Assembly (NCBI GenBank): GCA_937775205.1
Contig: CALKBX010000013.1
Coordinates: forward strand, 15,648-79,647
Reading direction: 5' to 3'
From: an uncultured Verrucomicrobiae bacterium
Lineage (GTDB): Bacteria; Verrucomicrobiota; Verrucomicrobiia; Limisphaerales; UBA1100
Length of the DNA stretch: 64,000 nucleotides
This document shows, piece by piece, positions 1 through 64,000 of the stretch. The position numbers and the translations under genes are program-made. Within the stretch, counting starts at the first letter, position 1. Each line of letters starts with the position of its first letter. The notes beneath the pieces were generated by a model, which ran no database searches, was not told the origin of the DNA, and saw only the letters and a program-made list of their open reading frames with translations.

Positions 1-95
1 CAAGGGCGACCAGAAACCGCTCAAGACGTGGAACGCGGATGGTTCGCCACGATAGAAGCTTGGTCACACAACAATCACTTAATCATTTTATGGTC

Positions 96-707
96 ATGAA
101 AACACTTCTGATTTCTACCTTGTTGATTTCCCTAAATGCCGGGGCTCAAAATAAACCCGCGCCACCTGCAAAACCCGCGCCGGTGAACCCCGCCATCGCG
201 CTGGCCAAGGCGAAATTTGAATCCGTCAAAGCTGCAGCCGCCCAAGGAGATGCCGCCACCTTGCACGAGCTGGGCGATCTCTATTACGCCGGCAAAGGTA
301 CTGCCCGCAATTACGCCGAGGCGTACAAGGCGTACCTCGCCGCGGCGGAAAAGGGCCACGTGATTTCGGAATCCACCGTGGCGTGGATGTGCCGCAACGG
401 ACAGGGCGTCGCCCGCGATTATAAAAAGTCGATGGAGTGGTACACCAAAGCTGCCGAGAAAGGTCACGTGGAGTCGCAACTTGGTTTGGCCGAGCTGTAT
501 TACAATCAAGTAGGCCTCCCCGCTCGCGATTATTCTGCCGCGTATAAATGGTATCTCATAGCCGATCGCTTGGGCAGCAAAGTCGCCAGAGCCTTCCTGC
601 CCCGAATGCAGCAGACGGTGCTGAAGGAACCGAAAGTAACCGCCGCACAAAAAGCCAGCGCCGAGAAAGCTGCGGACGATTGGCTGGCCGCATACGCCAA
701 AAAATAA
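96..707 (+). CDS. Secreted Sel1-like repeat (SLR/TPR) protein
   Basis: Signal peptide MKTLLISTLLISLNAGAQ followed by repeated Sel1 motifs (ALHELGDLYYAGKG, AMEWYTKAAEKGH, LGLAELYY). ATG at 96 preferred over the ORF-track start at 39. Confidence 0.85.
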   Translation: MKTLLISTLLISLNAGAQNKPAPPAKPAPVNPAIALAKAKFESVKAAAAQGDAATLHELGDLYYAGKGTARNYAEAYKAYLAAAEKGHVISESTVAWMCRNGQGVARDYKKSMEWYTKAAEKGHVESQLGLAELYYNQVGLPARDYSAAYKWYLIADRLGSKVARAFLPRMQQTVLKEPKVTAAQKASAEKAADDWLAAYAKK

Positions 708-733
708 TCAGGGCCAGCGCAACCTCATCGGCC

Positions 734-761
734 TTTGACTTTCTCCTTTTGACTTTTTACT
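734..761 (+). repeat. Short heptamer tandem array TTTGACT-TTCTCCT-TTTGACT-TTTTACT
   Basis: Four 7-nt units read directly in the intergenic gap after the Sel1 gene. Confidence 0.55.
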
Positions 762-769
762 GTCCGCCC

Positions 770-1453
770 GTGAGTTCCCACGACGCCATTCTCGAAGCCA
801 AACTGAAGGTCATCGATGATACCCATCGTTTTGTCCCGCTCAAATCCGCGCTGCTCGTCATTGATATGCAGCACGGATTTATCGACGAAGGCGCTTCGCT
901 GGAAGTCGCTGCCGCGCGCGACATCATTCCCAATCTTGCGAGACTCATTGACTCCTTCCGCGCAGCAGAAGCGCCGGTGATTTTCACCGAGTTCGTTTAT
1001 GCCCAAAACGTGCCGTGCTTGCGCGGCGATCCTTTTGGCACCGAGCATTTGCCCAGCGAAGGCGCGCCCGGCTTTGGCAGCCAATCGAGCAACTGCCTCA
1101 TCGGCCACAACGCCGGCACCGGCGCGGAATCGGCGGACACCATTCCCGCGCTGCAACCGCGCCCGGAGGAACTCATCATCCGCGGCCACACGTACGATAA
1201 ATTTTATGGCACGCCGCTGGATCTCGCGTTGCGCAGCCAAAACATTTCGCATCTTTTTATGGCCGGCATCACCACCGACGTGTGCGTGAACGCTACCCTC
1301 ATCGCCGCCACCCAGCGCAACTACCGCGTCACGGCCATCACCGACGGCTGCGCCTCGCCGTGGCCGGAGCTGCACGAGGCGTGTTTCAAAATCTGGCAGC
1401 CCAAATTCGCGCGTCTCAAGACGACGGGCGAAGTGTTGGCTGAAATCAATTAA
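770..1453 (+). CDS. Isochorismatase-family cysteine hydrolase (RutB/nicotinamidase-like)
   Basis: ALLVIDMQHGF, TYDKFYGTPLDLALR and GITTDVCV motifs carry the Asp-Lys-Cys triad. GTG start at 770 inferred. Confidence 0.9.
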   Translation: MSSHDAILEAKLKVIDDTHRFVPLKSALLVIDMQHGFIDEGASLEVAAARDIIPNLARLIDSFRAAEAPVIFTEFVYAQNVPCLRGDPFGTEHLPSEGAPGFGSQSSNCLIGHNAGTGAESADTIPALQPRPEELIIRGHTYDKFYGTPLDLALRSQNISHLFMAGITTDVCVNATLIAATQRNYRVTAITDGCASPWPELHEACFKIWQPKFARLKTTGEVLAEIN

Positions 1454-2389
1454 ATGAAGCTCTGTCGATTCGAACAAAACGGCCAAGCCGCAAGCCGGTT
1501 TTTATGAAAACGAAAAGGTAATCCCGATGAGCGCGGCTGCAACCGCAGCGGTCGAATCATTAGTGGACACCGATGATTTGCTGGCGTTCCTGCCTAATGG
1601 AAGAGAGCGCGCTGCGGCATTGCGAGTGACGGCATGGTTGCAAGCCAACGCTGAGATCGCAGCGGGCTTGAGCATTGCTGATGCAAAAATTCTAACGCCG
1701 GTTCCGCATCCAAATAAGTTGCTGTTGTTGGCAGGGAATTACGCCAAACACATCGAGGAAAGCGGCGGCATTGCGGTTGAGCGCGCGCGGACGTTTCCGT
1801 ATGTGTTTATGAAACCGCCGTCGACCACGCTGAACCGTCACGGTGGCGAGATATCCCTTCCGGCTGTGTCGCCGGACAACATCGATTGGGAATGCGAACT
1901 GGGCGTGGTGATCGGCAAGGACGCGCCAAGAGGAGTGACAGAGGCCGAGGCCTTGGATTATGTGGCAGGGTACACGGTGGTGAATGACATTTCCGATCGT
2001 GGCTTCCGACCCGAACCCGAATCGCGAGGAGCGCGATCGCGACAAGTTTTTCGATTGGCAACACGGCAAATGGCACGATGGCAGTTGCCCCGTCGGCCCG
2101 TGCATCGCGTGCCCGGAATCCATCCCAGATCCGCAGGCGCTGCCGCTCAAGCTCACCGTCAACGGCGAGGTGCATCAGGACGCCAGCACCGCGATGCAGA
2201 TTTTCCCGGTGGCGGCGGTGATCGAATTTGTGTCCGCCTTCGTCACGCTGGAGCCGGGCGACATCATTTCCACCGGCACCGCCGCCGGCGTGGGCCACGC
2301 GAAAGGCGTGCACCTGCAATCCGGGCGACATCGTCGAGGCCGGCATCGATGGGATTGGGGTGTTGAAAAACACAATGGTTTTGGAGTAG
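1454..2389 (+). CDS. Fumarylacetoacetate hydrolase family protein (three +1 frameshifts, probably sequencing errors)
   Basis: LLLAGNYAKH, VFMKP, DWECELGVVIG, GYTVVNDISDR, GKWHDGSCPVGP and TLEPGDIISTGT motifs lie in successive frames. ATG directly follows the upstream stop. Shifts near 1488, 2020 and 2320. Confidence 0.85.
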
Positions 2390-2399
2390 GGTTTCTGCG

Positions 2400-2936
2400 A
2401 TGGAAACGTCAACCGAGGCCCAATCCCAACCCATCGTCTGTCCCAATTGCGGGGATGCGATTTCCAATCCGCGTTATTTTTGCCCGCACTGCACGCGGCC
2501 CATTCGGGACACGGTGTCGTGCGAAGGCTGTCGGGAGCCGATTGCCGCTCAAGCCAAAAAGTGCCCGCACTGTAACACGGCCAACGCGGCGTTGTTGGCG
2601 GCCCAAGCGGGTCAATTGCAAATCTCGGTGCAGGCAAGCCCGTTCGGGGCATTCTTTTCCACTTGGAATTTTACAAGCCTGTTCCGGCCACCGGTCATCG
2701 AGGTGAAAGGCGGCAAAATCAATACCACGGTTTGGACATTCTTCACGCTGCGCGTGCATCAATCGGAAATTGAAATGACGCGACTGGCCAGCGTGCGCCA
2801 TACCAAAGGCGTGATTTGGAGCAGTCTTGTTTTCGAAACCTTCGGCGGCGCAGCGGAAGATATGGGCCAGCACGGTCTGCGCCACGATGACGCCATCAAC
2901 GTTGCCGCGCGCATCAAAGAAGTCATTGGGCGTTGA
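2400..2936 (+). CDS. Double zinc-ribbon protein with C-terminal bacterial PH-like domain
   Basis: Four CxxC pairs (CPNC, CPHC, CEGC, CPHC) followed by a beta-rich domain ending in a helix. The PH-like assignment is by pattern only. Confidence 0.7.
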   Translation: METSTEAQSQPIVCPNCGDAISNPRYFCPHCTRPIRDTVSCEGCREPIAAQAKKCPHCNTANAALLAAQAGQLQISVQASPFGAFFSTWNFTSLFRPPVIEVKGGKINTTVWTFFTLRVHQSEIEMTRLASVRHTKGVIWSSLVFETFGGAAEDMGQHGLRHDDAINVAARIKEVIGR

Positions 2937-3093
2937 ATTTATCTCATCCTCTGTAACCTTGGAGCCCATTGGCATTATTTCTACGGGCACTGCCGCTGGA
3001 GTCGGGCACGCCAAAGGAGTACATTTGAAAGTCGGCGATCAGGTTGAGGCGAGTATTGAAGAGATCGGAGCCTTGAAAAACACGATGGTTTAA
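2933..3093 (+). pseudogene. FAH 3'-end fragment, copy 2 (decaying)
   Basis: Encodes EFISSSVTLEPIGIISTGTAAGVGHAKGVHLKVGDQVEASIEEIGALKNTMV*, homologous to 2221-2389. No start codon; conserved PGD changed to PIG. Confidence 0.85.
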
Positions 3094-3107
3094 TGAAGTT
3101 AGACCAT

Positions 3108-3124
3108 CGCCTTGACTCGGTGAT
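3108..3124 (+). pseudogene. tRNA-Val(GAC) anticodon-arm remnant
   Basis: TCGCC-TTGACTC-GGTGA stem-loop, at the same offset after the FAH stop as the tRNA 3' half at 11070. Confidence 0.5.
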
Positions 3125-3317
3125 TAATCACTGTAAAGCCTATAAAACAAGGCTCAAACACATATTGATTTGTGCTATTTCGACTAATTTGAGCAGTCAC
3201 ACAAGTCATTCTTTTGGTGCAACTCGAACATCTTAAACCGAAACATAGTAGCAGTTCGACTAAATACATAAACCATGCTAGTCGTCATAGAATGGTGTGG
3301 CATACTAAGCTAGGAAG

Positions 3318-5747
3318 ATGATAACCATTCTTAAAATCACTGGCATCATGCTTGTTTTTCCGGCGATAACTTTCGCTGCTGAGCCGGCATTCGAAATGAT
3401 TCTGCAAAAGCATTGTGTGCGGTGTCATGGGCCGAAAAAGGCCAAAGGCGATTTGCGGTTGGATCAGATTTCGAGGGATTTTAAATCAGGAGTGGACGGA
3501 CAGATCTGGGCGGAGGTTGTCGAAAAAATTAATGCGGGCGAAATGCCGCCGGAGGATGAACCACAGCCGACATCCGAAGAGATCGGCAAGGTTATCTCAG
3601 AACTGGATACACGCATTCGCGAAGGCCGTGCCGAGCGCATGGCTGCACGACCGCCGGTGGCTCACTACCGACTCAGCCGCAACGAATATCAAAACACCGT
3701 TTATGATCTCTTGGGAGTCCGCTACGATCCGGCCAAGCCGGGCGAGTTGAATGAAGACACGCTTTGGCTCGGTTACGAACGGATCGGCTCGCAGCTTTCG
3801 CTCTCGCCTTCGCATGTGAATCGTTATTACCGCGCGGCGGAGATCGTACTCGACCGTGCTTTTCCCAAAAAAGTTGCCGAGACACGCAAGGTGCGCAAGA
3901 CGGCGGCGGAATTGAGGTATGGCGGCGGTGAGCAACAAAAGGAGGCTCTGGCTCGGTTCGGCATCAAACGTCCGCTGCGTTACCTCCATTTTCCTGGCCG
4001 CGTCCAAACTGCACTGTCCCCGAACTGGCTGGGTCGAACGGGTCCGGAACACAGCGGTCTTTACAAACTACGACTGCAAGCCAGCGGCATTCGCCCGCCC
4101 GGCGGTCAACCGGCCCACCTGAGCATTGGTAAGCGCACCAGTGAAGAGACCGTGGACGGCCTCATTGAACTCGATATCACCGCACCGGAAGACAGACCGC
4201 AGGTATATGAATTTGAAGTGTTCCTTGAGATGCCTACAGGACTGCACTTTGCGGTGGTGGCAACCGACGAAGTCGACCGGCGTGGCGGCGCGGCCTTCCG
4301 CAACGCGATCGCCAGCCGGGCTTATATCTTCACGCACAGCAGTGAGACTTTGCTCCTGAATCCCAACGCACCGCAGATGTTCGATGACAAAGGCAATGGC
4401 ATTTTTTCGACAGTAATTCTCGACTGGCTGGAATGGGAGGGCCCGTTGGTGACTGACGCGGAAAAATCCCGGCGCCGTGACGTGATACCACCCGAGGACG
4501 CCACGGTTGAAGTGGTCGCCGAGTATTTGCAACGCTTTGCCGAACGCGCCTGGCGCCGTCCGGTGAAATCGGCGGAATTAAAGAACTATCTCGACTCCTA
4601 CCACGTTGATCGCGAGGCCGGCGAAAAAGCGGTTTCCGCTTATTGCAATGCCCTACTGAGAGTGCTGACTTCCCGGAATTTCATCTACCTGGTCGAGGGT
4701 GATCCCGTGGCCCGCGAACGGCTCACGGATCAGGAACTCGCTTCGCGGCTTTCGTATTTTCTCTGGAGCTCGATGCCTGACGACGCGCTCCTTACCGCGG
4801 CCAAGGCCGGCAGCCTGAAAGAGGACCGATTGCAAAAGGAAGTAAACCGAATGCTGACCGATGTCCGGATCAACCGTTTCATCGAAGATTTTTCAAGGCA
4901 ATGGCTGCAACTGCATCGCGTGGGCATGTTCCCGCCGGACAAAAAACTGTACCTCGGCTACGACGATTGGCTCGAGACGAGCATGCGCAATGAGCCGGTG
5001 GAATATTTCCGTGAGTTGCTGACCAAGAACCTGCCTATCGAGAGTTTGATCGACTCGGACTGGACCATGGCCAACGCGCGACTTTGTGATTTCTACGGAT
5101 TGCCAGATCCAAAAAACGGCGGCTTCCAGCGCGTCACGCTCAAGGACGGAGATCATCGCGGCGGCCTGCTTACGATGGGGGCAGTGCTTGGTTTGACCTC
5201 CGACGGAACCCGCCATCGCCCAGTGCATCGCGGGGTTTGGGTCAGCGAAACGATCTTTAACAAGACACCGCCACCGCCGCCGGCCAATGTCGACCCTATC
5301 GAGCCGGTGCCGCCCACGGGCAATAAGATCACCATCCGGCAGCGCATCGAGGCACACGCCAAGAACGCGAACTGCGCAGCGTGCCACCGCACGATCGATC
5401 CGTTGGGGCTAGCCTTCGACCAATATGACGCCATCGGCCAATGGCGTACCCATGAACACGTGCCGACCGGTGTGGGTGAGAATCCGTTGGTGGACGCGTC
5501 CGGCGTCATGCCCGATGGCCGGAAGTTTGCGAACTCGGCCCAGTTCAAGCAATTGCTGTTGGAGGATCGCGACCAGATTGCGCGGGCGTTCATTGAGCAT
5601 CTTTGCACCTACGCGCTACGGCGCGTGTTGACAGTCGACGACCGCGATGACATTCAATCCATCGTTGAAAAAGCCAAGCAAGGACAGTATCGTGTTCAAA
5701 ACATTGTTCGGGCTGTGGCCACTTCCGAACTATTACAAAAACGCTAA
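3318..5747 (+). CDS. DUF1592/DUF1588/DUF1587/DUF1595/DUF1585 protein with planctomycete-type cytochrome c domain
   Basis: Signal peptide; CxxCH haem motifs CVRCH and CAACH; family motifs [44 protein letters not shown] and PPPPP. Confidence 0.9.
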
Positions 5748-5762
5748 AACCCAAGCCGAATC

Positions 5763-7118
5763 ATGAGCAATATTCAGACCCAATCCTGGTTAATCGACCG
5801 CCGCCACGCCCTGCGCGCAATGGGAACCTGCATCGCCCTGCCGATGCTTGAGTGCATGATCCCGCTGACGGCCAAGGAGAAAATCAGCTCGCCGCGACGC
5901 AGTGCCTTCATTTACCTCGCCAACGGCGTGCATTCGCTAAATTACCAGATCACCAAGCCGGGCAACGATTACCAATTCTCTCGCTCGCTCAAGCCGCTGG
6001 AGAAATTCCGTAACACCATAACGCCAATCAGCGGTCTGCACCATCCCGGAAGTCTGGGGCATCACCACAACTGCATCGACATCTTTCTGACCGGCGCCAA
6101 GATCGGTGCAGCGCATCGCAACACCATTTCAGTGGACCAAAAGATGGCGCAGGTCAGCGGGCAGCATACGCGCTATTCCTCCATGGAAATCGCGCTCACC
6201 GGCGGGTCCCTCGCCTGGACCCCGGACGGCGTTCAGCTTCCCGCAATGCGGCGGTGTAAACAAATTTTCGCCTCACTCTTCGAGGAGCCCAAGGACGGTA
6301 TTGCCGCCCAACGAAAGGCACTGCGACGCAAAGCCAGTGTGCTGGATGACAACCTTACCGAAGTTCGTCGTCTGTCTCAGAAAATCGGTGCAGCCGATAA
6401 AGGCCGCCTCGACCAATACCTCACCTCTGTCCGTGAGGCTGAGATTCGCACACGCCGCGCCGATGCCTGGCTCGACACGCCATTGCCGGAGATTTCTGCA
6501 GCCGACCGTCAACGCACCAACCGCGATGTGCCCAAGACACAGGCAGGCGACTATTTCCGCACGGTCTATGACCTCATGGTGCTGGCTTTCCAAACGGACG
6601 CTACGCGCGTGGCCACTTTCAGCCTAGGCGGCGAGGGCGATGCGTTCGCCATTCCGGAGATTGGTATCACCGAATCGCGCCACCAACTCAGCCACCACGG
6701 TGGTGATGAAGGCTACATGGAGAAGCTCACCAACTACGATACCTTCGCCATCGATCAATTCAGCTACTTCCTCACGCGGCTTTCGGAAACCAAGGATCTG
6801 AACGGTAAATCGTTGCTCGGTTCAACCATGTCGCTCTTCGGCAGCGGCATGTCCTACGGACACAGCCATGGGAATGCCAACCTGCCACTGGTACTCGCTG
6901 GCGGCACAGATCTCGGCCTGAAGCACGGCAGCCACCTCGATTTCAATCAGGGTCATTTCGACGGCTACACACTCAATAAGCCCGGCGACCACTACCGCCT
7001 CTGCAGTCGCCCTGCGAACACGGATGCCCACATGAGCAACCTGCTCCTCCTCATGTCCCAAAAGATGGGTTTGGAAACCGATCAATTCGGCGATAGCAAC
7101 AAAGTGATTTCGTTATGA
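5763..7118 (+). CDS. DUF1552 family protein
   Basis: Twin-arginine-like N-terminus (IDRRHALR), [22 protein letters not shown] and LPLVLAGG motifs; canonical partner downstream of DUF1592. Confidence 0.9.
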
Positions 7119-8405
7119 CTCGGATACAACCCGGCATACGTTTCGCCGTGCTGACACTCGGCGCGGCCCTGCTGACTGTGCCTTCTTACGCTGAGGAAAA
7201 ACCGTTCCGCCCTGAAGCGGGGAAGTTTCCTCCCTTGGACAAAGCACATGCCTACCGGGGCGAACTCATCTTTGTCGATCACGCCAACCGCCGTGGCAGC
7301 CTCCGCGTCGAAGGAACGGGCAAATTTTACCGAAACGACCCCCATCCATTCGCTCTACTTCCTTATGGCATAGTCCGCTACCACGATGCGCCTGCGGATC
7401 TGCGGGACGTTCCCTTGGGAACCGTTTTGCATGCCCATGGATTTCTACCGCCTGACCCCAAAATTTCCTCCGTTCCGGTATTGCCGACCAACAATAAGGG
7501 CAAGGACGCCGGCCATTATCGCGGCACTGGCATTTTCCCCGCAGAGAACCACGTCCTTCTACTTGAGGACGAGCCCAGTTACTGCAGACGAAACGGACTA
7601 ATCTGGAAACTCATGGAAGTGGAGATCAAGGGCAACGAGGGTTCGATTCTTGCCAGGCGTGAATCTCAAAAAAAGGATGAGAAAAAATACGAACCGGAAA
7701 AAATGACTTTCGATGCCGCCACACGTATTTGGCGTGGTCGCGAATCAATCCGAGTCTCGGATCTGATCGACGAGAAAGTATGGCCGGTAAGTGGAAAGAA
7801 AGAACCCAACGATCAAGCCGTTCTTGCTGAGCATCACTTGGAAACCCGCTCCTGGGGATGGACTGAGTGGGGCTTTCACACGCTTTCACGTCTCGGATAT
7901 CTGGTTGGACGACAAGTCTATTGAACACGCGGCCTATTTTCAGACTGAGAAGCACAAGACCTTTATCAAAAGCCGCTGGATGCCCGCCCGGGTTGATGAA
8001 ATAAACTATGGCAAGTTCGGTCGAGCTACCGTAACGGCTACCTTGTTCGGAGGAATGAGCGAATCCACCTTTATTCCGACTTCCGAAAGGGAAAGCGGTG
8101 GGCAAATTAATGGTGCGGAAAACACCCTGAAGCACACTGCAGGCCACTATGGCCCCGGACACATGGCCTCGGGTGGTAAAATCCTTCGAGTAAAGAAGAC
8201 GAGTGGTAAGATTCCCCTTGGCAGCAGCGGCATACAAGTCCAGTTCGAAACCGACCTCGTCATCGAGGGCATCCGCCCCGGCACGGGTCATCCGCGTTCG
8301 ACCGGACTCGTTGGCCCAAGATGCAGATACCCCGGGAAGAATACCTTTTCACATAACACGCCCGAGGACCGGTTCCCGACTCCGGCCATCTTCCCGAAAT
8401 ACTGA
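7115..8405 (+). CDS. Secreted protein of unknown function, paralog A (multiple frameshifts, probably errors)
   Basis: Signal peptide; colinear with the 8423-9688 protein across frame changes near 7830, 8070-8100 and 8280-8350; shared C-terminus PE(D/E)[11 protein letters not shown]. Confidence 0.75.
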
Positions 8406-8422
8406 CCCTAGGAAATCGCCTC

Positions 8423-9688
8423 ATGACTCAACTTAAACTTGTCCGATGGATCGCCACGCTGCCCCTCAGTGTGTGCCTCCTCGTTTCCAAAGCCAATGCC
8501 CAGGAAGAACCGTTCCGTCCTGAGGCGGGTAAATTCCCTCCGCTGGAAAAGGCTCATTCCTTCCGAGGCGAACTCACATTTGTTGACCACGCAAACCGAC
8601 GAGGCAGCCTACGCATCCAAGGCGCGGGCACCTACTTCCGCAACGCGCCGCACCCCTTCGCCATGTTGCCCTACGGCATCATCCGCTATCATGGAGCTCC
8701 TGCTGAACTGCGCGACATTCCCATCGGCACCGTACTCCATGCTCGGGGCTTTCTCCCGCCGAATCCCAAGCTTTCTTCCGTGCCGGTCTTGCCGGTCAAC
8801 AACCGGAACAAGACCGTCGGCTACAGCGGCAAAGGCATCGCCCCTGCCGAGAACCACCTCATCCTATTGGAAGACGAACCCAGCTTCTGCCAACGCGAAG
8901 GCAAAGTCTGGAAGCTCAAGGAAGTGGAACTCCAGAACAACACTGGCAAGATCACAGCTCGCCGCGAAGCCAAAATCGACGCCAACAAGGCCGAAGAGAA
9001 AACATTAACTTTCGATGCCGCCACCCGCATCTGGCGCGGTCGTGAGAAACTCGAAGTGGCCGACCTTGTCGCTGATGGCATCTGGCCTGCCAACGGCAAG
9101 AAAACCCTCAATGATCAAGCCGTCTTGCTCGGCATCACCTGGAAACCCACTCCGAGTAACATCTTTACCCGTTTCCACATCTCAGACATCTGGTTGGACG
9201 ATGTCGCCATGCAACGCGCCGCGCGTAATCAGACTGAGACGCACAAAGCATTCATCCGAACCCGCTGGATGCCCGGTTGGATTGATGCGGTTGAGTACGG
9301 CAAATTTGGTACCGCCACGGTGACCGCTACCCTATTCGGCGGCATGGATGAATCACTCTACGCAGATTTTAAGAAGGATTCCTCCGCCCTGATGAACGCA
9401 GTGGAGAGTAACCTCAAGCACACGCACGGCGCCTACAGCCCTGCTCACATGGCCAGTAAAGGCCCCATCCTTGATGTCATGAAAACCAAAGGTGACATCC
9501 CGTTCGGCAGCAGCGGTATCCAGATCAAATTCAAGACCGACCTTATCATCGAAGGCATACGCCCCGGCCGCAACATCCGCGTGCGCCCAAGTCACTGGCC
9601 TCACGTCAATATCCCCCGCGAAGAATACCTCGGCGGCAATACCCCCGAAGAACGCTTCCCTACCCCAGCCATCTTCCCGAAATATTGA
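8423..9688 (+). CDS. Secreted protein of unknown function, paralog B
   Basis: Intact 421-aa ORF with signal peptide; strong similarity to paralog A ([37 protein letters not shown]). Confidence 0.85.
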   Translation: MTQLKLVRWIATLPLSVCLLVSKANAQEEPFRPEAGKFPPLEKAHSFRGELTFVDHANRRGSLRIQGAGTYFRNAPHPFAMLPYGIIRYHGAPAELRDIPIGTVLHARGFLPPNPKLSSVPVLPVNNRNKTVGYSGKGIAPAENHLILLEDEPSFCQREGKVWKLKEVELQNNTGKITARREAKIDANKAEEKTLTFDAATRIWRGREKLEVADLVADGIWPANGKKTLNDQAVLLGITWKPTPSNIFTRFHISDIWLDDVAMQRAARNQTETHKAFIRTRWMPGWIDAVEYGKFGTATVTATLFGGMDESLYADFKKDSSALMNAVESNLKHTHGAYSPAHMASKGPILDVMKTKGDIPFGSSGIQIKFKTDLIIEGIRPGRNIRVRPSHWPHVNIPREEYLGGNTPEERFPTPAIFPKY

Positions 9689-9838
9689 GGCGACTATTAT
9701 CCGCCTCCACCTCAAAATTGGCCCAAGATCACTCCTTCTTCGAAGAATAAATCCGCGGCCTCGAAGCCCGCTGGCTGAGCTCTGAAATTTTCAAGAAGTA
9801 ATCGAGTGTTTGAACGAACTTCATGTTTTCCTAGGAAA

Positions 9839-9881
9839 GAGCGGTTAGCTCAGTTGGGAGAGCACTGCCTCGACACGGCGG
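9839..9881 (+). pseudogene. tRNA-Val(GAC) 5' half
   Basis: GAGCGGT-TA-GCTC-AGTTGGGA-GAGC-A-CTGCC-TCGACAC-GGCGG gives acceptor strand, D arm and anticodon arm (GAC). No T arm or CCA follows. Confidence 0.8.
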
Positions 9882-9911
9882 TGGCGCTGGGATAGAGAGC
9901 TTTCCTGAAAT

Positions 9912-10310
9912 CTATTCACTGTCAGAATCTTCCGCTGGATCTTCTCCGGATTCTGCAGCAGCAGCCTCACGAGCCTTGCGGGCTTCAATAAATGAACGGA
10001 TGCACAATCCAACAAAAACAACGCATAATACTAGCGTCACGGATTTAGCCGCAAGGGCAGCGGTGGGTTGACCTTTTTTTAATAGGGTGGGAATTACACC
10101 AATTGCCCCAATCAAGCCCACCATTACCGCGATGTGCATAGCCATCATCCGTCTATTTTCATTGGATGCTAGAAATCCACAGACCAGAAGAATCAACCCC
10201 AAGGCAGCAGGAATCAAAGCCGTTAGCTGCTCTGCACCTGTACCAAAATATCCGGCCAATCCAGTGGCGAGCAAAAGCGCCCCGAACAAAATTGTTATCT
10301 TATACATCAT
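9912..10310 (-). CDS. Small membrane protein (about 4 TM, TMEM14-like)
   Basis: Four hydrophobic segments (GLAGYFGTG, TALIPAALGLILL, AMHIAVMVGLIG, SVTLVLCVVFV) and an acidic tail. Family resemblance is by pattern. Confidence 0.7.
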   Translation of the reverse strand: MMYKITILFGALLLATGLAGYFGTGAEQLTALIPAALGLILLVCGFLASNENRRMMAMHIAVMVGLIGAIGVIPTLLKKGQPTAALAAKSVTLVLCVVFVGLCIRSFIEARKAREAAAAESGEDPAEDSDSE

Positions 10311-10348
10311 CGCGGCTGTCATTCTAACGGTTTACACACAAAGGTAAA

Positions 10349-10373
10349 GCTCTAGAGGCAGGACTCGAACCTG
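10349..10373 (-). pseudogene. Possible tRNA T-arm/3' fragment (tRNA-Leu-like)
   Basis: Minus strand reads CAGG-TTCGAGT-CCTG-CCTCTAGAGC, a perfect T stem-loop; the rest of the tRNA is absent. Confidence 0.4.
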
Positions 10374-10427
10374 TTCTGTTGTTTTCTGGGGGTAGTTGAC
10401 AGATTATTCACAACTTCGGATATACAC

Positions 10428-10460
10428 CACATCGAAACGGAGGGGGTCACTGGTTCGGGC
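10428..10460 (+). pseudogene. tRNA-Val fragment (anticodon arm to T loop), degenerate
   Basis: CACATCGAAACGGAGGGGGTCACTGGTTCGGGC matches 11071-11103 at 27/33 nt and abuts the ADH-fragment stop codon. Confidence 0.7.
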
Positions 10461-10805
10461 TTAAAACAAAATTACTTGGCGCGCGACTTCGCCTTTGTGG
10501 AGGCGATCGAAGCCTTCGTTGATTTCTTCCAAATGAAGGGTGTCAGTGAGTAGCTGGTCCACCGGTAATTGGCCGGCATGGAACATCTCAATAAACTTCG
10601 GGATATCACGGCTCGGCACGCAGCTTCCCTGATAGGAGCCTTTCACCGTTTTCTCCATCGCACTCAATGTGACGGCAGGAATACTGAATTGATGGTCTGG
10701 ATGCGGTAAACCAATGGCGACCGTGGTGCCTCCACGCATGGTCGATTCATAGGCTTGGGCGAGCACGGTGGCGTTTCCCGCGCTCTCAATAGCGATTTCC
10801 AAACC
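10461..10805 (-). pseudogene. Zn-ADH 3'-end fragment (duplicate of 17521-17865)
   Basis: About 113 in-frame codons homologous to the ADH C-terminus (GSYQGSCVPSRDIP...VARQVILF*); lacks the catalytic N-terminal part. Confidence 0.9.
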
Positions 10806-11056
10806 CTCAAAATCTGCCGCTTAAATTAACAGTAAATGGAGAAGTGCATCAGGATGCGAGCACGGCCATGCAGATTTTTCCGGTGGCTGCTGTGATTGAA
10901 TTCATTTCCTCTTTTGTGACCTTGGAACCCGGTGACATTATTTCCACGGGGACGGCCGCTGGGGTAGGGCACGCCAAGGGAGTTCACTTGAAATCGGGTG
11001 ATCAGGTTGAGGCCAGTATTGAAGGGATCGGAGCCTTGAAAAACACGATGGTCTAA
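10799..11056 (+). pseudogene. FAH 3'-end fragment, copy 3
   Basis: PNPQNLPLKLTVNGEVHQDASTAMQIFPVAAVIEFISSFVTLEPGDIISTGT...LKNTMV* in one frame; begins back-to-back with the ADH fragment. Confidence 0.9.
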
Positions 11057-11069
11057 TGATGTTCGACCA

Positions 11070-11119
11070 TCACCTCAACACGGTGGGGGTCAGTGGTTCG
11101 AGCCCACTACCGCGTGCCA
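11070..11119 (+). pseudogene. tRNA-Val 3' half
   Basis: TCACC-TCAACAC-GGTGG-GGGTC-AGTGG-TTCGAGC-CCACT-ACCGCGT-G-CCA followed by a T run; anticodon reads AAC; no D arm. Confidence 0.8.
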
Positions 11120-11160
11120 TTTTTCCTAACTCTGTATGACAGGGTTAAATGAGAACTGCC

Positions 11161-11277
11161 TCACTCAGGCCACTTTTCGCACTGTTGTTCAGTCCAGTCT
11201 TTACCTTTCGCTTCCTGCGCGAAAGCGTTGAAGCAAAAACTCAATGTAACAATCGTAGTAATAACTGCTTTCTTCAT
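11161..11277 (-). CDS. 38-aa small secreted protein or truncated gene
   Basis: MKKAVITTIVTLSFCFNAFAQEAKGKDWTEQQCEKWPE*; GAGGA ribosome-binding site about 8 nt upstream; signal peptide with AFA cleavage site. Below the ORF-track cutoff. Confidence 0.5.
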   Translation of the reverse strand: MKKAVITTIVTLSFCFNAFAQEAKGKDWTEQQCEKWPE

Positions 11278-11333
11278 GTATCGTTCCTCGTTAAATATTT
11301 TTGGTTAGAGTCCAAGTTTTGCGCCTTCGCTGC

Positions 11334-11426
11334 CTAGAGCGCGCTTACGCCCCAGAGCTTCGAAAGCTTCTTGCAGTGGATCACGATCGCCTTGTATTTC
11401 GACAGGTCCGTCCCCGCCGGGATATT
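11334..11426 (-). pseudogene. DM13-domain C-terminal remnant
   Basis: NIPAGTDLSKYKAIVIHCKKLSKLWGVSAL* matches the DM13 C-terminal pattern IPxGxDLSxYxxVVIWCxxFxxxFGxAxL; no intact upstream part. Confidence 0.55.
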
Positions 11427-11482
11427 CCTGCCATGGCATGTACTTTCCTGTCTCGAAGTTCGGTCGACCCATTTTTGGCGGA

Positions 11483-14400
11483 TTATTTGCCTTTTTTACG
11501 CTTGGCTCCTTCGCGTTTTTTGGCCATTGCCGCCTTGTACTTCTTCAATTGTTCTTCGTCCAGAATCTTGGCGAGACTGGCATGGAACTTCTTCCCGACA
11601 GCCTGTATTTTTTTGCGATCCTTTGATGCCTGCGCTTCCTTCATCAATGGCTGCATCGTTTTTTGGAGCTCCTGGACTTGCACCTTCTGTTCCTGGCTGA
11701 GACCAACGCCGGCGAACCGGTCAGGGCGGTTGCCTTTTCCCTTCTGATTTTCAGGTATTGCCTCCGCTCGAACAGGCAATTGTTTCGCGGTAGTAGATTG
11801 ATCATCGGTGGCGTCCGCCATGATTTTGAGGTCGTCAATTTCAATGCCGCTTTCGCCACCGTTCAGCATGAACAACAGCATGTTTTTTCGGAATGCAAAG
11901 CCAGGGCGCTGGAGGGATTTTGTCCAGCGATTGTTGTCCAGTCGGATCACCACGCGGTCGCCCTTAAAGACAAGTTGCAGGTTGTGCCAGTTCTTGTCCT
12001 GTAGGTCGACGGCCTCTGGTTTGAGTCTCTCTTCTACCCGATAGGCGCCACTGACTTTATCAGGTGGCCTGTCCTCCTTCTGTGGGCTTTGCTTTCTCCG
12101 CCGAGCGAGATTCTTGAGCAGTTTCGGATCTTTCGGGTTCTTCGTATGCGCATCGACTTGAATCCGCACCGAGTTTCTCAACAACGCCACCCGCAGCATA
12201 TGATCTTGCCCACCAAAACCATCGTCTCCATCGATAAACAGCCAGAGCATCCTGCCGTCGCCCAAATGCCTATAGCGAAAGGAAATGGAGCAATCGATTT
12301 CATCGATGGGAATGCCGACAAATGGCGGATATTTGCCGCCGCTATGGCCGCGGGTCCACATAGCGCCATTGCGTATCGTCGTGTATTCGGGGCTGAACCT
12401 AAGAAAACGGCTGGGATCGACTTTGTCGAAGGGCTCGTGTCCTTTGAACAGTTGCTTGATCGATGCGTCGGCAGGCGATTGGACATTCGTGTCCGTACTT
12501 CCCGAAACAGGTTGAAAACCCGCGCTCCTTTTCAAAACGTCACTACCTTTGGGTTCGCTGTAGAGATTATTCATAAAAGTTCGGCTGGAGATCAAATCCA
12601 GAACCAGCCCCTTGAAGCCGTCACCATCCAGTCGAGATTGCGTGACGAGTTGTTTTACTTTTTGCTTTTCCGAATAGTTCAAGACGCGGCCAGTCGCGTA
12701 GGTAAGCAACTTTTCTGACAAGCAGTTGCCAAAGTAATCGACGTTGGCAACAAGCCACCGCTTAAAGGCGGCAGCATCCTTAATTCTGGTACCGTCGAAG
12801 AGCACGCCTGAAGCGTCGATGGGCTTTTGGGTGGCGGGCCAGACCTGCCGCCACTTACCGACGGGATCGTAATTTTCCAACATAAAGCCGACGGGGTCGA
12901 TGAGTCGGTGGCACGATGCGCATGATGCGTCGGTGGTGTGTTTGGCCAGGAGTTCCCGTGGCGTGGTAGCGCCCCGGGTATCCGGCGTAAGGGCGGGGAC
13001 GTCCTGGGGCGGCTCCGGCGTCGGCATACCTAAGACGTTTTCCAAGACCCAGGCGCCGCGCAATACCGCTTGCGTATCGACGCCGTTAGCCGTTGCCATC
13101 ATCACAGCGGATTGCCCCAATATCCCGCCGTGGCGATGCCCCTTGGGGAGAGCGATGCGTTCCAGCTTCAGACGATTTATGTTTTCGATAGATTTGCGTT
13201 TCGGACCCGGACCCAGCCCGTAGATTCGGTGGGAGAAACTTGGCGTCGTATAGGTAAAATCCGGATCGATGAAGGTGCTGACGGGCAGATCTTTTGAGAG
13301 AATCTCGCTGAAGAAGTGAAACGTCTCCCGCTTGGCCGTTTCCGTATCGAGTGCTGAAAACTTGAATTTGGGGTCCGGCATGATGTCGTCGAGATCTCCC
13401 ACGTTGAGCCATTGACTGACAAAACTGGTAATCATCGGCGCATCGTACGTCGTGGGCATTAAGCGTTTGGCTTCGGCACGCAAAATCTGCGGATTCCGCA
13501 ACTGCGACTGGGATGCGAGCTGCAACAAGCGGGCATCTGGTGGTTGCTTCGTGAGAAAGTAGGATAAACGGGCGGCCAGATCGAAATCGTCGAGCTGATC
13601 GCCATTGTAGGAACGATACAAGAATCGCGGCGATATGAGAATCTTCCGCAGCAGCAGATGCATGGTCACGTCCGCATCATGCCCTTCGGAAAACGAGTGT
13701 TTAGCGATTTTCATATAGGTCGCGATGGTTTCTTCGCTGACGGGACGCCGAAATGCGCGCGGCAAAAATTGACGCAGAAAAGGCTCGATCATTGCCTCTC
13801 CAGAGCCTTTGCCGGCTGGGATGCCGAGTACCTTGAGTTTGAGCTTCGCTGCCGTTGCCTCGGATCGAGAGGGAATCAACTTCAGCGGTCCAGTGACACT
13901 GGCTGCATGCAGCTGCAGAGCGGGACCGTTTTCGAAATAATCCGGGGCAAGGAACTCGTAGAATCGCCGAGAAAACGGAAGTTTGTCCTTGGCGCCTGGC
14001 GGATTCCGAAAAAACCGAAAGATTTTAGCCGTGGTTTTGGGGTCGCGAGCTGCGGCGCTGACGTCCAGCTTTGGATCGTTCATCTGGTTCTGAAAGTGCT
14101 GCCACCCCTTGCCAAGTCCGCGGACGACTGATTGGTGAGATGTGGCAAGAGGGCCAAAGGTGGCGTTCCATACCGCGTGAAAGCGCTTGTCTATTTTGAA
14201 ACGTTCACGCAGGTGCGCTTCTAAAGGTTCGGCTTCAAAATCAATGGGAGCATTCTTGAAGTGAAAGATCAGGGTCTGCCCAGCATATAGATCCGCATCA
14301 AAGTGAACGATCTTGGGGGTCCTGGAGTCCACCCTTATTTCTTTTAGAAGACGAAACTTCTCGTAGCCAGCCCGGGGATTGGTGGTGCTTTCGGTTGCGC

Positions 14401-15304
14401 GAACGTGGAGTATCATCGGTTCCCGCATGAAATTGCCTCGTTTTGCATTGAAGGCCGACGTTTTAATTTCGATGCGGTAGGTGCCGGCCACTTTGGCTTC
14501 GAACTGATCCAGCCAGGTGCCGCTGAAAGCTTTCAAGTCTGTGCGGCTGACGAGGCGCAGCGCATCACCGTGAATGGAGGAGGCAGAATAGCTCTTGGCC
14601 ATGTCTTTCGGGCCGGCTTTGTGGGTTGTTGACTGCAGATCTCGAGACCGCTTGCGGGGATAAAAGAGGTCGGCAAACGTTTCGGCAGTTTCGGAATAAG
14701 CTTCCAACAGATCGGGAGAGGTAACCAGGCCTTCGCTGAGGTTGTCGAAACCGTGAAGCTCGTTGTCTTCTGGAAAACCCAGCGGCAATTTGGCCCCTCC
14801 CTGTTGGAACAGCGCCCGCATGGTGTTGCGGTATTCGTCGCGACTCAATCGGCGTGCTTTGGTGACGCCAAAGATTGGCGTCTCAGACAATTCTTTTGCA
14901 ATCCAATCGCTAAATTGCGTGCGCTCCGCTTCTCTTGGTTGTGACTTTTTCTTCGGCGGCATCAACTTGTCGTGATTTGCGCCAAGCACCTTTTCCCAAA
15001 AAACGCGGTCTACCTCCTGGCCCCAATCGACGACGTCGCGTTCAAGATTGACGTCGCCTTTCTCGGAGTCGCTGTCATGACAGTCGATGCAATAACGATT
15101 GACGTAGTCGTGGACAAACGACGGAACAGGTTCCGCCTGCGAAGCTTCGTTTATCACCTTAACCTGTACTCGAGGAGTATCAAGCTGATGACTTGCCGAT
15201 GGCTTCCCGCACCCAAATACAAAAAGGCTAAATAGAACTGTAATCGTCGCGACAAGCAGGTGAAGCCAGAGGCTCGCGGCGTTGCGAGTGTGTATAACCG
15301 CCAT
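11483..15304 (-). CDS. Lipoprotein cytochrome c / DUF1587-1592-1595-1588-1585 protein with extra beta-sandwich and Spy/CpxP-like C-terminal domains
   Basis: Lipobox LFVFGC; CIDCH and CASCH haem motifs; ARRLSRDEY, LAARLSYFL and GGILGQ motifs; about 330-aa C-terminal extension. ATG overlaps the DUF1552 stop (TAATG). Confidence 0.85.
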   Translation of the reverse strand: MAVIHTRNAASLWLHLLVATITVLFSLFVFGCGKPSASHQLDTPRVQVKVINEASQAEPVPSFVHDYVNRYCIDCHDSDSEKGDVNLERDVVDWGQEVDRVFWEKVLGANHDKLMPPKKKSQPREAERTQFSDWIAKELSETPIFGVTKARRLSRDEYRNTMRALFQQGGAKLPLGFPEDNELHGFDNLSEGLVTSPDLLEAYSETAETFADLFYPRKRSRDLQSTTHKAGPKDMAKSYSASSIHGDALRLVSRTDLKAFSGTWLDQFEAKVAGTYRIEIKTSAFNAKRGNFMREPMILHVRATESTTNPRAGYEKFRLLKEIRVDSRTPKIVHFDADLYAGQTLIFHFKNAPIDFEAEPLEAHLRERFKIDKRFHAVWNATFGPLATSHQSVVRGLGKGWQHFQNQMNDPKLDVSAAARDPKTTAKIFRFFRNPPGAKDKLPFSRRFYEFLAPDYFENGPALQLHAASVTGPLKLIPSRSEATAAKLKLKVLGIPAGKGSGEAMIEPFLRQFLPRAFRRPVSEETIATYMKIAKHSFSEGHDADVTMHLLLRKILISPRFLYRSYNGDQLDDFDLAARLSYFLTKQPPDARLLQLASQSQLRNPQILRAEAKRLMPTTYDAPMITSFVSQWLNVGDLDDIMPDPKFKFSALDTETAKRETFHFFSEILSKDLPVSTFIDPDFTYTTPSFSHRIYGLGPGPKRKSIENINRLKLERIALPKGHRHGGILGQSAVMMATANGVDTQAVLRGAWVLENVLGMPTPEPPQDVPALTPDTRGATTPRELLAKHTTDASCASCHRLIDPVGFMLENYDPVGKWRQVWPATQKPIDASGVLFDGTRIKDAAAFKRWLVANVDYFGNCLSEKLLTYATGRVLNYSEKQKVKQLVTQSRLDGDGFKGLVLDLISSRTFMNNLYSEPKGSDVLKRSAGFQPVSGSTDTNVQSPADASIKQLFKGHEPFDKVDPSRFLRFSPEYTTIRNGAMWTRGHSGGKYPPFVGIPIDEIDCSISFRYRHLGDGRMLWLFIDGDDGFGGQDHMLRVALLRNSVRIQVDAHTKNPKDPKLLKNLARRRKQSPQKEDRPPDKVSGAYRVEERLKPEAVDLQDKNWHNLQLVFKGDRVVIRLDNNRWTKSLQRPGFAFRKNMLLFMLNGGESGIEIDDLKIMADATDDQSTTAKQLPVRAEAIPENQKGKGNRPDRFAGVGLSQEQKVQVQELQKTMQPLMKEAQASKDRKKIQAVGKKFHASLAKILDEEQLKKYKAAMAKKREGAKRKKGK

Positions 15305-16545
15305 TATGCTTCCCACAACGAGTTTAGGTTTCGCGAGGCGTTGGAGAAACGCTCGCACTCGATTCCCAGCCGCTGCTGCAAAGAAATGAAGAGATCACCC
15401 AACAGGTAGGGGGCACGAGTGCTTGGGTCGACCGCAACGTGGCGACCGTGCTTGCCGCCGCCGCCCGCCACCAAGCTCGGGAGATTTCGATTCGAATGAC
15501 GACTGGCGTCTCCCATGCCTGTTCCAAGAAAAACCAAGGTGCTGTCGAGAAGTGGCCGACCCAGGGCGTCTTTCTTTTCCTTTAACTGGTCCAGAAAGCC
15601 GTTGAAGCGCTTTACGTGCTCGCGCTCGATCCGGATCAGGTCGCGAATTCGTGAGGGATCGTTGCCGTGATGAGACAGCGTATGATAACCTTGACTGAGG
15701 GACTCGCCCTCGAGTTCGAAAACCGGGCCTCCGCCGCCCAACTGCATCGTTAAAACGCGACTGGAACCGTTTTGGATGGCCAGGGCGATGAGATCATACA
15801 TCAGCGTTGAGCACTCCATCTGTTGTCGCGGCGCTACCGGATCACTGTCTGGAAGTTTGTAGCTGGTGGTCGGTACGGGATCGTTGATCCGCGCAATTCG
15901 CGTTTCCAAGCGCTTCTCCACGCTGCGTAGCGAGGTGAAGTATTCGTCCAACGCGCTTTGGTCACGGCGCGAGACTGTTTTCTGAAGTCGATTGGCGTCT
16001 TCCAGCACATAGTCCATGGCCGACTTCCCGCTCCGCAGAATGTGCTCCTGATGCTTCTGATCGGCTTGCGAAATGAACATTTTCTTGTAAAACACCGATG
16101 GTCGTCTGATGGCGGGCAATCGTGTTCCCTGCTTCGAAAAGCTCATCGGAGCGGCACTGCCTCCGGCGACTAGCTGAACAGAGCTGAAACGACAGCTCGT
16201 TCCGATTTGGTCGGCGATCATCTGATCCAGGGAGTAGCTGCCAACCCTTTGGCCGCAGAGTAAGTTCGCCCAATAGTTGTGACCATTGGGCGCCTGATGA
16301 TCCAAGCCCGAGAAGATTGTGAAGTCCCGACGATGTCCGGCAATGGGTTCCAGTATTTCCGGCATCGTATAGTTGGCGCCAGCCTCTTTGGGATAGAACC
16401 CCTTTTGATACCAACCAAGGTTGGCTCCAATGGCGACAAAAGCTTTGGCCTTTTTTGATGCATCTTTAGGGGCTCCAAAACTCTCAAGAGCCGGGAGGGC
16501 GATGCATACGCCGAGTGATGAGAGAAATTGCTGACGTGATATCAT
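15304..16545 (-). CDS. DUF1552 family protein
   Basis: SLDQMIADQIG, YHTLSHHG, LGTGMGDASRHS and NLPSLVAGG motifs; degenerate twin-arginine N-terminus (ISRQQFL). Confidence 0.9.
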   Translation of the reverse strand: MISRQQFLSSLGVCIALPALESFGAPKDASKKAKAFVAIGANLGWYQKGFYPKEAGANYTMPEILEPIAGHRRDFTIFSGLDHQAPNGHNYWANLLCGQRVGSYSLDQMIADQIGTSCRFSSVQLVAGGSAAPMSFSKQGTRLPAIRRPSVFYKKMFISQADQKHQEHILRSGKSAMDYVLEDANRLQKTVSRRDQSALDEYFTSLRSVEKRLETRIARINDPVPTTSYKLPDSDPVAPRQQMECSTLMYDLIALAIQNGSSRVLTMQLGGGGPVFELEGESLSQGYHTLSHHGNDPSRIRDLIRIEREHVKRFNGFLDQLKEKKDALGRPLLDSTLVFLGTGMGDASRHSNRNLPSLVAGGGGKHGRHVAVDPSTRAPYLLGDLFISLQQRLGIECERFSNASRNLNSLWEA

Positions 16546-16719
16546 GTGGCGGCCTCTGTCTCTAGCGCTTGGTCATTGTGCTCAATGCACAGGGTCTGAA
16601 TTGATCGGTGGTGTGGAGTAACGGCACAAACAGTACTCTTGTGGCTTCTTGTTTTCTGTTATCCGTAGCAGCCGGCAAGTTCATGAACATGAACCTACCC
16701 AGTGAGCTCTTAAAGCTAT

Positions 16720-16755
16720 AGAATGAAACGGTTTGTTTTTTAGATGAAATCGGCG
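16720..16755 (-). promoter_or_regulatory. Candidate AraC-type tandem operator
   Basis: Minus strand CCGATTTCATC and CCGTTTCATTC with TTTCAT cores 21 bp apart, upstream of the DUF1552 operon. Confidence 0.3.
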
Positions 16756-16762
16756 TCAGGGG

Positions 16763-17497
16763 CTATCTGGCCCGATGTGATTTACGGTAAGTAAGAGGGG
16801 TTGTTTTCATGATACGTGAGAACTCACGGGAGAGGTGGCTTTGATCCGAGAAACCACAGCGATGGGCAACTTCAACAAGCTGGTGACTGCTATGACTGAG
16901 GAGATAACATGCTTCATGCACGCGGAGGTGCCGGATGTAGCTCCGTGCCGTCATATGGAATGCTTTTTTAAATTTCCGTTCAAAAGCACTGAGTGAAAGC
17001 CCGACTTCCTTGGCGAGTTCGGAGATTTTGATGGTGGATGCAAATTGTTCTTTCATCACCCCGAGTGCTGGGCCGAGTTCTCTATCAATATCGATTCCTA
17101 AAGTTCCCAAGGCAAAGGGACGAGTGGCCCCGGCGATGGCTTTGATGGTGCCATCGGGAGCGCGGAGCGGGATTTTCGTGGTAGTCGACCAATCGACAAA
17201 TCCACCGCCACTAGGAACGAGTTCAACTTTGTTTAAGATGGGCATTCCTGTTTCCAGGATAGTGCGGTCACTTTTGGCATAGCCGTCGGCCATGGATAGA
17301 GAGAAAAAGTCGTAGTCAGTTTTGCCGATGACCTCCTGAGCATCTTTGCAACCAAATTTCTCCACTAATCGTTGGTTGACAGCCACAAAGCGGAACTGGG
17401 TGTCTTTGACAAAATAGAGAAAGCCTTCGATATGATCGAAGAGGCTCTCGCCATGGTCTGTCAGGCCGTTGGATGTGAAAAAATCGTGATCGCTCAT
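16763..17497 (-). CDS. PAS-domain AraC family transcriptional regulator
   Basis: N-terminal PAS (FVKD, VIGKTDYD, KIPLR) and C-terminal double HTH (LAKEVGLSLSAFERKFKK, CGFSDQSHLSREF). Confidence 0.92.
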   Translation of the reverse strand: MSDHDFFTSNGLTDHGESLFDHIEGFLYFVKDTQFRFVAVNQRLVEKFGCKDAQEVIGKTDYDFFSLSMADGYAKSDRTILETGMPILNKVELVPSGGGFVDWSTTTKIPLRAPDGTIKAIAGATRPFALGTLGIDIDRELGPALGVMKEQFASTIKISELAKEVGLSLSAFERKFKKAFHMTARSYIRHLRVHEACYLLSHSSHQLVEVAHRCGFSDQSHLSREFSRIMKTTPLTYRKSHRAR

Positions 17498-17507
17498 GGT
17501 TATCGGA

Positions 17508-17520
17508 CATTGGTTCGAGC
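17508..17520 (+). pseudogene. tRNA T-arm remnant
   Basis: CATTGGTTCGAGC directly abuts the ADH stop, mirroring 10448-10460. Confidence 0.5.
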
Positions 17521-18645
17521 TTAAAATAAAATCACCTGCCGGGCAACTTCACCTTTGTGAAGTCGGTCAAAGCCCTCGTTTATTTCTTCCAACTTGATGG
17601 TGTCAGTGAGTAGCTTATCCACCGGTAATTGGCCGGCATGAAACATCTCAATAAACTTCGGGATATCACGGCTCGGCACGCAGCTTCCCTGATAGGAGCC
17701 TTTCACCGTTTTCTCCATCGCACTGAGCGACACGGCGGACACGCTGAATTGATGTTCCGGATGCGGCAGGCTGATGGCGATGGTGGTGCCGCCGCGCGCG
17801 GTGGATTCGTACGCCTGCACCAGCACCTTCGCGTGGCCGGCGCTTTCGAGGGCGATTTCCACGCCACCGTGGGTGAGGTCGCGGATGGCTTCCACGGGAT
17901 CGCACTCGGCGGCATTTACGGTGTGTGTCGCGCCGAGGTTGCGGGCCATCTCGAGTTTTGATTCCAGTAAATCGACGGCGATGATTGTGCCCGCGTCGCA
18001 CGCCTTCGCGCCCATCAACGCGGCAAGCCCCACGCCGCCGAGGCCGAACACCGCGACCGATTGGCCGGGGCGAATGTCAGCGGTATTCATCACCGCGCCG
18101 GTGCCGGTCATCACCGCACAGCCAAAAAGCGTGGCGTGCTCGAAAGGCAAGTCGTTGTCAATCTTCACCAACGAGCCGGGCAGGGCGATGGTGTATTGCG
18201 AATAACCGGACACGCCGCAGTGGTGAAAATACGATTTGCCGTTGCGGCTGAATCGTTGGGCGCCATTCAACAACGTGCCGGCGTTGTTGGCGTCCATCCC
18301 CGGTTCGCAAAGGGAAGGGCGGCCTTCGGCGCAGTAGCGGCACGCGCCGCAGCTGGGGATGAAGGTGAAAACCACGTGGTCATCCGGCGCAAATCCGCGC
18401 ACGCCTTTGCCCACTTCGCGCACGATGCCGCTGGCTTCGTGGCCGAGCACCATCGGCATGGGTCGCGGTCGCGCGCCCTCGATGACCGATAAATCCGAGT
18501 GACATAGCCCCGCGCCTTTCACCTCCACCAACACCTCGCCTTCGCCGGGGCCTTCGAGTTCCAATTCCTCGATGACCATCGGTTGCGAGTCGGCGTAGGG
18601 CAATGGCCGTTCTGTTTTGTGCAGCACCGCGGCGGTAGTTTTCAT
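17521..18645 (-). CDS. Zinc-dependent alcohol dehydrogenase (MDR, class III-like)
   Basis: GLCHSD, GHEASG, structural CxxCxxCx7C and Rossmann GLGGVG motifs; start MKTTAA at 18645. Confidence 0.95.
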   Translation of the reverse strand: MKTTAAVLHKTERPLPYADSQPMVIEELELEGPGEGEVLVEVKGAGLCHSDLSVIEGARPRPMPMVLGHEASGIVREVGKGVRGFAPDDHVVFTFIPSCGACRYCAEGRPSLCEPGMDANNAGTLLNGAQRFSRNGKSYFHHCGVSGYSQYTIALPGSLVKIDNDLPFEHATLFGCAVMTGTGAVMNTADIRPGQSVAVFGLGGVGLAALMGAKACDAGTIIAVDLLESKLEMARNLGATHTVNAAECDPVEAIRDLTHGGVEIALESAGHAKVLVQAYESTARGGTTIAISLPHPEHQFSVSAVSLSAMEKTVKGSYQGSCVPSRDIPKFIEMFHAGQLPVDKLLTDTIKLEEINEGFDRLHKGEVARQVILF

Positions 18646-18710
18646 CGGCGGGAGGATTGGGTAAATCGCAGTGGATTGCAATTGCCCAACGTTTGGGGCA
18701 GAGTGAGCGG

Positions 18711-19605
18711 ATGCAATTGGCGGCAAACAAGCGCGCGTTCACCTTGGTGGAATTGTTGGTGGTGATCGCCATCATCAGTGTGCTGGCTGGTTTGATGCTG
18801 CCCACGCTGGCGAAGGGCAAGGCCAAGGCGAATCGAATCAAATGCACCAATAATCTTCGCCAAGTGAACACGGCGTTGCGCGGGTTTTCCATGACGCACG
18901 ACTCGCGTTATCCGTGGTTGCTCACGCAACAGCAAGGCGACGCGATGTTCAAGCGCATGTACGGGCAGGCGCATACGGGCTGGATTCATTTGTGGGATAT
19001 TCGGTTTATGTTTTTGAGCGAACCGGCGCGGCGCGAGCTGGTGACCGCGCGCGTGCTGGCTTCGCCGTGCGATCCTTCGGTGACGGTTTACAATGAAGAG
19101 GAAGCCACCAACGGCAAGTGGGAAGGCTTCGGCGCGGGCTTCGATGGTATTCACATTCACATGGATCGGCGCTCGATGAGCTACGGCGTGCATCTCGGCG
19201 CGGATGAGCAACGGCCCGCGAGCATCCTCGCCTTCACGCGCAATCTGATTGGCGAGCCGGGATATGAATTTGATTATCCCGCCGGCAAGGCGTTTGCCGG
19301 ACATCGCGGAATTTCTTGGCGGCTCGTTGCAATTGGCCACACAAAATTCCGCGCAACAACAATTCATCGGCAACGACCACGCCGATCTTGAATTGCTCCA
19401 ACGCCACGCGATGGCGGGATTGAGCGCGAGCCAAGGCCAAATCACGCTCGCCGATGGCAGCGTGCAGCAGACCACCGATGCCGGCCTCGCCCAAGCCATC
19501 AAGGCCCACGCGAACAGCCACGGCGGCGCATACTTGGGCGTGAACGAAAATTTCACACGCCCCACCCAGCGCCCCGATCCCAACGGCCGGATGAAAATCC
19601 GCTAG
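18711..19605 (+). CDS. Prepilin-type N-terminal cleavage/methylation domain protein (PVC type; one frameshift)
   Basis: AFTLVELLVVIAIISVLAGLMLP, CTNNLRQ and LASPCDP; C-terminal GQITLADGSV continues in the +1 frame after about 19300. Confidence 0.85.
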
Positions 19606-19670
19606 CGGTTGGCTTCTATTTCACAAGAAAAGGTTGAGCCTCTTCCCCGTTCGCCCCACACTTTGCCGGT

Positions 19671-20699
19671 ATGATTCGCATGGGGCTCATTGGGTTGTCG
19701 CACGATCACGTGTGGGATTTGCTGCCGGATATGGCGGCCAACGAACACGTGGAATTGGTCGCCGCAACCAGCACGAAGCCGCCATTGCTCGAGCGCATCG
19801 GCAAGGAATTCGGCGTGGCCACTTTCACCGATTCCACAGAGATGGCCGCCAGCCAACAGCTCGATGCGGTTTGCCTCTTTGGCGATAACCGCGCCGGCGC
19901 GGAGGAAGGCGTGAAAGCACTCGAACGCGGTTGGCATGTGCTCATCGAAAAACCCCTCGCCGCCGATCTCGCCGGGGCCGATCAACTCCTGCAAACCGCC
20001 GACACCACCGGAAAGCGACTAATGGTCAACTGGCCCATCGCGTGGTGGCCCGGCGTGCAACACGCGCTCGCTCTCGCGCAGTCCGGCGAAATCGGCGAGG
20101 TATGGCAAGTGCGCTACCGTGCTGCGCATCAGGGCCCCAAGGAAATGGGCGCGAGCGAATATTTTTGCGATTGGCTGTACGACCCCAACCGCAACGGCGG
20201 CGGCGCGTTGATGGATTATTGCTGCTACGGCGCGGTGCTCTCGCGCGTGTTGCTCGGCCGCCCGCACAGCGTCACCGCCGTCACTGGCAATCTTGTGAAG
20301 ACCGGCCTCGATGCGGAAGACAACGCCGTGTTGCTGATGCAATATCCCAAAGCTATTTGCATCGCCGAAGCCAGTTGGACGCAGATCGACAAAGCCACCA
20401 ACTACCACACCCAAATCTACGGAACCGAAGGCACCCTCCTCGCCGAGCCCGGCAATGGCCGCCTACTGCTCGCCACCCCGAAAAATCCCGAAGGCAAAGA
20501 AGTGGACGTGCCCGAGTCGCCCGCGCATTTGCAAACCCCCATCGCCCATTTCCTGCATGCGCTCGACAACGACAGCGCCTTCCAGCCCCTCTGCCGTCCC
20601 GGCCACTGCCGCGACGCCCAGGAAATTTTAGAAGCCGGAATCCAATCCGCCACCACCGGCGCCAAGGTGGACCTCCCCCAACTCGCCGGGATGGATTGA
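19671..20699 (+). CDS. Gfo/Idh/MocA family oxidoreductase
   Basis: N-terminal Rossmann fold, HVLIEKP, GGGALMDYCCY. Confidence 0.92.
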   Translation: MIRMGLIGLSHDHVWDLLPDMAANEHVELVAATSTKPPLLERIGKEFGVATFTDSTEMAASQQLDAVCLFGDNRAGAEEGVKALERGWHVLIEKPLAADLAGADQLLQTADTTGKRLMVNWPIAWWPGVQHALALAQSGEIGEVWQVRYRAAHQGPKEMGASEYFCDWLYDPNRNGGGALMDYCCYGAVLSRVLLGRPHSVTAVTGNLVKTGLDAEDNAVLLMQYPKAICIAEASWTQIDKATNYHTQIYGTEGTLLAEPGNGRLLLATPKNPEGKEVDVPESPAHLQTPIAHFLHALDNDSAFQPLCRPGHCRDAQEILEAGIQSATTGAKVDLPQLAGMD

Positions 20700-20700
20700 T

Positions 20701-22518
20701 TTATAGACGGGTGTCTTCCGGCGCGGTGGTTTCTTCTTCGTCTTCCGCGGCAATGGTTTTTGGCTCATCCTCGTTTTCATCTTCGTGGTTGCCGTATTGT
20801 GGATCCGGCAGTTTGCCGGCAATGAACCAGCCGAGGGCGAAGACGAAAAACCCAATCGCGGCGGTGGTGTACGCCACGCGCATGGCGAAGCCGTCCGTGC
20901 CGTGGAGGGCTTGCGGGAAGAGGCCCTGCCATTTTTCGTCGGTGACCGTGAACACAAGAAAGGCGAAGCTGGTGCCGATGAGGCGGCCGCCGATGTTGGC
21001 AGCAAAACTTTCGCCGGTGCCGCGCAGGTGCACGGGGAAATAGCGCGGCAACATGTTGCCCCAAAAGGTGAATTGCCCAATGACGAGCATTCCGGCAATG
21101 AACACGCCGATGTATGCGCTGGACAAACTGTTGGCAATGAGGAAACCGAAAATCAGGGGCATCAAAAATATTCCGGGCAATTGAAAGGCGCGCAGGACGG
21201 ATCGGCACGGGGCGTCTTTTAGATAATTCGTGAGTCGCGTGGTGAGCCACCAAACGGGGATGCCGAGGATGCCGCCAAACAAAATGCCTTTGCCGAGGCA
21301 CATCAAATGGGCGGTGAGCACGCTGGCGTTGGGGTCGGCGAATTTCAAGCCAAAGCCCATCAGCGATTCATAGATTAAAAATACAGCCAGCACCGACCAA
21401 CCCACAAAGGGCAAAATATTGGCCGTGCCGCGCGCCACGACGATCACCATGACCATCGCCATCAACGCCCGTCCAAAGAGCCCACCGACTTCCTGCACTT
21501 TGGTGACGTGTGCCACGTGCACGCCCTCGGCGGCTTTGAATGCTTTTTTGCCGGCGATGGCAGTTTTCTTTTTGTCCAACTTCTTGGCTTGGGCGGTGGC
21601 TACGGCTTTGTCTTTGGCTGCCGAAGAGTCTGCCGCCACCTCAGGTGCTTTAGGCAGGATGAGCCGCATGTGTTGCAGCGCGCCGAATGCGCCGCCGTAG
21701 GCCAAGGCGAAGAGGAGCGTGATGATTATTGTTGTCCGTTTAAACTGCGGCGCGAACAACGCAGCCAAGCTCGGGCGTTTGAGTTGGCCGGCGTCCTTTT
21801 TCTTTTGCCACACCGGCGATTCCGGCAGGAAGGGGCGGATGATAATCAGCGGGATGGCGGGGATCAATCCGCTCATCAACGTGTATCGCCACACGGCGGT
21901 GTTGCTGTCATCGGAAATATTCCCGAGCACGCCGGCAAACCAATCGGGCATCGCCGGCAGCCCGCCGCCGGTGCTGGCGATTTGCGAAAGGTAGCCGTAA
22001 ACAATCGCCACCGTGAGGCCACCTACCGAGGAGAAGGCTTGGGTGTAGCCCAAAACTTTTTCGCGCTGCACGCGGTCGGGGAACAGTTCCGACAACCAGG
22101 CCACCGCCGCCACAAACTCCACGCACACGCCGATGAACACGAGGCACCGGAAAAAGAGCAGTTGATACGGCGTGGTGGAAAAGCCCGCGCAAAACGCCGC
22201 CACCGCATAAAGCAGAATGCTGTAAGTCAGCACCCGCCGTCGGCCAAACAGATCTGTCAAGTAACCGCCCAGCAAACCAAAGATGCCACCGCAAATGGCG
22301 GGCACAAAAAAGATGATCCGAAACCAATGCGTAAACTCCGGCGTGCCCGGCTTGAGGCCCGGCACCAAATCCATCAGTGCATCCTTGCCGATGAGCGGCA
22401 GCATCAGGAGTTCGTAAATATCGAACAGAAACCCCAGCGTGGCGATGAAGCAAATCAGCCATTGGGTGCGGGTGAGTTTCAGTTTTGGGTTGGAACCGGA
22501 AGCAGAGTCAGCGCTCAT
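20701..22518 (-). CDS. MFS transporter
   Basis: GYLTDLFGRR motif A, about 12+ TM segments, PESP, RYFPVHLRGTG. Confidence 0.9.
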   Translation of the reverse strand: MSADSASGSNPKLKLTRTQWLICFIATLGFLFDIYELLMLPLIGKDALMDLVPGLKPGTPEFTHWFRIIFFVPAICGGIFGLLGGYLTDLFGRRRVLTYSILLYAVAAFCAGFSTTPYQLLFFRCLVFIGVCVEFVAAVAWLSELFPDRVQREKVLGYTQAFSSVGGLTVAIVYGYLSQIASTGGGLPAMPDWFAGVLGNISDDSNTAVWRYTLMSGLIPAIPLIIIRPFLPESPVWQKKKDAGQLKRPSLAALFAPQFKRTTIIITLLFALAYGGAFGALQHMRLILPKAPEVAADSSAAKDKAVATAQAKKLDKKKTAIAGKKAFKAAEGVHVAHVTKVQEVGGLFGRALMAMVMVIVVARGTANILPFVGWSVLAVFLIYESLMGFGLKFADPNASVLTAHLMCLGKGILFGGILGIPVWWLTTRLTNYLKDAPCRSVLRAFQLPGIFLMPLIFGFLIANSLSSAYIGVFIAGMLVIGQFTFWGNMLPRYFPVHLRGTGESFAANIGGRLIGTSFAFLVFTVTDEKWQGLFPQALHGTDGFAMRVAYTTAAIGFFVFALGWFIAGKLPDPQYGNHEDENEDEPKTIAAEDEEETTAPEDTRL

Positions 22519-22632
22519 GGGCGGTTTTTATGCCAATTATAAGCGTAGGAAACAAGCTCAATTGTACGTGAGCGTACGGTTTGGAAGCGAAAGGATTGCG
22601 TTGTGTGCGGCGGTTTGCTTTGCTGCGCGCGC

Positions 22633-23481
22633 ATGCAGCGTTACGCCACCATTACTGTTATTGGCCGGGACAAGACCGGTGTGATTGCGCGGGTCACGAA
22701 TTTTCTTTTTCAACAAAAGGCGAACATCGAGGCGTTGGAGGAGGCGGTTACGCGCGGGCAATTCAGCATGGCCATCCAAGCCTCGTGGCTCGACGGGCAG
22801 CTGAAACCCGCCACGCTGAAGCGTGGCCTCAACGCGCTGGGTAAGGAATTGGGAATGGAAATGCGCCTGCGCCTCACCGAGCCGGGGCGGAAACAGCGGA
22901 TGGCACTGATGGTCACGCGCGAGTCGGCGTGTCCGGAGGCGATGCTGGCGGCCTTTCGCAAAGGCCAACTCAAACAGGCCGAGCCAGTGGTGGTCATCAG
23001 CAATCGCGCCGAACTCAAAGCGCTGGCGCATCAGCACAAACTGCCCTTTGTGCACATCCCGTGGAACGACCGTAAGCGTGCCGAGAAAAAAGCGCTGCGA
23101 GTTTTGGAAACGCACGAGGTCGATTTCGTGGTGCTGGCACGGTTTATGAAAATTCTCTCGCCTGACTTTGTGTGGCGTTACAAAAACAAAATCATCAACA
23201 TTCATCCCTCGTTGTTGCCGAGCTTCCCCGGGCCGCAAGCGTACCGGCAGGCGTACGAGCACGGCGTGAAAATCGCCGGCGTCACCGCGCACTTTGTGAG
23301 CATGCAGCTCGACGAAGGGCCGGTTATCGCGCAGGAAAGTTTTCACATCAAATCCGGTATGACGCTCAAACAAATCGTCACCGCCGGTCAACAATGCGAG
23401 GCCAAGACGCTGCTCAAGGCCGTGAAAATTTATCTCACCAAACGCCTCGACGTGCATTGGGGCGTGGTGAAAGAGGTATAG
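22633..23481 (+). CDS. purU: Formyltetrahydrofolate deformylase
   Basis: N-terminal ACT domain (GRDKTGVIA); VVLARFMKILS, INIHPSLLPSFPG, GVKIAGVTAHFV and LDEGPVI motifs. Confidence 0.93.
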   Translation: MQRYATITVIGRDKTGVIARVTNFLFQQKANIEALEEAVTRGQFSMAIQASWLDGQLKPATLKRGLNALGKELGMEMRLRLTEPGRKQRMALMVTRESACPEAMLAAFRKGQLKQAEPVVVISNRAELKALAHQHKLPFVHIPWNDRKRAEKKALRVLETHEVDFVVLARFMKILSPDFVWRYKNKIINIHPSLLPSFPGPQAYRQAYEHGVKIAGVTAHFVSMQLDEGPVIAQESFHIKSGMTLKQIVTAGQQCEAKTLLKAVKIYLTKRLDVHWGVVKEV

Positions 23482-24233
23482 TGAAAATTCTCTCGTGGAA
23501 CGTCAACGGCCTGCGCGCAGCGCAGAAAAAAGGCTTCGCCAGTTGGTTGAAAAAATCGAGCTCGGACATCCTCTGCGTGCAGGAAAGCCGCGCACTGCCC
23601 GAACAAGTGGAGCCCGATTGGCCGAAAGCGTACGAGGCTCATTGGAATCCGGCCGAGAAAAAAGGTTACTCCGGCGTGATGACGTTCGCCAAAACGCCGC
23701 CCATCACAGTCACGCGCGGCTTCGGCATCGCCGAGCACGACCTCGAAGGCCGAGCGCTGACCACCGAGCACAACGATTTCTTTTTGGTGAATGTTTATGT
23801 GCCCAACGCGCAGCGCAGTTTGGCGCGGTTGCCGTATCGGCAGGAATGGGATCGCGACTTTCTTGCGTATTTGAAAAAACTCGAACGCCGCAAGCCGGTT
23901 ATTTTTTGTGGCGACTTGAATGTGTCTCACAAAGAAATCGATTTAACAAATTTCAAGGCTAATAAAAAAAACGCCGGTTTCACCTCCGAAGAACGCGCGG
24001 GCTTCGATGCCTTTGTGGCGGCGGGTTTCATTGACACCTTTCGCGAATTTGAAACCGGCGCCGGCCATTACACGTGGTGGAGCAACCGCCTCAACGCCCG
24101 CGGCCGGAACATCGGCTGGCGCATTGATTATTTTATGATTTCAAAAAGCCTGCGCCCGCGGTTGAAAAAAGCGTTCATTCTGCCCGAGGTAATGGGGTCG
24201 GATCATTGCCCCGTAGGGATTGAGATTGGGTAG
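23481..24233 (+). CDS. xth: Exodeoxyribonuclease III / AP endonuclease
   Basis: SWNVNGLRA, GYSGV, NVYVPN, GDLNV, GWRIDYF and SDHCP motifs; GTG overlaps the purU stop. Confidence 0.95.
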   Translation: MKILSWNVNGLRAAQKKGFASWLKKSSSDILCVQESRALPEQVEPDWPKAYEAHWNPAEKKGYSGVMTFAKTPPITVTRGFGIAEHDLEGRALTTEHNDFFLVNVYVPNAQRSLARLPYRQEWDRDFLAYLKKLERRKPVIFCGDLNVSHKEIDLTNFKANKKNAGFTSEERAGFDAFVAAGFIDTFREFETGAGHYTWWSNRLNARGRNIGWRIDYFMISKSLRPRLKKAFILPEVMGSDHCPVGIEIG

Positions 24234-24257
24234 GGACACGCTGAACGTGTCCCTACC
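24229..24257. repeat. GTAG-family REP palindrome
   Basis: GGTAGGGACACG-CTGAA-CGTGTCCCTACC with perfect 12-bp arms; both convergent genes (xth, moaE) take their TAG stop from its arms. Confidence 0.8.
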
Positions 24258-24630
24258 GGACTGCCCGTTTCCAAATCGGCACTTTCGCCTTCATTTCATC
24301 AATCAAAAACTGGCAAGCCGCGAAGGCCTCGGCTCGGTGGGGGGAGGTGATTTCGACCCACAGCGACGTCTCATTTACCGCTACCTCACCCACGCGATGG
24401 ACGAGGCGGATGGATTCCACCGGCCATTGATTTTCGATGGCCGCAAAAATTAATTCAAACTGATGGCGCACCATCGTCTCATTGGCTTCGTAATGAATTG
24501 CCGTGATGGATTCCCCGTCTTCCGTGCCGCGCACCACGCCGTGGAAGGTCACCACCGCGCCCATGCCATCGGCCATTGCCGGTGGTGATTTGGGGATGGG
24601 GTTTGGGGTGAGGGTGAGTTGGGTTTTCAT
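24253..24630 (-). CDS. moaE: Molybdopterin synthase catalytic subunit
   Basis: GAVVTFHGVVR, HRVGEV, HRAEAFAAC and KAKVPIWK motifs. Confidence 0.9.
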   Translation of the reverse strand: MKTQLTLTPNPIPKSPPAMADGMGAVVTFHGVVRGTEDGESITAIHYEANETMVRHQFELIFAAIENQWPVESIRLVHRVGEVAVNETSLWVEITSPHRAEAFAACQFLIDEMKAKVPIWKRAVR

Positions 24631-24645
24631 TTTTCACCTTGGTTG

Positions 24646-24699
24646 GGTAGGGCGGTTTCTCCGAAACTGCCTTGGCGCGCTCGGAGAGCACGCCCTACC
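24646..24699. repeat. Inverted REP doublet (GTAG family)
   Basis: GTAG-GGCGGTTTC-TCC-GAAACTGCC on + and GTAG-GGCGTGCTC-TCC-GAGCGCGCC on -. Confidence 0.75.
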
Positions 24700-24721
24700 T
24701 TTTGGTTCGCGCTGAAATTTT

Positions 24722-24967
24722 TCATCCGCCTTGCACCGGAGGGAATAGCGAAACTTCATCGCCATCGCTCAGCACAAAATCGTCAGTTTGATAATCCACG
24801 CCCACAGCCTTGAGCGTGCTGTTTTTCATTTTGGCGAGTTTTGGGAATTTCGTCATAACGGTCGCGTGCAAGTTGCCGAGAGTTTCGCCTTCTTCAATTT
24901 TAATCAAAGTTTCATCGCACTCTGTTAAGTCGCGAAAGTAGGACCAGAATTTTACAGTTATTTTCAC
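24722..24967 (-). CDS. moaD: MoaD/ThiS sulfur carrier
   Basis: Ubiquitin-like size, GDEVSLFPPVQGG C-terminus, adjacent to moaE. Confidence 0.88.
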   Translation of the reverse strand: MKITVKFWSYFRDLTECDETLIKIEEGETLGNLHATVMTKFPKLAKMKNSTLKAVGVDYQTDDFVLSDGDEVSLFPPVQGG

Positions 24968-25524
24968 GCGTACACTTCCGGTTTCAACACGCCTATGAAG
25001 GGTAGATTGCGGTAGCGCTCGGCGTAGTCAAGGCCGTAGCCGATTACGAATTCATCGGGCACTTCGAAGCCGACATAATCTGCGGGGATGGTTTCGGTGC
25101 GGCGGGATTTTTTTTCAAGCAACACGCAGGTTTTTAGGCTGCGCGGCTGGAGGGCGTTGAGTTTGTCGATGACGGCGCGCAGGGTTTTGCCGGTGTCGAG
25201 AATGTCATCGACGAGCAGCACGTCGCGGTCGCGTGCTTCGAGGCGGAGTTCTTTGGTGAAAACCAATTCGCCCGGTGCAGTGCTGTTGCCGTAGCTGGAG
25301 ACGCCCATGAAATCCAGCCGCATCGGCAGCGCGATGTGGCGGATGAGGTCGGCGAGGAAGGGCACGGTGCCGGTGAGCAGCGCGACGACGAGCAGATCTT
25401 TGCCGGCAAAGTCGCGCTCGATGTCGGCGGCGAGTTCGCGCACGCGGGCGGCGATTTCGGCTTCGCCGATCAGCACGCTTTCCACTTCATCGCGCAAATG
25501 TTCCGGTGGCGGTGTGGCGGCCAT
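24964..25524 (-). CDS. hpt: Hypoxanthine phosphoribosyltransferase
   Basis: VLLVDDILDTGKT PRPP motif; FVIGYGLDYAERYRNLP. Confidence 0.95.
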   Translation of the reverse strand: MAATPPPEHLRDEVESVLIGEAEIAARVRELAADIERDFAGKDLLVVALLTGTVPFLADLIRHIALPMRLDFMGVSSYGNSTAPGELVFTKELRLEARDRDVLLVDDILDTGKTLRAVIDKLNALQPRSLKTCVLLEKKSRRTETIPADYVGFEVPDEFVIGYGLDYAERYRNLPFIGVLKPEVYA

Positions 25525-25534
25525 GTTTTTGAGG

Positions 25535-25915
25535 TTAAATGTGTTTGGAGTCGTCGTGGTCTTTTTCCGTGTAGCCGCTGTCTTGGCGCTGGAAATTGAC
25601 CTCGTTCTTTTTTAGGTACGCTTCGTAAACATCATCGGCGCTCATCCCCAACACCTGCGCGAGGCTGATAACAAAGTGAAACAGATCCACCACCTCCACG
25701 CGGGCGTTTTGTTCGTCGAGCTTTTGGTATTTGGCCCACCATTTCCACGGCACGCTGTCGGTGAGCTCGGCGAGTTCCTGCCCCATAGCGCGGCAATAGT
25801 TGAGGGTCCACTCGGTTTTCTGCTCATCGGTCATGTCATCGGTGTGGACGCCGATGCGTTCGTTGAGTGATTTTTGCATGCGAAAAAGTTCGCGCAATTG
25901 ATCGGGTTGGCTCAT
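25535..25915 (-). CDS. Dimeric all-alpha dUTPase family protein
   Basis: ELAELTDSVPWKWW, EVVDLFHF and YLKKNEVNFQRQDSGY motifs. Confidence 0.85.
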   Translation of the reverse strand: MSQPDQLRELFRMQKSLNERIGVHTDDMTDEQKTEWTLNYCRAMGQELAELTDSVPWKWWAKYQKLDEQNARVEVVDLFHFVISLAQVLGMSADDVYEAYLKKNEVNFQRQDSGYTEKDHDDSKHI

Positions 25916-26000
25916 GCGCGAGGATGGGGTGGTGAAGGCGGGGGCATCAAGGCGAAGTTATTGGCGTGACCTTGGGCGGGCGGTTGATTTACAAACAGCC

Positions 26001-26666
26001 ATGTTTGCTGCGACTTTGCTTCAGGGAGGTTCGATGGTTTGGGTGTTGCTGGCCGCCAGCGCGGTGGGCGCGGTGGTGTTTGTGGAGCGCCGTCTCACGT
26101 ATCATCGTGTGCAGATCAACACCACCGCCCTCCTCGGTGGCCTGAAAAATGTGCTGCGCCAAAAAAATCTAGTGGAAGCCATTGACATCTGTAACGCCAC
26201 GCCCAGCCCTGCGGCGAGGTTAGTGGAAACCGTGCTCACTCAACACGACCGCCCGCGCGAGGAGGTCAAGGAAGCGCTGCAACAATCCGGCAGCATGGAG
26301 ACGGCGCGGCTGGAGCAGCGCCTCGGCGTGCTGGCCACCCTCGGGCAGGTGGCGCCGCTGCTCGGGTTGCTCGGCTCGGTGCTTGGTTTTATGAAAACCG
26401 GCGAGGCGGTCATCACCGATCATCACGCGCACTTTGCCCAATCGCTAATGCCGCTGGCATTGGGGTTGGCGGTAGGCGTGCCGTGTTATGTGGGCTACAA
26501 TCATCTCGTCACCGTGGTGGGCGACATCGTGCTCGACATGGAAAAAACCTCGCTCGATGCCCTCCGCATGGTGAAAGAAATGGAAAAGCCGGGCCGCCGC
26601 AAAAAGAAACCTCATGATGCGTCCAGCGTTCCAACTGAAGACATCGATTTATTTGAGCAGCCGTGA
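26001..26666 (+). CDS. exbB: MotA/TolQ/ExbB proton channel protein
   Basis: LATLGQVAPLLGLLGSVLG and ALGLAVGVP; start uncertain. Confidence 0.85.
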   Translation: MFAATLLQGGSMVWVLLAASAVGAVVFVERRLTYHRVQINTTALLGGLKNVLRQKNLVEAIDICNATPSPAARLVETVLTQHDRPREEVKEALQQSGSMETARLEQRLGVLATLGQVAPLLGLLGSVLGFMKTGEAVITDHHAHFAQSLMPLALGLAVGVPCYVGYNHLVTVVGDIVLDMEKTSLDALRMVKEMEKPGRRKKKPHDASSVPTEDIDLFEQP

Positions 26667-27109
26667 AATTCCGTCGTCAACATCAACTCCGTTGCGAGTT
26701 GCCCGGCGCCGTGCCCATCGCGGCCATGATGTTTTTGCTTTTGTTTTATCTCATCCAAAACAAAGCGCTGCTGCTTACGCCCGGCGTGCCGGTGGAATTG
26801 CCGAAAGTGGCGGGCGCACTGCCGGAAGGTTACTCGGGCGCGCTGGTGGTGGCGCTGGACCGCAAGGGCAATTTATTTTTTCGCAATGTCGAGGTGTCGT
26901 TGGAAGTTTTGCCGGGCGAGTTGAAGCGCGCGGCGGCGGGTCGAACCAATTTATTACTCGTGCTGCAGGCCGACCGCCGTGCCAGCCACGAATCCATCAC
27001 ACGCGTAGCCGCCATCGCGCGCGCATCGGGCATTCACAAAACTTGGCTGGCCACCCAGCCGGGGCTGCTTGAAAAATCCACCGGGGCCACCAAGGCAAGA
27101 TCGCAATGA
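26663..27109 (+). CDS. exbD: ExbD/TolR biopolymer transport protein
   Basis: Single N-terminal TM, VELPK, LVLQADR; follows exbB. Confidence 0.82.
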   Translation: MKFRRQHQLRCELPGAVPIAAMMFLLLFYLIQNKALLLTPGVPVELPKVAGALPEGYSGALVVALDRKGNLFFRNVEVSLEVLPGELKRAAAGRTNLLLVLQADRRASHESITRVAAIARASGIHKTWLATQPGLLEKSTGATKARSQ

Positions 27110-27900
27110 CCACGCCCACCGGCAGCACGCCCTCCACGGGCCGGTTTCATTGGGGTTGGTGGGTGGCGGTAGTGTTCGCGCTGCAAGGCGGCGGCTTGTG
27201 GTGGCTTACGCGCAAAGCCACCGCGCCCAAGCCGCCGGCCAATCCCCCGTCCTTGTTGCTGGCCAATACCAACAGCGCCGGGTTGTTCGAAGCCTTGGCG
27301 CTCGAGAATCCGAACGCGTTTGTGCGGCCCAATCCCAAGGGCTTCTCCGGCCCGTCGCTTCGGCCGGGGCCGATGCCCCATCAGCCGTATCGCTGGCAGC
27401 CGCCGGAGATTGAAATTCCGTACCCCACCAATTTGCTCACCGGCCCCATCGATTCGATTCTGAAAACTAATCTTGGTGACAGCGCTAATGCGTTTGTGAA
27501 ACCGATGCCGGAAATTATGAATTTAAATGTGCCGCCCTTGGAAATGCAAACGGCGAGCCGGCTGGAGGTGGCGGGCAATTTGGCCGGCCGCAAACTACTC
27601 GCATCGCCCAATCTACAGACTTGGAGTCACACCACGCTGCTGCGGCCCACGCGAGTGCAGGTGATGGTGAATCCGGGCGGGCGGGTGTTTAGCGTGGTGC
27701 GCTTGGGCGGCTCGGGCCACGCGCCGGCGGATGCGATGGCGCTGGCATTGGCGCGGCGCGCGATTCAGTTTGTGAAAACGACGAACGCGCCCACCGCGCC
27801 GCTGGATCTTTCCCGTTTCACCACGGGCGATTTGATTTTTCATTGGCACACGAATCCATTGACGGTTACCAATCTCGTGGAGGAGCCGCGCCGCGAATGA
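27106..27900 (+). CDS. TonB-like energy transducer
   Basis: N-terminal TM anchor, Pro-rich linker, TonB_C-like end (RVQVMVNPGGRV, SGHAPADAMAL). Confidence 0.7.
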   Translation: MTTPTGSTPSTGRFHWGWWVAVVFALQGGGLWWLTRKATAPKPPANPPSLLLANTNSAGLFEALALENPNAFVRPNPKGFSGPSLRPGPMPHQPYRWQPPEIEIPYPTNLLTGPIDSILKTNLGDSANAFVKPMPEIMNLNVPPLEMQTASRLEVAGNLAGRKLLASPNLQTWSHTTLLRPTRVQVMVNPGGRVFSVVRLGGSGHAPADAMALALARRAIQFVKTTNAPTAPLDLSRFTTGDLIFHWHTNPLTVTNLVEEPRRE

Positions 27901-28121
27901 GCGTGTCCGATTCTATTTTCCTGTTCCTGTTCGTGCTGCTCGGCGGCTGGGCGGCGGTGGCGTTTTATGCCCGCCAGCGGGGATTGGATTTCGAGCCGGA
28001 TCCGAATCGGGACAACGTGTTCAGTTGCGAAGAATGCGAATATGTTTACACCGACGACGATGATGTCGAACGCTCGCGATGTCCCGAATGCGGCGTGATG
28101 AATGGGCCAGTGGTTTTTTAA
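27897..28121 (+). CDS. Small membrane-anchored zinc-ribbon protein
   Basis: ATG overlaps the TonB stop (ATGA); one TM followed by CEEC...CPEC. Confidence 0.7.
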   Translation: MSVSDSIFLFLFVLLGGWAAVAFYARQRGLDFEPDPNRDNVFSCEECEYVYTDDDDVERSRCPECGVMNGPVVF

Positions 28122-28132
28122 TGACCCGGTTT

Positions 28133-28222
28133 TAATGACCAAGGTCTAATGACCAAATTCCAAGGAAGCTCCAAGTCTCAATTCCCAATTGGGTTCTTGG
28201 GGGTTTGGTCATTGGTCATTTC
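28133..28222. repeat. Heptamer-arm imperfect palindrome, copy 1
   Basis: AATGACC-AAGGTCT-AATGACC-AAATTCC-AAGGAAG ... TTGGTCATTGGTCATT between convergent genes. Confidence 0.75.
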
Positions 28223-28225
28223 CCC

Positions 28226-29794
28226 TCAGTTTCCCGCCTTCACTTCAATCACATCGTGCGGCTTGGACTCGTGTTGGCTGGCGGCGCTGATTCTTAGGTA
28301 ACGCGCTTTGTCGTGCAGCTCGGCGAGGTTGGCCGCGCCGAGGTAGCCGAGGCCGCTTTGGATTCCACCGGTCAATTGGGTGAGCACGGAATCGACCGAA
28401 CCGGAAACTTCCTTCAACGCCTCCACGCCTTCGGCGGCGATTTTGCGGGTGGTGTCCCTGGCGTTGTGGCCGTAGCGGGCGGCGCTGCCAGCTTTCATCG
28501 CGGCGAGGCTGCCCATGCCGCGATATTGTTTGTAGCGTTTGCCACTGATTTCAACAATGTCGCCGGGCGATTCCTGGCAGCCGGCGAGCAAGCCGCCACA
28601 AATTACCGCGTGCGACAGCGTGAGTGCTTTGACAATATCACCGCTCTTGGTCACGCCCCCATCGGCGATGAGGGTGACGCCCTTGGACGCCGCGCCTTTG
28701 GCCGCCACGTAAAGAGCCGTGAGCTGCGGGATGCCCACGCCGGCGACGATGCGCGTGGTGCAAATGGAGCCGGGCCCCTGGCCGACCTTGATTGAATTGG
28801 CGCCGCAGTCGGCCAAAAATTCCACGCCGGCCGCGCTGGTGACGTTGCCGGCGATGATGGGCAATTCAGGAAAGGCATCGCGGATGAGCTTCACCGAATC
28901 GCCGACGCCTTGTGTGTGGCCGTGCGCGGTAGACACGGCCACGGTGTCCACGCCGCGTTCGAGCAACGCGCCCACGTGGGCGGTGATGCGTTCGCGGTCC
29001 AGCTCGCCGGCCTCCGTGCGCGTGGCGGAAACGGCCGCGCCGCAAAGCAGCCGAAATTCCCCATCGCGCGCCGGTTTGAATTGGGCACTTTTTTCCATCG
29101 CAATCCGTTCCACATCGCTAAGGGTGAAGAGCCCTTTCAAATGATCGTCATCATCCACCACCAATAATTTATTGATGCCCGGATGATCGGTGAAAAACTG
29201 GTCGGCAATCTGAATGGGATCGGGCTCAAGTTCTTTTTCCGTGATGGCGTGCACGCTTGCTCTCGGGATAGCGGCATCGCCCACGCGGCGGTCGGCATAG
29301 CGTGGCTTCACCACACTGCCGGAAAGCAGCCCGGTGAGGTTGCCCGCCTCATCCACCACCGGAAACGTGCTGAACGTGTAGCGCTGCTCCTCGATGAGCT
29401 CGAGCACATCGCCCACCGAAAGATCGGCCGTCACGGTGATCGGTTCTTGAATCAACCCGTGTACGTGATTCTTTACGCGGCTCACTTCCTTGAGCTGCTG
29501 TTTCTCGGTCATATTATAATGCACAAGCCCCAGCCCGCCCTTGAGTGCCATCGCAATGGCCATCGCGTGCTCGGTGACGGTATCCATATCGGCGGAAATA
29601 ATCGGCAAATGTAGTTCCAGATTTTCCGCCAACCGCGTGTCCAGCACCGTGTCGCGCGGGAGGATTCGTGAAAACTGCGTGGCGAGGGTCACGTCGTCAA
29701 ACGTAAGGCCGGTATTGGCGTTGCGCGGGAAGAAGGTATCCGCGGTCAAATAAAACTGCGAATCCGTGCCGTCTGAATTGGTCTTGGCTGCCAT
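28226..29794 (-). CDS. guaB: IMP dehydrogenase
   Basis: [22 protein letters not shown] pair, [13 protein letters not shown] and YRGMGS motifs; true start MAAKT at 29794. Confidence 0.95.
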
Positions 29795-29837
29795 AGGCGA
29801 CCTTGCCCGAGAGAGGCGGTACGTGGCAAGCGGGAAA

Positions 29838-30323
29838 TCAACCTTCCAAAATGCGTCGGGCGATTTCGGTGCTGGATTTGCCGGGGAGGTGGCCGAGGAC
29901 GGTGATGCGGCCGCCTTGGGCTTGGATGATGGCGCGTTCTTCGGCGGGGAGTTGGTCGATGGTGTAATCGCCGCCTTTGACGTAGACATCGGGTTGGGTG
30001 GTTTGCAGGAAGTCTGTGGCGCGGAGTTCGTCGAAGATGTAAACGGCATCAACGGATTCGAGTGCGGCGATGACGGCGGCGCGGTCGGCCTCGGTGTGGA
30101 TGGGGCGGTCGGGGCCTTTGAGCTCGGCGATGGAGCGGTCGCTGTTGAGGCCCACGATGAGGGCTTCGGCTTCGTTGCGGGCGGATTGGAGGTAGTTGAC
30201 GTGGCCGGCGTGCAAAATATCGAAGCAGCCGTTGGTGGCGGCGAGGGTGCGGCCCTCGGCACGAAGGGCATCGCGCCAGGCGAGTAGCGTGTCGGCGGTC
30301 AGTATTTTTTCATAAAAATCCAA
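29838..30323 (-). CDS. rfaE2: D-glycero-beta-D-manno-heptose 1-phosphate adenylyltransferase (RfaE domain II)
   Basis: [29 protein letters not shown] and GKSST motifs. Confidence 0.9.
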
Positions 30324-30388
30324 GGGCCGAATCCTGCCGCAGACGGCAAGGGCTTGTCAATCGGGCTCGCGGGGCGTAGGTTGGGCCC

Positions 30389-30850
30389 GTGAACGCGGAC
30401 GTCATTTTGGTACAGATTCGTGGGATACTTCCCGCTAACAGCGGTGCGGCGATTTTTTTGGGGAATGATGAGAAGGTTTTTATTATCCAAGTGGAAACCA
30501 ATATGGCGGCGGTGATTGGCAATTTCCTGCGTGATGCGCCGAAGGAACGGCCGCTGACGCACGATTTGCTGAGTAATGTATTTCAGGGGTTTGGCATTGC
30601 GGTGGAGCGGGTGGTGATCACGGAGCTGAAGCATTCGACGTATTACGCGCGGGCGATTTTGAAGATGGAAAACGAACTGGGCTCCAAGATCGTGGAGCTG
30701 GACGCGCGTCCCAGTGATTGCCTCGCGATTGCGACGGCGCAGAAAATTCCGGTGTATGTGTCGGCCCGTCTATTCGAAGAGGCGGAGGATATGAGCGAAT
30801 TTCTTGAGCAAATCAACGAAGGTGCCAGCGACGAATCAGAAGACGAATAA
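30389..30850 (+). CDS. Bifunctional nuclease (DUF151/BFN) family protein
   Basis: RPLTHDL, YYARAIL and LDARPSDCLAIA motifs. Confidence 0.9.
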   Translation: MNADVILVQIRGILPANSGAAIFLGNDEKVFIIQVETNMAAVIGNFLRDAPKERPLTHDLLSNVFQGFGIAVERVVITELKHSTYYARAILKMENELGSKIVELDARPSDCLAIATAQKIPVYVSARLFEEAEDMSEFLEQINEGASDESEDE

Positions 30851-31988
30851 GGCGCCCTCGCTTCCGGAGGTGCCGTTGGTGTTGGTGCACGGCGATGATG
30901 ACTTCGCGGTGAGCCAGCGCGCGCGGCAAATTTTCCAAGGCTGGTGCGAAGCGGTCGGCGGCGAAGATCACGAAACCGTTGAGGCCCACGCGGCCAGTGG
31001 AGGCGAGGCTTCCAAAATTCTTGGCCGACTGCGAATGGCACTGGATACGCTGCCGTTTTTTGGCGGTGAAAAAGTGGTATGGTTCAAGGATTGCAATTTT
31101 CTGGGCGACGATCGTACGTCCAAAACCAAAGACGTCACCAGCGGCATCGCCGATCTCACGGCGTGGTTGAAGGTATTCGATTGGCAAGGCGTACGCCTCC
31201 TCATCAGCGCCAGCAAATGCGACAAGCGAAAGGTGTTTTACAAAGCCATCGCCAAGCAGGGCCACGATGAAGAATTTAAGGCGCTCTCCACCGACGACCG
31301 CGAGTGGCAGGCCAAGGCCGAGCAGCTCGTCACCGCCAAGCTCCGCAAGCTCGGCGTGAAAGCCGACTACGGCGCGGCGACGGAGCTAGTGCAAATGGTC
31401 GGCCCAAACAGCCGCGCGTTGATGAGCGAATGCGAAAAAGTGGCGCTCTATGTGGGCGAGCGCGCGGAAGTTTCTACCGACGACGTGCGGGCCATCGTCA
31501 CGCCAGGCAAACACGCAAAGGCATTTGCGCTGGGCGACGCGTTGGGTGATCGGCAGTTGCCGCGATTGCTCGCCCGCTTGGATGAGGAATTGTGGGCGGC
31601 AAAAACCGATCGGCAAAAATCAGCCATCGGCCTGTGTTCGGGTCTCATTAGCAAAGTGCGCTCGTTGCTGTTCGCGCGGGAATTGCTCGATGCGGATATG
31701 ATTCGCCCCGCCAATGCGTATCCGCAATTCAAGTCACAGCTCGACACGCTACCCGCCGGCGAGTTTCCCGATGACCGCCGCATCAGCCCGCTTGGGCTTC
31801 ACCCTTATGTATTATTTAACGCCACCAAACAGTCGCGCAATTACACCAGCGCCGAACTCGTCCGCGCGCTCGATCTTTTAATGCAAGCCAACCTCAAACT
31901 CGTTTCCAGTTCGCTGGACGACTCATTTATTTTGCAATCCACCCTCACCCAAATCGCCGCGCGCCCTGAAGCCGCCGCCGCCGCCTGA
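30804..31988 (+). CDS. holA: DNA polymerase III delta subunit (start uncertain)
   Basis: LVLVHGDDDF, TLPFFGGEKVV, ECEKVALY, AFALGDAL, LHPY; typical length. Confidence 0.85.
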   Translation: MSKSTKVPATNQKTNKAPSLPEVPLVLVHGDDDFAVSQRARQIFQGWCEAVGGEDHETVEAHAASGGEASKILGRLRMALDTLPFFGGEKVVWFKDCNFLGDDRTSKTKDVTSGIADLTAWLKVFDWQGVRLLISASKCDKRKVFYKAIAKQGHDEEFKALSTDDREWQAKAEQLVTAKLRKLGVKADYGAATELVQMVGPNSRALMSECEKVALYVGERAEVSTDDVRAIVTPGKHAKAFALGDALGDRQLPRLLARLDEELWAAKTDRQKSAIGLCSGLISKVRSLLFARELLDADMIRPANAYPQFKSQLDTLPAGEFPDDRRISPLGLHPYVLFNATKQSRNYTSAELVRALDLLMQANLKLVSSSLDDSFILQSTLTQIAARPEAAAAA

Positions 31989-32467
31989 TGAGCGCCCGCC
32001 TCCAAGTCGCCGTCACCGAGGGCATCGCCTGCATCAAAGTCGGCGGCCCCGCCAACTTCGCCGCCGGCGTGGATTTCAAAACTGTGGTTAATCAATCCTG
32101 CGAAGAAGGCGGCCGCGTGCTGTTGCTCGACCTCACCGATTGCGTGAATATGGACAGCACCTTCCTCGGCATCCTGATGAGTATGACCAATCGCCTCGAC
32201 CGCATCGAACTGCTCAACCCCAGCGAACGCATCATCGATCTGCTCGATAGCCTCGGCGTGATGGAACTCCTCACCGTCGGCACCGGCGAAAACCCATTTG
32301 AGATGAGGGGCGCCAAGCTCGAAGAAGCCGAATCCACCAACGCCGACAAACGCGCCCTCACCGAAGCCAGCCTCGAAGCGCACAAATTGCTGATGGAAAT
32401 TAATCCCGATAACGTGCCGAAGTTTAAGGACGTTGCAAAGTTTTTGGAGGAAGACTTGAATAATTGA
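31988..32467 (+). CDS. STAS-domain anti-sigma factor antagonist
   Basis: LLDLTDCVNMDSTFLG with the conserved phosphorylatable Ser. Confidence 0.85.
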   Translation: MSARLQVAVTEGIACIKVGGPANFAAGVDFKTVVNQSCEEGGRVLLLDLTDCVNMDSTFLGILMSMTNRLDRIELLNPSERIIDLLDSLGVMELLTVGTGENPFEMRGAKLEEAESTNADKRALTEASLEAHKLLMEINPDNVPKFKDVAKFLEEDLNN

Positions 32468-32570
32468 CCAAGGCCCAATGACCAAATCCCAAGGAATGCC
32501 CAAGCCCCCAAAATGCTGAGTTGGTTTTATTGGGGTTTCCTTGGGCATGGGTCATTCTCCATTGGTATTC
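32462..32570. repeat. Heptamer-arm imperfect palindrome, copy 2
   Basis: AATTGACC-AAGGCCC-AATGACC-AAATCCC-AAGGAAT ... TTTCCTTGGGCATGGGTCATT; supplies the STAS stop codon. Confidence 0.75.
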
Positions 32571-32629
32571 TCCCTGTGACTAACTTCCGATTGGCTACGG
32601 CGGCACTCTTCGCTTAACTCCCTCCCCCG

Positions 32630-34657
32630 ATGTCTGACCTTTCTGGCCTTAATCCTGAACAGCGAAAAGCCGCCGCGACCCTTCGCGGGCCGGTGTTGAT
32701 CTTGGCGGGGGCGGGGACAGGGAAGACGCGGACGCTCACGCATCGCGTGGCTCATATGGTGAGCAAAGGGATTTCGCCGGAGCATATTTTGGCGGTGACG
32801 TTTACCAATAAAGCGGCGCGCGAGATGCAGCAGCGAGTGACCAAGCAACTCAAGCGATTGCCCAAGTCCTTCACACGAGAGGACGGCAAGCCATTGAAGC
32901 CGACGATTTGCACGTTCCACTCGTTGTGCGTGCGTATATTGCGGCGGCATATTGAGAAGCTTGGGTACAAGCGGAACTTTGTAATTTATAGCGCCAGCGA
33001 GCAGCTCGGTGTGGTGAAGAAAGTGCTGAGCGCCATCGCCGGCAAAGATGTGAAGGCCGATGCGCGCGAGTTGCAGGGGTTGCTGAGTCGGCTGAAAAAC
33101 GCGGGGCCGAATGGGAATGTGCCGGGCAACGAAGACAGCCTCGCGATGGCAGGGCATATTCGGCGGCGTTACGACAGCGCCTTGCGCGCGGCGAACGCGG
33201 TGGATTTTGATGATTTGTTGGTGCTCGCGCTGCGGATTTTTAATGAATTCCCCGAGGCGTTGGAGGAATGCCGCGCGCGGTATCAGTACGTGATGGTGGA
33301 CGAGTATCAAGACACCAACGCGGCGCAATTTGAGCTGATGCATTTGCTGTCCAAGGAGCATCGCAACGTGTGCGTGGTGGGCGATGATGACCAAAGCATC
33401 TACGGCTGGCGCGGCGCGGAAATTTCGAACATCCTCGATATGGAAAAACATTTCCCCGAGGTGAAGGTCATCAAGCTCGAGCAAAATTATCGGTCCACCC
33501 GCGTGATCCTCAATGCGGCCAATGCGGTCATCAAAAATAATCCGCGCCGCCGTCCCAAGGAATTGTGGAGTGCCAAGGGCGAGGGCGAGTTAGTGCGATT
33601 GAAGGCGTTCGCCAATGAAGAGGAAGAGGCCACCACGATTGTGGACGAGATTGAGTTTCATCGGATGGCCAAACGCATTCCGTGGAAGGATCACGCCATT
33701 CTGTTCCGTACCAATGTGCAGTCGCGTCCGCTGGAAACCGCCCTGCGCAAGGCCGAGGTGCGCTATCATTTGATCGGCGGCCAAAGCTTTTTTGATCGGC
33801 GCGAGATTCGGGATTTTCTCGCGTTTATGAAAACCTTCATCAACCCCAACGACGACGCCAGCCTGTTGCGCATCGCGAACATCCCCGCGCGCGGGTTGAG
33901 CGATGTGACGATGGAACGTCTACTCGGCGCCAGCCAAGAGCGGGATTGTTCCGTTTGGAAAGCGATGAAGAACGACCTCGTCATCCACGAATTCCAGCCG
34001 CGCACGCGCAAGTCCATCGAAGCCTTTGTGGGGTTAGTCGAAGACTTCCGCGCGCCGCTCAATGAAACTGAATTGTCGCTGGCCAGTTGGGCGGATAAAT
34101 TTCTCGATGATGTGAATTACATCGTCGAGTTACGCAAAGGCGAGAAGGATCCCGAGAACGCTGAAAACCGAATGCGCAATCTGCGCGATATTATTTCAAC
34201 AATGGATAACCGCGGCGAATCGCTTTTGCCCGCCAATCGCCTCGGCAAATTTCTCGACGACATCACGCTGGACGCCGATCGCGAGGCGGACAAAGAAGAC
34301 GCCGGCGACGCCGTCACCCTCATCACCACGCACAGTTGTAAGGGGTTGGAATTTCCGCACGTCTTTCTCGTGGGAGTGGAGGAAGGATTGCTGCCGCACT
34401 CGCGCTCCGCCGTGGAAGGCACGCTCGACGAAGAGCGCCGCCTCTTCTACGTCGCCATAACCCGCGCCATGCGCACGCTGACCATCACGCATTGCCTTAA
34501 CCGCAAAAAGTACGGCCAAAATTTCCTGTGCCACCCGAGTAGTTTTCTGAAAGAACTGCCCGAAGAACTCTGCGAGGATATGGATTCGAACAAGGAACCG
34601 GTGACGGTGGAAGATGGGAAAAGTATGTTCGCGGCAATGCGGGAGGGGCTTGGGTAA
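32630..34657 (+). CDS. pcrA: ATP-dependent DNA helicase PcrA/UvrD/Rep
   Basis: LAGAGTGKT, VDEYQDTN, VGDDDQSIY, LEQNYRST, HSCKGLEF and EERRLFYVAITRA motifs. Confidence 0.95.
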   Translation: MSDLSGLNPEQRKAAATLRGPVLILAGAGTGKTRTLTHRVAHMVSKGISPEHILAVTFTNKAAREMQQRVTKQLKRLPKSFTREDGKPLKPTICTFHSLCVRILRRHIEKLGYKRNFVIYSASEQLGVVKKVLSAIAGKDVKADARELQGLLSRLKNAGPNGNVPGNEDSLAMAGHIRRRYDSALRAANAVDFDDLLVLALRIFNEFPEALEECRARYQYVMVDEYQDTNAAQFELMHLLSKEHRNVCVVGDDDQSIYGWRGAEISNILDMEKHFPEVKVIKLEQNYRSTRVILNAANAVIKNNPRRRPKELWSAKGEGELVRLKAFANEEEEATTIVDEIEFHRMAKRIPWKDHAILFRTNVQSRPLETALRKAEVRYHLIGGQSFFDRREIRDFLAFMKTFINPNDDASLLRIANIPARGLSDVTMERLLGASQERDCSVWKAMKNDLVIHEFQPRTRKSIEAFVGLVEDFRAPLNETELSLASWADKFLDDVNYIVELRKGEKDPENAENRMRNLRDIISTMDNRGESLLPANRLGKFLDDITLDADREADKEDAGDAVTLITTHSCKGLEFPHVFLVGVEEGLLPHSRSAVEGTLDEERRLFYVAITRAMRTLTITHCLNRKKYGQNFLCHPSSFLKELPEELCEDMDSNKEPVTVEDGKSMFAAMREGLG

Positions 34658-34785
34658 TGACCAAGCCCCAATGACCAAATTCCAAGGAATACCCAAAACC
34701 CAAAGGTCCAATTTCGATGACGTTCCCCTTTGGGAATTGATCATTGGGATTTCCTTGGGGGGGTTGGTTCTTGGGCCTTTGGAAA
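34656..34785. repeat. Heptamer-arm imperfect palindrome, copy 3
   Basis: AATGACC-AAGCCCC-AATGACC-AAATTCC-AAGGAAT ... TTGGGATTTCCTTGG; overlaps the pcrA stop. Confidence 0.75.
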
Positions 34786-34790
34786 TTCAC

Positions 34791-36012
34791 CTACTCGCTG
34801 ACATCAAAAACAAACAGGCTATCCTGATCGCGCAGGTACAATTTCCCATCCAGCACCACCGGATGCGCCCAGGCTTTGGCTCGGGTGCGCTCGGGTTGGT
34901 CGAAACGGCTGACTTCCTCGTAGGCTTTGGGGCTGAGCTTCACAAGGGACACAGGGCCACGTTCGGTGCGGAGGATGATTTTGTTGTCGGCCACCACGAT
35001 CGCGCCTTTGCCTGCGCTACGTTCGTTCCACATCACCTTACCATCGGCGAGGCGGAGACAGGACATTGATCCGCCGTTAGAGCCGTACACATAATCTCCC
35101 ACACGGATGACGCCGCCGTGATGGTTGGCCATTCCCACGCCGCCGGCATGTTTGTAAATTTCTTTCGCGCTAAACTTGCTGTCCATATATTCCACAGTGA
35201 ACCCATTGCAGCCCACGCTGTAAGCACTTGTTACAAAAAGCGTGCCTTTATGAAACACCGGCGTACTGACCACCGCCGTGCGTCCTTTGCGCGGGGCACT
35301 CCAAAGGAGTTTGCCGTTGCTGGCGTCGATGCCCGCAACGCTGCTGCCAGTGAGCTGAAGGTATTGTTTGATGCCGCCAATATCGCGGATGATGAGTGAG
35401 GAATAACCAGCGGAGTCCTGCCAGTCCTCGCAGCGCCAAGCGGTTTTACCGGTCTTGGCGTTGAGGGCAATCACGGCGCCGTTGCTGCCACCGGGGGTGA
35501 CGATCACGTTGCCGTCATCGACCAGCGGAGATTCGCTCCACCGCCAGCCGCTCATCATTTTGCCGCCAAAATCATTTTGCAAATTCACGCGCCAGACTTC
35601 TTTGCCGGCGGTGGTGATACAAACGAGATCACTGTGTTGGCCGAGGCAATAGACATGGCCACCCGCCACCGTGGGCGTAGAACGCGGGCCGGGATAACCG
35701 CAGATGACCTTTGGGATCGCCCACGCGGGCTTTCCATTTTTGTTCGCCCTTGAGATCCAGCGCGAAGAGATAGCAGGCATCGTCCAAATCACCGAGCGTG
35801 TACAATGTGCCGTCGGCGATGACCACGCTGGAAAATCCAACGCCCACACCGGTGGCTTTGTACAGCAACTTGGGGCCGCCCTCGGGCCATTGATTGGCGA
35901 GGCCTTTTTCGGGGTTCACCCCACTGCGGTCGGGTCCGCGCCATTGTGGCCAGTCAGAGGCAAAGGTGTTGAGCGCGAGGCTCAGGAGGATGAATGATGT
36001 GAGAATTCGCAT
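34791..36012 (-). CDS. PQQ-like/BamB-like beta-propeller protein (one frameshift)
   Basis: DWPQWRGPDRSG N-terminus, STPTV, SESPLVD and WAHPVVLDGKLYLRDQ motifs; frame change near 35700. Confidence 0.85.
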
Positions 36013-36033
36013 AAGTTTTTTTGGGTTGCTGAA

Positions 36034-37530
36034 TTATTTATCAAAACGCACTTGTTTGACGGTGCCGCCGGCAAGGTTGAACCAAACGGTTCCGTATTTC
36101 TTGCCTTCGCGGTCCGTGATGTTTAAGCCGGAATATGACCTCCACGTGCCTTGTGTTTTGGTCGGTTGACCAAACACAGTGGTGACCACCGCCTGTGTTT
36201 TGCCTTCATAAATAACATCAATGGATTTGGTGTCCACGCTGGCCGTCCACGCGAGAGTTTTGCCTATAGGCCCGGTGGGTGTGACGGATGCACCACTATT
36301 GCCAGTGGCACTGATGTCGTGGCAGTAAATATGTTCCTGATCGCGCAGATACAGTTTGCCGTTGGCCACTACCGGATGAGTCCAGATTTTACCGCGGCTA
36401 CTGCGGATGCGCGATTGTGGTGCGAGCCTGAAGCGTCCGTGCTCTTTCCAGCCATTAGGGCTGGCTGATGCCAGTGCCACGTCACCACGACTTTCGTCTA
36501 CACAATACATCATGCCCTCGGCGATTGTAAGGCAGCCTTTGCCCAGCGCGCGTTTTTCGCCCCACACCTCGCGTCCGCTGGTGAAATCTTGGCACACCCA
36601 ACCGCCGCCATCGCTGTAGCCGTACAAATGTTTGCCCAGCAATATCACGCCGCCGTGGTGGTTTTTCATAACCTTGTTCACCCAAACATCACTGGCTCGA
36701 TTGTCCGCGCCCACGTTCACCAGTTTGCAGCCCACGCTGTAGCCGCTGGCGATATACACTTTGCCATCGCTGAAAATGGGCGTGGGGATCACCGCTACTT
36801 TGCCCGGCCACGCTGATTTCCACAGCACGTTACCGTTGCTCCCATCGAGGCCCACTAGATTTTTCTGGGTTAGCTGGATGTACTGGCGCCCGCCGTTATG
36901 CGTCACCGGAACCACGGACGAGTATTCTGCGCCATCGGTGAATTGCCGGCTTTGCCAAACAATTTTTCCGGAAAGTTTATTGAACGCTACAACTGCGCCT
37001 TGCCTTCCACCTGGCGTGGCCAGCGCGAGGTTGCCGTCCACCGTAATGCTTTCAGTGTAGCCCCATTTCGGTACGCCGCCGCCTAGGCGCGTCATATTGG
37101 CTTGCCACTGGATTTTACCCGCGAGATCGGTACACACCAAATCGCCCTTGCCGCTCATTGCGTACACACGGTTACTATCTACCGTGGGTGTGCCACGCGG
37201 GCCGCCCCCCCAGTTATTTTTTAATTCCTGCCCGAGGTTGGTGGCCCATTGCTCGCGGCCGGTTTTGGCGTCGAGGCAGATCAACTGCTCTGTGCCGCGC
37301 CGCGAGCTCATGGTGTAAAGTTTGCCTTTAACGATTGCGAAGCTCGAATAGCCGTTGCCCATTTGGCTGTTAATCCACAGCCGCTTGGGCCCGCCTTGCG
37401 GCCATTGTTTAAGTAGACCTTTCTCGGCACTGATGCCGTTGCGGTCAGGCCCACGCCATTGCGGCCAATCGAGGGCGTGGGAGGATTGCCAGCCGATGGC
37501 CAGCACAAGGAGAGCGAGGGTCGTGCGCAT
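36034..37530 (-). CDS. PQQ-like/BamB-like beta-propeller protein with extra C-terminal domain
   Basis: DWPQWRGPDRNG, GTPTV and WTHPVVANGKLYLRDQ motifs, then a linker and a ~60-aa alpha/beta domain. Confidence 0.88.
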   Translation of the reverse strand: MRTTLALLVLAIGWQSSHALDWPQWRGPDRNGISAEKGLLKQWPQGGPKRLWINSQMGNGYSSFAIVKGKLYTMSSRRGTEQLICLDAKTGREQWATNLGQELKNNWGGGPRGTPTVDSNRVYAMSGKGDLVCTDLAGKIQWQANMTRLGGGVPKWGYTESITVDGNLALATPGGRQGAVVAFNKLSGKIVWQSRQFTDGAEYSSVVPVTHNGGRQYIQLTQKNLVGLDGSNGNVLWKSAWPGKVAVIPTPIFSDGKVYIASGYSVGCKLVNVGADNRASDVWVNKVMKNHHGGVILLGKHLYGYSDGGGWVCQDFTSGREVWGEKRALGKGCLTIAEGMMYCVDESRGDVALASASPNGWKEHGRFRLAPQSRIRSSRGKIWTHPVVANGKLYLRDQEHIYCHDISATGNSGASVTPTGPIGKTLAWTASVDTKSIDVIYEGKTQAVVTTVFGQPTKTQGTWRSYSGLNITDREGKKYGTVWFNLAGGTVKQVRFDK

Positions 37531-37596
37531 GGGTATTGGATACGGCGAAAGGGCGGGAGATTCAACTTATTTGATGGAAGTTCTCTTTTCCGTGCA

Positions 37597-38247
37597 TCAA
37601 TCGAGTTTTTTCAAGTACACATTCCGGAACCATACATTTTGTCCGTGATCCTGAAAACCGATGTGGCCAGTGCGGGGGAGGTCTTTGAGGGCGGTCTTGA
37701 ATTTGTTGCGGGAGCCGTCGGGGTTTTTGTTGCCGGTGGTCCAGTCATCGAGGTTGGCGTTGACGACTTGTTTGCCGTTGATACTCACGGTGATCTTCGG
37801 GCCTTTGCAAGTGATGATGAACCGATCCCATTCGCCGACCGGTTTGGCGGGATTGGCGCTGGGGGCGAGGGCATCGTAGAACGCGCCGTGATCATGCTTG
37901 CCGAGTTTTGTTTTGCCTGTGGTGTCCATCACTTGAATTTCAAACCCACCCTGCACCGCATTCTTAGGGTTCGTACGGAAAAATATGCCGCTGTTACACC
38001 GGCTCGACACCTTTACCTCCAAATCCAAAACAAAATCGCCAAAGCTCTCCTTCGACCAAATGTAACCACTGCCCGGTTTGCGCACGAGCACGCCATCCTC
38101 CACCGCCCATCCATTCTTCTTGGCCTGCCAACCGTCGAGATTTTTACCATTAAACAACGCTACAAACCCTTTAGGCGGCTCCGCCTGCAAAGTGGTGACA
38201 GTGGAAAACGCAAACAACGTGATGAGAAAAACAAAGGTGTGCTTCAT
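37597..38247 (-). CDS. DUF1080 / 3-keto-disaccharide hydrolase family protein
   Basis: LFNGKNLDGW, NSGIFFR, FEIQV, GEWDRF and GHIGFQDHG motifs; signal peptide. Confidence 0.9.
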   Translation of the reverse strand: MKHTFVFLITLFAFSTVTTLQAEPPKGFVALFNGKNLDGWQAKKNGWAVEDGVLVRKPGSGYIWSKESFGDFVLDLEVKVSSRCNSGIFFRTNPKNAVQGGFEIQVMDTTGKTKLGKHDHGAFYDALAPSANPAKPVGEWDRFIITCKGPKITVSINGKQVVNANLDDWTTGNKNPDGSRNKFKTALKDLPRTGHIGFQDHGQNVWFRNVYLKKLD

Positions 38248-38283
38248 GGGCAAAAGAGTACGCGCTGGGGCGGGGGTGTAAAC

Positions 38284-38859
38284 TCAAAAGCCCAACCGCA
38301 TCGCCCGGTCATTCAACTGTTCCCGCCATTTTTGGAGGTAGCTGTATTGGTGGAATAGGGGTTCGAGGGTTTCGGGGGTCCAGTTTTTGTTGAGGGACTG
38401 GAGTTGGGTGTCGAGGTGTTGGAGGGTTTGGGTGAGAGTTTGTTGGAGGGGGGTGAGCTGTTCTAGCCAGTCGAGGGCTTGGGGGTAGGTTTGGGCTTTG
38501 AGGAGGGGGGAGGTTTCGGCTTCGCGCTGGGCGAGGAAGGGGTCGATGGCGCGGAGGAGTTGGCCAACTTGCAGGAAGAGATCGGCGGTGCCGGGGAGGA
38601 TGTCGTGGACTTCGTCGGGCTTGTGGCCGCGTTCGAGGGTGAGGAGGTGCTGGAGGCGGCGCTTGGGGTCGCGCAGGGTTTCGTGCGCGGTGTTGAGCTC
38701 GGCGAAGCGGGTTTGGGCGGTTTCTTTTTCGGTGGGGTCGGTGAATTTATCCGGATGCGTGGCGGCGGAGCGGGTGAGGAATTTCGTTTTCAATGCCTCC
38801 ACCTCCAGCCACGGTTGGCGCGGTTCATCAAGCAGCGCAAAGGCGTCAGTCATCTTCAT
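38284..38859 (-). CDS. hscB: HscB-like J-domain co-chaperone
   Basis: J domain with HPD (THPDKF), LNTAHETLRDPKRR, helical C-terminus; next to iscA. Confidence 0.8.
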   Translation of the reverse strand: MKMTDAFALLDEPRQPWLEVEALKTKFLTRSAATHPDKFTDPTEKETAQTRFAELNTAHETLRDPKRRLQHLLTLERGHKPDEVHDILPGTADLFLQVGQLLRAIDPFLAQREAETSPLLKAQTYPQALDWLEQLTPLQQTLTQTLQHLDTQLQSLNKNWTPETLEPLFHQYSYLQKWREQLNDRAMRLGF

Positions 38860-38953
38860 TGTTTTCCCGTTGCCACAGCCAAACGCCGAGGCCGATGGCT
38901 CCGGCAATGACGCCAAGAGCAATCACTCCGAGGATGAGCAATGAAATGCTCAC
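38846..38953 (-). CDS. 35-aa single-TM small protein between iscA and hscB
   Basis: (M)SISLLILGVIALGVIAGAIGLGVWLWQRENNEDD*; GTG overlaps the iscA stop (GTGA) and its stop overlaps the hscB start region. Confidence 0.6.
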   Translation of the reverse strand: MSISLLILGVIALGVIAGAIGLGVWLWQRENNEDD

Positions 38954-39339
38954 GCACTGAAACTTTCGCCGCAGGAACAGGTGGTGGCGGCGTTGGGGTT
39001 GTTGACTTTGAATCCGGAATCTTCGAGGCCGGTTTTGTAGTCGAGCTCGCTGCCGGTGACGTACAGGGCGCTTTTGGGATCGACCACGACGCGGATGCCG
39101 CAGCTCTCGACGAGGATGTCGCGATGGGCGGGGGAGTCCTGCAAATCCATTTTGTATTGTAAGCCGCTGCAGCCACCGCCGGTGACGGCCACGCGCAGGA
39201 CGCCCTCGGGCCGGCCTTGGCGTTGGAGCAGTCCGGAGACTTTGGCGGCGGCGTCGTCGGTGAGCTTCACGAGGCGTTCGTCGCCGGTGCGATAGTTTAC
39301 TTCGGTCGTGGTTTCAGTTTTGCGTTTGCCTGCGAGCAT
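38950..39339 (-). CDS. iscA: Iron-sulfur cluster assembly A-type carrier (IscA/ErpA/HesB)
   Basis: GGGCSGLQY and NPNAATTCSCGESF motifs with three conserved Cys. Confidence 0.92.
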   Translation of the reverse strand: MLAGKRKTETTTEVNYRTGDERLVKLTDDAAAKVSGLLQRQGRPEGVLRVAVTGGGCSGLQYKMDLQDSPAHRDILVESCGIRVVVDPKSALYVTGSELDYKTGLEDSGFKVNNPNAATTCSCGESFSA

Positions 39340-39418
39340 GGCCGGAGAGTATATGACAAGATGGCCCGCGAATAAAGCATTTCAATAGGGCGTCTTTTTT
39401 GAGAGGCTATTTTCCAGC

Positions 39419-42082
39419 ATGAGGCGGTTGTTTTCCATATTATTGATGTTTAGCGCGGGCGTTGCGTCGGCGCAGGATTTTGATTTCGGCGCCAAAACCA
39501 AGGTCACCCTGCTGGTAAACCCCGCCGTGGCCAAGGCGGGCGGCACCATTGAGGTGGGGATGCGGCTGGAAATGCCCGCCGGTTGGCACACGTACTGGCG
39601 CAATGCTGGCGAGAATGGCAAGCCCACTACTATAAATTGGACGCTCCCCAAAGGCATCACCGCCGGCGAAATCCGTTGGCCGGTGCCGGAGAAAGTTGAG
39701 TGGCTGGAAATGTTCACTTACGCCTACCACGGCGAAGTGCTGTTGATCGTGCCGCTCACGTTGGCGGCGGATCTCGCGCCGGGCGAGCATCTGCTAAAAG
39801 CAAAAGTCGATTGGCTGGAGTGCGAAGAAACCTGCATCCCCGGCGAAGCCGAAGTGAGCGCAACGCTGCTCGTGGGCACAGAAGCTAAGCCCGGACCGCA
39901 CGCGAATTTATTTCAAGAAGCCCGCGCCCAATGGCCGGCAAAAAATGAATTGCCCCAACTTCCCGCCCGATGGGCCGGCGCAGCGAATGCCGATGGCGAG
40001 CGCACTTTGAAACTGACCGTGCCGGTGGGCAGCAAAGAAACCACCGTGCATTTTCTGCCCTTCAGCACCACGGGCAAGAAATGGGAAATCGCCCACGCCA
40101 CCACGCTGGCCAAAAGCGAAAGCGAATTCATCCTCACCAAAAGCATCACCAGCAAAACCGGCCAATGGCCCGACGAAGTGCGCGGTGTAATTCGGTTCGA
40201 GGAGAGCGGCAAAGTCACCAGCCACGAAACGGCATTTCAAATTGGCGCAAAGGTTGAAGAGGAACCATTTGGTTCGAGTGGCTTTGGCGGCGATTTGCTG
40301 AGCGATGCCCAGTGCCAAGTGAGTGCGCGGCTGGATCACCTTCAAGCCGTGCCCGGCGGTGAGGTGTTGGCGGGCGTGTCGTTCAGCATTCCGAAGCACT
40401 GGCATATTTTTTGGAAAGAACCCGGTGCGCCGGGCGAGCCGCCGAAGTTTGAATGGACGTTGCCCGAGGGCATCACCGCCGGCGAAATTAAATGGCCGCA
40501 GCACACGCAATTGGAACTGTTCGGCGAGATCGCCAACGTATACGAAAACCAAGTGATGTTGCTCGTGCCTTTCGCTGTGGCGAAGGACGCTAAGCACGGC
40601 GATTATGAAATTGGCCTGAAAGTTTTGTGGCAGGAATGCGATGACAAAACGTGCGTGCCGCAGGAAAAGCAACTGCAACTCACGCTCAAAATCGGCAGCG
40701 AGGCCAAGCTGGCGAAGGCCCCGATGGAATTCAAAGCGTGGCTCGCCAAGGTGCCGAGGGAAAGTGGCAAAAACAGTGGAATGGGCGGCGGCGGTTTGGC
40801 GGATGATGCGGCTAAATCTATTTGGTACATCCTGAGTTTTGCGTTTTTGGGGGGATTGATTCTCAATGTGATGCCGTGCGTGTTGCCGGTGATTTCCATG
40901 AAAATTCTGGGCTTCGTTCAGCAAAGTCAGGAGGCGCCGGGGCGTTTACGAAACCTCGGGCTTACTTATGGGATGGGAGTTTTCTTTTCGTTTATGGTGT
41001 TGGCGGGGGTGATGATTGCGGCCAAACAAGCCACCGGAATGGCGTCGTGGGGGATGCAAATGCAAAGCCCGAATTTCAATTTAGTTTTGATGTTGGTGGT
41101 CACGTTGGTGGCGTTGAATTTGTTCGGCGTGTTCGAAGTATCGCTGGGCGGCGGCAGCGCATTGACGAAGGCCAACGCTTTGGCGAGTCGCGAAGGGTAT
41201 CTCGGCGCATTCTTTAATGGCATCCTCGCCACGGCATTGGCCACGCCTTGCACGGCACCGTTTTTGGCGAGTGGAATGGGTGCGGCACTTTCGCAATCCA
41301 ACGGCGTGATCATCGCGGCGATGGGCGCGGTGGCGGCGGGGTTGGCGTTTCCATATATTTTGCTGAGCTTCAATCCGGCGTGGCTAAAGTTTTTGCCGAA
41401 ACCGGGAAGCTGGATGGTGCAGTTCAAACAAATTATGGGCTTCCCAATGCTGGCGGCGGCGGTGTGGGTGCTGTCCTTCACCGGGCCGATGTTTGGCGAA
41501 AGCGGCGTGATGTGGTTGGGCGTGTTGCTGGTGTTTGTCGGCTTAACGGCCTGGGTGTTTGGCGAATTTATGCAGCGCACGGTGGCCAAAAATTCCAAGC
41601 CGTTAGTGGCTTGCGCATTGTTGTTGGCGGCGGGTTATGCGATGGCGTTGGAATGGGGGCTGGACTGGCGACATCCGGAAAACCGGACGACCGTGGGCGG
41701 CGGCATCGAAGTGAAAGCGGACGGCGTGCAATGGCGAAAATGGAGCCCTGAAGCCGTGGCCGAAGCCCGCGCTGCGGGGCATCCGGTGCTGGTGGATTTC
41801 ACGGCGGATTGGTGTATGACCTGCAAATACACAAAAGGCCGCGCGATTGAGGTGGATTCAGTAATCGAAAAATTGGCCGAGCTGGATGGCGTGGCCTTCA
41901 TTGCGGATTGGACCAACAAGGATGAAATCATCACCAAAGTGCTGCACCAACACAAACGCGCGGGCGTGCCTTTGGTTTTGGTGTATCCGCCGGAAGGGGA
42001 AGCGATTATTTTGCCGCCGGTGATGAACGGGCCCGAAAAGGTCTTGGATGCATTGGACAAAGCTGGTAACGCTTCGCCCTGA
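39419..42082 (+). CDS. dsbD: Thiol:disulfide interchange protein DsbD-like with two N-terminal Ig-like domains
   Basis: Two GWHTYW/WHIFW domains with CEETC and CDDKTC; TM core with MPCVLP and TPCTAP; C-terminal thioredoxin WCMTC. Confidence 0.85.
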   Translation: MRRLFSILLMFSAGVASAQDFDFGAKTKVTLLVNPAVAKAGGTIEVGMRLEMPAGWHTYWRNAGENGKPTTINWTLPKGITAGEIRWPVPEKVEWLEMFTYAYHGEVLLIVPLTLAADLAPGEHLLKAKVDWLECEETCIPGEAEVSATLLVGTEAKPGPHANLFQEARAQWPAKNELPQLPARWAGAANADGERTLKLTVPVGSKETTVHFLPFSTTGKKWEIAHATTLAKSESEFILTKSITSKTGQWPDEVRGVIRFEESGKVTSHETAFQIGAKVEEEPFGSSGFGGDLLSDAQCQVSARLDHLQAVPGGEVLAGVSFSIPKHWHIFWKEPGAPGEPPKFEWTLPEGITAGEIKWPQHTQLELFGEIANVYENQVMLLVPFAVAKDAKHGDYEIGLKVLWQECDDKTCVPQEKQLQLTLKIGSEAKLAKAPMEFKAWLAKVPRESGKNSGMGGGGLADDAAKSIWYILSFAFLGGLILNVMPCVLPVISMKILGFVQQSQEAPGRLRNLGLTYGMGVFFSFMVLAGVMIAAKQATGMASWGMQMQSPNFNLVLMLVVTLVALNLFGVFEVSLGGGSALTKANALASREGYLGAFFNGILATALATPCTAPFLASGMGAALSQSNGVIIAAMGAVAAGLAFPYILLSFNPAWLKFLPKPGSWMVQFKQIMGFPMLAAAVWVLSFTGPMFGESGVMWLGVLLVFVGLTAWVFGEFMQRTVAKNSKPLVACALLLAAGYAMALEWGLDWRHPENRTTVGGGIEVKADGVQWRKWSPEAVAEARAAGHPVLVDFTADWCMTCKYTKGRAIEVDSVIEKLAELDGVAFIADWTNKDEIITKVLHQHKRAGVPLVLVYPPEGEAIILPPVMNGPEKVLDALDKAGNASP

Positions 42083-42114
42083 ATTTGTCAGGGACGGCAA
42101 ACTTGTTTTAACCA

Positions 42115-43215
42115 ATGAAAAATCTAAAAACCGTTTTTGCGGCAGCCGTGTTGTGTGTTGCCGTGGGCTGCCAAACGATTGGGCCGCGCACGCTGCAATC
42201 GACGCATCCGCAATATAACCACGCCATCTCGCGCACGTTGGATGAGCAGTTTTTGCTGAACCTCGTGCGGCTCAAGTATCGCGACAATCCGTTTTTCCTG
42301 GAGGTCAGCAGCGTGACCACGCAGCAAACGGTGCAAACCGAAATGAGCGCGAGCGTGAAGCTCATTGGCGGCGGCGACACGCTTACGCCTTCGGCGGGGG
42401 TGACTTATAAAGAAACCCCAACTATTTCTTACGCGCCTTTGCGCGGCGATCAGTTTCTAAAACAAATCCTTTCGCCGGTGCCGCTCGAGGCGGTGTTGAT
42501 TCTTACGCAGAGCGGTTGGAGCGTGGAACGGGTGGTAAGCATTTGCGTGGAGCGCGTGAATGGATTGGACAACGCGAGCAACGCCTCCGGGCCGACGCCA
42601 TCGCGCGAGCCGCGCTTTGAGAAATTTCAGGAAATGGTCGGCATCCTTCGCGAGCTGCAGCTGGCGGATGCACTGGACTTGGGCGCTGCGCCGGGCGTGC
42701 CGGATGCGGCCGGGAAGATGCAGGCGGGGAATGGTTTGGTGCTGCGAGTGCGTCCGGTGGCCGCGCTGGCCCCGCGCATTGTGCGGCTCAAGGAATTGCT
42801 GGGCGTGCCCAATGCGGGGAATGAATTGCGGCTGACAAATAATTTTTTCAATCGCCCGGAGAATGGGTTGGCCGTGCGCACGCGGTCGATGATGGGGATT
42901 TTGTTTTATCTGTCGCACAACGCCGAAGTGCCGCCGGCGCATCGCGAAGCGGGATTGGTGACGCGCACCAAAGCGGCGGACGGCACACCCTTCGACTGGA
43001 ACAAAGTGACGGGCGGCCTTTTCCGCGTGAAATCCGCCAACGCGCGTCCGGCCAATGCGTTCGTGAGCGTGGCCTATCGCGGCAAATGGTTTTACCTCGC
43101 GGACAACGACCTCGAAAGCAAAAGCACGTTTATGCTGCTGACGCAGTTATTCAATTTACAAGCGGGGCAGATCAAGACCGTGGCCCCGGCTTTGACGATT
43201 GGGGTCGGTGGATAA
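42115..43215 (+). CDS. Conserved hypothetical lipoprotein
   Basis: Lipobox AVGC; long ORF with host-like codon usage; no function recognised. Confidence 0.75.
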   Translation: MKNLKTVFAAAVLCVAVGCQTIGPRTLQSTHPQYNHAISRTLDEQFLLNLVRLKYRDNPFFLEVSSVTTQQTVQTEMSASVKLIGGGDTLTPSAGVTYKETPTISYAPLRGDQFLKQILSPVPLEAVLILTQSGWSVERVVSICVERVNGLDNASNASGPTPSREPRFEKFQEMVGILRELQLADALDLGAAPGVPDAAGKMQAGNGLVLRVRPVAALAPRIVRLKELLGVPNAGNELRLTNNFFNRPENGLAVRTRSMMGILFYLSHNAEVPPAHREAGLVTRTKAADGTPFDWNKVTGGLFRVKSANARPANAFVSVAYRGKWFYLADNDLESKSTFMLLTQLFNLQAGQIKTVAPALTIGVGG

Positions 43216-43243
43216 GTTGAGGGTTGAGCGTTGAGGGTTGAGG
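43216..43243 (+). repeat. Heptamer tandem array (GTTGAGG)x4
   Basis: GTTGAGG-GTTGAGC-GTTGAGG-GTTGAGG immediately after the lipoprotein stop. Confidence 0.7.
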
Positions 43244-43262
43244 GAGTAGGTTGCCGCGCTTT

Positions 43263-43775
43263 ATGACCGATAATTCAAATCATTCAAAACCATTGGTTGG
43301 AGTCATCATGGGCAGTCATTCTGACTGGGCTGTGATGGAGAATTGTGCGAAGCAACTCAAAGATCTTGGGGTGCCTTACGAAGCAAAGGTAATTTCCGCT
43401 CATCGCACGCCGGAATTATTGCAGCGATGGGTGGGCGATGCCACGGGGCGCGGGGTGGAGGTCATCATCGCGGCTGCCGGTGGCGCGGCGCATTTGGCGG
43501 GGGTGACGGCGGCGATTACTTCGGTGCCGGTGCTGGGCGTGCCAATGAAGGCTTGGAGCACGGAGGGGCTTGATTCGTTGCTTTCGATGGTGCAAATGCC
43601 CGGCGGCGTGCCGGTGGGCACTTTGGCGGTTGGAAAGCCGGGCGCGAAAAACGCCGCGCTGTTGGCCACGGCCATCCTTGGCAACAAATATCCGGAGTAC
43701 AAAAAGGCGTACGAAAACTTCCGCGCACAACAAACTGCTGATGGCGAGGCGAAGCAGGATTTGCCGGTGGTTTAA
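43263..43775 (+). CDS. purE: N5-CAIR mutase
   Basis: VGVIMGSHSDW, SAHRTP, AGGAAHLAG and QMPGGVPV motifs. Confidence 0.96.
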   Translation: MTDNSNHSKPLVGVIMGSHSDWAVMENCAKQLKDLGVPYEAKVISAHRTPELLQRWVGDATGRGVEVIIAAAGGAAHLAGVTAAITSVPVLGVPMKAWSTEGLDSLLSMVQMPGGVPVGTLAVGKPGAKNAALLATAILGNKYPEYKKAYENFRAQQTADGEAKQDLPVV

Positions 43776-43897
43776 GTTCAGGGCGTTTTTTTTCTGTCAT
43801 ATTGTTTTTTTGCTCGCCGCGCGCGAGTGGGGGTGGGTAGATACGGGCGCAGTATTTTGTCACAAGCGCCGTTTCTTTTAAAACCTATATAATTACA

Positions 43898-44845
43898 GTG
43901 AAAATTTTTTCCGGCAGATCCAACCGGCCCCTTGCCAAGTCCATTGCGGAAAGCATCAATATGCCTCTCGGCAAGGCCGTCATACGCGATTTCCCCAATG
44001 GCGAAACCTTTGTGAAGATTGAGGAAAACGTGCGCGGCGAGGACACGTATGTCATCCAAAGCACTTGCCCACCGGCAAACCAAAATTTGATGGAGCTGTT
44101 CATTATGATTGATGCGCTCCGTCGCGCGAGTGCCAATCGCATTACCGCCGTGCTGCCGTTTTATGGCTATGCGCGGCAGGATCGGAAGGATCAACCGCGC
44201 GTGCCCATTAGCGCGAAGTTGGTGGCCAATTTGTTGGTGGCTTCGGGCGTGAACCGCGTGCTCACGATGGACTTGCACGCTCAGCAAATTCAGGGATTTT
44301 TTGACATCCCGGTGGATCATCTTTATGCGGCACCGGTGATTTTTGAATACCTCAAAACTCTCGATTTGGGCGATGAACTGGCGGTGGTAAGCCCGGACAC
44401 CGGCGGCATCAAAATGGCCCACGCGTACTCGCAGATGCTGCACGCGAGCCTTGCAATCGTGGCCAAGCGGCGGGTTTCGGATACGGAAACCGAGACCGTT
44501 TCGGTCATCGGCAAAGTGCGTGGGAAGACGGTTTTACTGGTGGATGACCTCACGGAAACGGCTGGAACACTGGTTTCGGCGGCGCGATTGCTGCGGCGAC
44601 GCGGGGCGAAAAAGATTATTGCGGCGGTTTCCCACTGTGTTTTGAATGATTTGGGCGCAAAAAGAATGCGAAAATCAAACATTGACGAACTTATCTCGAC
44701 TGATACTGTTCCCCGCCCCGAAATCAAGGGCTTAAAGCTGACCACTTTGTCGGTGGCCGGGCTGCTCGGCGAGGCGATAAAGCGGATTCACACGAATTCA
44801 TCGATCACATCGCTTTTTGAATTTGATGGAGTGAGGATAGGATAA
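43898..44845 (+). CDS. prs: Ribose-phosphate pyrophosphokinase
   Basis: FPNGET, YGYARQDRK, DLHAQQIQGFF and LVDDLTETAGT motifs. Confidence 0.96.
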   Translation: MKIFSGRSNRPLAKSIAESINMPLGKAVIRDFPNGETFVKIEENVRGEDTYVIQSTCPPANQNLMELFIMIDALRRASANRITAVLPFYGYARQDRKDQPRVPISAKLVANLLVASGVNRVLTMDLHAQQIQGFFDIPVDHLYAAPVIFEYLKTLDLGDELAVVSPDTGGIKMAHAYSQMLHASLAIVAKRRVSDTETETVSVIGKVRGKTVLLVDDLTETAGTLVSAARLLRRRGAKKIIAAVSHCVLNDLGAKRMRKSNIDELISTDTVPRPEIKGLKLTTLSVAGLLGEAIKRIHTNSSITSLFEFDGVRIG

Positions 44846-45516
44846 TGAAAGCAATTGAACTAGCCGCCAACGCGCGCACCGCAAAGAAACGCAACCAAGT
44901 CAAAGCCCTCCGGCACGCCGGACGTCTGCCCGCCGTGATCTACGGCAGCGGCGAAGGCGCCGAGCAACTGGAAGTGGACAAAAAAGGCTTCCAGCACATG
45001 ATGGCCTCCACCTCCGCCACGGCGGTTTTGGTGGATCTCACCCTCGACGGCAAGAGCCGCTTGGCATTGATTCAGGAAGTGCAGCACCATCCGCTGAGCC
45101 GCCAGCCGTTGCATGTGGATTTTCGTGAAGTGCGCAAGGATCAGCAAGTACACGTCACCGTGCCACTGATTCCCGTGGGCGAAGCGGTGGGCGTGAAAGT
45201 CAGCGGCGGCAACTTGGAACACGTAATGCGCCAAGTGCACGTGAGCGGCACGCCGGCTGCCTTGCCGGAAATGATCGAGGTGGATATCTCCGAGCTGGAC
45301 ATCGGCCACACCCTCCACATCAGCGACATTGCCGCACCTGAGGGAGTTGATTTTTTGGAAAACGCAGGCAACCCAGTCTTCTCCGTATCGCGTCCGCGCG
45401 TTGAAGTGGAGGAAACCCCCGCCGAAGGCGAAGAAGGCGAAGAAGGAGCCGAGGGCGAAGGCGAAGGAGCCGAAGGCGAAGCCAAACCCGAAGAAGGCGG
45501 GAGCGACAAAAAGTAA
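44845..45516 (+). CDS. rplY: 50S ribosomal protein L25/Ctc
   Basis: LPAVIYG, HVDF, GGNLE, LHISD, acidic tail. Confidence 0.95.
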   Translation: MKAIELAANARTAKKRNQVKALRHAGRLPAVIYGSGEGAEQLEVDKKGFQHMMASTSATAVLVDLTLDGKSRLALIQEVQHHPLSRQPLHVDFREVRKDQQVHVTVPLIPVGEAVGVKVSGGNLEHVMRQVHVSGTPAALPEMIEVDISELDIGHTLHISDIAAPEGVDFLENAGNPVFSVSRPRVEVEETPAEGEEGEEGAEGEGEGAEGEAKPEEGGSDKK

Positions 45517-45537
45517 TCCGCCGCGAGCGGTGCGCCG

Positions 45538-46164
45538 ATGGAGGCTGCACACCTCATTGTGGGGCTCGGCAATCCGGGCGCGAAGTACGAACGCACGCGC
45601 CACAACGCCGGGTTCCAAGCGGTGGAACATTTGGCCGCCCAATGGGGCGCCGGATGGGCCGACGAAAAGAAAAAATTTTCCGCGCGGCTGGCCCGGGCGG
45701 AAGTGGACGGGCACACCGTGCTGTTCTGCGAACCGCTGACGTTCATGAACCTCAGCGGCGAGGCAGTGGGGGCGATTTGCGATTTTTATAAAATCGACGA
45801 GCCCGCTCGCGTGTTGGCGATTGTGGACGATGCCAACATTGAATTTGGCGAAATCCGGCTGCGCCCCGGCGGCAGCGCCGGAGGCCACAACGGCCTGCGC
45901 TCGATGGAGCAGCACTTGGCCACGCAGGAATATCCGCGTCTGCGCATTGGCGTGGGACGGCCCGCCGATGACCGGCAGGAACTGGCCAGCCACGTGTTGG
46001 GCCAATTTGGCGAAAATGAAGCGGAAGCACTGAAACCGGTGCTGGAAAAAATGGCCGCGCAGGTGAGCTGCTGGCTGGCCCACGGGCCCGAGCGGGCCAT
46101 GAACGAATTTAACGGGAAGGTTTTTCCTCCCGCAACAGACGAGAAAGAAGAAACAGAAACGTGA
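45538..46164 (+). CDS. pth: Peptidyl-tRNA hydrolase
   Basis: VGLGNPG, TRHNAGF, TFMNLSG, GGHNGLRS and RLRIGVG motifs. Confidence 0.96.
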   Translation: MEAAHLIVGLGNPGAKYERTRHNAGFQAVEHLAAQWGAGWADEKKKFSARLARAEVDGHTVLFCEPLTFMNLSGEAVGAICDFYKIDEPARVLAIVDDANIEFGEIRLRPGGSAGGHNGLRSMEQHLATQEYPRLRIGVGRPADDRQELASHVLGQFGENEAEALKPVLEKMAAQVSCWLAHGPERAMNEFNGKVFPPATDEKEETET

Positions 46165-46475
46165 AACGCTACGACGGATTATTCATTATCGACACCGCCG
46201 GCCAGTCCGACAGTGTCGACGAACACATCACCAAGCTCAACGGTCTCATCACTGACGCCGGCGGCAAGGTGACCAACGAACAAAAACTCGGCCGCCGCGG
46301 CTTTGTCCGCATTGCCAACAAACGACATAAAGGCGGCTTCTATATAAACCTCCAGTTCGAAATGGAAGGCAGCGCCCTCGAGGGACTGCGCAAGGAACTG
46401 GACAAGCGGCCGGAATTTTTCCGCGCCCAAATCACCCACTCCACCGGCGCCACCCTCGAGCTGGCCGCCAGTTAA
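46161..46475 (+). CDS. rpsF: 30S ribosomal protein S6
   Basis: KRYDGLFI, LGRRG, GFYINLQF; position between pth and ssb. Confidence 0.85.
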   Translation: MKRYDGLFIIDTAGQSDSVDEHITKLNGLITDAGGKVTNEQKLGRRGFVRIANKRHKGGFYINLQFEMEGSALEGLRKELDKRPEFFRAQITHSTGATLELAAS

Positions 46476-46498
46476 CCCAACCCCGAACTCCTCTCGCT

Positions 46499-46970
46499 AT
46501 GCCGAACTACAACAAAGTTATTTTGATGGGCAACCTCACCCGCGATCCCGAGGTGAAATATACTTCCGGCGGCACCGCCATCGCCAAGCTCGGCATGGCC
46601 ATCAACCGCACGTGGACGAATAAAGAAGGCCAGAAACAGGAGGAAACCACCTTCGTGGATGTGGACGCCTTTGGCCGCCAAGCCGAAGTCATCGGCCAAT
46701 ATCTGAAAAAAGGCCGGCCGGTGATGATCGAAGGCCGCCTGAAGCTCGACCAGTGGGACGACAAACAAACCGGCCAAAAACGCAGCAAGCTCGGCGTCAC
46801 CCTTGAAGGATTTCAATTTCTCGATTCCCGTGGCGAAGGCGGCGGGGGTGGAGGCGGTGGCCAAGGCTATCAAAGCGATGCCCCGGCGGCCGGTGCTTCC
46901 AGTGCGCGGCGAGTGCGAGTGCGAGTGCGCTGCGGCCAACATCCCCGAGGATGACGATGTGCCGTTTTAA
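46499..46970 (+). CDS. ssb: Single-stranded DNA-binding protein (frameshift in C-terminal linker)
   Basis: NKVILMGNLTRDPE OB fold; the conserved acidic tip EDDDVPF* is out of frame, ending at 46970. Confidence 0.92.
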
Positions 46971-46989
46971 TTTTTAACCAATCATACTT

Positions 46990-47526
46990 ATGTCCAAAAA
47001 AGAAACCGAAGTCATCCTTACCGAGAACGTAGTGAGCTTGGATGCCGCTGAAGGCGATGTGGTGAAAGTGAAGTCCGGCTACGCGCGCAATTTTCTGTTG
47101 CCGCACGGAAAGGCCATCCCGGCCTCGGCGGGTAACCAGCGCTACATCGAATCGCTGCAATCGCGCCGAACTGAGCGCGAAGCTACCGAGCGCCAGCATA
47201 TGGAGGAACTGCGCGATAGTCTCAAGAGCCTGCGCCTGCACGTTAAGGTGAAGACCGGCGAAGGCGGCAAAATGTTCGGCTCTGTCACCGCCGGTACGAT
47301 TTGCGATGAGCTGCACAATCAGTTTGATCTCGAGCTGGATCGTAAAAAAGTGGCGCTCGTCAAACCCCTGCGCGAGCTGGGCGAGTACGAGGTGAAGCTC
47401 AAGCTGCACACCGATTTGGAAGGCGAACTGAAGGTGTTCGTGGAAAGCGAGAACCCGCGGCCCACCCCGCAATCTGTGGCCGACGAGGAAGCCGCTAAGA
47501 AAGCCGCCGCAGAGACCGCCGGTTAA
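46990..47526 (+). CDS. rplI: 50S ribosomal protein L9
   Basis: VKVKSGYARNFLLP, GKMFGSVT, LGEYEV. Confidence 0.95.
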   Translation: MSKKETEVILTENVVSLDAAEGDVVKVKSGYARNFLLPHGKAIPASAGNQRYIESLQSRRTEREATERQHMEELRDSLKSLRLHVKVKTGEGGKMFGSVTAGTICDELHNQFDLELDRKKVALVKPLRELGEYEVKLKLHTDLEGELKVFVESENPRPTPQSVADEEAAKKAAAETAG

Positions 47527-47542
47527 CCGGCAATGATTTCAC

Positions 47543-47570
47543 AGCCGCCCTGAAACAGGGCGGCTTTTTT
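47543..47570 (+). terminator. Rho-independent terminator after rplI
   Basis: AGCCGCCCTG-AAA-CAGGGCGGCT followed by TTTTT. Confidence 0.85.
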
Positions 47571-47658
47571 ATGCCCCGCCCTCTGTGAACAAGCGGGGGT
47601 GTGAAACCAGCAACTTCGCGTTGCCATCGGGGTGCGCCTTCGTGTTCCCTTGGCGCAC

Positions 47659-49197
47659 ATGATTGACACGCCCGAGGGGCCCATTCCGGAACCGCCGATG
47701 GAGGACTTGGTGAACGCGCCGCGCCGCGCGCCCAGTTCTCCCGAAGCCGAGGCCGCGCCCGTGGGCCGCACCCCGCCGCATTCCATCGAGGCGGAGCAGG
47801 GCATCCTCGGTTGCCTCATGCTCGATGCCGCTTCCGGATTAGATTTCTGCCTTGAACGCATTCGCGAACCGCGCCAGCTCAGTGATCCTCCCTCCGATAA
47901 AGGCCCGCGCGGCAAACGCCGTCCGCCGGGCGACACGTTTTTTTATGAGCTGAAACATCAGCTTCTCTTCGAGGCGATGATCGATATCGTGGAGTCGCGT
48001 CAGGCCGTGGATATCATCACCGTGAAGCAACACCTTGCCGATCGCAAACAGCTCGAGGCCGTGGGCGGCGTGGCGTATCTCAACACGCTGATGGATAGCG
48101 TGCCTTCGGCGGCCAATCTCGAATATTATTTCAACATTGTTTGGGATAAATATCTACTGCGCAAAACCGTGCGCACCTGCACCGAGATCGTCACCCAAGC
48201 CTACGAGCACGAGGGCGAAGTGAATCGTTTGCTCGATGAGGTGGAAACGCGCATCCACGGCATTAACGACGAACGCGCCGGCGACATCAGCACGGATATG
48301 AAAAAACTCGTGCACGCCGCCATCGATCGCATCGAGGAGTACCACAAACGCAAGGGCCAAATTTCCGGCGTCCCCACTGGCTACCCGGTGCTCGATCGGA
48401 TGACCGATGGAATGCACGCGGGCGAGATGATTGTCATCGCCGCGCGGCCCTCGATGGGCAAAACCAGTTTGGCGATGAATATCGTGGAAAATATAACGCT
48501 GGGGAGCAATGTTCCTGTGGGCGTGTTCAGTTTGGAAATGACCGCCGAAGCGCTGGTCACCCGAATGATTTTCTCCAATGCCCGCCTCAACTTCAGCAAG
48601 TTGCGCGACGGCTTCATGGGCGATCACGACTTCCCGCGCATCAACGCCGCCGCCGGTAAGCTCCACAAGGCACCCCTTTATATCGATGACACCCCCGGTC
48701 TCTCCATCCTGCAACTCCGCGCCAAGGCCCGCCGGATGCACACGCAATATGGCATAAAACTCATTGTCATTGACTATCTCCAGCTGCTTCACTCTACTTC
48801 GCGTCGGGCGATGGACAATCGGCAGCAGGAGGTTTCAGAAATCTCCAGCGGCATCAAGGCTTTGGCCAAGGAATTGAAAGTACCAGTCATTGTGCTTTGC
48901 CAGTTAAACCGCGAAATGGAGCGGGAGAAGAACCGCAAGCCGCGCTTGTCGGACCTCCGCGAATCCGGCGCGATCGAGCAGGACGCCGACTTGGTGGGCT
49001 TGCTTTACAAAGTCGCGCAGGACGAGGACGCCGAAGGCGCGGGCGATAGTGAGAGCGAAGGGCTGCCGGTCAATCTGTTGATTGCCAAGCAACGCAACGG
49101 ACCTACGGGCGATATCCCGCTTACGTTCCTCAAGGCCTACACGCGGTTTGAGCCCGCCTCGCGAATCAACGACGAAGATGTGCCGCATGAAAACTAA
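47659..49197 (+). CDS. dnaB: Replicative DNA helicase
   Basis: PPHSIEAEQ, AARPSMGKT, IDYLQL, QLNRE and DLRESGAIEQDAD motifs; no intein. Confidence 0.96.
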   Translation: MIDTPEGPIPEPPMEDLVNAPRRAPSSPEAEAAPVGRTPPHSIEAEQGILGCLMLDAASGLDFCLERIREPRQLSDPPSDKGPRGKRRPPGDTFFYELKHQLLFEAMIDIVESRQAVDIITVKQHLADRKQLEAVGGVAYLNTLMDSVPSAANLEYYFNIVWDKYLLRKTVRTCTEIVTQAYEHEGEVNRLLDEVETRIHGINDERAGDISTDMKKLVHAAIDRIEEYHKRKGQISGVPTGYPVLDRMTDGMHAGEMIVIAARPSMGKTSLAMNIVENITLGSNVPVGVFSLEMTAEALVTRMIFSNARLNFSKLRDGFMGDHDFPRINAAAGKLHKAPLYIDDTPGLSILQLRAKARRMHTQYGIKLIVIDYLQLLHSTSRRAMDNRQQEVSEISSGIKALAKELKVPVIVLCQLNREMEREKNRKPRLSDLRESGAIEQDADLVGLLYKVAQDEDAEGAGDSESEGLPVNLLIAKQRNGPTGDIPLTFLKAYTRFEPASRINDEDVPHEN

Positions 49198-51913
49198 CAT
49201 TTTGAAACCCCTCGCCTTGGCCTTGCTGCTGCTTGCGCCGGAGCTCTTCGCCCAGCCGGCTGCCGCCCCCCCCGAGGTGGGCGAAATCAAGGTCACCCTC
49301 AAAAGCCTTGGCAGCGGCGAGCCGGAAATCACCGAGGCTTACGTGCGCAATCACATTCGCATTCGCCCGGGCGATCTGTTTCGCGCCGGCATGACCAATC
49401 CCGATGTGCATGCGCTGATGAAAACCGGCCGGTTCCACGACGTGCGCGTGGAGCTTTCGCAGGAAGAGGGAAAGCTCACGCTCGAATTTATCACCGTGGT
49501 GTATCCCAAGGTATCCTCGGTGGATTTGCTGTTGCGCAGGCCCGATGGCACCACCCTCACCGCCGCGTCCCTGCAGATTAAAGAAAAAGATTTACTGAAG
49601 AAACTCACACTCCGCAGAGGCATTCGTTACAGCGACACCCAACGGCAAGCCGGCGAAAAGGCATTGCGAGAACATTATGAGGACAAAGGCTACTACCAAG
49701 TCGAGCGTCACCAGCGAGGCCACCGTGTTGGATGGCAAGATGACGGGCGACGTGAAATACTTCATCACCGAAGGCGAGCAGTTTCAGATTGAGAACATGG
49801 CCTTCGAGGGCAATGAAAGTTTTGATACCGACGACCTGATGGACTTCGTGAAAGCCCGCGAGCGGCGGCGTTGGTACAACCCCATCAGTTGGTTTACCAA
49901 CGACGGCCGCATACGCCCGCTGGAATTGGAGGCGGACATCGAGCGCCTCGAAACCTACTATCGCAATCGCGGTTATCTCGATGCCAAGGTGGAAGTGACA
50001 CACACCGCCGACGCCGTGCTCGACCAGCGACGCGTATCAGCAACGCGTGAAATACCCTCAACAAAGCGCGCGCGGATTTGGAAGTTTTGGAATCATCCTT
50101 GGCTGATGAAGAAGATAAAGGCGATGCCGCCGATGAAGACCGGCTGGATTTGCTGGAAGACCAAGTGGATGATCAGGAAGATGTGGTGGAAGATGCCGAG
50201 GATGAGCTGGAAGATTACCTCGATGACGCCTCATACGTGGACCTCACCTTCAAGATCACCGAGGGCCGCCTCTATCATGTGGGCACGGTGGATTTCGAGT
50301 ACTACTGGCAAAATGCGCGCGATGGCGAAACCACGCGGCTCGATGCCGAGCCCGACGGCAAGGCCAAGCCGGATTTCAAGCCGGTGATTCCCAAGCTCAC
50401 GCTCTTGTCTCTCATTCGCATGCGCGAAGGTGAAATTTACGCACCGGAACGACTGCTCCGCAGCGGCCCAAAATCAGATTTGCGGGCCATCCAAAATCAC
50501 TACGGCCGCAGATCGCACATCAACGCTCGCGTGCTGCGGGTCATTCGCAAACCGGTGACCGGCACCGACAAAATCAATTTGGTTTTCAAAATCTTTGAAG
50601 GCAATCCGTTCAACCTCGACCTCGTGCAAATTGAGGGCAACGAGAAAACCAAAGACTTCGTCATCCGCCGCGAGCTCGCCATTGCTTCGGGCGAACGCTT
50701 TGATATGGGTCGCGTGGAACGCAGCCGTCGCCGCATCGAAGGCATGCGTATCTTTCGAAAGCGTGCGCGCCTTCCCCCGGCGCGGCCCCGATGCCCGTCA
50801 GGGCGCCAACCCCGGCGAAACGCTCAACGGACGATCTCGTGGTGGCCGTGCGCGAAAAAAACACGGGCAACTTTATGGTCGGCGGCGGGTTCAGCACCGA
50901 TTCGGGCGCGTTCGCCAATGTGGTAATGGGGCAGGAAAATTTTGACATCAAACGCTGGCGTCGCCCCCACCTCCTGCAAGGCGCCGGCCAAAAAATCCGC
51001 CTCAAGAGCCGTGGCCGGCGGCAAGTACAATAATTACCGGCTGGACTTCGAGGAGCCGTGGCTGCTTCGACCGGAAGCTGAAGCTGACCACTTCGCTTTA
51101 CGTTGAGGAAATGTCCTATTACAGCACCAAGTTTGACGTGGACCAAACCGGCTTCACCGTCGGCCTGGAACGCACCCTGTTGGGCAACGACTTTTTGCGC
51201 GGCAAAATCTATTTCACGCTGGAAGAAGTCGGCCTCACCGACATGAAAACCACTGCCTCCACCGAGCTGAAAGAACGAGGCCGGGCACCGACTTCGTCGG
51301 ATTGTTGGGCGGCCGCCTCGCCTACGACACCCGCGGTGGCGGCGATCTTCCCACGCACGGCCAGATCACCTCCTTCGACCTTCAGGTTGCTCCCAGCGTG
51401 ATTGGTAGCGACAAGCCGTTTTATGGGTACCACCTCAAGAGCACCTGGTATTTCAAAGGCCTGCGCGAAGGGCACGTCCTCGAATTGCGTGCGCAAAACG
51501 CGGTGGTCGATAGCTTTGAAAGCGGCAAAAAAGTGCCTTACTTATACCGCCATCATCTCGGTGGCTCACGCAATCTGCGCGGCTTTGACTTCAACGAAGT
51601 GGGCCCGCGCGGTGACCAAAACGATTATCTCCGGGGCCAAACCATGGCCCACGCCTCACTCGAATACAGCATGCCCACTCCGTGGGACATCCTTCGAGTT
51701 GCAACATTTTACGACATCGGCTGCGGTGAACAAGAGCGCGCTTACGATTTTGACTTTGGCAATTACAACGATGACTGGGGCATCGGCCTACGTTTGCAAA
51801 TTCCATTCCTCGGCCCCCTGCGCCTCGACTACGCATTCCCCATCACCAACGATGGCTACAACGGCAGCGGCGGCAACATCAATGTGAATTTTGGCTACAC
51901 AACCCGATTCTAA
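49187..51913 (+). CDS. bamA: Outer membrane protein assembly factor BamA (about 9 single-base insertions)
   Basis: POTRA motifs (GNESF, YRNRGYLDA, GNEKTKDFVIRRE), barrel motifs (NLRGF, FYDIG, GPLRLDYA) and C-terminal aromatic signature, recoverable by successive +1 shifts. Confidence 0.9.
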
Positions 51914-51932
51914 TTCAAAACAACTGAGCATC

Positions 51933-52509
51933 ATGCAAAAAACACTCATCGCACTTTTACTTGCTACCGCAATCCTCATGCCCGCCCGCGCCTCCGCTGC
52001 GGCGGAGCAGAAAATGGCAACCGTCAATTCGAGAAAGTCCTCAAAGGTTACTGGCGCACCGCCGTGGAGGAGAAGCGCCTGAAAAAAGCCGTGGAGGATG
52101 TGCAAAAACGAATGGCCGGCGAGGATAAAAAACAAACGGAACGGTTGACCGAACTGCAAAATATGCAAAAAGTTTTGCAGAACCCCAACCTGAACCAAGC
52201 AGCCCAGGCGCGCCATCGGCAGCAATTCGAAGTCAAAAAAAAGGCATTTGAGCAAAACGCCACCACGTTGAACAACTGGAAAGCTTCGCAGAACAAGGAT
52301 CTCTCAGAGAAACAACGCAAGGCATATGCCAAAATCCGCGAGGAAATTCAGGCGGTCATCTCAGCTCAAGCCAAGAAAAACGGCTTCACCGTGGTGATCG
52401 ATTCCAAGGCGCTTTTATTTTCCGCCGCTATCTGGACATCACCAACCAAGTGCTGGCGCAGTTGAATATCAACGACCCCGGTAAGGTTGTCGCGCCCAAG
52501 AAAAAGTAG
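51933..52509 (+). CDS. skp: Periplasmic chaperone Skp/OmpH (two frameshifts)
   Basis: Signal peptide, long coiled coil, AKKNGFTVVID and LDITNQVLAQLN motifs; directly after bamA. Confidence 0.85.
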
Positions 52510-52523
52510 CGGAGAGTCTTTCT

Positions 52524-53399
52524 TTAGGGCAATACAACCACCGCAGTCACCACGGAGTTCTCCACGGTGAATTGCACCGTGTGCCGGATCATGCGCGCTT
52601 GCATGTCCCGAATTCGCAGCTTGTTGTAAATCCACAGGTTGCCGGTCTTTCGATCCGGATCGCCAAACACGGTGATTAAAACCCCAGTCGGCTTGCCGCG
52701 ATAATTCATGATATGGTTGTTTGGCTCACCGCCGTTTATCTGCCACGGGTGTGTTCTGCCAACCAAAGGTTTGCCGTTCGGGTCAAAGGCCGCCCGCCGC
52801 AGCACGGTGCCGAGCTTCTTGGGCGAGTACACCACCACCGTATTGGTCATTCCATTCGGGTGATATGTGAACCATGGTCCGGCGCGGAAATTATTAGTGT
52901 AATAGGCACGGCTGCGTCGCTTGCCTGTTGGCGTACCAAGCCTAGCGCCCAGCCGTTTTTCAAGCCCTTCAAATAGTTCACCCGGAATTTAGTTTTTCCG
53001 GATTGATAAGTGAACCGGCAAAGCCCATCCCGTAAACCGTTTTTCATTGAGAGAAAGGATTGGGCGCCGTTGGTCGAGTGCTCCACCGTGGGGCCGGTGA
53101 AGCCTTCTTTTTTCTGGTAGTGTGCCTTGTCCTTAAAAAAAACGAGAACGATGTTGGTGGCCACAAATGTGGCTTCGGAAGTCACCACGGTGGTGGTATT
53201 GGTGCGCCGCACAAATTTTAGCGTGCTGAGATCTGTTGGGGCGTTGGTGGCCGTTTGGGTCGCATTCGTTTGGGTGACGACGGGGGGGGGATTGTCCTGG
53301 CCAAATTTTGTGGTGCTGATTTCCGAATCTTCTCCGTCTCCGCCACAGCCGATTAGCAGCAGTGTGGCCGCGCATAGTGCAATCCCCAGCAATTCTCAT
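52524..53399 (-). CDS. Lipoprotein with MORN-variant repeats and C-terminal unnamed domain (frameshifted)
   Basis: Lipobox LLIGC; repeats KNGLRDG..TYQSG, LKGLKNG..WYAN, RAGP..TYHPNG running into the 52524-52850 frame; indels near 53393 and 52935-52905. Confidence 0.7.
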
Positions 53400-53450
53400 A
53401 GGTGAGAAGTTACCCGAAACACACCCGGACTCAACCATTTTCAGTTTATA

Positions 53451-54635
53451 TTAGTCTGAGTCGCTTTGGCGTTTTTGATCCGCGTCGTGCAGTAATGCGT
53501 GGGTTTCGGCGAGAATTTCTGGGATGCGGTCGGCGAAGGGGCTCTTTCGAATGGCCTCGGCCAGTCCGTTTTTGACCAGTTTTTCCACGTGTTCGCCCGG
53601 AAACCAGTGGTCGGCTTGGCCCAGTAGGTTGTAACGCATTTTGCCCCAGTCCACTAAATCCAATCCTTTTGCGAAAGTCCATAGGCGGAGGATTTCGGTG
53701 AGGTTAAGCTTGCCGGGCACGTCCACGTAATGCGGCAAACCCTCGGGCCAACGGGCGCACCAGTCCGCGCCGTGAGCTTCTTCGAGCGCCGCGCGCAGTT
53801 TGGTTTCGATGGGATCGATTGCGGATTCAATTGCGTCATAAAATTCCAGCGCGTCGAGGTGGCAGTCGAAATCGCTCGGCTTGGCCGCGCCGCAACTTAA
53901 CGTGTGAACCTCCGGACGGTTCAAACAATAGAGGGCATTGAATTGCATCGGATGCAGCGGCGCGCAGAGCTTGGTGAGCTTGGGTGGCGGGGCGTAGAGT
54001 TTGCCGCCTTTGTCATTGGGGCTGATGATGAAGACGCCCATGTCGCGCGCGGCCGCCGCTTCGATGGCCGGCCAGTTGAGGTCGTTCACAAAATACCAGT
54101 GGAGGTTGATGTAATCGAACGCATCGCTCTCGATGGCTTTCAAAATCAAATCGGTGGTGGCGTGGGTGGAAAATCCGACGTGGCGCACGCGGCCTTCTTT
54201 TTGCAGCCAACGCGCGGCGGCGGCGCAGCCGGTGGGGCCAAGCGACCAATCGAGGATTTCCTGATTGTTGATGCCGTGCAGTGAAAGCAAATCCACATAA
54301 TCGAGCTGGAGGTAGTCCAGTGATTTTTGGAAGGTCTCGAGAAATTCGCGCGGATTGGCCGAGGGCGCTACTTTGGTTTGGACGATGAGTTTCTCGCGCG
54401 GCAGTTTTTTGAGCACGGGGCCGAGCTGCATTTCGCTAGAGCCATAGCCGCGGGCGGTTTCGATGTGGTTGATACCCACCTCAATGGCGCGATGAATCGT
54501 GGCTTCCAGATTTTTCTGGCCGGCCTCCGGCACCTCGCTCCATTCGATGTCGCTCCACTTGTGCTGATACCGCATCCCCCCGCAGGAGAACACCGGCATC
54601 TCCAATTCCGTTTTACCAAAGCGGCGGTATTTCAT
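53451..54635 (-). CDS. Aldo/keto reductase family protein
   Basis: YRRFGKTE, INHIETARGYG, VQTK, YVDLLSLHG, GFSTH. Confidence 0.9.
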   Translation of the reverse strand: MKYRRFGKTELEMPVFSCGGMRYQHKWSDIEWSEVPEAGQKNLEATIHRAIEVGINHIETARGYGSSEMQLGPVLKKLPREKLIVQTKVAPSANPREFLETFQKSLDYLQLDYVDLLSLHGINNQEILDWSLGPTGCAAAARWLQKEGRVRHVGFSTHATTDLILKAIESDAFDYINLHWYFVNDLNWPAIEAAAARDMGVFIISPNDKGGKLYAPPPKLTKLCAPLHPMQFNALYCLNRPEVHTLSCGAAKPSDFDCHLDALEFYDAIESAIDPIETKLRAALEEAHGADWCARWPEGLPHYVDVPGKLNLTEILRLWTFAKGLDLVDWGKMRYNLLGQADHWFPGEHVEKLVKNGLAEAIRKSPFADRIPEILAETHALLHDADQKRQSDSD

Positions 54636-54645
54636 TTTTACTTTT

Positions 54646-54671
54646 GGTAGGGACACGCTGTGCGTCTCTAT
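54646..54671. repeat. GTAG-family REP (degenerate)
   Basis: GGTAGGGACACGCTGTGCGTCTCTAT, same left arm as 24229. Confidence 0.65.
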
Positions 54672-54672
54672 C

Positions 54673-55518
54673 TTACTCCACGAATTCCAATTCCGGACGG
54701 TGATCAATCAACCCCGCCTCGTGGGCTTGGCCGAGGAAGCGTTTGATGGTGTCGCGGCCTTTGTCGCCGTAGTCGAGCGTCCAGTGGTTGACGTACATGC
54801 CCACGAATTGATCGGCCAATTCCATGCCCATATCGCGGGCGTATTGCAGCGCGTGCTCCACCGCCTCGGGTCGATGGTCGAGGCTGTACTGGATGCTTTC
54901 GGTGAGCAGATCGCTGATGACTTTGCGTTCGTCGACGGGGATGCGTTTGTGGATCACATTGCCGCCGAGCGGCATTGGCAAGCCATCGTTTTCCTCGCCC
55001 CACCACACGCCGAAATCCTGACAACAAACGAGCCCTTCGTTTTCGTAAGTGAGCTGGCCCTCGTGAATGATGAGGCCGACGTCGGCGGTGCCGGCCTTGA
55101 CGGTTTGGAAAATTTCATCAAAGGGCACGACGAGGTAATCAATCTCGCCTTTCGGTTTCCCAAGCCAAAGTTGTAACGCGAGGAAGGCGCTGGTCATTTC
55201 GCCGGGGATGGCGATTTTTTTGCCGGCCATCTCTGCGCGCGAAATTTTTTCCGGTGCCACGAGCATCGGCCCGTAGCCATCGCCCATGCTCGCGCCGCTG
55301 GGCAGCAGGGCATAATCGGCGCTTACGGAGGGATAGGCGTGAATGCTGATAGCGGTAATGTCCAGCTCGCCGCGCGTGGCGCGCTCATTGAGGGTTTGGA
55401 TATCCTGCAGGATATGCTCAAACGCGTAGCCGCGCGGATCGATGAGCCCCTTGGCGAGGGCATAGAACATAAAGGCATCGTCGGGGTCAGGCGAATGTCC
55501 GAGTGTGAGCGTTTGCAT
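54673..55518 (-). CDS. mqnD: 1,4-dihydroxy-6-naphthoate synthase (futalosine menaquinone pathway)
   Basis: LGHSPDPDDAFMFYAL, GYGP, GLIIHEG, PMPLGG and FVGMYVN motifs. Confidence 0.92.
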   Translation of the reverse strand: MQTLTLGHSPDPDDAFMFYALAKGLIDPRGYAFEHILQDIQTLNERATRGELDITAISIHAYPSVSADYALLPSGASMGDGYGPMLVAPEKISRAEMAGKKIAIPGEMTSAFLALQLWLGKPKGEIDYLVVPFDEIFQTVKAGTADVGLIIHEGQLTYENEGLVCCQDFGVWWGEENDGLPMPLGGNVIHKRIPVDERKVISDLLTESIQYSLDHRPEAVEHALQYARDMGMELADQFVGMYVNHWTLDYGDKGRDTIKRFLGQAHEAGLIDHRPELEFVE

Positions 55519-55615
55519 CGCGGCGAGGGTGCGCGAAGGGCGGGTTTCTGTCCATTCGATTTGGCTGGCAATCCGGCGGGGCTCTGGCAATCTCGACCTC
55601 CGCTTTATCTGGCCT

Positions 55616-57289
55616 ATGCGCGAGTATTTCCTCAGACGACTGCTGTTGCTTTTTCCCACGTTGTTGGTGATTACGGTGATTGTTTTTTGCATCACCCGCA
55701 TCGCCCCGGGCGGGCCGTTGGAGCAGGCGATGATGGAGATGCAGCAGGTTTCGCTGGAGGGCGGCGGCGGCTCTACCGAAGGCGGCCTGGCGATGAGCGA
55801 GGAGCAGCTCCAGCAAATGAAGGAGCTGTACGGCTACGACAAACCCATCTTCGAGGCGTACGTGATTTGGCTGGGGCTCAAGCCGCGTGAATTGAATCGC
55901 CGCAACGTGGAATTCAAGGACGGTGAAAAGAAGGCCAACGCCCGAATGCGAATCCCGCCCTTTCACGTGGCGGAACTGGATTGGGACAGCGACGGCTACG
56001 TGCGGCGTGCGGAGGTGCCCTCGGGGCTGGACCAGTATGTAAAGTTTGACCGGCTGGACACCAATCGCGATGGGCGGATTGACGGGCTGGAGGCGGACGT
56101 GCCCGAGGCACAAATCGAACGCGCCCGCGAGCGCGTGCATCTCAAGCGCGATTCCAGCGGCGGCGTGCGCATCACCAATCCCGATGCGCTGATGGTGAAC
56201 TGGAAAGTGCGCATGCGCGAGCCGCCCTCGGATGATCCGGATGCCAAGCCCAAGGCGGAACTGTATCGCACGCGCTACGCGGGGGTGTTACAGGGCGACC
56301 TCGGCAAATCCTTTCGCCACGGCGAGGCGGTGTCCACCGTGATGCTCGAGCGCCTGCCGATTTCTACTTTTTATGGATTGCTGACATTCTTGATTACCTT
56401 TCTCGTGTGCGTGCCGCTGGGCATCGCCAAGGCGATGCGCCATAACACGTGGTTTGATAACGGCTCGTCGGTGTTCATTTTTATGGGCTATGCGGTGCCG
56501 GGTTATGTTTTGGGGGCGCTGATGGTGGTGTTTCTCGCGGCGCGTTGGGAGGTGTTTCCCACGGGTGGATTTGTCGGGGATAATTTTCATAACACTCCGG
56601 TGGAACAACTCAATGTGGCGGCCGGCTACACCGAATGGCACGCGCCGGGGCACGGGCTGAGCAATGGCGAGGAGGTTTGGTTGCAAGGTCAGCTGCCCAA
56701 AGCTACGCCGGTGTTGGCGGTGGATACGGCTTATTACGTAGAGGTGGTGAATGCAAATTCATTTCGGTTGTTGCCGGATTGGAGCGAAGGCGCGGCGCCT
56801 TTCCGGGCGGTGGCGGCGGCCACGGAAATTCGGATGAAACGCCACACGCCATTTTGGGTTCAAGTGAAGGATCTCGCGTGGCACGCGGTGTTGCCGTTGT
56901 GTTGTTATTTGGTGGGTAGCTTTGCGTTTGTGACGATGCTGATGAAAAATCATTTGATGGATAATCTCTCGGCGGATTATATGCGCACGGCGATTGCCAA
57001 GGGGGTTCCGTTTAGTCAGGCAGTGCGGCGGCACGCATTGCGTAATTCGCTGATTCCGCTGGCCACCAATCTCGGCCATCAAATCACCATCTTCGTGGCG
57101 GGCAGTTTTTTGATCGAAACGATTTTCGACATCGACGGGTTTGGGTTACTCGGTTTCAAGTCGGTGCTGGATCGCGACATCCCGGTGGTGATGGGCATCT
57201 TTTTGCTTTCGGCCACGTTGATGCTCATCGGCAATATCATTTCGGATATCCTCGTGGCGTTGGTGGATCCGCGCGTGCGTTTTAATTGA
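55616..57289 (+). CDS. Peptide ABC transporter permease (OppB/YejB-like) with inserted domains
   Basis: LRRLLLL, GDLGKSF, YAVPGYVLG and EAA loop DYMRTAIAKG motifs; EF-hand pair and beta-rich insert in loops. Confidence 0.9.
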   Translation: MREYFLRRLLLLFPTLLVITVIVFCITRIAPGGPLEQAMMEMQQVSLEGGGGSTEGGLAMSEEQLQQMKELYGYDKPIFEAYVIWLGLKPRELNRRNVEFKDGEKKANARMRIPPFHVAELDWDSDGYVRRAEVPSGLDQYVKFDRLDTNRDGRIDGLEADVPEAQIERARERVHLKRDSSGGVRITNPDALMVNWKVRMREPPSDDPDAKPKAELYRTRYAGVLQGDLGKSFRHGEAVSTVMLERLPISTFYGLLTFLITFLVCVPLGIAKAMRHNTWFDNGSSVFIFMGYAVPGYVLGALMVVFLAARWEVFPTGGFVGDNFHNTPVEQLNVAAGYTEWHAPGHGLSNGEEVWLQGQLPKATPVLAVDTAYYVEVVNANSFRLLPDWSEGAAPFRAVAAATEIRMKRHTPFWVQVKDLAWHAVLPLCCYLVGSFAFVTMLMKNHLMDNLSADYMRTAIAKGVPFSQAVRRHALRNSLIPLATNLGHQITIFVAGSFLIETIFDIDGFGLLGFKSVLDRDIPVVMGIFLLSATLMLIGNIISDILVALVDPRVRFN

Positions 57290-58644
57290 TGATGCAACCG
57301 GCGACTGATCAACCCGATTCAGAACACGCTCCCCGCGCGCGGTGGGAAATTGCCGTGCTATTGTTGGTGGGGCTGGCCTCCGGCTTTGCCGTGGGTGGCT
57401 TGCTGGGCGGCTTGCTGGGCGCGCCCTTGGGCGGCTGGCTTCTGAAATCCGCCGAGCCGGGCGCGGGTGTGATTTCCGGCGTCAAAAATGGATTCATCAT
57501 CTTGGGCGCACTCGGCGGTTTGGCGGGGTTGGTTTGGGGCGCACGTTCCCGGTTCAATCCGCAGACCCGTCGCAAGCTCAGGCGATTTTATGCCATCAAG
57601 CGCGGGTATGTGTCCTTCGTATTGCTGATCGCAGCCTTTGCGATTTCGTTGATAGGCGAGGTGTTCGTGAACAACCGGGCGTTGCTGGTTAGCTACGAAG
57701 GGAAACTGTTTTGTCCGGTCTCGCCTTTTTCGCGCGCGTACACGGGCAAGGAGTTTGGCCTCGAAAAGGATCGCGCCGGGCAGGATTATACGTTCGAGGT
57801 AAACTACCGGGAATTGGCGGATGATTTTTCCAAAAACAAATCAGGCAACTGGGTGCTAATGCCGCTCGTGCCCTTCAATGAATACGAAAATGATTTTCGA
57901 GAGGGCTTGGTGCATCCGTCGAAACCCAACGTGGAGATGCAACATTACCTCGGCACCGACCGCACCGGGCGCGATGTGTTGGCTCGGCTGTTTTATGGGT
58001 TTCGCATCACGATGATTTTCGCGCTGGTATTTATGCTGATGGTTTATTTGATCGGCGTGGTGATCGGTTGTCTGATGGGGTACTTCGGCGGCTGGGTGGA
58101 TCTCGCAGGGCAACGCGCCGTGGAGGTTTGGCAAAACATCCCCTTCCTTTATATGGTCATCATTGTGGTGGCGGCGGTGAGTGATTTGCCGTTCACATTA
58201 CCGGCGTGGTTCAAAATTCTCGTGTTGCTGGCCATCATGGTGGTGTTTAGCTGGACGAGTATGACCTATTATATGCGCACGGCGGTGTACCGCGAAAAGG
58301 CGCGCGATTACGTGGCGGCCGCCGAGTTGTTGGGCGCAAGCACGCCGCGCATTTTGTTTAATCACTTGCTGCCCAACACCATTTCCACGATGGTCACCTT
58401 CATGCCTTTCACCGTAGCCACGGCGATTATTTCCATCACGGCACTGGATTATTTGAACTTCGGTTTGCCCAAGCCCACGCCTAGTTGGGGTGAACTACTG
58501 CAGCAGGGCGTGGCCAATTTGCACGCGCCGTGGATCGTGCTCTCGGCGTTCGGGGCGATGGTTCTGGTGCTCACGCTGGTCACCTTCATCGGCGAAGGCG
58601 TGCGTGAGGCGTTTGATCCCAAAAAATTTACAACCTACGAATAA
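57286..58644 (+). CDS. Peptide ABC transporter permease (OppC/YejE-like)
   Basis: HYLGTDRTGRDVLARL, DYVAAAELLGA, LDYLNFG, PSWGELL. Confidence 0.92.
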   Translation: MMMQPATDQPDSEHAPRARWEIAVLLLVGLASGFAVGGLLGGLLGAPLGGWLLKSAEPGAGVISGVKNGFIILGALGGLAGLVWGARSRFNPQTRRKLRRFYAIKRGYVSFVLLIAAFAISLIGEVFVNNRALLVSYEGKLFCPVSPFSRAYTGKEFGLEKDRAGQDYTFEVNYRELADDFSKNKSGNWVLMPLVPFNEYENDFREGLVHPSKPNVEMQHYLGTDRTGRDVLARLFYGFRITMIFALVFMLMVYLIGVVIGCLMGYFGGWVDLAGQRAVEVWQNIPFLYMVIIVVAAVSDLPFTLPAWFKILVLLAIMVVFSWTSMTYYMRTAVYREKARDYVAAAELLGASTPRILFNHLLPNTISTMVTFMPFTVATAIISITALDYLNFGLPKPTPSWGELLQQGVANLHAPWIVLSAFGAMVLVLTLVTFIGEGVREAFDPKKFTTYE

Positions 58645-58646
58645 TT

Positions 58647-60815
58647 ATGAAAACACTATCCAAAATACTATTCAAAAGGATCGGCCTCTTTTTGGCCGTC
58701 ACGCTATTGGCCCTCACCGGTTGCAACGAACAAAAACTCAAACGCCCGACCGATGCCGGTGGCGGCAAAAAACCCGCTGCACCCGCTGGCGGGATGGACA
58801 AGGCATTCGCGCGCGAATTGGCCCGTGAATTTGCCCGCGAATTCGCGCGGGAACTGGCCAAGCAAAACATCACGCTGCCCGCGGGCGGCGGCGGAACCAC
58901 TCCGGTCGAGCCGGTCACGCCCACTGGCGCGGCGGTGGAGCTGAACAGCGCGGAGGAAGTGATGGACTTTTACGAGGCTCATCCGAAGGCGTTTGTAGTG
59001 GCGACTCCGGCGGATTTGCCCACAAATTTGCAGTGGGAAAACGGCAGTGAACTGAAAGAATTCGGCAGCCCTAAGGCGAAGCGCGGCGGCACGTTTCACG
59101 AATATATGGCCGATTTTCCGCGTACGCTGCGGTTGGTGGGACCGGACGCCAGCGGCTCGTTTCGCAGCCGTATGCTTGATTACAATTCATTGTCCCTCGT
59201 GATGGCCCACCCCAATGGCGACGGCTATCACCCCGGTCTGGCCAAGGAATGGGCGTACAGTGCAGACCGCAAGACGGTGTATTTCCGATTGGATTCTGAC
59301 GCGCGCTATTCGGACGGCGAGCCGGTGCGGGTGACGGATTATTTTTTCTCGCTGTATTTCTTCCGCAGCGAGCACATTAAGGGGCCGTGGTACAACGACT
59401 TTTTCAGCAAGGAAAAATTCCCAAACATTACCGTTTACGATGAGCACACGCTTTCGATTACTTATTACAAAGCCAAGCCCGATGTGATTGAACGCGTCGC
59501 CGGGGTGCGGCCTATTCCGGAACATTTTTACAGCGAATTGGACGAGCAGTTTGTGGAGGATTTCCAGTTCAAGTTCGAGCCCAACACCGGGCCTTACGAA
59601 GTGCGCCCGGAAAATGTTGAGAAAGGCAAAGCCGTCACGCTCACTCGCGTGCCGAATTGGTGGGCGGATAAAAAGAAGTTTTACCGGTATCGATTCAATC
59701 CCGAGGCGGTGAAGGTGACCGTGATTCGTGAACCGGCCAAGGTGTTTGAGCTGTTCTTGAAGTCCGAGCTGGACTGGCACGGACTGGGCTTGCCGGAGTA
59801 TTGGTACGAGAAACTGCCTAATGACCACAAGCTGGTGACCGCGGGCTACGTTCACAAGGTGCAGTTTTACAATGATGTGCCGCGACCCACCTGGGCACTT
59901 CGGCTTAATTCAAGTCATCCCGTGCTAAGCAATCGCGATGTGCGAGTGGGCCTCAACTACGCGATGAATTTTGATGTGGTGATTGCCAAGGTCTTTCGTG
60001 GTGACCCTGTGCGGATGAATACCGTGGCCGATGGCTATGGGCCGCGCAGCCATCCCACCCTTAAGGCGCGGCCTTTCTCCGTGAAAAAAGCCAAAGAGCA
60101 TTTCGCAAAGGCCGGCTACACCCGCACCGGCGCGGATGGCATTCTGATGAACGCCGGTGGCAAACGGTTGTCGTTTACGTTCACCACGCCGTACAAGCGG
60201 CTGGAGGATGTGATGACGGTGCTCAAGGAGGAGGCCAAAAAAGCCGGCGTGGAGTTGGAGGTGGAAATTATGGAACGCACCGCCGCGTGGAAAAAGATTA
60301 GCGAAAAAAATCACGAGATTATGCTCGGCGCGCTGAATGTTTCTGTGGAAATCGCACCGCGCTTTTGGGAGCCGTACCATTCGGATAACGCCTACGAGGA
60401 GCCCAAGGAAGAACGCTACGACGCTCAAGGTCGCCTGCGCGAAGGCCTGAAGCCCAAGCCGGTGACCAATAACTTCTGCATGCTGGCCGACAAAGACATT
60501 GATGATCTCATCGAGAAATATCGCGTGAGCGAGGACTTGGATGAACTCACCGGACAAGCGAAGCGTTTGATGGAAATGATCCACGCCCACGGCAGTTTCA
60601 TTCCCGGCTGGGTGCGGCCATGGTATCGCGCTGGCCATTGGCGTTGGATCCAGTGGCCCGAGGGCTACAACGTGAAGGAAAGCCGCGAGCCTTATGAGTT
60701 TCACGTGCACTGGATTGATTCGGATATCAAAGCCAAAACAATTCAAGATATGGCCGCCGGACGCAAATCCGGCGCGGCGACTATCCAAGTTTTCGACCAA
60801 TACAAAACCGATTAA
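58647..60815 (+). CDS. Peptide ABC transporter substrate-binding lipoprotein (YejA-like, SBP family 5)
   Basis: Lipobox LTGC; [22 protein letters not shown] and YWRYRFNP-like segments. Confidence 0.9.
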
Positions 60816-60816
60816 C

Positions 60817-61812
60817 GTGGCCGAGCTTGATTCCGACATTCTCCTGCGGGTGAGCGATCTCACCACGGCCTTTGACACCGATGCTGGTCAGCTCACCGCC
60901 GTGGATGGCGTGAGCTTTGACGTACGGCGCGGGCGCACTCTGGGGATTGTGGGTGAAAGCGGCTGCGGTAAGAGCGTGACGGCGATGTCGATTATGCGGC
61001 TGCTGCCACAGCCGATGGGGAAAATTCTGGACGGCGAAGTGCTTTTTGATGGGCGCAATCTCGCGACGATTCCGGCGGAGGATATGCGCTCCATCCGTGG
61101 CAATCGCATCAGTATGATTTTTCAGGAGCCAATGACCGCGCTCAATCCGGTACATCGCATTGGCAAACAAATCTGCGAAGGGCTCACGCAGCATAATGAA
61201 TTGTCGCCGGATGAGGCTTGGCAAAAGGCGGTTGAGATGCTCGAAAAAGTGGGCATCCCTTCGCCGGAAATTCGGGCCACGGAATATCCGCACCAGCTTT
61301 CAGGCGGTATGCGCCAGCGCGTGGTCATCGCCATCGCGCTCGCGTGCGGGCCGGAATTGGTTATTGCCGATGAACCCACCACCGCGTTGGACGTCACCAT
61401 TCAAGCGCAGATTTTGCAGCTCATCAATAACCTCCAGCGCGATCTCGGGATGTCCGTGATGCTCATCACGCATGACCTCGGCGTCATCGCCGAGACGTGC
61501 GATGAGGTGTGCGTGATGTACGCCGGCCGCGTGGTGGAACGCGCGCCAGTGCGGGAGATTTTTGCCAATCCGCGCCACGCGTACACGCAGGGATTGCTCA
61601 ACTCCATCCCGCGCCTGGACGGCATTCCGAAAACCGAGCTGAACATCATCGATGGCATGGTGCCCGCGTTGAGCGAATTAAAACCCGGCTGCCGCTTCGC
61701 CTCCCGCAGCGGCCGCGAGCATGAACCGGAGTTGCTGGTGGAACGCCAACCCTTAAACGAAATCACCCCCGGCCACTGGGTGGAGGCGTGCCCGGTTTGT
61801 ACGCGAGGATGA
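60817..61812 (+). CDS. Oligopeptide ABC transporter ATP-binding protein (OppD-like)
   Basis: [33 protein letters not shown]. Confidence 0.95.
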
Positions 61813-61835
61813 ACCAATTATTTCCAATTTACATT

Positions 61836-61886
61836 GGTAGGCACGCGCTGCGCGCGTCCTTGGACACGCGGCAGCGTGTCCCTACC
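61836..61886. repeat. Inverted REP doublet (GTAG family)
   Basis: GTAG-GCACGCGCTGCGCGCGTCC on + and GTAG-GGACACGCTGCCGCGTGTCC on -. Confidence 0.75.
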
Positions 61887-61891
61887 CGATT

Positions 61892-62878
61892 ATGAACAAC
61901 GGCACGCCCATTTTATCGACGGACGAATTACGGATGCATTTTCCTGTAAAGGGCGGGGTGTTCCAGCGCGCGGTTGCAGCGTGTAAGGCTGTGGACGGGG
62001 TGAGCCTCACCATTGAACCGGGCGAAACGCTGGGGCTCGTCGGCGAGAGTGGTTGCGGTAAAAGCACGCTGGGCAAAACGATTGCGCGTTTGTACGAGCC
62101 CACCAGCGGCGGTATTGCGTTTGAGGGCAACGAACTGGCCGGCCTTTCGCGCCGCCAACTAAAACCTTTCCGGCGCGAGATTCAGATGATTTTTCAGGAT
62201 CCGTACGAGAGCCTCAACCCGCGGCACACGGTAGGGGCGATTGTGGAGGAGCCCTTTGTGATTCACAAAATGGGCTCGCGCTCGGAGCGGCGGCAGTGGG
62301 TGGCAGAGTTGCTGGCGAAGGTGGGCCTGCCGGAGTCGGCGGCGCAGCGTTATCCGTTTGAATTTTCTGGCGGGCAGCGCCAGCGCATTGGCATCGCCCG
62401 CGCGATTGCGCTGAAGCCACGCCTGTTGATTTGCGATGAGCCGGTGAGCGCGCTAGACGTTTCCATCCAAAGCCAAGTGCTCAACTTGTTGATGGAGTTG
62501 CAGCGCGAAATGGGTCTGAGTTATTTGTTCATCTCGCACGATCTCGCGGTGGTGAAGCACATCAGCGATCGCATCGCGGTGATGTACCTTGGCCGCATCG
62601 TGGAGCTGGCGCCGGCGGAGGAGATTTATAACAACCCCGTGCATGCGTACACCAAGGCACTGATCTCGGCCATCCCCGTGCCGGATCCCACGCACGTGCC
62701 GGATCGCGTGATCCTCGAGGGCGACGTGCCCACGCCGATTGATCCGCCCGATGGCTGCCGGTTTGCGCCGCGCAGCGGGGCCGAGCACGCGCCGGAGATG
62801 CTGACCACGCTGGCGCCTTTCAAGGAAATTTCCCCCGGCCACTGGGTAGAAGCTTGCCCGGTGTGCACGGGCCGGTAA
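61892..62878 (+). CDS. Oligopeptide ABC transporter ATP-binding protein (OppF-like)
   Basis: [30 protein letters not shown]. Confidence 0.95.
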   Translation: MNNGTPILSTDELRMHFPVKGGVFQRAVAACKAVDGVSLTIEPGETLGLVGESGCGKSTLGKTIARLYEPTSGGIAFEGNELAGLSRRQLKPFRREIQMIFQDPYESLNPRHTVGAIVEEPFVIHKMGSRSERRQWVAELLAKVGLPESAAQRYPFEFSGGQRQRIGIARAIALKPRLLICDEPVSALDVSIQSQVLNLLMELQREMGLSYLFISHDLAVVKHISDRIAVMYLGRIVELAPAEEIYNNPVHAYTKALISAIPVPDPTHVPDRVILEGDVPTPIDPPDGCRFAPRSGAEHAPEMLTTLAPFKEISPGHWVEACPVCTGR

Positions 62879-62935
62879 CGTATTGCCACAAATTGGCGTC
62901 TATGCTACACACGAGCGCAGAGGAGTGTGCGAATT

Positions 62936-63301
62936 ATGAAAATGACAAATTCCAGTAAACGCGGTTTCACCTTGGTGGAAATTATGATTGTGGTAGCGAT
63001 TATCGGCCTGTTGGCCGCGGTGGCCATTCCCAACCTTGTCGAGGCTCGCAAACAGGGGCAGATCACCGGTTGCAAAACCAATCTCACAAACATTCGCGGA
63101 GCCATTGCTATGTTCGCCTTGCGGGAAAATAAAACGGAAGACCACGAGGTGACCATAGACGATCTCGTAAAGTATATGACGCGTGAGCCGAAGTGTCCCG
63201 CCGGCGGCACCTACGAAGTCACCACCGTGGGCGAGGATCCCGCTTGCTCCATCAACGGGCACACGCTGAACGAAGACGAGGAAGAAGAGGAGGAGCGATA
63301 A
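62936..63301 (+). CDS. Type IV pilin / ComGC-like major pseudopilin
   Basis: KRGFTLVEIMIVVAIIGLLAAVAIP; short globular domain with CPAGGTY and CSINGH. Confidence 0.88.
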   Translation: MKMTNSSKRGFTLVEIMIVVAIIGLLAAVAIPNLVEARKQGQITGCKTNLTNIRGAIAMFALRENKTEDHEVTIDDLVKYMTREPKCPAGGTYEVTTVGEDPACSINGHTLNEDEEEEEER

Positions 63302-63304
63302 CCT

Positions 63305-63652
63305 TTGGCCACGCCAAACGATACGCGCGGGTTTGGGGTGGTGGATTGGCTGCTGGGGGCGGCGGTGCTGGGGTTGGCCTTGGCGGTGTTTTTCCCGTAC
63401 ACGGTGGGCGATAAACAGGATCGCAGTATTCTTATCTGCGTAAAAAATCTTCGGGAACTCGACACGGCAATGCGCCTTTGGCAGCTCGATAAGCAAAAGG
63501 ATACTTTGTCCGCCGTCACGCTGGAGGAAATTATCCCTTACTTAAAAGAGGGCAATCCACTCACGTGCCCGTCCGAGGGGCAGTACATCGTCACCGGCCT
63601 CACCAATCCGCCCAGCTGCACCATTCCCGGCCACGCGTTGGTGAACGAGTAG
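63305..63652 (+). CDS. Minor pilin-like protein
   Basis: Degenerate RGFGVVDW cleavage site, TM, CVKNLREL, CPSEGQY and CTIPGH; paralogous to the upstream pilin. Confidence 0.75.
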   Translation: MATPNDTRGFGVVDWLLGAAVLGLALAVFFPYTVGDKQDRSILICVKNLRELDTAMRLWQLDKQKDTLSAVTLEEIIPYLKEGNPLTCPSEGQYIVTGLTNPPSCTIPGHALVNE

Positions 63653-63655
63653 TGA

Positions 63656-64000
63656 TTATTCCCAACGCGCCCGCAAATCTTCCGGCGTGTTTCCTTTAGC
63701 CCTCAATTCTCGCAGGCTCAATGCGTCGTTGCGCTTGGCGAGGCGTTTGCCGTTTTCGTCGTGCATCAATTCGCAGTGGTAAAATGCCGGCGGCGTGAGG
63801 CCCAGCGCTCGGAAGAGCAAAAGCTGCCGAGCGGTGGAGGTCAGCAAATCCGCGCCCCGCACCACTTCGGTAATTTCCATCGCGGCATCATCCACCACCA
63901 CGGCGAGTTGATAGGCGGGCAGTCCGTTTTTTTGCCAAACGGGAAAGTCGCCAAAATCTTTTCCGGCAATGAATTTTTGCGGGCCAAAATGGGCGTCGGT
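63656..64000 (-). CDS. gluQ: Glutamyl-Q tRNA(Asp) synthetase, 3' part (cut by window end)
   Basis: GDFPVWQKNGLPAYQLAVVVDD, VVRGADL and GKRLAKR motifs. Confidence 0.88.
   Translation of the reverse strand, partial: TDAHFGPQKFIAGKDFGDFPVWQKNGLPAYQLAVVVDDAAMEITEVVRGADLLTSTARQLLLFRALGLTPPAFYHCELMHDENGKRLAKRNDALSLRELRAKGNTPEDLRARWE

Follow-up and report, generated by a model that had tools for sequence, protein, structure and literature searches.

The 3' end of a FAH (FAA_hydrolase) gene occurs three times in the window, the whole 64,000-nucleotide stretch of DNA analysed here, and different cargo lies behind each end (Table 1). By sequence comparison, the two extra ends (copies 2 and 3) belong to a divergent, low-GC3 FAH allele and are not local duplicates of the complete-length gene (copy 1). 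These extra tails may well be stubs of donor DNA, remnants of two or more imports of a foreign, whole FAH-ADH locus. The historically reused site is a decayed tRNA-Val gene between FAH and ADH.

Table 1. Features of the FAH-ADH interval, in window positions.
Feature	Position	Strand	Description
FAH (FAA_hydrolase) copy 1	1454..2389	+	genus-typical allele, ...NTMVLE ending before the stop; three +1 frameshifts in this assembly
ORF178	2400..2936	+	double zinc-ribbon protein (Pfam DZR); genus-g1-specific cargo between FAH and ADH
FAH' copy 2	2933..3093	+	160-nt low-GC3 allele stub, joined to the ORF178 stop at 2932/2933
P1	3097..3125	+	tRNA-Val(GAC) relic, positions ~15-43, D-loop and anticodon arm; same junction behind the intact FAH of G003
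SegA cargo	3126..9840	+	by Pfam; common to G003, L048, L049, L058, and L059; deleted in G001, G002, and L052
SegA genes	3318-5747; 5763-7118		DUF1592-family haem protein; DUF1552
SegA paralogous secreted proteins (n = 2)	7115-8405; 8423-9688		the first frameshifted
P2	9841..9885	+	tRNA-Val(GAC) 5' part, positions 1-43; 89% over positions 3-40
SegB	9886..10424	-	136-aa membrane protein gene 9912-10322; tRNA-Asn 3' fragment 10349-10373
P3	10425..10460	+	tRNA-Val relic from the anticodon arm through the T-loop; ADH stop codon fused to it, likewise in G019
ADH'	10461..10805	-	345-nt zinc-ADH 3' stub, 99-100% identical to the intact G002 ADH
FAH' copy 3	10806..11056	+	~251-nt low-GC3 allele stub, joined to ADH' at 10805/10806
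P4	11060..11112	+	tRNA-Val relic, positions ~15-76 including CCA and T-run; 91% over positions 25-71
SegC cargo	11113..17497	-	DUF1592-family protein 11483-15358; DUF1552 15304-16545; PAS-AraC regulator 16763-17497
P5	17498..17520	+	degenerate tRNA-Val T-arm relic, fused to ADH stop codon
Full ADH	17521..18726	-	mosaic 3' end: aZ 17521-17598, patch b 17599-17724, host-type body c from 17725
Presence/absence unit, 7,060 bp	10806..17865		copy 3, P4, SegC, P5, and ADH 3' end; flanked by 345-nt ADH 3' direct repeats

All three FAH ends reported in a preliminary description of this DNA are present. Copies 2 and 3 are 84% identical to each other (2933-3122 versus 10896-11085); copy 1 is 75% identical to copy 3 over 200 nt and 69-72% identical to the two stubs over the common 159 nt. 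Both stubs have the ...GALKNTMV ending and, downstream, the sequence TAATGA(A/T)GTT(A/C)GACCATC(G/A)CCT that had been pointed out earlier. The end of the span first given for copy 3 (10799-11056) held, but its start moved to about 10806; bases 10796-10805 are truncated ADH, FAH-like by resemblance only (ATTTC..A.CC, 8/11). Separately, we observed that the sequence after the stop codon pairs with the FAH end to form a hairpin.

We built a tree of the 159-nt ends, in which copies 2 and 3 grouped with the full-length alleles of G003, G019, and G011 (support 99/98) and copy 1 with those of G002, G004, G005, G007, and G008 (support 98/96). The two stubs thus stand apart from copy 1 and do not join it as simple local duplicates. 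The low-GC3 allele is found full length in three genera, and in G003 an intact copy is followed directly by the sequence that lies behind copy 2 in the window. An AT-rich style limited to the 3' end, as in an element-borne replacement end, was rejected, because the whole FAH gene is low-GC3 in G003, G019, and G011. A paralogue in the same genome was likewise rejected as the source, as the sole other FAH-family match is only 44% identical. Among 120 FAH homologues, we found neither a donor whose full FAH reaches 98% identity to copy 3 nor the donor arrangement of full FAH, P4, and SegC; the best matches to copy 3 in that set reached 81/84 residues and 87-89% nucleotide identity (L070, L069, and G003).

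Copy 1 ends at the position first reported but is not the intact gene it was taken for, as it carries three uncompensated +1 insertions relative to every orthologue, at about 1488-1492, 2010-2013, and 2317-2323. Contigs from the same population encode an intact FAH of 309 aa. In two genes, FAH copy 1 and the gene at 7115-8405, 6-7 bases are inserted within 0.5-0.9 kb, against a background of 1-3 indels per 7-8 kb relative to short-read contigs. Random assembly error as the cause of the copy-1 frameshifts is therefore unsupported, the insertions being clustered above the indel background. The frameshifts in both genes may mark real pseudogenes or a locally poor consensus.

Two or more separate captures of the divergent allele, with copy 2 the older, had been suggested, and both the condition of the stubs and the distribution of their joints agree with this. 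Copy 2 has the missense damage ascribed to it (F to S, GD to IG, and G to E), and its dN of 0.07-0.10 against intact alleles suggests that it has been under relaxed evolution; copy 3 is clean, with a dN of 0.02-0.04 in the same comparison. The joint between ORF178 and copy 2, which has a microhomology of at most 1-2 nt, is identical in G000, G001, G002, L050, L052, L055, L058, and L059. Because these represent three species, the joint is old. The joint between ADH' and copy 3, with CC at the joint inside the ATTTC..A.CC match, is exact in six contigs from six samples (L052, L054, L060, L061, L065, and L067), located via exact-protein look-ups; an exact 40-mer search of metagenome contigs gave no match. 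It is limited to one species-level population, which still has the empty-site haplotype.

The 7,060-bp unit that begins at this joint is missing from L048 and L055, which are elsewhere 97-99% identical to the window, and is present in at least six other samples. Its absence from near-identical contigs indicates that the copy-3 event was recent. The unit occurs with SegA (window and L054) and without it (L052). A second, independent instance was observed in another population, where L070 joins 117 nt of ADH' to about 30 nt of FAH' and a tRNA relic, at the microhomology AATTGG, ahead of another DUF1552/DUF1592 module; the empty counterpart of this form is L069. The cargo itself also has close relatives elsewhere: SegB is 96-100% identical to G002 and G003, and SegC is 98.6% identical to the independent contig L045.

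We tabulated FAH and ADH across relatives, and the two are normally convergent neighbours, as the preliminary description had required for its hotspot. About 10-40 nt separate them in G006, G014, G009, and G013; genus g1 has 0.55-1.3 kb between them, G020 has 3.9 kb, and the window has 15.1 kb. ADH adjoins FAH in 12 of the 19 FAH-bearing genomes of the family, within 4 kb where both are on one contig. This gene order suggests that FAH and zinc-ADH were ancestrally convergent neighbours in the family. ORF178 sits behind FAH in G001, G002, G004, G005, G007, and G008. The FAH end itself, proposed as the left anchor of the hotspot, does not have that role. The left ends of the stubs differ in every event (-160 for copy 2, about -251 to -258 for copy 3, and about -30 nt in L070), and each is an illegitimate joint at microhomology; the stubs are passengers, and the homologous anchor is to be sought on the ADH side.

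The ADH sequence beside copy 3 is only a 113-aa C-terminal stub. It is 99-100% identical to a contiguous G002 haplotype, while its flanking DNA reaches only 85-89%. Patch b of the full ADH is 98% identical to this stub, and the two genes and the empty site form a mosaic series: the stub reads a1-b-c2, the full gene aZ-b-c_host, and the empty site a1-b-c_host. The mosaic would fit a homologous anchor on the ADH side, with more than one possible crossover point and either direction of transfer.

Each FAH stub is fused to a decayed tRNA-Val(GAC), in agreement with the anticodon arm noted behind the stubs, and pieces of this tRNA bracket every cargo segment. The genome's own tRNA-Val(GAC) is at C14:42874-42949. 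ARAGORN called no tRNA, either in the window or at the related loci. A functional tRNA overlapping the FAH end was rejected, as ARAGORN and Rfam were blank and the acceptor stem is unpaired. Direct repeats of the partial tRNA gene flank the segments (P1/P2, P2/P3, and P4/P5), suggesting that site-specific integration acted at the locus at some earlier stage. We found no PF00589 integrase match on contig C13, with three in the genome, on C2 and C5, and no recombinase among the Pfam matches of the cargo ORFs.

We propose that FAH and ADH would ancestrally have converged, with a tRNA-Val(GAC) gene between them in the low-GC3 allelic lineage. Judging from the anatomy of the locus, this tRNA gene would have acquired cargo modules, mostly DUF1592/DUF1552 pairs, and then decayed, and the loaded alleles would have moved between species via host recombination, with the homologous crossover supplied by the ADH side or by DNA beyond ADH. 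With an identity of only about 70-75%, the FAH alleles are too diverged to recombine homologously, so the donor left end would have been attached through an illegitimate joint at a short stretch of microhomology, in the manner of homology-facilitated illegitimate recombination (HFIR). In an old event 1, a donor end at FAH -160 would have joined the ORF178 stop codon, producing copy 2. In a recent event 2, a donor end at FAH -251 would have been linked to a point within the resident ADH that lies 345 nt from the stop codon, producing copy 3, the ADH stub, and the 7,060-bp unit between ADH 3' repeats. These later moves would not have involved an integrase. Of this account, the joints with their microhomologies, the phylogeny of the stubs, the empty-site haplotype, and the second instance are observed directly, while the direction of transfer, the route of uptake, and the linear or circular form in which event 2 entered are matters that we infer.

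Copy 3 could share this stub origin and still have arrived on a 7,060-bp circle, cut from the donor locus by microhomology joining of FAH (-251) and ADH (345), integrated without an integrase by a Campbell-type single crossover in the 126-nt patch b, and able to loop out likewise. We regard this route as possible, though not the one to expect. It accounts for the 345-nt direct repeats with their 98%-identical patch, for the empty-site haplotype a1-b-c_host in L048 and L055, and for units with and without SegA. Natural low-GC3 ADH alleles such as L069, with an aZ-like end and a c2-like body, have the composition predicted for the circle, L070 repeats the same architecture, and the a1-b-c2 and aZ-b-c_host patterns fit reciprocal chimeras. 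For the ADH mosaic (stub, full gene, and empty site), a single-crossover circle is as good an account as linear capture. However, ADH' would then be a chimera formed in place, and its 99-100% match to the contiguous G002 gene across segments a, b, and c speaks against this, as do the lineage-specific SNPs that the ADH' of L052 has through patch b. L048 was rejected as the exact parent of a reciprocal crossover because the end of its segment a has a 25-nt patch of its own, unlike either window copy. Neither a circle nor a transfer function was seen.

The remaining explanations place the origin of the stubs elsewhere. An in-place tandem duplication of the interval from the FAH end to the ADH end, followed by divergence and cargo replacement, would also yield an ADH'-FAH' joint at microhomology. 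It is improbable, as the copies are 70-84% identical and fall in different allelic clades, nothing is common between their intervening DNA, and the ADH stub is identical to the allele of another species. We consider equally poor, or slightly poorer, a tandem accretion driven by an integrase, in which the FAH 3' end would lie within the attachment region of the element and the stubs would be att-site duplications, as with e14 or phage 21. The bracketing of every segment by tRNA-Val fragments fits such accretion, as does the genuine tRNA-Val locus on C14, where a cassette of a single gene has a 36-nt 3' repeat on its flanks. However, neither the window nor the rest of the contig has an integrase, stub lengths vary per event (160, 251, and about 30 nt), the stubs adjoin unrelated left partners, namely the ORF178 stop and two different points in ADH (345 nt and 117 nt), and the copy-1-type ending is present in genomes without copy 2 or any stub. 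Finally, the stacking could be an artefact in which an assembler concatenated strain variants, given that the genome is a MAG with clustered single-base insertions in FAH copy 1 and in the gene at 7115-8405. This is effectively refuted and highly improbable: both joints are exact in independent assemblies from different assemblers and samples, and the presence of the ADH'-FAH' joint in six assemblies makes a chimera there unlikely.

Import of a foreign FAH-ADH locus would make the scar a known kind of recombination event, of which this locus would be a clear natural case. HFIR is known in Acinetobacter baylyi, Streptococcus pneumoniae, and Pseudomonas stutzeri (de Vries and Wackernagel 2002, as cited in PMC6382021), with joins at 3-10 bp microhomologies documented (PMC6382021). 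As in HFIR, one side here would have a homologous anchor (ADH or beyond), the other end is joined near it at 2-8 nt of microhomology (ATTTC..A.CC in the window and AATTGG in L070), and the foreign DNA is left with truncated gene ends; the non-anchored side is too divergent for homologous exchange, at 69-72% over the 159 nt. HFIR further depends on RecA and on DNA uptake. In contrast to laboratory transformation, the process is read here from genomes and metagenomes sampled in nature, from a lineage that is uncultured, and the ADH end is duplicated in event 2, an outcome that a circle would also give on integrating.

Integration hotspots at tRNA genes can hold tandem islands, for example at the Asn tDNAs of Klebsiella pneumoniae (PMC4891358). 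There too, partial-tRNA direct repeats separate the cargo and one site is reused. Here, however, the islands have no integrase in or near them, the tRNA gene is dead and has been cut short at either end by the genes beside it, its 5' half survives in some fragments, and later mobility would use the flanking genes in place of att repeats. Among the marks of an integrase island, the locus thus has partial-tRNA direct repeats but neither a recombinase gene nor an intact tRNA at one end. In the icd gene of E. coli, e14 and phage 21 integrate at a fixed point by a site-specific integrase, and the element-borne end keeps the gene intact. In the present locus, too, inserted DNA lies beside an additional, divergent copy of a chromosomal gene's 3' end, but the breakpoints vary (-160, -251, and about -30 nt), no integrase is present, and the stubs are non-functional leftovers that do not restore the gene. 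The 345-nt ADH repeats 7,060 bp apart, together with L048 and L055 lacking the unit, are what Campbell-type integration leaves. In aberrant excision of the specialised-transduction type, the mobile piece takes flanking host DNA along. The mobile piece here similarly bears bits of the flanking genes of a previous host, but it carries stubs of both flanks and has no phage or excision functions.

DUF1592 and DUF1552 form a very large, functionally uncharacterised gene family pair of Planctomycetes and Verrucomicrobia, and modules of this pair are repeatedly gathered at the locus. The locus is an unusually well-documented natural example of gene modules crossing species without mobile-element machinery, documented in several species and in at least eight metagenome samples, with an empty-site haplotype and one further independent joint as part of the evidence. 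Each event, along with its relative age, can be read from the stubs of the flanking genes, and a dead tRNA gene between conserved genes can stay the address of a hypervariable locus. For annotation, the short FAA_hydrolase and ADH_zinc_N "genes" at this locus in many metagenomes should be read as scars. More tentatively, DUF1592/DUF1552 modules could travel between species as integrase-free units with stubs of both flanks, possibly as circles, inserting and looping out at the ADH 3' end with host homologous recombination as the sole means. If so, the two independent ADH'-FAH' joints and the reassortment of the unit relative to SegA would be the footprint of a general flank-borne island mobility, a route that would apply to bacteria poor in mobile-element genes.

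The FAA_hydrolase-family gene FAH and the zinc-ADH gene ADH are convergent neighbours in the family (31 genomes), as the preliminary description had assumed. The gap between them measures ~10-37 nt in G006, G014, G009 and G013, ~0.55 kb in G005 and G008 (holding ORF178 only), ~1.0 kb in G004 and G007, ~1.3 kb in G001 and G002, 3.9 kb in G020, where it holds another DUF1552/DUF1592 pair, and 15.1 kb in the window. G019 has FAH, a 45-nt tRNA-Val relic and ADH, in that order. The FAH-ADH interval, enclosed by two conserved genes, is a hypervariable hotspot. Four different DUF1592-family/DUF1552 pairs occupy it across genomes (window 3318-7118, window 11483-16545, contig C6 of G020, and metagenome contig L070); the proteins are 27-35% identical when those of SegA and SegC are compared with each other's relatives and G020. 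A second variable site lies 5' of FAH. There, closely related contigs and related species (L058, L059, L050, L046) have a 682-aa AXE1/glucuronoyl-esterase-like gene that separates the isochorismatase gene from FAH; it is missing at window 1453/1454, where FAH begins directly after the isochorismatase stop codon.

Features of the FAH-ADH interval in the window, from left to right
Order	Feature	Content	Coordinates	Strand
1	FAH copy 1	end of full-length gene	1454-2389	
2	ORF178	double zinc-ribbon protein		
3	FAH copy 2		2933-3093	
4	P1	tRNA-Val positions 15-43		
5	SegA	DUF1592-family protein, DUF1552, two paralogues		
6	P2	tRNA-Val positions 1-43		
7	SegB	136-aa membrane protein, tRNA-Asn fragment		
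8	P3	tRNA-Val up to T-loop, fused to ADH stop		
9	ADH' stub	113-aa C-terminal; directly joined to copy 3	10461-10805	minus
	FAH copy 3		~10806 to 11056	
10	P4	tRNA-Val positions 15-76		
11	SegC	DUF1592-family protein, DUF1552, PAS-AraC regulator		
12	P5	fused to full ADH's stop codon		
	Full ADH		17521-18726	

All three 3' ends of FAH reported earlier are present, although copy 3 does not start at 10799, and the ADH sequence placed beside it is only a C-terminal stub. Copy 1 is full-length as described, but comparison with all orthologues shows three uncompensated +1 insertions in it (at about 1490, 2011 and 2320), and there is also a +2/+1 pair close together at 1919-1931. Over its first ~230 nt, identity to the other alleles is only 53-74%. 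An intact 309-aa FAH of G002 type is present in L058 and L059, two contigs with an identical ORF178 and ~97-98% identical flanks. The first of two paralogous secreted-protein genes (7115-8405) has 7 extra bases (7826, 8066-67, 8096, 8284, 8310, 8350), all insertions within 530 nt, relative to two 99% identical contigs, L048 and L049, in which the gene encodes an intact 427-aa protein.

Over 190 nt that include the downstream sequence, copies 2 and 3 are 84% identical; copies 1 and 3 share 75% identity over 200 nt. The tRNA sequence noted behind copies 2 and 3 was borne out: the DNA after both stop codons matches the genome's own tRNA-Val(GAC) (C14:42874-42949), beginning in the D-loop and reaching position ~43 (copy 2) or the CCA end (copy 3). 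ARAGORN and Rfam called no tRNA across the window, and the matches are relics. Position 33 of this tRNA and the window relics is C, not U, in an anticodon loop UCGACAC also found in the G018 and G019 relics. A hairpin pairing the FAH end with the relic spans the stop codon of copies 2 and 3 (3083-3108, 12-bp stem, z-score -2.8; 11047-11071, 7+3-bp stem, z-score -2.2), and is not in the G019 and G011 alleles. Elsewhere in the genome, contig C24 carries two tRNA-Val(TAC) genes (1446-1521 and 9574-9648) that are nearly identical, share the same upstream sequence and are separated by 8.1 kb.

We built a maximum-likelihood tree on the 159 nt common to the FAH ends, which gave two clades. Copy 1 grouped with G002, G004, G005, G007 and G008 (support 98/96), while copies 2 and 3 grouped with the full-length FAH of G003 (genus g1; 'Verrucomicrobia bacterium AH-558-L06'), G019 (g5) and G011 (g4) and the copy-2 fragments of G001 and G002 (support 99/98). 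FAH homologues are labelled Limisphaerales or Verrucomicrobiota, and the window's genome is itself that of a Verrucomicrobium. Members of the copies-2/3 clade have low GC3 over the whole gene, and the FAH/tRNA-Val fusion follows them wherever downstream sequence is available. Copies 2 and 3 are therefore foreign, as first proposed, and not local duplicates of copy 1; they are truncated ends belonging to another allelic lineage, one that spans several genera.

G003 has the untruncated state of copy 2: an intact low-GC3 FAH followed directly by P1, SegA, P2 and SegB. The ORF178/copy-2 joint at 2932/2933 is base-for-base identical in the window's genome, G001, G002 and contigs L050, L052, L055, L058 and L059. 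In G008, ADH directly abuts ORF178; thus 2932/2933 would be where a donor fragment, starting 160 nt before the FAH stop, attached exactly at the ORF178/ADH boundary, with the right-hand exchange in or beyond ADH. Copy 2 is more damaged than copy 3 (dN 0.07-0.10 versus 0.02-0.04), as had been noticed, with substitutions at conserved residues and a 9-nt deletion in G002, and its evolution is relaxed. SegA was lost later in G001, G002 and L052, by deletions between AACACGATGGT (FAH end) and GACACGGCGGT (P2) at two different crossover points.

The ADH'/copy-3 joint (10805/10806) lies in patchy microhomology. Six contigs, drawn from six samples and built by different assemblers (L052, L054, L060, L061, L065, L067), contain the exact 40-mer across it, and an assembly artefact is therefore ruled out. 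Contigs L048 and L055, which match the window at 97-99% identity to the left and right, carry SegB, P3 and one complete ADH and lack 7,060 bp (10806-17865) comprising copy 3, P4, SegC, P5 and one ADH 3' end. This unit is thus a presence/absence polymorphism, with the ADH 3' end present as a 345-nt direct repeat on either side. Each repeat is a mosaic of an end segment (a), a 126-nt patch (b; 98% identical between both) and a body (c): the stub is a1-b-c2 and matches the intact G002 ADH at 99-100%, with flanks at only 85-89%, the full ADH is aZ-b-c_host, and the empty site of L048 and L055 is a1-b-c_host. Across 9886-10805, SegB and the stub are 96-100% identical to G002, SegB likewise to G003, and the surrounding DNA 75-90%; these identities point to a very recent exchange of the segment between species. 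A tRNA-Asn(GTT) 3'-end fragment (10349-10373, minus strand) matches C4:90629-90703 at 22/24 positions, and G003 homology stops inside it.

Another population carries a second such joint. The left part of L070 has FAH, a small gene, a 117-nt ADH stub and, joined to it at AATTGG, a ~30-nt FAH end fused to the tRNA-Val D-loop; its right part has a different DUF1552/DUF1592 module, tRNA-Val from positions 1-43 onward and full ADH. L069 is the corresponding empty form. ADH'/FAH' joints thus go back to at least two separate origins, which differ in breakpoint and in both cases lie at microhomology.

An origin of the stubs by insertion at an att site or of the icd/e14 type is argued against, as stub lengths vary, left partners are unrelated and an integrase is absent: contig C13, which holds the window, has no tyrosine recombinase, and the genome's three sit on other contigs. 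In homology-facilitated illegitimate recombination, homology anchors one side and 3-10 bp of microhomology joins the other (PMC6382021), a process that the stub pattern appears to match. At about 70-75% identity, the FAH side is not expected to undergo homologous exchange. The proposal that the FAH end served as the anchor was not upheld; two captures in succession, copy 2 before copy 3, are supported. For the later one, two routes fit. Linear capture into a resident ADH of G002 type, anchored further right, is favoured by ADH' being contiguous with the G002 haplotype, and a 7,060-bp circle entering by one crossover in patch b is favoured by the a1-b-c_host empty site and by natural alleles that join an aZ-like end to a c2-like body (L069).

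The stubs are a well-documented further case of an already known event type, and no new system. The tRNA-Val repeats point to an earlier stage, at which DNA was inserted site-specifically into a tRNA gene once located between FAH and ADH. At the genuine tRNA-Val(GAC) locus (C14:42874-44330), 36 nt of the tRNA 3' end are repeated around a single-gene cassette, which lacks an integrase and encodes, on the minus strand, a secreted BNR/sialidase-like protein. In this lineage, the 3' half of tRNA-Val has thus been used for attachment.

Follow-up and report, generated by a model that had tools for sequence, protein, structure and literature searches.

tRNA-Val relics at the seams of an insertion hotspot between two converging core genes of marine Verrucomicrobia

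Why does a stretch of bacterial DNA hold several pieces of tRNA-Val, all in one direction, and no tRNA gene? The question arises in an abundant lineage of marine Verrucomicrobia, where two core genes, FAH and ADH, converge and the region between them has been rebuilt repeatedly. A preliminary description of the window (the whole 64-kb stretch that was analysed) had listed five tRNA-Val(GAC) fragments with neither an intact tRNA nor an integrase beside them. Both absences were borne out: in the window, ARAGORN called 0 tRNA genes and Rfam gave 0 matches at the gathering threshold, while Pfam and PHROG scans of all large open reading frames found no integrase or transposase, with IMG/VR loci that carry an integrase 70-200 nt from a tRNA fragment as the positive control. 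The features are as follows.

1527..2388, + strand: FAH1, full-length gene of the fumarylacetoacetate-hydrolase family (Pfam PF01557)
2400..2936, + strand: DZR, double-zinc-ribbon protein, 178 aa (Pfam PF12773, synteny)
2937..3093, + strand: 'FAHa, displaced C-terminal FAH fragment ending MV-stop (Pfam, alignment, 84% repeat with 10896-11085)
3100..3124, + strand: fragment A, anticodon arm (TCGCC TTGACTC GGTGA) preceded by the 3' side of the D stem, the left-part copy of D
3125..9838, + strand: insert I, four-gene slice of a conserved operon (Pfam, homology to L033/L036)
3318-5747, + strand: PSD/PSCyt protein of insert I (Pfam)
5763-7118, + strand: DUF1552 protein of insert I (Pfam)
7115-8405 (frameshifted here) and 8423-9688, + strand: unknown paralogues of insert I
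9839..9881, + strand: fragment B, tRNA-Val 5' half with acceptor 5' strand, D arm and anticodon arm, C33, GAC (nhmmer, 25-mer)
9882..9895, + strand: F', native FAH tail and stop, TGGCGCTGGGATAG (compared with FAH tails of L010, L011, L063)
9912..10322, - strand: memb, small membrane protein gene, ~132-136 aa (97% nucleotide identity to L011; RNA contigs)
10428..10460, + strand: fragment C, tRNA-Val from the anticodon arm as far as the T loop; its end, GGTTCGGGC, directly abuts the ADH' stop
10461..10801, - strand: ADH', C-terminal 113 codons of an L011-type Zn-dehydrogenase (Pfam PF00107), truncated at the tandem junction
10797-10805, no strand: ADH'/'FAHb junction, with TTCCA (10797-10801) common to both parents, a 5-nt microhomology
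10802..11056, + strand: 'FAHb, second C-terminal FAH fragment ending MV-stop (Pfam)
11067..11119, + strand: fragment D, tRNA-Val anticodon arm to CCA (nhmmer; truncated Rfam match)
11120..17510, - strand, same direction as ADH: insert II (Pfam, homology to L040)
~11130-11280, - strand: remnant of a 143-aa gene, insert II
11483-15304, - strand: PSD protein of insert II (Pfam)
15304-16545, - strand: DUF1552 protein of insert II (Pfam)
16763-17497, - strand: AraC/PAS regulator of insert II (Pfam)
17508..17520, + strand: fragment E, T-loop piece directly abutting the ADH stop
17521..18645, - strand: full ADH, 374 aa, a hybrid gene

To judge the pieces, a profile made from 4 tRNA-Val sequences of IMG/VR loci was run with nhmmer over the whole 64 kb. 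Fragments D (11067-11112, E=9.4e-10), B (9840-9882, E=3.3e-6) and C (10423-10460, E=7.4e-5) matched significantly; E (17505-17520, E=3.6) was non-significant and A gave no match. The general Rfam tRNA model found D as its sole match, truncated and at 14.7 bits (E=0.51; gathering score 29), and nothing in B or C. An exact 25-mer of a phage tRNA-Val gene is present in B. Fragment D, with its loop TCAACAC, perfect T arm, acceptor 3' strand and CCA at 11117-11119, has GGGGGTCAGTGGTTCGAGCCCACTAC in common with real tRNA-Val(GAC) genes, and its T arm is identical in such genes and in phage att fragments of IMG/VR. Thus B, C and D are derived from tRNA-Val, as had been proposed. A and E are at chance level alone and by themselves constitute no evidence, because their patterns recur in the window: hairpins of the A type (5-bp stem, U33 and GAC loop) occur 9 times compared with 3.5 in shuffles, and 9-mers of the E type, with at most 1 mismatch, 16 times. 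By eye, and weakly, the tRNA-like stretch in A and D may begin upstream of the anticodon arm, in the D stem and loop.

None of the pieces has the makings of a working tRNA. U33 is near-universal in tRNAs, and both B and D have C33 in its place; the anticodon reads GAC in B, AAC in D and GAA in C. We found no complete cloverleaf at threshold and, in B, D and C, no U33 with a coherent anticodon. B and D together do hold every tRNA element, and an RNA contig lies over 9820-9970, as would suit halves that are expressed apart and then joined into a split or permuted tRNA, or that act as tRNA-half regulatory RNAs. However, C33 in both halves and the AAC of D speak against such a function, the halves overlap across the whole anticodon arm, and the sequences after B and before D are not complementary, their duplex of -8.3 kcal/mol comparing with a shuffle mean of -15.1. 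The contig over 9820-9970 spans the memb stop at 9912, and the RNA over B is probably memb transcript; no RNA contig covered D in four metatranscriptomes. Fragment A, also present in L058-L061, has a decayed stem in these sister strains. We consider a functional role very improbable, and conclude that all pieces are inert, non-functional relics of a tRNA-Val(GAC)-type sequence.

The arrangement of the pieces is explained by two long repeats, 2933-3122 against 10896-11085 and 10445-10744 against 17505-17804, each at 84% identity. A and E count as real after all, because they sit in second copies of the FAH/tRNA junction (D) and the tRNA/ADH junction (C). The spacing of pieces after an FAH stop and their flushness with an ADH stop, previously read as separate hits, therefore reflect one junction each in two copies; five fragments and repeated hits were an overcount, and the independent tRNA pieces number about three. 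The window is made of two divergent allelic versions of the interval from the FAH end to the ADH end, joined head to tail in tandem: version 1 is 'FAHa - A - insert I - B - FAH tail - memb - C - ADH', and version 2 is 'FAHb - D - insert II - E - ADH. Since two versions lie in tandem, both kinds of junction are seen twice. A slice of a PSD/DUF1552 operon of ordinary type is found in each version, and the tRNA scraps lie where the parts meet. Positions 9873-11052 of the window correspond to L063 4-1174, which is contiguous there, in circularly permuted order, with the ADH'/'FAHb junction as the point of closure.

A mosaic of this kind from an uncultured organism might be an assembly or binning artefact across repeats, and short-read contigs do break at an 83-nt tract that is identical between the full ADH (17642-17724) and ADH' (10582-10664). 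Nevertheless, an independent 146-kb contig, L001, is colinear and 98.4% identical over 7514-28629, the stretch from D to E is covered by L003 and L057, and L058-L061 cross the junction at A. Of the 31-mers in 9600-11400, 79-94% occur in each of at least 20 seawater metagenome runs, drawn from many studies, and in three runs a 1392-nt contig crosses ADH'/'FAHb together with D. We therefore give a chimera hardly any credence; the 83-nt tract itself, a conversion tract common to the two ADH copies, counts among the signs of an inter-lineage origin.

Relatives show what the interval looked like without these additions. In L031, L012 and L062, which represent the state of the deepest relatives, FAH and ADH share part of their stop codons (GATTAAAAC), so that no tRNA could fit between them. 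Others read FAH-DZR-ADH (L008, L014, L009) or FAH(-DZR-'FAH)-tail-memb-C-ADH (L010, L011, L063), and L032 and L013 have another PSD/DUF1552 pair. The FAH-ADH interval, seen in at least six allelic states, is a strain-variable insertion hotspot, and ARAGORN found no tRNA there in ~16 related loci: the site lacks a working tRNA gene in every relative sampled here. These results bear directly on the ancestral order FAH-tRNA(Val)-ADH of the preliminary description, which had an intact tRNA-Val(GAC) broken in place by repeated hits. An artificial join of B(1-43) with D(44-76) is indeed called tRNA-Val(gac) by ARAGORN, and all pieces are co-oriented, although the co-orientation follows largely from A/D and C/E being copies. 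The overlapping stops and the lack of a tRNA in any relative run counter to such an ancestor, B and D both contain the anticodon arm, and their acceptor strands, aligned by eye, pair at 5 of 7 positions plus one G-U. Sister genomes had been named as the place to look for a tRNA-Val between FAH and ADH, and its absence from relatives as a ground for refutation; none of those sampled carries one. The sampling to date thus contradicts a tRNA destroyed at this site, which is very improbable in our judgement.

The flanking genes and cargo are themselves mosaic. Translation and alignment show that FAH1 has lost its frame: compared with the gene of L058/L060, which is intact and codes for 309 aa, it has two +1 insertions (2013, 2317). 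DZR, the first inserted module, is common to L008-L011, L014 and L058-L061, and the memb module, whose product has a weak DUF5336 match under the Pfam cut-off (24.5 vs 28.6 bits), to L010, L011 and L063. In alignments, the 5' part of 'FAHa resembles the L010/L011 fragment and its 3' part 'FAHb; 'FAHb in turn has 89% nucleotide identity to the FAH of L063 and 95.7% amino-acid identity to that of L031. Positions 9882-10802 are 97-99% identical to L011, including ADH' at 99% to the L011 ADH, whereas the backbone (GFO, N_methyl and the N-terminal part of ADH) has 91-98% identity to L008/L014 compared with 78-89% to L011. The full ADH changes partner at ~17862, its N-terminal two-thirds being 94-98% identical to L008/L014 and its C-terminal third at most 85% identical to any sampled relative. 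Insert I (3375-9686) shares ~80% nucleotide identity with L033/L036, in which different genes flank the operon, a third paralogue belongs to it and a tRNA is absent; the anticodon arms at its two ends, A and B, match at 11 of 17 positions, counted by eye. Insert II reaches 92.6% nucleotide identity to L040, where its genes lie in a different context, and the homology stops inside the 143-aa gene at ~11180. Fragment C is identical in L011, has 4 mismatches in L010 and also occurs in L063, and in the population it has at least two different left flanks, joined at the anticodon arm. The idea that fragments travel as passive scars at cassette borders thus survives in part: they do lie at insert borders, and C and A are carried in relatives, but the cargo does not form discrete cassettes.

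Readable junctions with microhomology, together with mosaic flanking genes, point to recombination between lineages. We hold it to be the probable origin of the locus, with some reserve, that recombination by one-sided homology and microhomology built it, possibly with one integrase-type T-loop event for insert II. The deep ancestor would have had overlapping FAH and ADH stops and no tRNA. Modules would then have been inserted between the gene ends, each displacing a copy of a gene end, with DZR added first and then the memb module with piece C as its right end. DNA of a diverged lineage may have entered with one side anchored by homology, in FAH or in ADH, or by Campbell-type integration of a circularised fragment, and the other side would have been joined illegitimately at short microhomologies, such as the one that the 3' end of FAH (AACACGATGGTGG) has in common with the anticodon loop and stem of the tRNA (GACACGGCGGGGG). 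The tRNA most likely first arrived with DNA that had once been the neighbour of a tRNA-Val gene at another place, or had been integrated there. A classical T-loop crossover may have brought in insert II, its integrase acting in trans or later deleted.

Consistent with this proposal, homologous anchors with a mosaic breakpoint in a shared gene appear in 'FAHa and the hybrid ADH. Illegitimate junctions at 3-10 nt of microhomology appear at TTCCA (ADH'/'FAHb) and at ACACG..GG, where B meets the FAH tail and 9 of 12 positions are common to the FAH end and the tRNA; the parents at both junctions were deduced from relatives and are not the true donors. The cargo is no discrete element, insert I being four genes of a longer operon and insert II cutting the 143-aa gene. 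By the account in PMC6382021 (citing de Vries & Wackernagel 2002), illegitimate recombination with one-sided homology and junction segments of 3-10 bp is documented in transformable bacteria. Against the proposal, illegitimate recombination alone explains neither why tRNA-Val lies at 4 of ~5 seams nor why the breakpoints fall at both of the sublocations that integrases classically use. The microhomologies, all of them short, were picked out after the fact, the order of events is not unique, and neither natural competence nor a one-sided-homology route is known for this lineage. The postulated parents, version 2 alone and a minimal FAH-tRNA(partial)-ADH allele, did not appear in metagenome scans, which gave the same species only.

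The breakpoints do lie at the two sub-sites first described, A and B ending at position 43, the end of the anticodon arm, and C and E at position 60, in the T loop. A tRNA-Val remnant in the FAH-ADH spacer might accordingly have served as a pseudo-att site for serial insertions by tyrosine integrases, now lost or acting in trans, at the anticodon arm (insert I, memb module) and the T loop (insert II), leaving att scars. The shared end of A and B and the anticodon-arm joins of C to different flanks fit this scheme. D, running from anticodon arm to CCA, is shaped like a real att fragment, and its T arm recurs in IMG/VR att fragments 70-200 nt from tyrosine integrases. A perfect 10-bp direct repeat, TGGTTCGAGC, flanks insert II (11094-11103 in D, 17511-17520 in E) and has only those two copies in the window. 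Yet 64 kb hold no integrase and the regenerated tRNA is absent. Only D runs from a crossover site to the tRNA 3' end, which reciprocal site-specific recombination preserves and which A, B, C and E lack, B being a 5' half, a piece not found on classical elements. The inserts are operon slices cut short, and the duplication and mosaic structure of the FAH and ADH ends are not integrase effects. We regard serial integration as possible but rather unlikely, and return to inter-lineage recombination as our preferred reading.

Among known systems, islands and prophages whose ends are marked by displaced tRNA fragments are established (Islander, PMC4383910; PMC9897764). The locus resembles them in its partial tRNA copies at the borders of acquired DNA, in breakpoints in the anticodon arm and T loop, and in the likeness of D to integrase-linked tRNA-Val(GAC) att fragments of IMG/VR. 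It differs in having no intact regenerated tRNA at an island end, in the window or related loci, and no tyrosine or serine integrase inside an island beside an att site in the window; 4 of the 5 pieces lack the tRNA 3' end, one of them a 5' half, and the genes on either side of the site both code for proteins and flank a tRNA in none of the sampled relatives. Homology-facilitated illegitimate recombination, as outlined in PMC6382021 (de Vries & Wackernagel 2002; Prudhomme 2002; Meier & Wackernagel 2003), is matched in that 'FAHa as a mosaic and ADH as a hybrid show an anchor in homology on one side, that the joins opposite have microhomologies of 5-9 nt, and that the donor DNA is 15-25% diverged. 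Unlike in that account, the outcome here is duplicative, with resident gene ends kept, which also fits Campbell-type insertion, and the route is not demonstrated in Verrucomicrobia. Nanoarchaeum-type split tRNA genes have halves that do not overlap and complementary sequences behind the 5' half and ahead of the 3' half; here the B and D halves overlap and their duplex is weaker than in shuffled controls. Integron arrays likewise have co-oriented short repeats between cargo segments at a fixed site, but the window has no intI or attI, no evident attC-like imperfect palindrome, and no integrase by Pfam or PHROG; its cargo consists of four-gene and three-gene operon slices instead of single-gene cassettes, and its repeats of tRNA and gene-end remnants. 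Element e14 in icd of E. coli replaces the 3' end of a protein gene and leaves the old end as a pseudogene fragment; here too, inserted DNA is bordered by duplicates of the FAH and ADH 3' ends that have diverged (75-84% identity), although there are no integrase or phage genes and the fragment length varies between alleles. That genes are gained at chromosomal hotspots lying between core genes is a general concept, and the same interval here carries different cargo across strains and species in its allelic states. Unlike in such hotspots, the alleles here are stacked in tandem with tRNA scraps at their seams. We conclude that the locus is an ordinary, if intricate, recombination hotspot, and that the tRNA pieces are dead leftovers at its seams.

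Five co-oriented (+) tRNA-Val-like stretches, A (3100-3124), B (9839-9881), C (10428-10460), D (11067-11119) and E (17508-17520), lie between two converging core genes, FAH and ADH; all five were found at these coordinates. The features assigned with Pfam are the following.

1527-2388: full FAH-family gene, frameshifted here
2400-2936: DZR, a double-zinc-ribbon gene
ending at 3093 and 11056: two displaced FAH C-terminal fragments, 'FAHa and 'FAHb
3318-9688: insert I cargo, planctomycete-type PSD/PSCyt and DUF1552 genes
10461-10801, - strand: ADH C-terminal fragment, ADH'
11483-17497: insert II cargo, planctomycete-type PSD/PSCyt and DUF1552 genes plus an AraC/PAS regulator
17521-18645, - strand: full Zn-ADH

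Neither an integrase nor a transposase is among the window's large ORFs, and the integrase had already been noted as missing in the preliminary description. Relative to the intact 309-aa gene of two relatives (L058/L060), FAH (1527-2388) has one extra base at 2013 and another at 2317, and is either a pseudogene or affected by sequencing errors. The spacer between the ADH stop and the start of AraC/PAS is only 23 nt long (17498-17520) and contains fragment E, so that insert II probably forms one transcription unit with ADH by read-through.

As the preliminary description had it, there is no complete tRNA in this window: ARAGORN found no tRNA gene in the 64 kb and no RNA family reached Rfam gathering thresholds. 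The general Rfam tRNA covariance model matched D alone, truncated and marginal (14.7 bits), and gave nothing for B or C. Because this model is unsuited to internal fragments, we instead searched all 64 kb with nhmmer, using a tRNA-Val profile made from four tRNA-Val sequences of IMG/VR loci. The significant matches were D (11067-11112, E=9.4e-10), B (9840-9882, E=3.3e-6) and C (10423-10460, E=7.4e-5); E (17505-17520) reached only E=3.6, and A gave no match. Over 25 nt B is an exact match to a bona fide tRNA-Val gene, 26 nt of D (variable loop, T arm, acceptor) are common to real tRNA-Val(GAC) genes, and ARAGORN reads an artificial join of B (1-43) and D (44-76) as tRNA-Val(gac). A-type hairpins number 9 in the window versus 3.5 in shuffles, and E-type 9-mers with at most one mismatch number 16, so A and E are no evidence on their own. 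The A and D junctions are contained in one repeat pair (2933-3122/10896-11085, 84%) and the C and E junctions in another (10445-10744/17505-17804, 84%), and A and E are real solely as second copies of these longer repeats. Thus B, C and D stand as solid fragments, and A and E are duplicate scraps at chance level when taken alone. The fragment starts at a fixed distance after an FAH stop, and the ends flush with an ADH stop, each turn out to be one junction in two copies; the repeated hits once proposed were overcounted.

Two weaker structures were also seen. A minus-strand scrap at 10345-10375 (T arm and acceptor 3' strand; reverse complement ACAGGTTCGAGTCCTGCCTCTAGAGCT) lies directly upstream of memb, the small membrane-protein gene, with more decayed copies in L010, L011 and L063; as a tRNA match it was rejected as not significant (nhmmer, E=4.2). 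A hairpin, GATGGT-13 nt-ACCATC, crosses each FAH-fragment stop codon (3084-3109 and 11046-11071), and its pairing survives a G-U change in L058-L061; it may be a D-arm mimic or a coincidence.

The source organism is an uncultured, abundant marine verrucomicrobium. An assembly artefact was rejected as the source of the arrangement: an independent contig of 146 kb matches it colinearly (98.4% over 7514-28629). Other contigs span individual junctions, and those from metagenome runs cross both D and the ADH'|'FAH junction. At least 20 seawater metagenome runs contain 79-94% of the 31-mers of 9600-11400, and contig branching is limited to an 83-nt tract identical in both ADH copies. With regard to function, B and D both have C33, the D anticodon is AAC, and the two halves overlap across the anticodon arm. 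A split tRNA was rejected, the B and D halves being without complementary leaders. In four metatranscriptomes, RNA was confined to the membrane-protein gene and ADH-type mRNA, with none over D. The fragments are best regarded as inert, and their earlier description as passive scars at segment borders holds.

We compared ~16 related loci, obtained by a genome scan with ADH and look-ups of the FAH fragments. None of them has a tRNA at the locus, and in L031, L012 and L062 the stop codons of FAH (or 'FAH) and ADH overlap (GATTAAAAC), which leaves no space for one. An ancestral FAH-tRNA-ADH order, as previously proposed, is contradicted by these loci, under the refuting condition that the preliminary description itself had set; by parsimony, the ancestral state would have been without a tRNA. 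Further states are FAH-DZR-ADH (L008, L014), the same plus small repeat elements (L009), FAH-DZR-'FAH with its native tail followed by memb, C and ADH (L010, L011; likewise L063, without DZR on the contig), a different PSD/DUF1552 pair with no tRNA pieces (L032, L013), and FAH-DZR-'FAH-A-insert I with the 3' half of the A stem decayed (L058-L061). These allelic states mark the FAH-ADH interval as a strain-variable insertion hotspot, and among the ~16 loci tRNA pieces are confined to a shallow subclade. At the L009 locus (locus coordinates 11122-11206 and 11739-12093), a ~330-nt element with inverted-repeat borders sits between FAH and DZR, and related TGAACACAGATGTTCACGAT-type repeats adjoin the ADH stop; both look MITE-like. 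DNA and RNA contigs from three seawater runs (X1, X3, X26) carry a second allele at 10430, in which a different left flank (...CTGATCAGCGGCAAGGGACGG), without a match among the sequences compared, is joined at the anticodon arm of C and followed by a full L011-type ADH. JGI metagenomes yielded no intact B+D-like tRNA-Val(GAC), B-type and D-type anticodon arms had no match in IMG/VR, and the 27-mer at the D 3' end had none in our search; scanning metagenomes for the FAH|tRNA junction brought up the same species alone (L057).

At the seams, the FAH frame ends as ...AACACGATGG|TGGCGYYGGGATAG in L010, L011 and L063, and B reads ...GACACGGCGG|TGGCGCTGGGATAG; thus a tRNA anticodon loop and stem is fused to the native FAH tail, across a 12-nt zone in which 9 positions are common to FAH and tRNA. 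The ADH'|'FAHb junction is TTCCA (10797-10801), common to L011-type ADH and FAH, and the contiguous FAH-tail-memb-C-ADH of L063 recurs in circularly permuted form at 9873-11052. Identity to L011 is 97-99% over 9882-10802. Across the backbone (GFO, N_methyl, ADH N-terminal two-thirds) it is only 78-89%, against 91-98% to L008/L014. 'FAHa is itself a mosaic. In the full ADH, no relative exceeds 85% identity over the C-terminal third (17521-17862), and the rest (17863-18645) is 94-98% identical to L008/L014, which makes ADH a hybrid with a breakpoint near 17862; its C-terminal third would derive from an unsampled lineage. The 83-nt tract (10582-10664 and 17642-17724), identical also in L011, stands out from ADH copies otherwise ~80% identical and is probably a gene conversion from the ADH fragment to the live gene.

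We propose that two divergent FAH-end-to-ADH-end intervals were placed in tandem. Version 1 would read 'FAHa - A - insert I - B - FAH tail - memb - C - ADH', with the tRNA remnant interrupted where the anticodon arm ends, and version 2 'FAHb - D - insert II - E - ADH, with the remnant interrupted in the T loop. This layout accounts for both 84% repeat pairs together. One allele would have supplied a fragment with its two ends inside FAH and ADH, closed at TTCCA and inserted beside another allele, an event of which tandem versions are the expected product. The insertion would have used either one homologous crossover or illegitimate recombination with one-sided homology. For the latter there are precedents in transformable bacteria, where the junction segments measure 3-10 bp (PMC6382021). 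Circularised-fragment insertion, one-sided-homology insertion, and tandem duplication followed by allele replacement would all yield the same final map.

The cargo has relatives elsewhere. For insert I (3375-9686) the match, at ~80% identity, is an L033/L036 operon that continues with more genes to either side, includes a third paralogue and lacks a tRNA. Insert II (11180-16527) is up to 92.6% identical to L040, where its context differs, and the homology ends within a 143-aa gene of which the window retains only the start. The cargo is therefore not a discrete mobile element. A native position of either insert beside a tRNA-Val gene was rejected, the homologous operons in L033-L038 and L040-L042 being without tRNA. 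Within the insert II PSD gene, 2.5 kb (12559-15094; L040 2931-5460) are 92.6% identical with flanks at 70-76%, which suggests a recent recombination patch within the gene. The genes at 7115-9688 (L033 6698-10558) belong to a conserved secreted-protein family of ~421-427 aa with no Pfam domain and 3910 homologues at E<=1e-10, whose members, two or three in tandem, follow PSD-DUF1552 pairs in marine Verrucomicrobia and Planctomycetes. The first paralogue (7115-8405), which L001, L033 and L036 have as one 427-aa gene, is divided into two ORFs here, either by frameshift or by sequencing error.

A history driven mainly by integrases seems unlikely to us. In a positive control, IMG/VR loci with a D-type T arm hold tRNA-Val(GAC) fragments, from anticodon loop to 3' end, 70-200 nt from a tyrosine integrase, in agreement with what is established for island ends (PMC4383910, PMC9897764). 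D has this shape, but it is the sole such fragment: A, B, C and E are without a tRNA 3' end, B is a 5' half, and both a regenerated tRNA and an integrase are absent. Insert II is flanked by the direct repeat TGGTTCGAGC, found only at 11094-11103 (D) and 17511-17520 (E). This 10-bp repeat, together with the T-loop-to-CCA block on the left of insert II, makes entry of the insert by a classical T-loop event plausible, in which the integrase would have acted in trans or been deleted.

This locus in an abundant uncultured marine verrucomicrobium was rebuilt via exchange between lineages, and orphan tRNA fragments can evidently last, and even be duplicated, at a distance from any tRNA gene or integrase. 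In annotation, such scraps should not count as evidence of a lost tRNA gene or island. The series from overlapping stops through DZR and memb to stacked alleles can serve as a natural record of one-sided-homology recombination; we know of no recombination genetics for the phylum Verrucomicrobia. A new mechanism would follow only if the FAH-ADH interval were a reusable tRNA-Val-derived landing pad, with integron-like stacking of PSD/DUF1552 slices and no resident integrase, the slices having been captured beside tRNA-Val genes by integrases elsewhere or tRNA-Val serving as a portable homology anchor, which we hold to be highly improbable. We conclude that the locus is a recombination-built mosaic at an insertion hotspot, another example of known phenomena and not a new system.

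Follow-up and report, generated by a model that had tools for sequence, protein, structure and literature searches.

How a 7,060-bp block of foreign genes came to be framed by two copies of the 3′ end of a chromosomal gene is the question raised by this locus in the 64,000-nucleotide stretch analyzed here (the window). The gene is an intact Zn-ADH (ADH; 17521 to 18726, minus strand; Pfam ADH_N and ADH_zinc_N), whose mosaic 3′ end forms the right copy. The left copy (ADH′; 10461 to 10805, minus strand; Pfam ADH_zinc_N positions 61 to 127) is a 345-nt 3′ fragment with a reading frame for a 113-codon C-terminal fragment (10461 to 10802). The two ends (10445 to 10805 and 17505 to 17865) give a gap-free alignment offset by exactly 7,060 bp, and self-BLAST recovered the repeat at 82% identity across 357 nt (E = 3e-100), bearing out an earlier note on this DNA that had reported the duplication at this spacing. 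Compared in the coding orientation, the copies share 70.2% identity in the far part (segment c, 141 nt), 97.6% (123/126) in a central patch (segment b, 10539 to 10664 versus 17599 to 17724), and 78.2% in the stop-proximal part (segment a, 78 nt), confirming the near-identical patch with diverged sides described in that note. The repeat extends 16 nt beyond the ADH stop codon, at 81% identity.

Three lineages contribute to these copies, which we designate alpha (backbone type), beta (L005-like), and gamma (a third, L118-like lineage). The right copy is a three-way mosaic, running from alpha (17726 upstream) into a beta patch (∼17600 to 17722) and then into gamma near the stop (17521 to ∼17600). 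Its segment c is 100% identical to contigs L095 and L096 and 93 to 96% to alpha types, segment b is 99.2% identical to L095 and 97.6% to L005, and the nearest sampled relative of segment a is L118 (93.6%). The alpha/beta junction, at 17722 to 17726, recurs to the nucleotide in L095 and L096, and the beta/gamma junction lies at ∼17597 to 17606; both patch boundaries are older recombination junctions. The left copy is uniformly beta (99.3%, 100%, and 97.4% to L005 in c, b, and a, respectively). Based on codon endings, the copies had been described as reciprocal chimeras. This holds for the right copy, where GC3 falls from 85% (c) through 62% (b) to 46% (a), but not for the left, which has no compositional switch (55% in c, 50% in a). 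Nor can a switch be resolved in the left copy, since the host allele, too, is of beta type from the patch on. The left copy shows no mismatches to L005 across 10492 to 10801, versus 15 in the adjoining 580 nt to the left, a pattern that fits a junction near the patch. It may be read equally well as an unrecombined L005-type ADH end, and reciprocity is therefore not demonstrable.

At 10801 to 10806, ADH homology stops and homology to a fumarylacetoacetate-hydrolase family gene (FAH) starts, and two gene interiors are fused tail-to-tail. This illegitimate joint is real, but it lies ∼5 nt from the site given earlier (∼10799 to 10801) and has a 2- to 3-nt overlap of CC rather than CCA. On its FAH side is a ∼250-nt 3′ fragment of gamma lineage (FAH′ copy 2; 10806 to 11056, plus strand), whose ORF at 10844 to 11056 matches positions 147 to 213 of 214 in Pfam FAA_hydrolase. 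Its best nucleotide matches are L110 (90%), L097 (89%), and L118 (89%), compared with just 76 to 79% for the backbone FAH. The joint suggests a recent event, because it shows only 2 to 3 nt of microhomology and both ADH′ and FAH′ are still open reading frames.

Some features of the window could point to a strain-chimeric or repeat-collapsed assembly, including indel-error signs (three ORFs in place of one BamA-like gene, and frameshifts in FAH) and short-read contigs L086 and L088 that break inside the patch. Against this, the arrangement is repeated in contigs from at least nine independent samples and assemblers, 98.3 to 99.5% identical to the window. Four contigs (L081, L082, L086, and L088) cross the joint placed near 10799 in the earlier note, seven cross from ADH into the neighboring AraC gene, and two long ones (L081 and L082) span both ADH copies and all between. 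An assembly artifact, effectively refuted by these contigs, is excluded for practical purposes and seems exceedingly improbable. A Pfam scan found no integrase, transposase, relaxase, or replicase in the 7,060-bp unit, in agreement with the earlier reading, and none among the scanned ORFs of the window outside it, a set that covered all but about a dozen, mostly short, of those of ≥120 aa. The precomputed annotation of L081/L082, covering approximately window positions 6,760 to 27,500, likewise showed none of these.

In the direction of ADH, the unit consists of the gamma ADH end, a 16-nt tRNA piece, genes for an AraC-PAS regulator, a DUF1552 protein, and a DUF1592-family protein, a tRNA-Val remnant, the FAH′ fragment, the joint, and the beta far part of ADH′. 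The genes of this unit (cargo 1) are all on the minus strand and were identified by Pfam. The 1,291-aa protein with DUF1592/1588/1585/1587/1595 and PSCyt1 domains (11483 to 15358) has 90% nucleotide identity to L178, where its context is unrelated, and the DUF1552/1592 part as a whole is 82 to 90% identical to that locus. The closest homologue of the 413-aa DUF1552 (HXXSHH) protein (15304 to 16545) is P0189 (88% aa identity), which adjoins a GntR gene and not ADH. The AraC-family regulator with a PAS domain (16763 to 17497) lies in a separate module (16688 to 17501) with 91.6% nucleotide identity to L093, again between unrelated flanks. Cargo 1 is itself a mosaic, its AraC module and DUF1552/1592 genes matching different loci in other contexts. 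At its left edge, a degenerate tRNA-Val-like sequence (11041 to 11118, plus strand) overlaps the FAH′ stop and reaches a 3′ CCA; the match covers positions 10 to 63 of the Rfam tRNA model at a subthreshold 12.5 bits, and the sequence was also compared by eye. A 16-nt T-arm piece (17505 to 17520, plus strand), located between the start of the AraC gene and the stop codon of ADH, repeats 11086 to 11101 in direct orientation (14/16). Because tRNA-Val-derived repeats bracket cargo 1, an earlier integrase-type, site-specific step in its donor-lineage history is plausible.

Comparison with relatives marks the spacer that separates ADH from FAH, two convergent core genes, as a hotspot of recombination in this group of marine Verrucomicrobiota, where blocks from related lineages are swapped and stacked. 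Across relatives the spacer holds a double-zinc-ribbon (DZR) gene, a membrane protein, or three unrelated DUF1592/DUF1552 pairs, and in L115 and L106 it consists entirely of a 44-nt tRNA-Val internal remnant. In the window, tRNA-Val remnants lie in this spacer together with another stacked module (3089 to 9873) and another FAH fragment. The conserved left flank is the backbone-type FAH (1455 to 2386, plus strand; Pfam FAA_hydrolase), syntenic in L001, L002, L004, and L010, which reads here with two apparent frameshifts (tblastn of the L001 FAH matches three frames). The DZR gene (2400 to 2936, plus strand; Pfam DZR and synteny) directly abuts the ADH stop codon in alpha-type relatives. Here its stop codon runs, over a microhomology of ∼4 nt (TTGA), into FAH′ copy 1 (2933 to 3091, plus strand), a 3′ piece of 155 nt from an FAH of low-GC lineage; with 10896 to 11085, this piece forms a direct repeat of 84% identity (2933 to 3122 in self-BLAST).

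Beyond the FAH′ copy 1 stop, a tRNA-Val-like anticodon-arm remnant (3095 to 3125, plus strand), recognized on visual comparison with a genuine tRNA-Val(GAC), marks the left edge of cargo 2 (3126 to 9838, plus strand; Pfam and synteny). This module carries a DUF1592/1588-family gene (3318 to 5747), a DUF1552 gene (5763 to 7118), both identified by Pfam, and a paralogous gene pair whose function is not known (7115 to 8405 and 8423 to 9688). Cargo 2 is present in the beta genome L113 and absent in L095, L096, L005, L003, and L097, with the deletion junction between “AACACGATGGT” and “GACACGGCGGT”. Its loss by deletion is clear in several lineages, and deletions at short homologies are frequent at the hotspot. 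Cargo 2 is followed by the 5′ two-thirds of a tRNA-Val (acceptor, D arm, and anticodon arm; 9839 to 9885, plus strand), broken before the T arm, which, compared with a real tRNA-Val, scored 16.3 bits in Rfam (below the gathering score of 29) and in which ARAGORN found no intact tRNA. The ORF for a small membrane protein of 136 aa (9912 to 10322, minus strand) is 97.6% identical to L005, and the wider region with flanking noncoding DNA (9873 to 10460) is 98.6% identical to L095; in the cargo-less alleles, as well as in genomes of beta type, this gene is found downstream of ADH. A last tRNA-Val-like remnant (anticodon arm to T loop; 10419 to 10460, plus strand) abuts the ADH′ stop codon, and the same remnant adjoins the ADH stop also in L005, L003, L095, L096, and L115.

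An empty, single-ADH allele had been predicted in the earlier note, and we found it within this species, in one case in a sample that also yielded the unit-bearing allele. Contigs L095 and L096 (backbone identity to the window, 98.4% and 97.7%) lack the 7,060-bp unit and have one ADH each, of the form alpha(c)-beta(b)-beta(a), with the membrane-protein gene after it; L095 and the cargo-bearing L081 come from one sample. An allele of this kind is expected under a single crossover in the patch, either as the parent or as the outcome of excision. The stop-proximal subtype of L095 (L098/L113-like) occurs in neither ADH copy of the window, and L095 is therefore not a simple deletion product, which favors an older age for cargo-free alleles. 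L096 could be such a product, and gain of the unit rather than its loss is inferred. A SNP (s1, T at 17641) is common to the right copy and L095, but toward the stop the left copy resembles L096; no single sampled allele matches the exact host.

Based on these observations, we propose, with about even confidence, that the unit was added by homologous recombination with a circularized piece of a relative’s chromosome. The recipient would have been an L096-like chromosome, with an ADH that is alpha up to and including c, beta in b and a, and followed by the membrane-protein gene. Its partner would have been a circular (or head-to-tail) DNA with ends inside FAH and inside ADH, closed illegitimately at the 2- to 3-nt microhomology, and under this Campbell-type model the joint would be the circle-closing site. 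One RecA-type reciprocal crossover would have occurred inside the 126-nt patch, where it was possible because host and incoming DNA have beta ancestry in common, the host being beta from 17722 toward the stop and the incoming ADH end beta down to ∼17606. The expected outcome is an intact ADH, with truncated ADH′ and FAH′ back to back; no element-encoded recombinase would be needed, and the ADH repeats would also permit loss of the unit. The earlier proposal of single-crossover circle integration is thus supported by the insertion-duplication topology (one truncated and one intact ADH end, and the novel ADH′/FAH′ joint), by the single-ADH allele, and by the lack of recombinase genes in the unit and among the ORFs scanned in the window, but not by reciprocity. 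Its source, a relative’s whole FAH-to-ADH interval, agrees with both cargo ends being nearest to one foreign clade, as the nearest relatives of segment a of the right copy and of FAH′ copy 2 are compatible with one L118-like lineage. A plain gamma relative, however, cannot be the source: the incoming molecule would need a hybrid beta(c,b)-gamma(a) ADH end, and no donor or circle with such an end beside cargo 1 was found by exact-protein look-ups or among the 80 genome and 80 metagenome loci searched. A further point against the circle model is that it requires two parents that were mosaics beforehand, their junctions bordering the patch.

Integration of a linear fragment without a circle, by homology-facilitated illegitimate recombination (HFIR) or by transformation-type “alternative pairing” on sister chromosomes, is a possibility that we hold to be rather doubtful. 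A cargo-1 chromosome and a beta-type segment (ADH, membrane-protein gene, and cargo 2) would have been joined by one homologous crossover distant from the joint and one illegitimate FAH′/ADH′ end-join, with the identical patch reflecting either common beta ancestry or a short tract of later gene conversion and the cargo-free alleles arising as later deletions between the repeats. The left copy is indeed colinear with the single-copy ADH of L005 (99 to 100% in c and b), with no compositional switch; short-homology deletions are frequent at the locus; HFIR features and transformation-induced duplications are documented in the literature; and the border of the DZR stop and FAH′ copy 1, with its ∼4-nt microhomology, resembles classical HFIR and shows insertion accompanied by loss of the spacer and the ADH end of the recipient. 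Yet HFIR normally removes recipient DNA rather than duplicating it, and three source lineages would be needed at one site. Descent from the window type would be needed to explain the alpha/beta junction that the right copy has in common with L095 and L096, yet the window lacks the L095 subtype, and the coincidence that the patch is the sole stretch of shared ancestry is left unexplained.

Tandem duplication of FAH(3′)-spacer-ADH(3′) within one genome, followed by independent replacement of the two copy interiors by different cassettes via homologous recombination in the flanks, seems unlikely. It would yield the same joint and topology in a spacer that is demonstrably a cassette-swapping hotspot, and contig L097 begins 3 nt from the joint position. 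Nevertheless, several extra replacement events would be required, FAH′ copy 2 has no beta-like stretch at the joint (its mismatches to L097 are spread evenly), and the ADH ends differ by 30% in c, though duplicates begin identical. Less probable still is site-specific integration, in which cargo 1 is a decayed tRNA-Val-targeting island whose integrase is elsewhere or lost and the ADH repeat is incidental. tRNA-Val-derived pieces do occur at every module border, the 14/16 T-arm repeat flanks cargo 1, its left piece reaches CCA like attP-restored tRNA ends, and the L115/L106 spacer is wholly a tRNA-Val remnant. However, the tRNA matches are below Rfam thresholds, no intact tRNA was found, nor any integrase among the scanned ORFs of the window, and the unit is delimited by lineage switches located within ADH rather than within the tRNA pieces. 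The ADH′/FAH′ joint would go unexplained, and a crossover mapping to the ADH patch is already indicated in additional alleles.

The preferred single-crossover reading has a close counterpart in Campbell-type insertion-duplication, the integration of a nonreplicating circle by RecA-dependent single crossover (Amarir-Bouhram et al. 2011, PMC3240628), with which it shares incoming DNA that carries an internal or terminal part of a chromosomal gene, an insert flanked by direct repeats of a few hundred base pairs (one truncated and one intact), the lack of an element-encoded recombinase, and reversibility via the repeats. In Escherichia coli, linear DNA was recircularized and integrated by recA-dependent single crossover, with 109- to 950-bp duplications of the homologous locus (PMC3240628). 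The helper-free additive route suggested earlier is therefore already documented, and the unit would be a natural example of a known, laboratory-documented mechanism. As differences, the vehicle here would be not a plasmid but a 7-kb piece of a relative’s chromosome, illegitimately closed between two gene interiors; just 126 nt of the mosaic homology are nearly identical; and the circle and RecA dependence are inferred. HFIR (natural transformation/conjugation) is similar in combining one homologous anchor, here the ADH 3′ end, with an illegitimate joint at 2 to 5 nt of microhomology, and it fits the older DZR/FAH′ border of the neighboring module well; in HFIR, however, insertion is typically coupled to recipient deletion, whereas the 7,060-bp unit only adds DNA and comes with a duplicated anchor. 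In transformation-induced merodiploidy (Johnston et al. 2013, PMC3784515), homologous recombination likewise generates a tandem-duplication-like structure with partial repeats at its borders. That process, by alternative pairing and unequal crossing-over, involves 100 to 900 kb of self DNA and IS-derived border repeats (PMC3784515), whereas the interior here is foreign and 7 kb long. As in tRNA-linked genomic islands or integrative elements (additive flexible islands), tRNA-derived repeats lie at the cargo borders and accessory cassettes of differing composition are stacked, but neither an integrase nor an intact tRNA was found, and it is within a protein-coding gene that the unit begins and ends. 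Replacement-type flexible genomic islands of marine microbes are exchanged by recombination in conserved flanking genes. The locus resembles them in its conserved flanks (ADH and FAH), its different cassettes among relatives, and its mosaic flanking-gene ends, but the exchange here added to what was present, with the older cassette retained and pieces of ADH and FAH left behind as scars.

The 3′ end of the Zn-dependent alcohol dehydrogenase (ADH) gene occurs twice in the window, at 10445-10805 and 17505-17865, aligning gaplessly 7,060 bp apart (self-BLAST, E=3e-100). This confirms the direct repeat described in the earlier note, including its central patch (10539-10664 and 17599-17724), in which 123/126 nt are identical. 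In the ADH coding direction, the 126-nt patch (segment b) is preceded by a 141-nt far part (segment c) with 70% identity between the left and right copies and followed by a 78-nt stop-proximal part (segment a) with 78% identity; the 16 nt beyond the stop codon are 81% identical. The right copy is the end of the intact gene (17521-18726, minus strand, 401 aa). The left copy is a C-terminal fragment of 113 codons (ADH′), fused tail to tail with ∼83 C-terminal codons of a fumarylacetoacetate hydrolase (FAH)-family gene (FAH′). At this joint (10801-10806), ADH homology stops and FAH homology starts, with an overlap of 2 to 3 nt. The genes between the ADH copies, all on the minus strand, encode a DUF1592/1588-family protein (1291 aa), a DUF1552 protein, and an AraC-PAS regulator, together referred to as cargo 1. 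The DUF1592-family protein (11483-15358) carries ∼360 C-terminal residues past its last Pfam domain (which ends at ∼residue 928), with a lysine-rich tail and no family assigned to this stretch. A composite transposon was ruled out on anatomy: the borders lack significant inverted repeats, no transposase is present, and the “duplication” is 361 nt long and diverged.

An index of a public assembly collection lists the exact AraC protein in 68 blocks, and nine contigs retrieved from different samples show 98.3 to 99.5% identity to the window. Contigs L081 (ERZ8136210) and L082 (ERZ8136131) span both ADH copies, all cargo, and the flanks, and the ADH′|FAH′ joint is crossed by four independent contigs. 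Two short-read contigs (L086 and L088) terminate within the patch, as a repeat would predict. With nine contigs in the same arrangement, four over the joint and two over the whole unit, an assembly artefact is effectively excluded, and with it the strain-chimeric assembly that the earlier note had held out as its refutation. Elsewhere in the window, three ORFs make up a broken BamA-like gene (POTRA, POTRA, Omp85) at 49082-51913, and two frameshifts are required to read the backbone FAH gene at 1455-2386; both cases are probably assembly indel errors and not real pseudogenes. These indel-type problems suggest that the window may come from an error-prone long-read assembly; the architecture is unaffected.

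We compared the ADH loci of 13 related Verrucomicrobiota metagenome-assembled genomes (MAGs) and 21 related metagenome contigs, among which the ADH-FAH interval is highly variable. ADH and FAH are convergent and separated by 9 to 50 nt in the distant relatives L009, L011, L115, L106, and L116, and a double-zinc-ribbon (DZR) gene lies between them in L001, L002, L004, L010, L102, and L107. The spacer is filled by unrelated DUF1592/DUF1552 pairs (25 to 35% aa identity to the window pairs) in L013, L008, L101, and L103 and holds a small membrane-protein gene in L005, L003, and L097. Relative to L001-type genomes, 14.6 kb of the window (2936-17521) is wholly extra and is made up of one module stacked on another. 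Module 1 (2933-10805) starts with an FAH′ fragment and continues through a tRNA-like piece, cargo 2, a tRNA-Val 5′ part, the membrane-protein gene, and another tRNA-like piece to ADH′. Module 2 (10806-17520) runs from the second FAH′ fragment through a tRNA-like piece ending in CCA and cargo 1 to a 16-nt T-arm piece, followed by the intact ADH. This stacking of FAH′-to-ADH modules emerges from the ADH repeat together with a second direct repeat, which the earlier note does not mention (2933-3122 and 10896-11085; 190 nt, 84%); each of its copies is a 3′ fragment of FAH from a low-GC lineage that runs into the start of a tRNA-like piece. Simple tandem duplication was ruled out on anatomy, the unit interiors (cargo 2 plus membrane protein versus cargo 1) being unrelated; the DUF1592/1552 pairs of the two cargos share only ∼30% aa identity. 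We conclude that the ADH-FAH locus of these uncultured marine Verrucomicrobiota is a hotspot of recombination.

Three sequence types were distinguished along the repeat: alpha, the backbone type (L002, L107, L010, and L003); beta, resembling L005, L098, L113, and L097; and gamma, an unsampled lineage nearest to L118 and L108. In the right copy, alpha sequence extends to 17726 (100% identity to L095 and L096, contigs of the same species, and 93 to 96% to alpha relatives), followed by beta from 17722 to ∼17606 (99.2% to L095, 97.6% to L005, and only 70 to 78% to alpha types) and gamma from ∼17600 through the stop codon and 16 nt further (93.6% to L118 and 77 to 80% to alpha and beta). Its GC3 tracks these lineage switches (85%, 62%, and 46% in c, b, and a). 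Compared with L005, the left copy is beta throughout (c, 99.3%; b, 100%; a, 97.4%), with GC3 of 55, 67, and 50%. Thus, the codon usage from which the earlier note read two reciprocal chimeras bears out the right copy but not the left, which lacks the reverse pattern. Homology of the left copy to L005 extends at ∼97% via the membrane-protein gene to 9873. The resulting 933-bp segment (9873-10805 versus L005 10076-11008) is 97.5% identical, the backbone of this Antarctic MAG being only ∼85% identical to the window; a similarity this high points to recent inter-species exchange. The second FAH′ copy is closest to L110 (90%), L097, and L118 (both 89%) and only 76 to 79% identical to backbone FAH genes. 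The best sampled match to the gamma ADH end is L118, so a single foreign lineage could have supplied both ends of cargo 1.

Exact look-up of the membrane protein recovered L095 (contig_2068 of ERZ8136210, the same sample that supplied the cargo-bearing L081) and L096. Both are contigs of this species without the cargo, and their backbones are 98.4% and 97.7% identical to the window, respectively. The empty single-ADH allele for which the earlier note had suggested looking therefore exists. Both contigs carry, in order, the backbone, full ADH, membrane protein, FAH′ copy 1, DZR, and FAH. Their ADH end is alpha in segment c, identical there to the right copy, and then beta through the patch to the stop codon and past it. 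L096, which reads alpha(c)-beta(b)-beta(a)-membrane, thus equals what recombination between the left and right copies would yield, and L095 is similar. This allele is exactly what a single crossover in the patch predicts, as either parent or excision product. Just past the patch, L095 carries the L098/L113 beta subtype, found in neither window copy, so L095 is no simple deletion derivative, which favors the cargo-free alleles as the older state. Relative to L096, the 7,060-bp unit is additional DNA, with none deleted. Two other readings of L095 were discarded: that it is of the right-copy type through the stop codon, which came from BLAST extension and was overturned by base-by-base alignment, and that it contains an “alpha-like” stretch, which is in fact the beta subtype of L098 and L113.

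Homologous recombination within the patch is the best explanation of the 7,060-bp unit. The host would have been an L096-like chromosome. The incoming DNA, closed by an illegitimate joint at 10801-10806, would have carried an ADH end of beta(c)-beta(b)-gamma(a) composition followed by the 16-nt piece, the AraC, DUF1552, and DUF1592 genes, the tRNA piece, and finally FAH′. One crossover inside the patch, between 17722 and ∼17606, would have fallen where beta ancestry was common to host and incoming DNA, and the left copy would afterwards combine donor beta (c and b) with host beta (a). This composition fits the mismatches to L005 (0/310 over 10492-10801 versus 15/580 immediately to the left), which is weak evidence because both parts are beta, the host also being beta beyond the patch. 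An objection that colinearity of the left copy with L005 refutes Campbell-type integration was withdrawn, since the host allele is likewise beta there. We infer that the direction of the event was a gain. Of the earlier note's circle integrated by one crossover, the insertion-duplication topology and the empty allele stand; the donor must be an unseen mosaic, and the evidence for reciprocal chimeras is borne out by half.

A donor ADH end combining beta(c) with gamma(a) was in none of the ∼180 fetched loci, and the exact host allele was not among the sampled alleles. Four routes to a donor led elsewhere. AraC homologues (80 to 92% relatives L090, L092, and L093) lie in unrelated contexts; the best match to the FAH fragment (protein P0121, L097) belongs to a beta FAH-membrane-ADH genome without cargo 1; and an 88% DUF1552 homologue adjoins a GntR gene elsewhere. 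A metagenome scan with the beta-type ADH returned cargo 2-bearing beta genomes (L113), gamma-like ADH/FAH neighbors (L118, L108, L110, and L104), and no beta/gamma hybrid. Separately, the MAG contig L097 (JABJGD010000190.1, positions 1 to 4) begins 3 nt upstream of the joint-homologous position, which could be chance or a graph branch from a joint-bearing variant in that sample.

Cargo 1 has a modular make-up, its parts having closer relatives in unrelated contexts, with homology ending at gene borders. L093 633-1426, whose flanks are unrelated, matches the AraC module (16688-17501) at 91.6% identity, and the DUF1552/DUF1592 pair (12753-16545) is 82 to 90% identical to L178 10016-13721, located downstream of a GntR gene. 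Cargo 2 (3126-9838) contains a second DUF1592-family/DUF1552 pair and two paralogous genes without assigned function. These tandem paralogues (7194-8405 and 8502-9688) share 68% nt identity and have no Pfam match; L113 apparently has three copies (1712-5547), and exact look-up of the cargo 2 gene at 8423-9688 returned no record. Cargo 2 is present in L113 and absent from L005, L003, L097, L095, and L096. In alleles without it, the FAH′ end AACACGATGGT is joined to GACACGGCGGT of the tRNA 5′ fragment, the two forming an imperfect 11-nt repeat at window positions 3080-3090 and 9868-9878. The junction lies at ∼6438-6447 in L095 and ∼10999-11008 in L005 and also occurs in L096, L003, and L097; its bases are GC in L095 and AT in the others. 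The two-base difference between L095 and L096 implies deletion at the imperfect repeat, perhaps more than once, and suggests independent deletions or later conversion.

Pieces alignable to tRNA-Val(GAC) occur at every module border: an anticodon arm (3095-3125), the 5′ two-thirds (9839-9885; Rfam, 16.3 bits, sub-threshold), a piece from anticodon arm to T loop that abuts the ADH′ stop (10419-10460), one from D arm to CCA that overlaps the FAH′ stop (11041-11118; 12.5 bits, sub-threshold), and a T arm (17505-17520). Within the window, ARAGORN found 0 tRNA genes and Rfam nothing at gathering score. In L115 (1208-1256) and L106 (∼9723-9771), the whole 44- to 48-nt ADH-FAH spacer aligns by eye to an internal part of tRNA-Val, with the ADH and FAH stop codons overlapping its ends; the L115 spacer has zero Rfam matches. 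The tRNA-remnant reading is thus based on sub-threshold scores and by-eye alignment. The T-arm pieces at 11086-11101 and 17505-17520 form a short direct repeat (14/16) that brackets cargo 1 rather than the whole 7,060-bp unit, and the left one is restored to CCA, as an attP-borne tRNA end would leave. This hints at site-specific recombination as the route by which cargo 1 originally reached the gamma-lineage spacer, a reading kept tentative because all tRNA scores are sub-threshold; earlier integrase-type steps are plausible. No integrase was found by Pfam in the region's ORFs or the larger ORFs of the remaining window, or in the annotation of ∼6,760-27,500 (L081/L082); these scans bear out the earlier note's claim that the unit lacks integrase and transposase.

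Integrase-mediated insertion at the tRNA-Val remnants could draw on that CCA-restored repeat, but the 7,060-bp unit has its borders in ADH, which the tRNA pieces do not explain. Tandem duplication followed by cassette replacement yields an identical topology at the cost of a larger number of events. The remaining rival is homology-facilitated illegitimate recombination (HFIR) of a linear fragment, or alternative pairing, with L095 and L096 as later deletions; HFIR is defined by an illegitimate joint with 3- to 10-bp microhomology and an adjoining homologous anchor. It accounts for the colinear left copy and fits the older DZR|FAH′ border, where ∼4-nt microhomology accompanies insertion coupled with deletion, but it requires more sources and coincidences, and HFIR as a rule deletes rather than duplicates.

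At this locus, an additive insertion without an integrase occurs in both its filled and its empty form within one population, with traceable sub-segment lineages, which is seldom documented in nature. PVC-specific DUF1592/DUF1552 pairs and regulators can pile up between conserved genes via the host recombination system, leaving flanking-gene fragments as datable scars. The locus offers a concrete, testable case for models of how flexible islands grow in abundant, uncultured marine bacteria. More speculatively, and with the balance somewhat against it, islands in these marine Verrucomicrobiota may grow additively without mobile-element machinery: chromosomal intervals flanked by two convergent core genes, excised or taken up, would be circularized at microhomologies and then added head to tail through single crossovers in the mosaic ADH 3′ end, with an ancient tRNA-Val pseudogene in the spacer possibly seeding the hotspot and possibly serving integrases in trans. 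If general, this would be a helper-free counterpart to tRNA-linked additive islands.

The mechanism is already known from experiments, and the locus reveals no new molecular mechanism; it is a well-resolved natural instance at a hotspot. In Escherichia coli, linear DNA is degraded or is recircularized and integrated by recA-dependent single crossover, giving 109- to 950-bp duplications of the homologous locus (PMC3240628). Three Campbell-type features are present here: direct repeats of a chromosomal gene segment around the insert, one truncated and one in the intact gene; a novel internal joint closing the incoming DNA ends, ADH′|FAH′; and the empty allele of L096, with L095 similar. The microhomology typical of HFIR is also present (2 to 3 nt at ADH′|FAH′ and ∼4 nt at DZR|FAH′). 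HFIR couples insertion to deletion in the recipient, as at the DZR|FAH′ border, whereas the 7,060-bp unit deletes nothing relative to L096.
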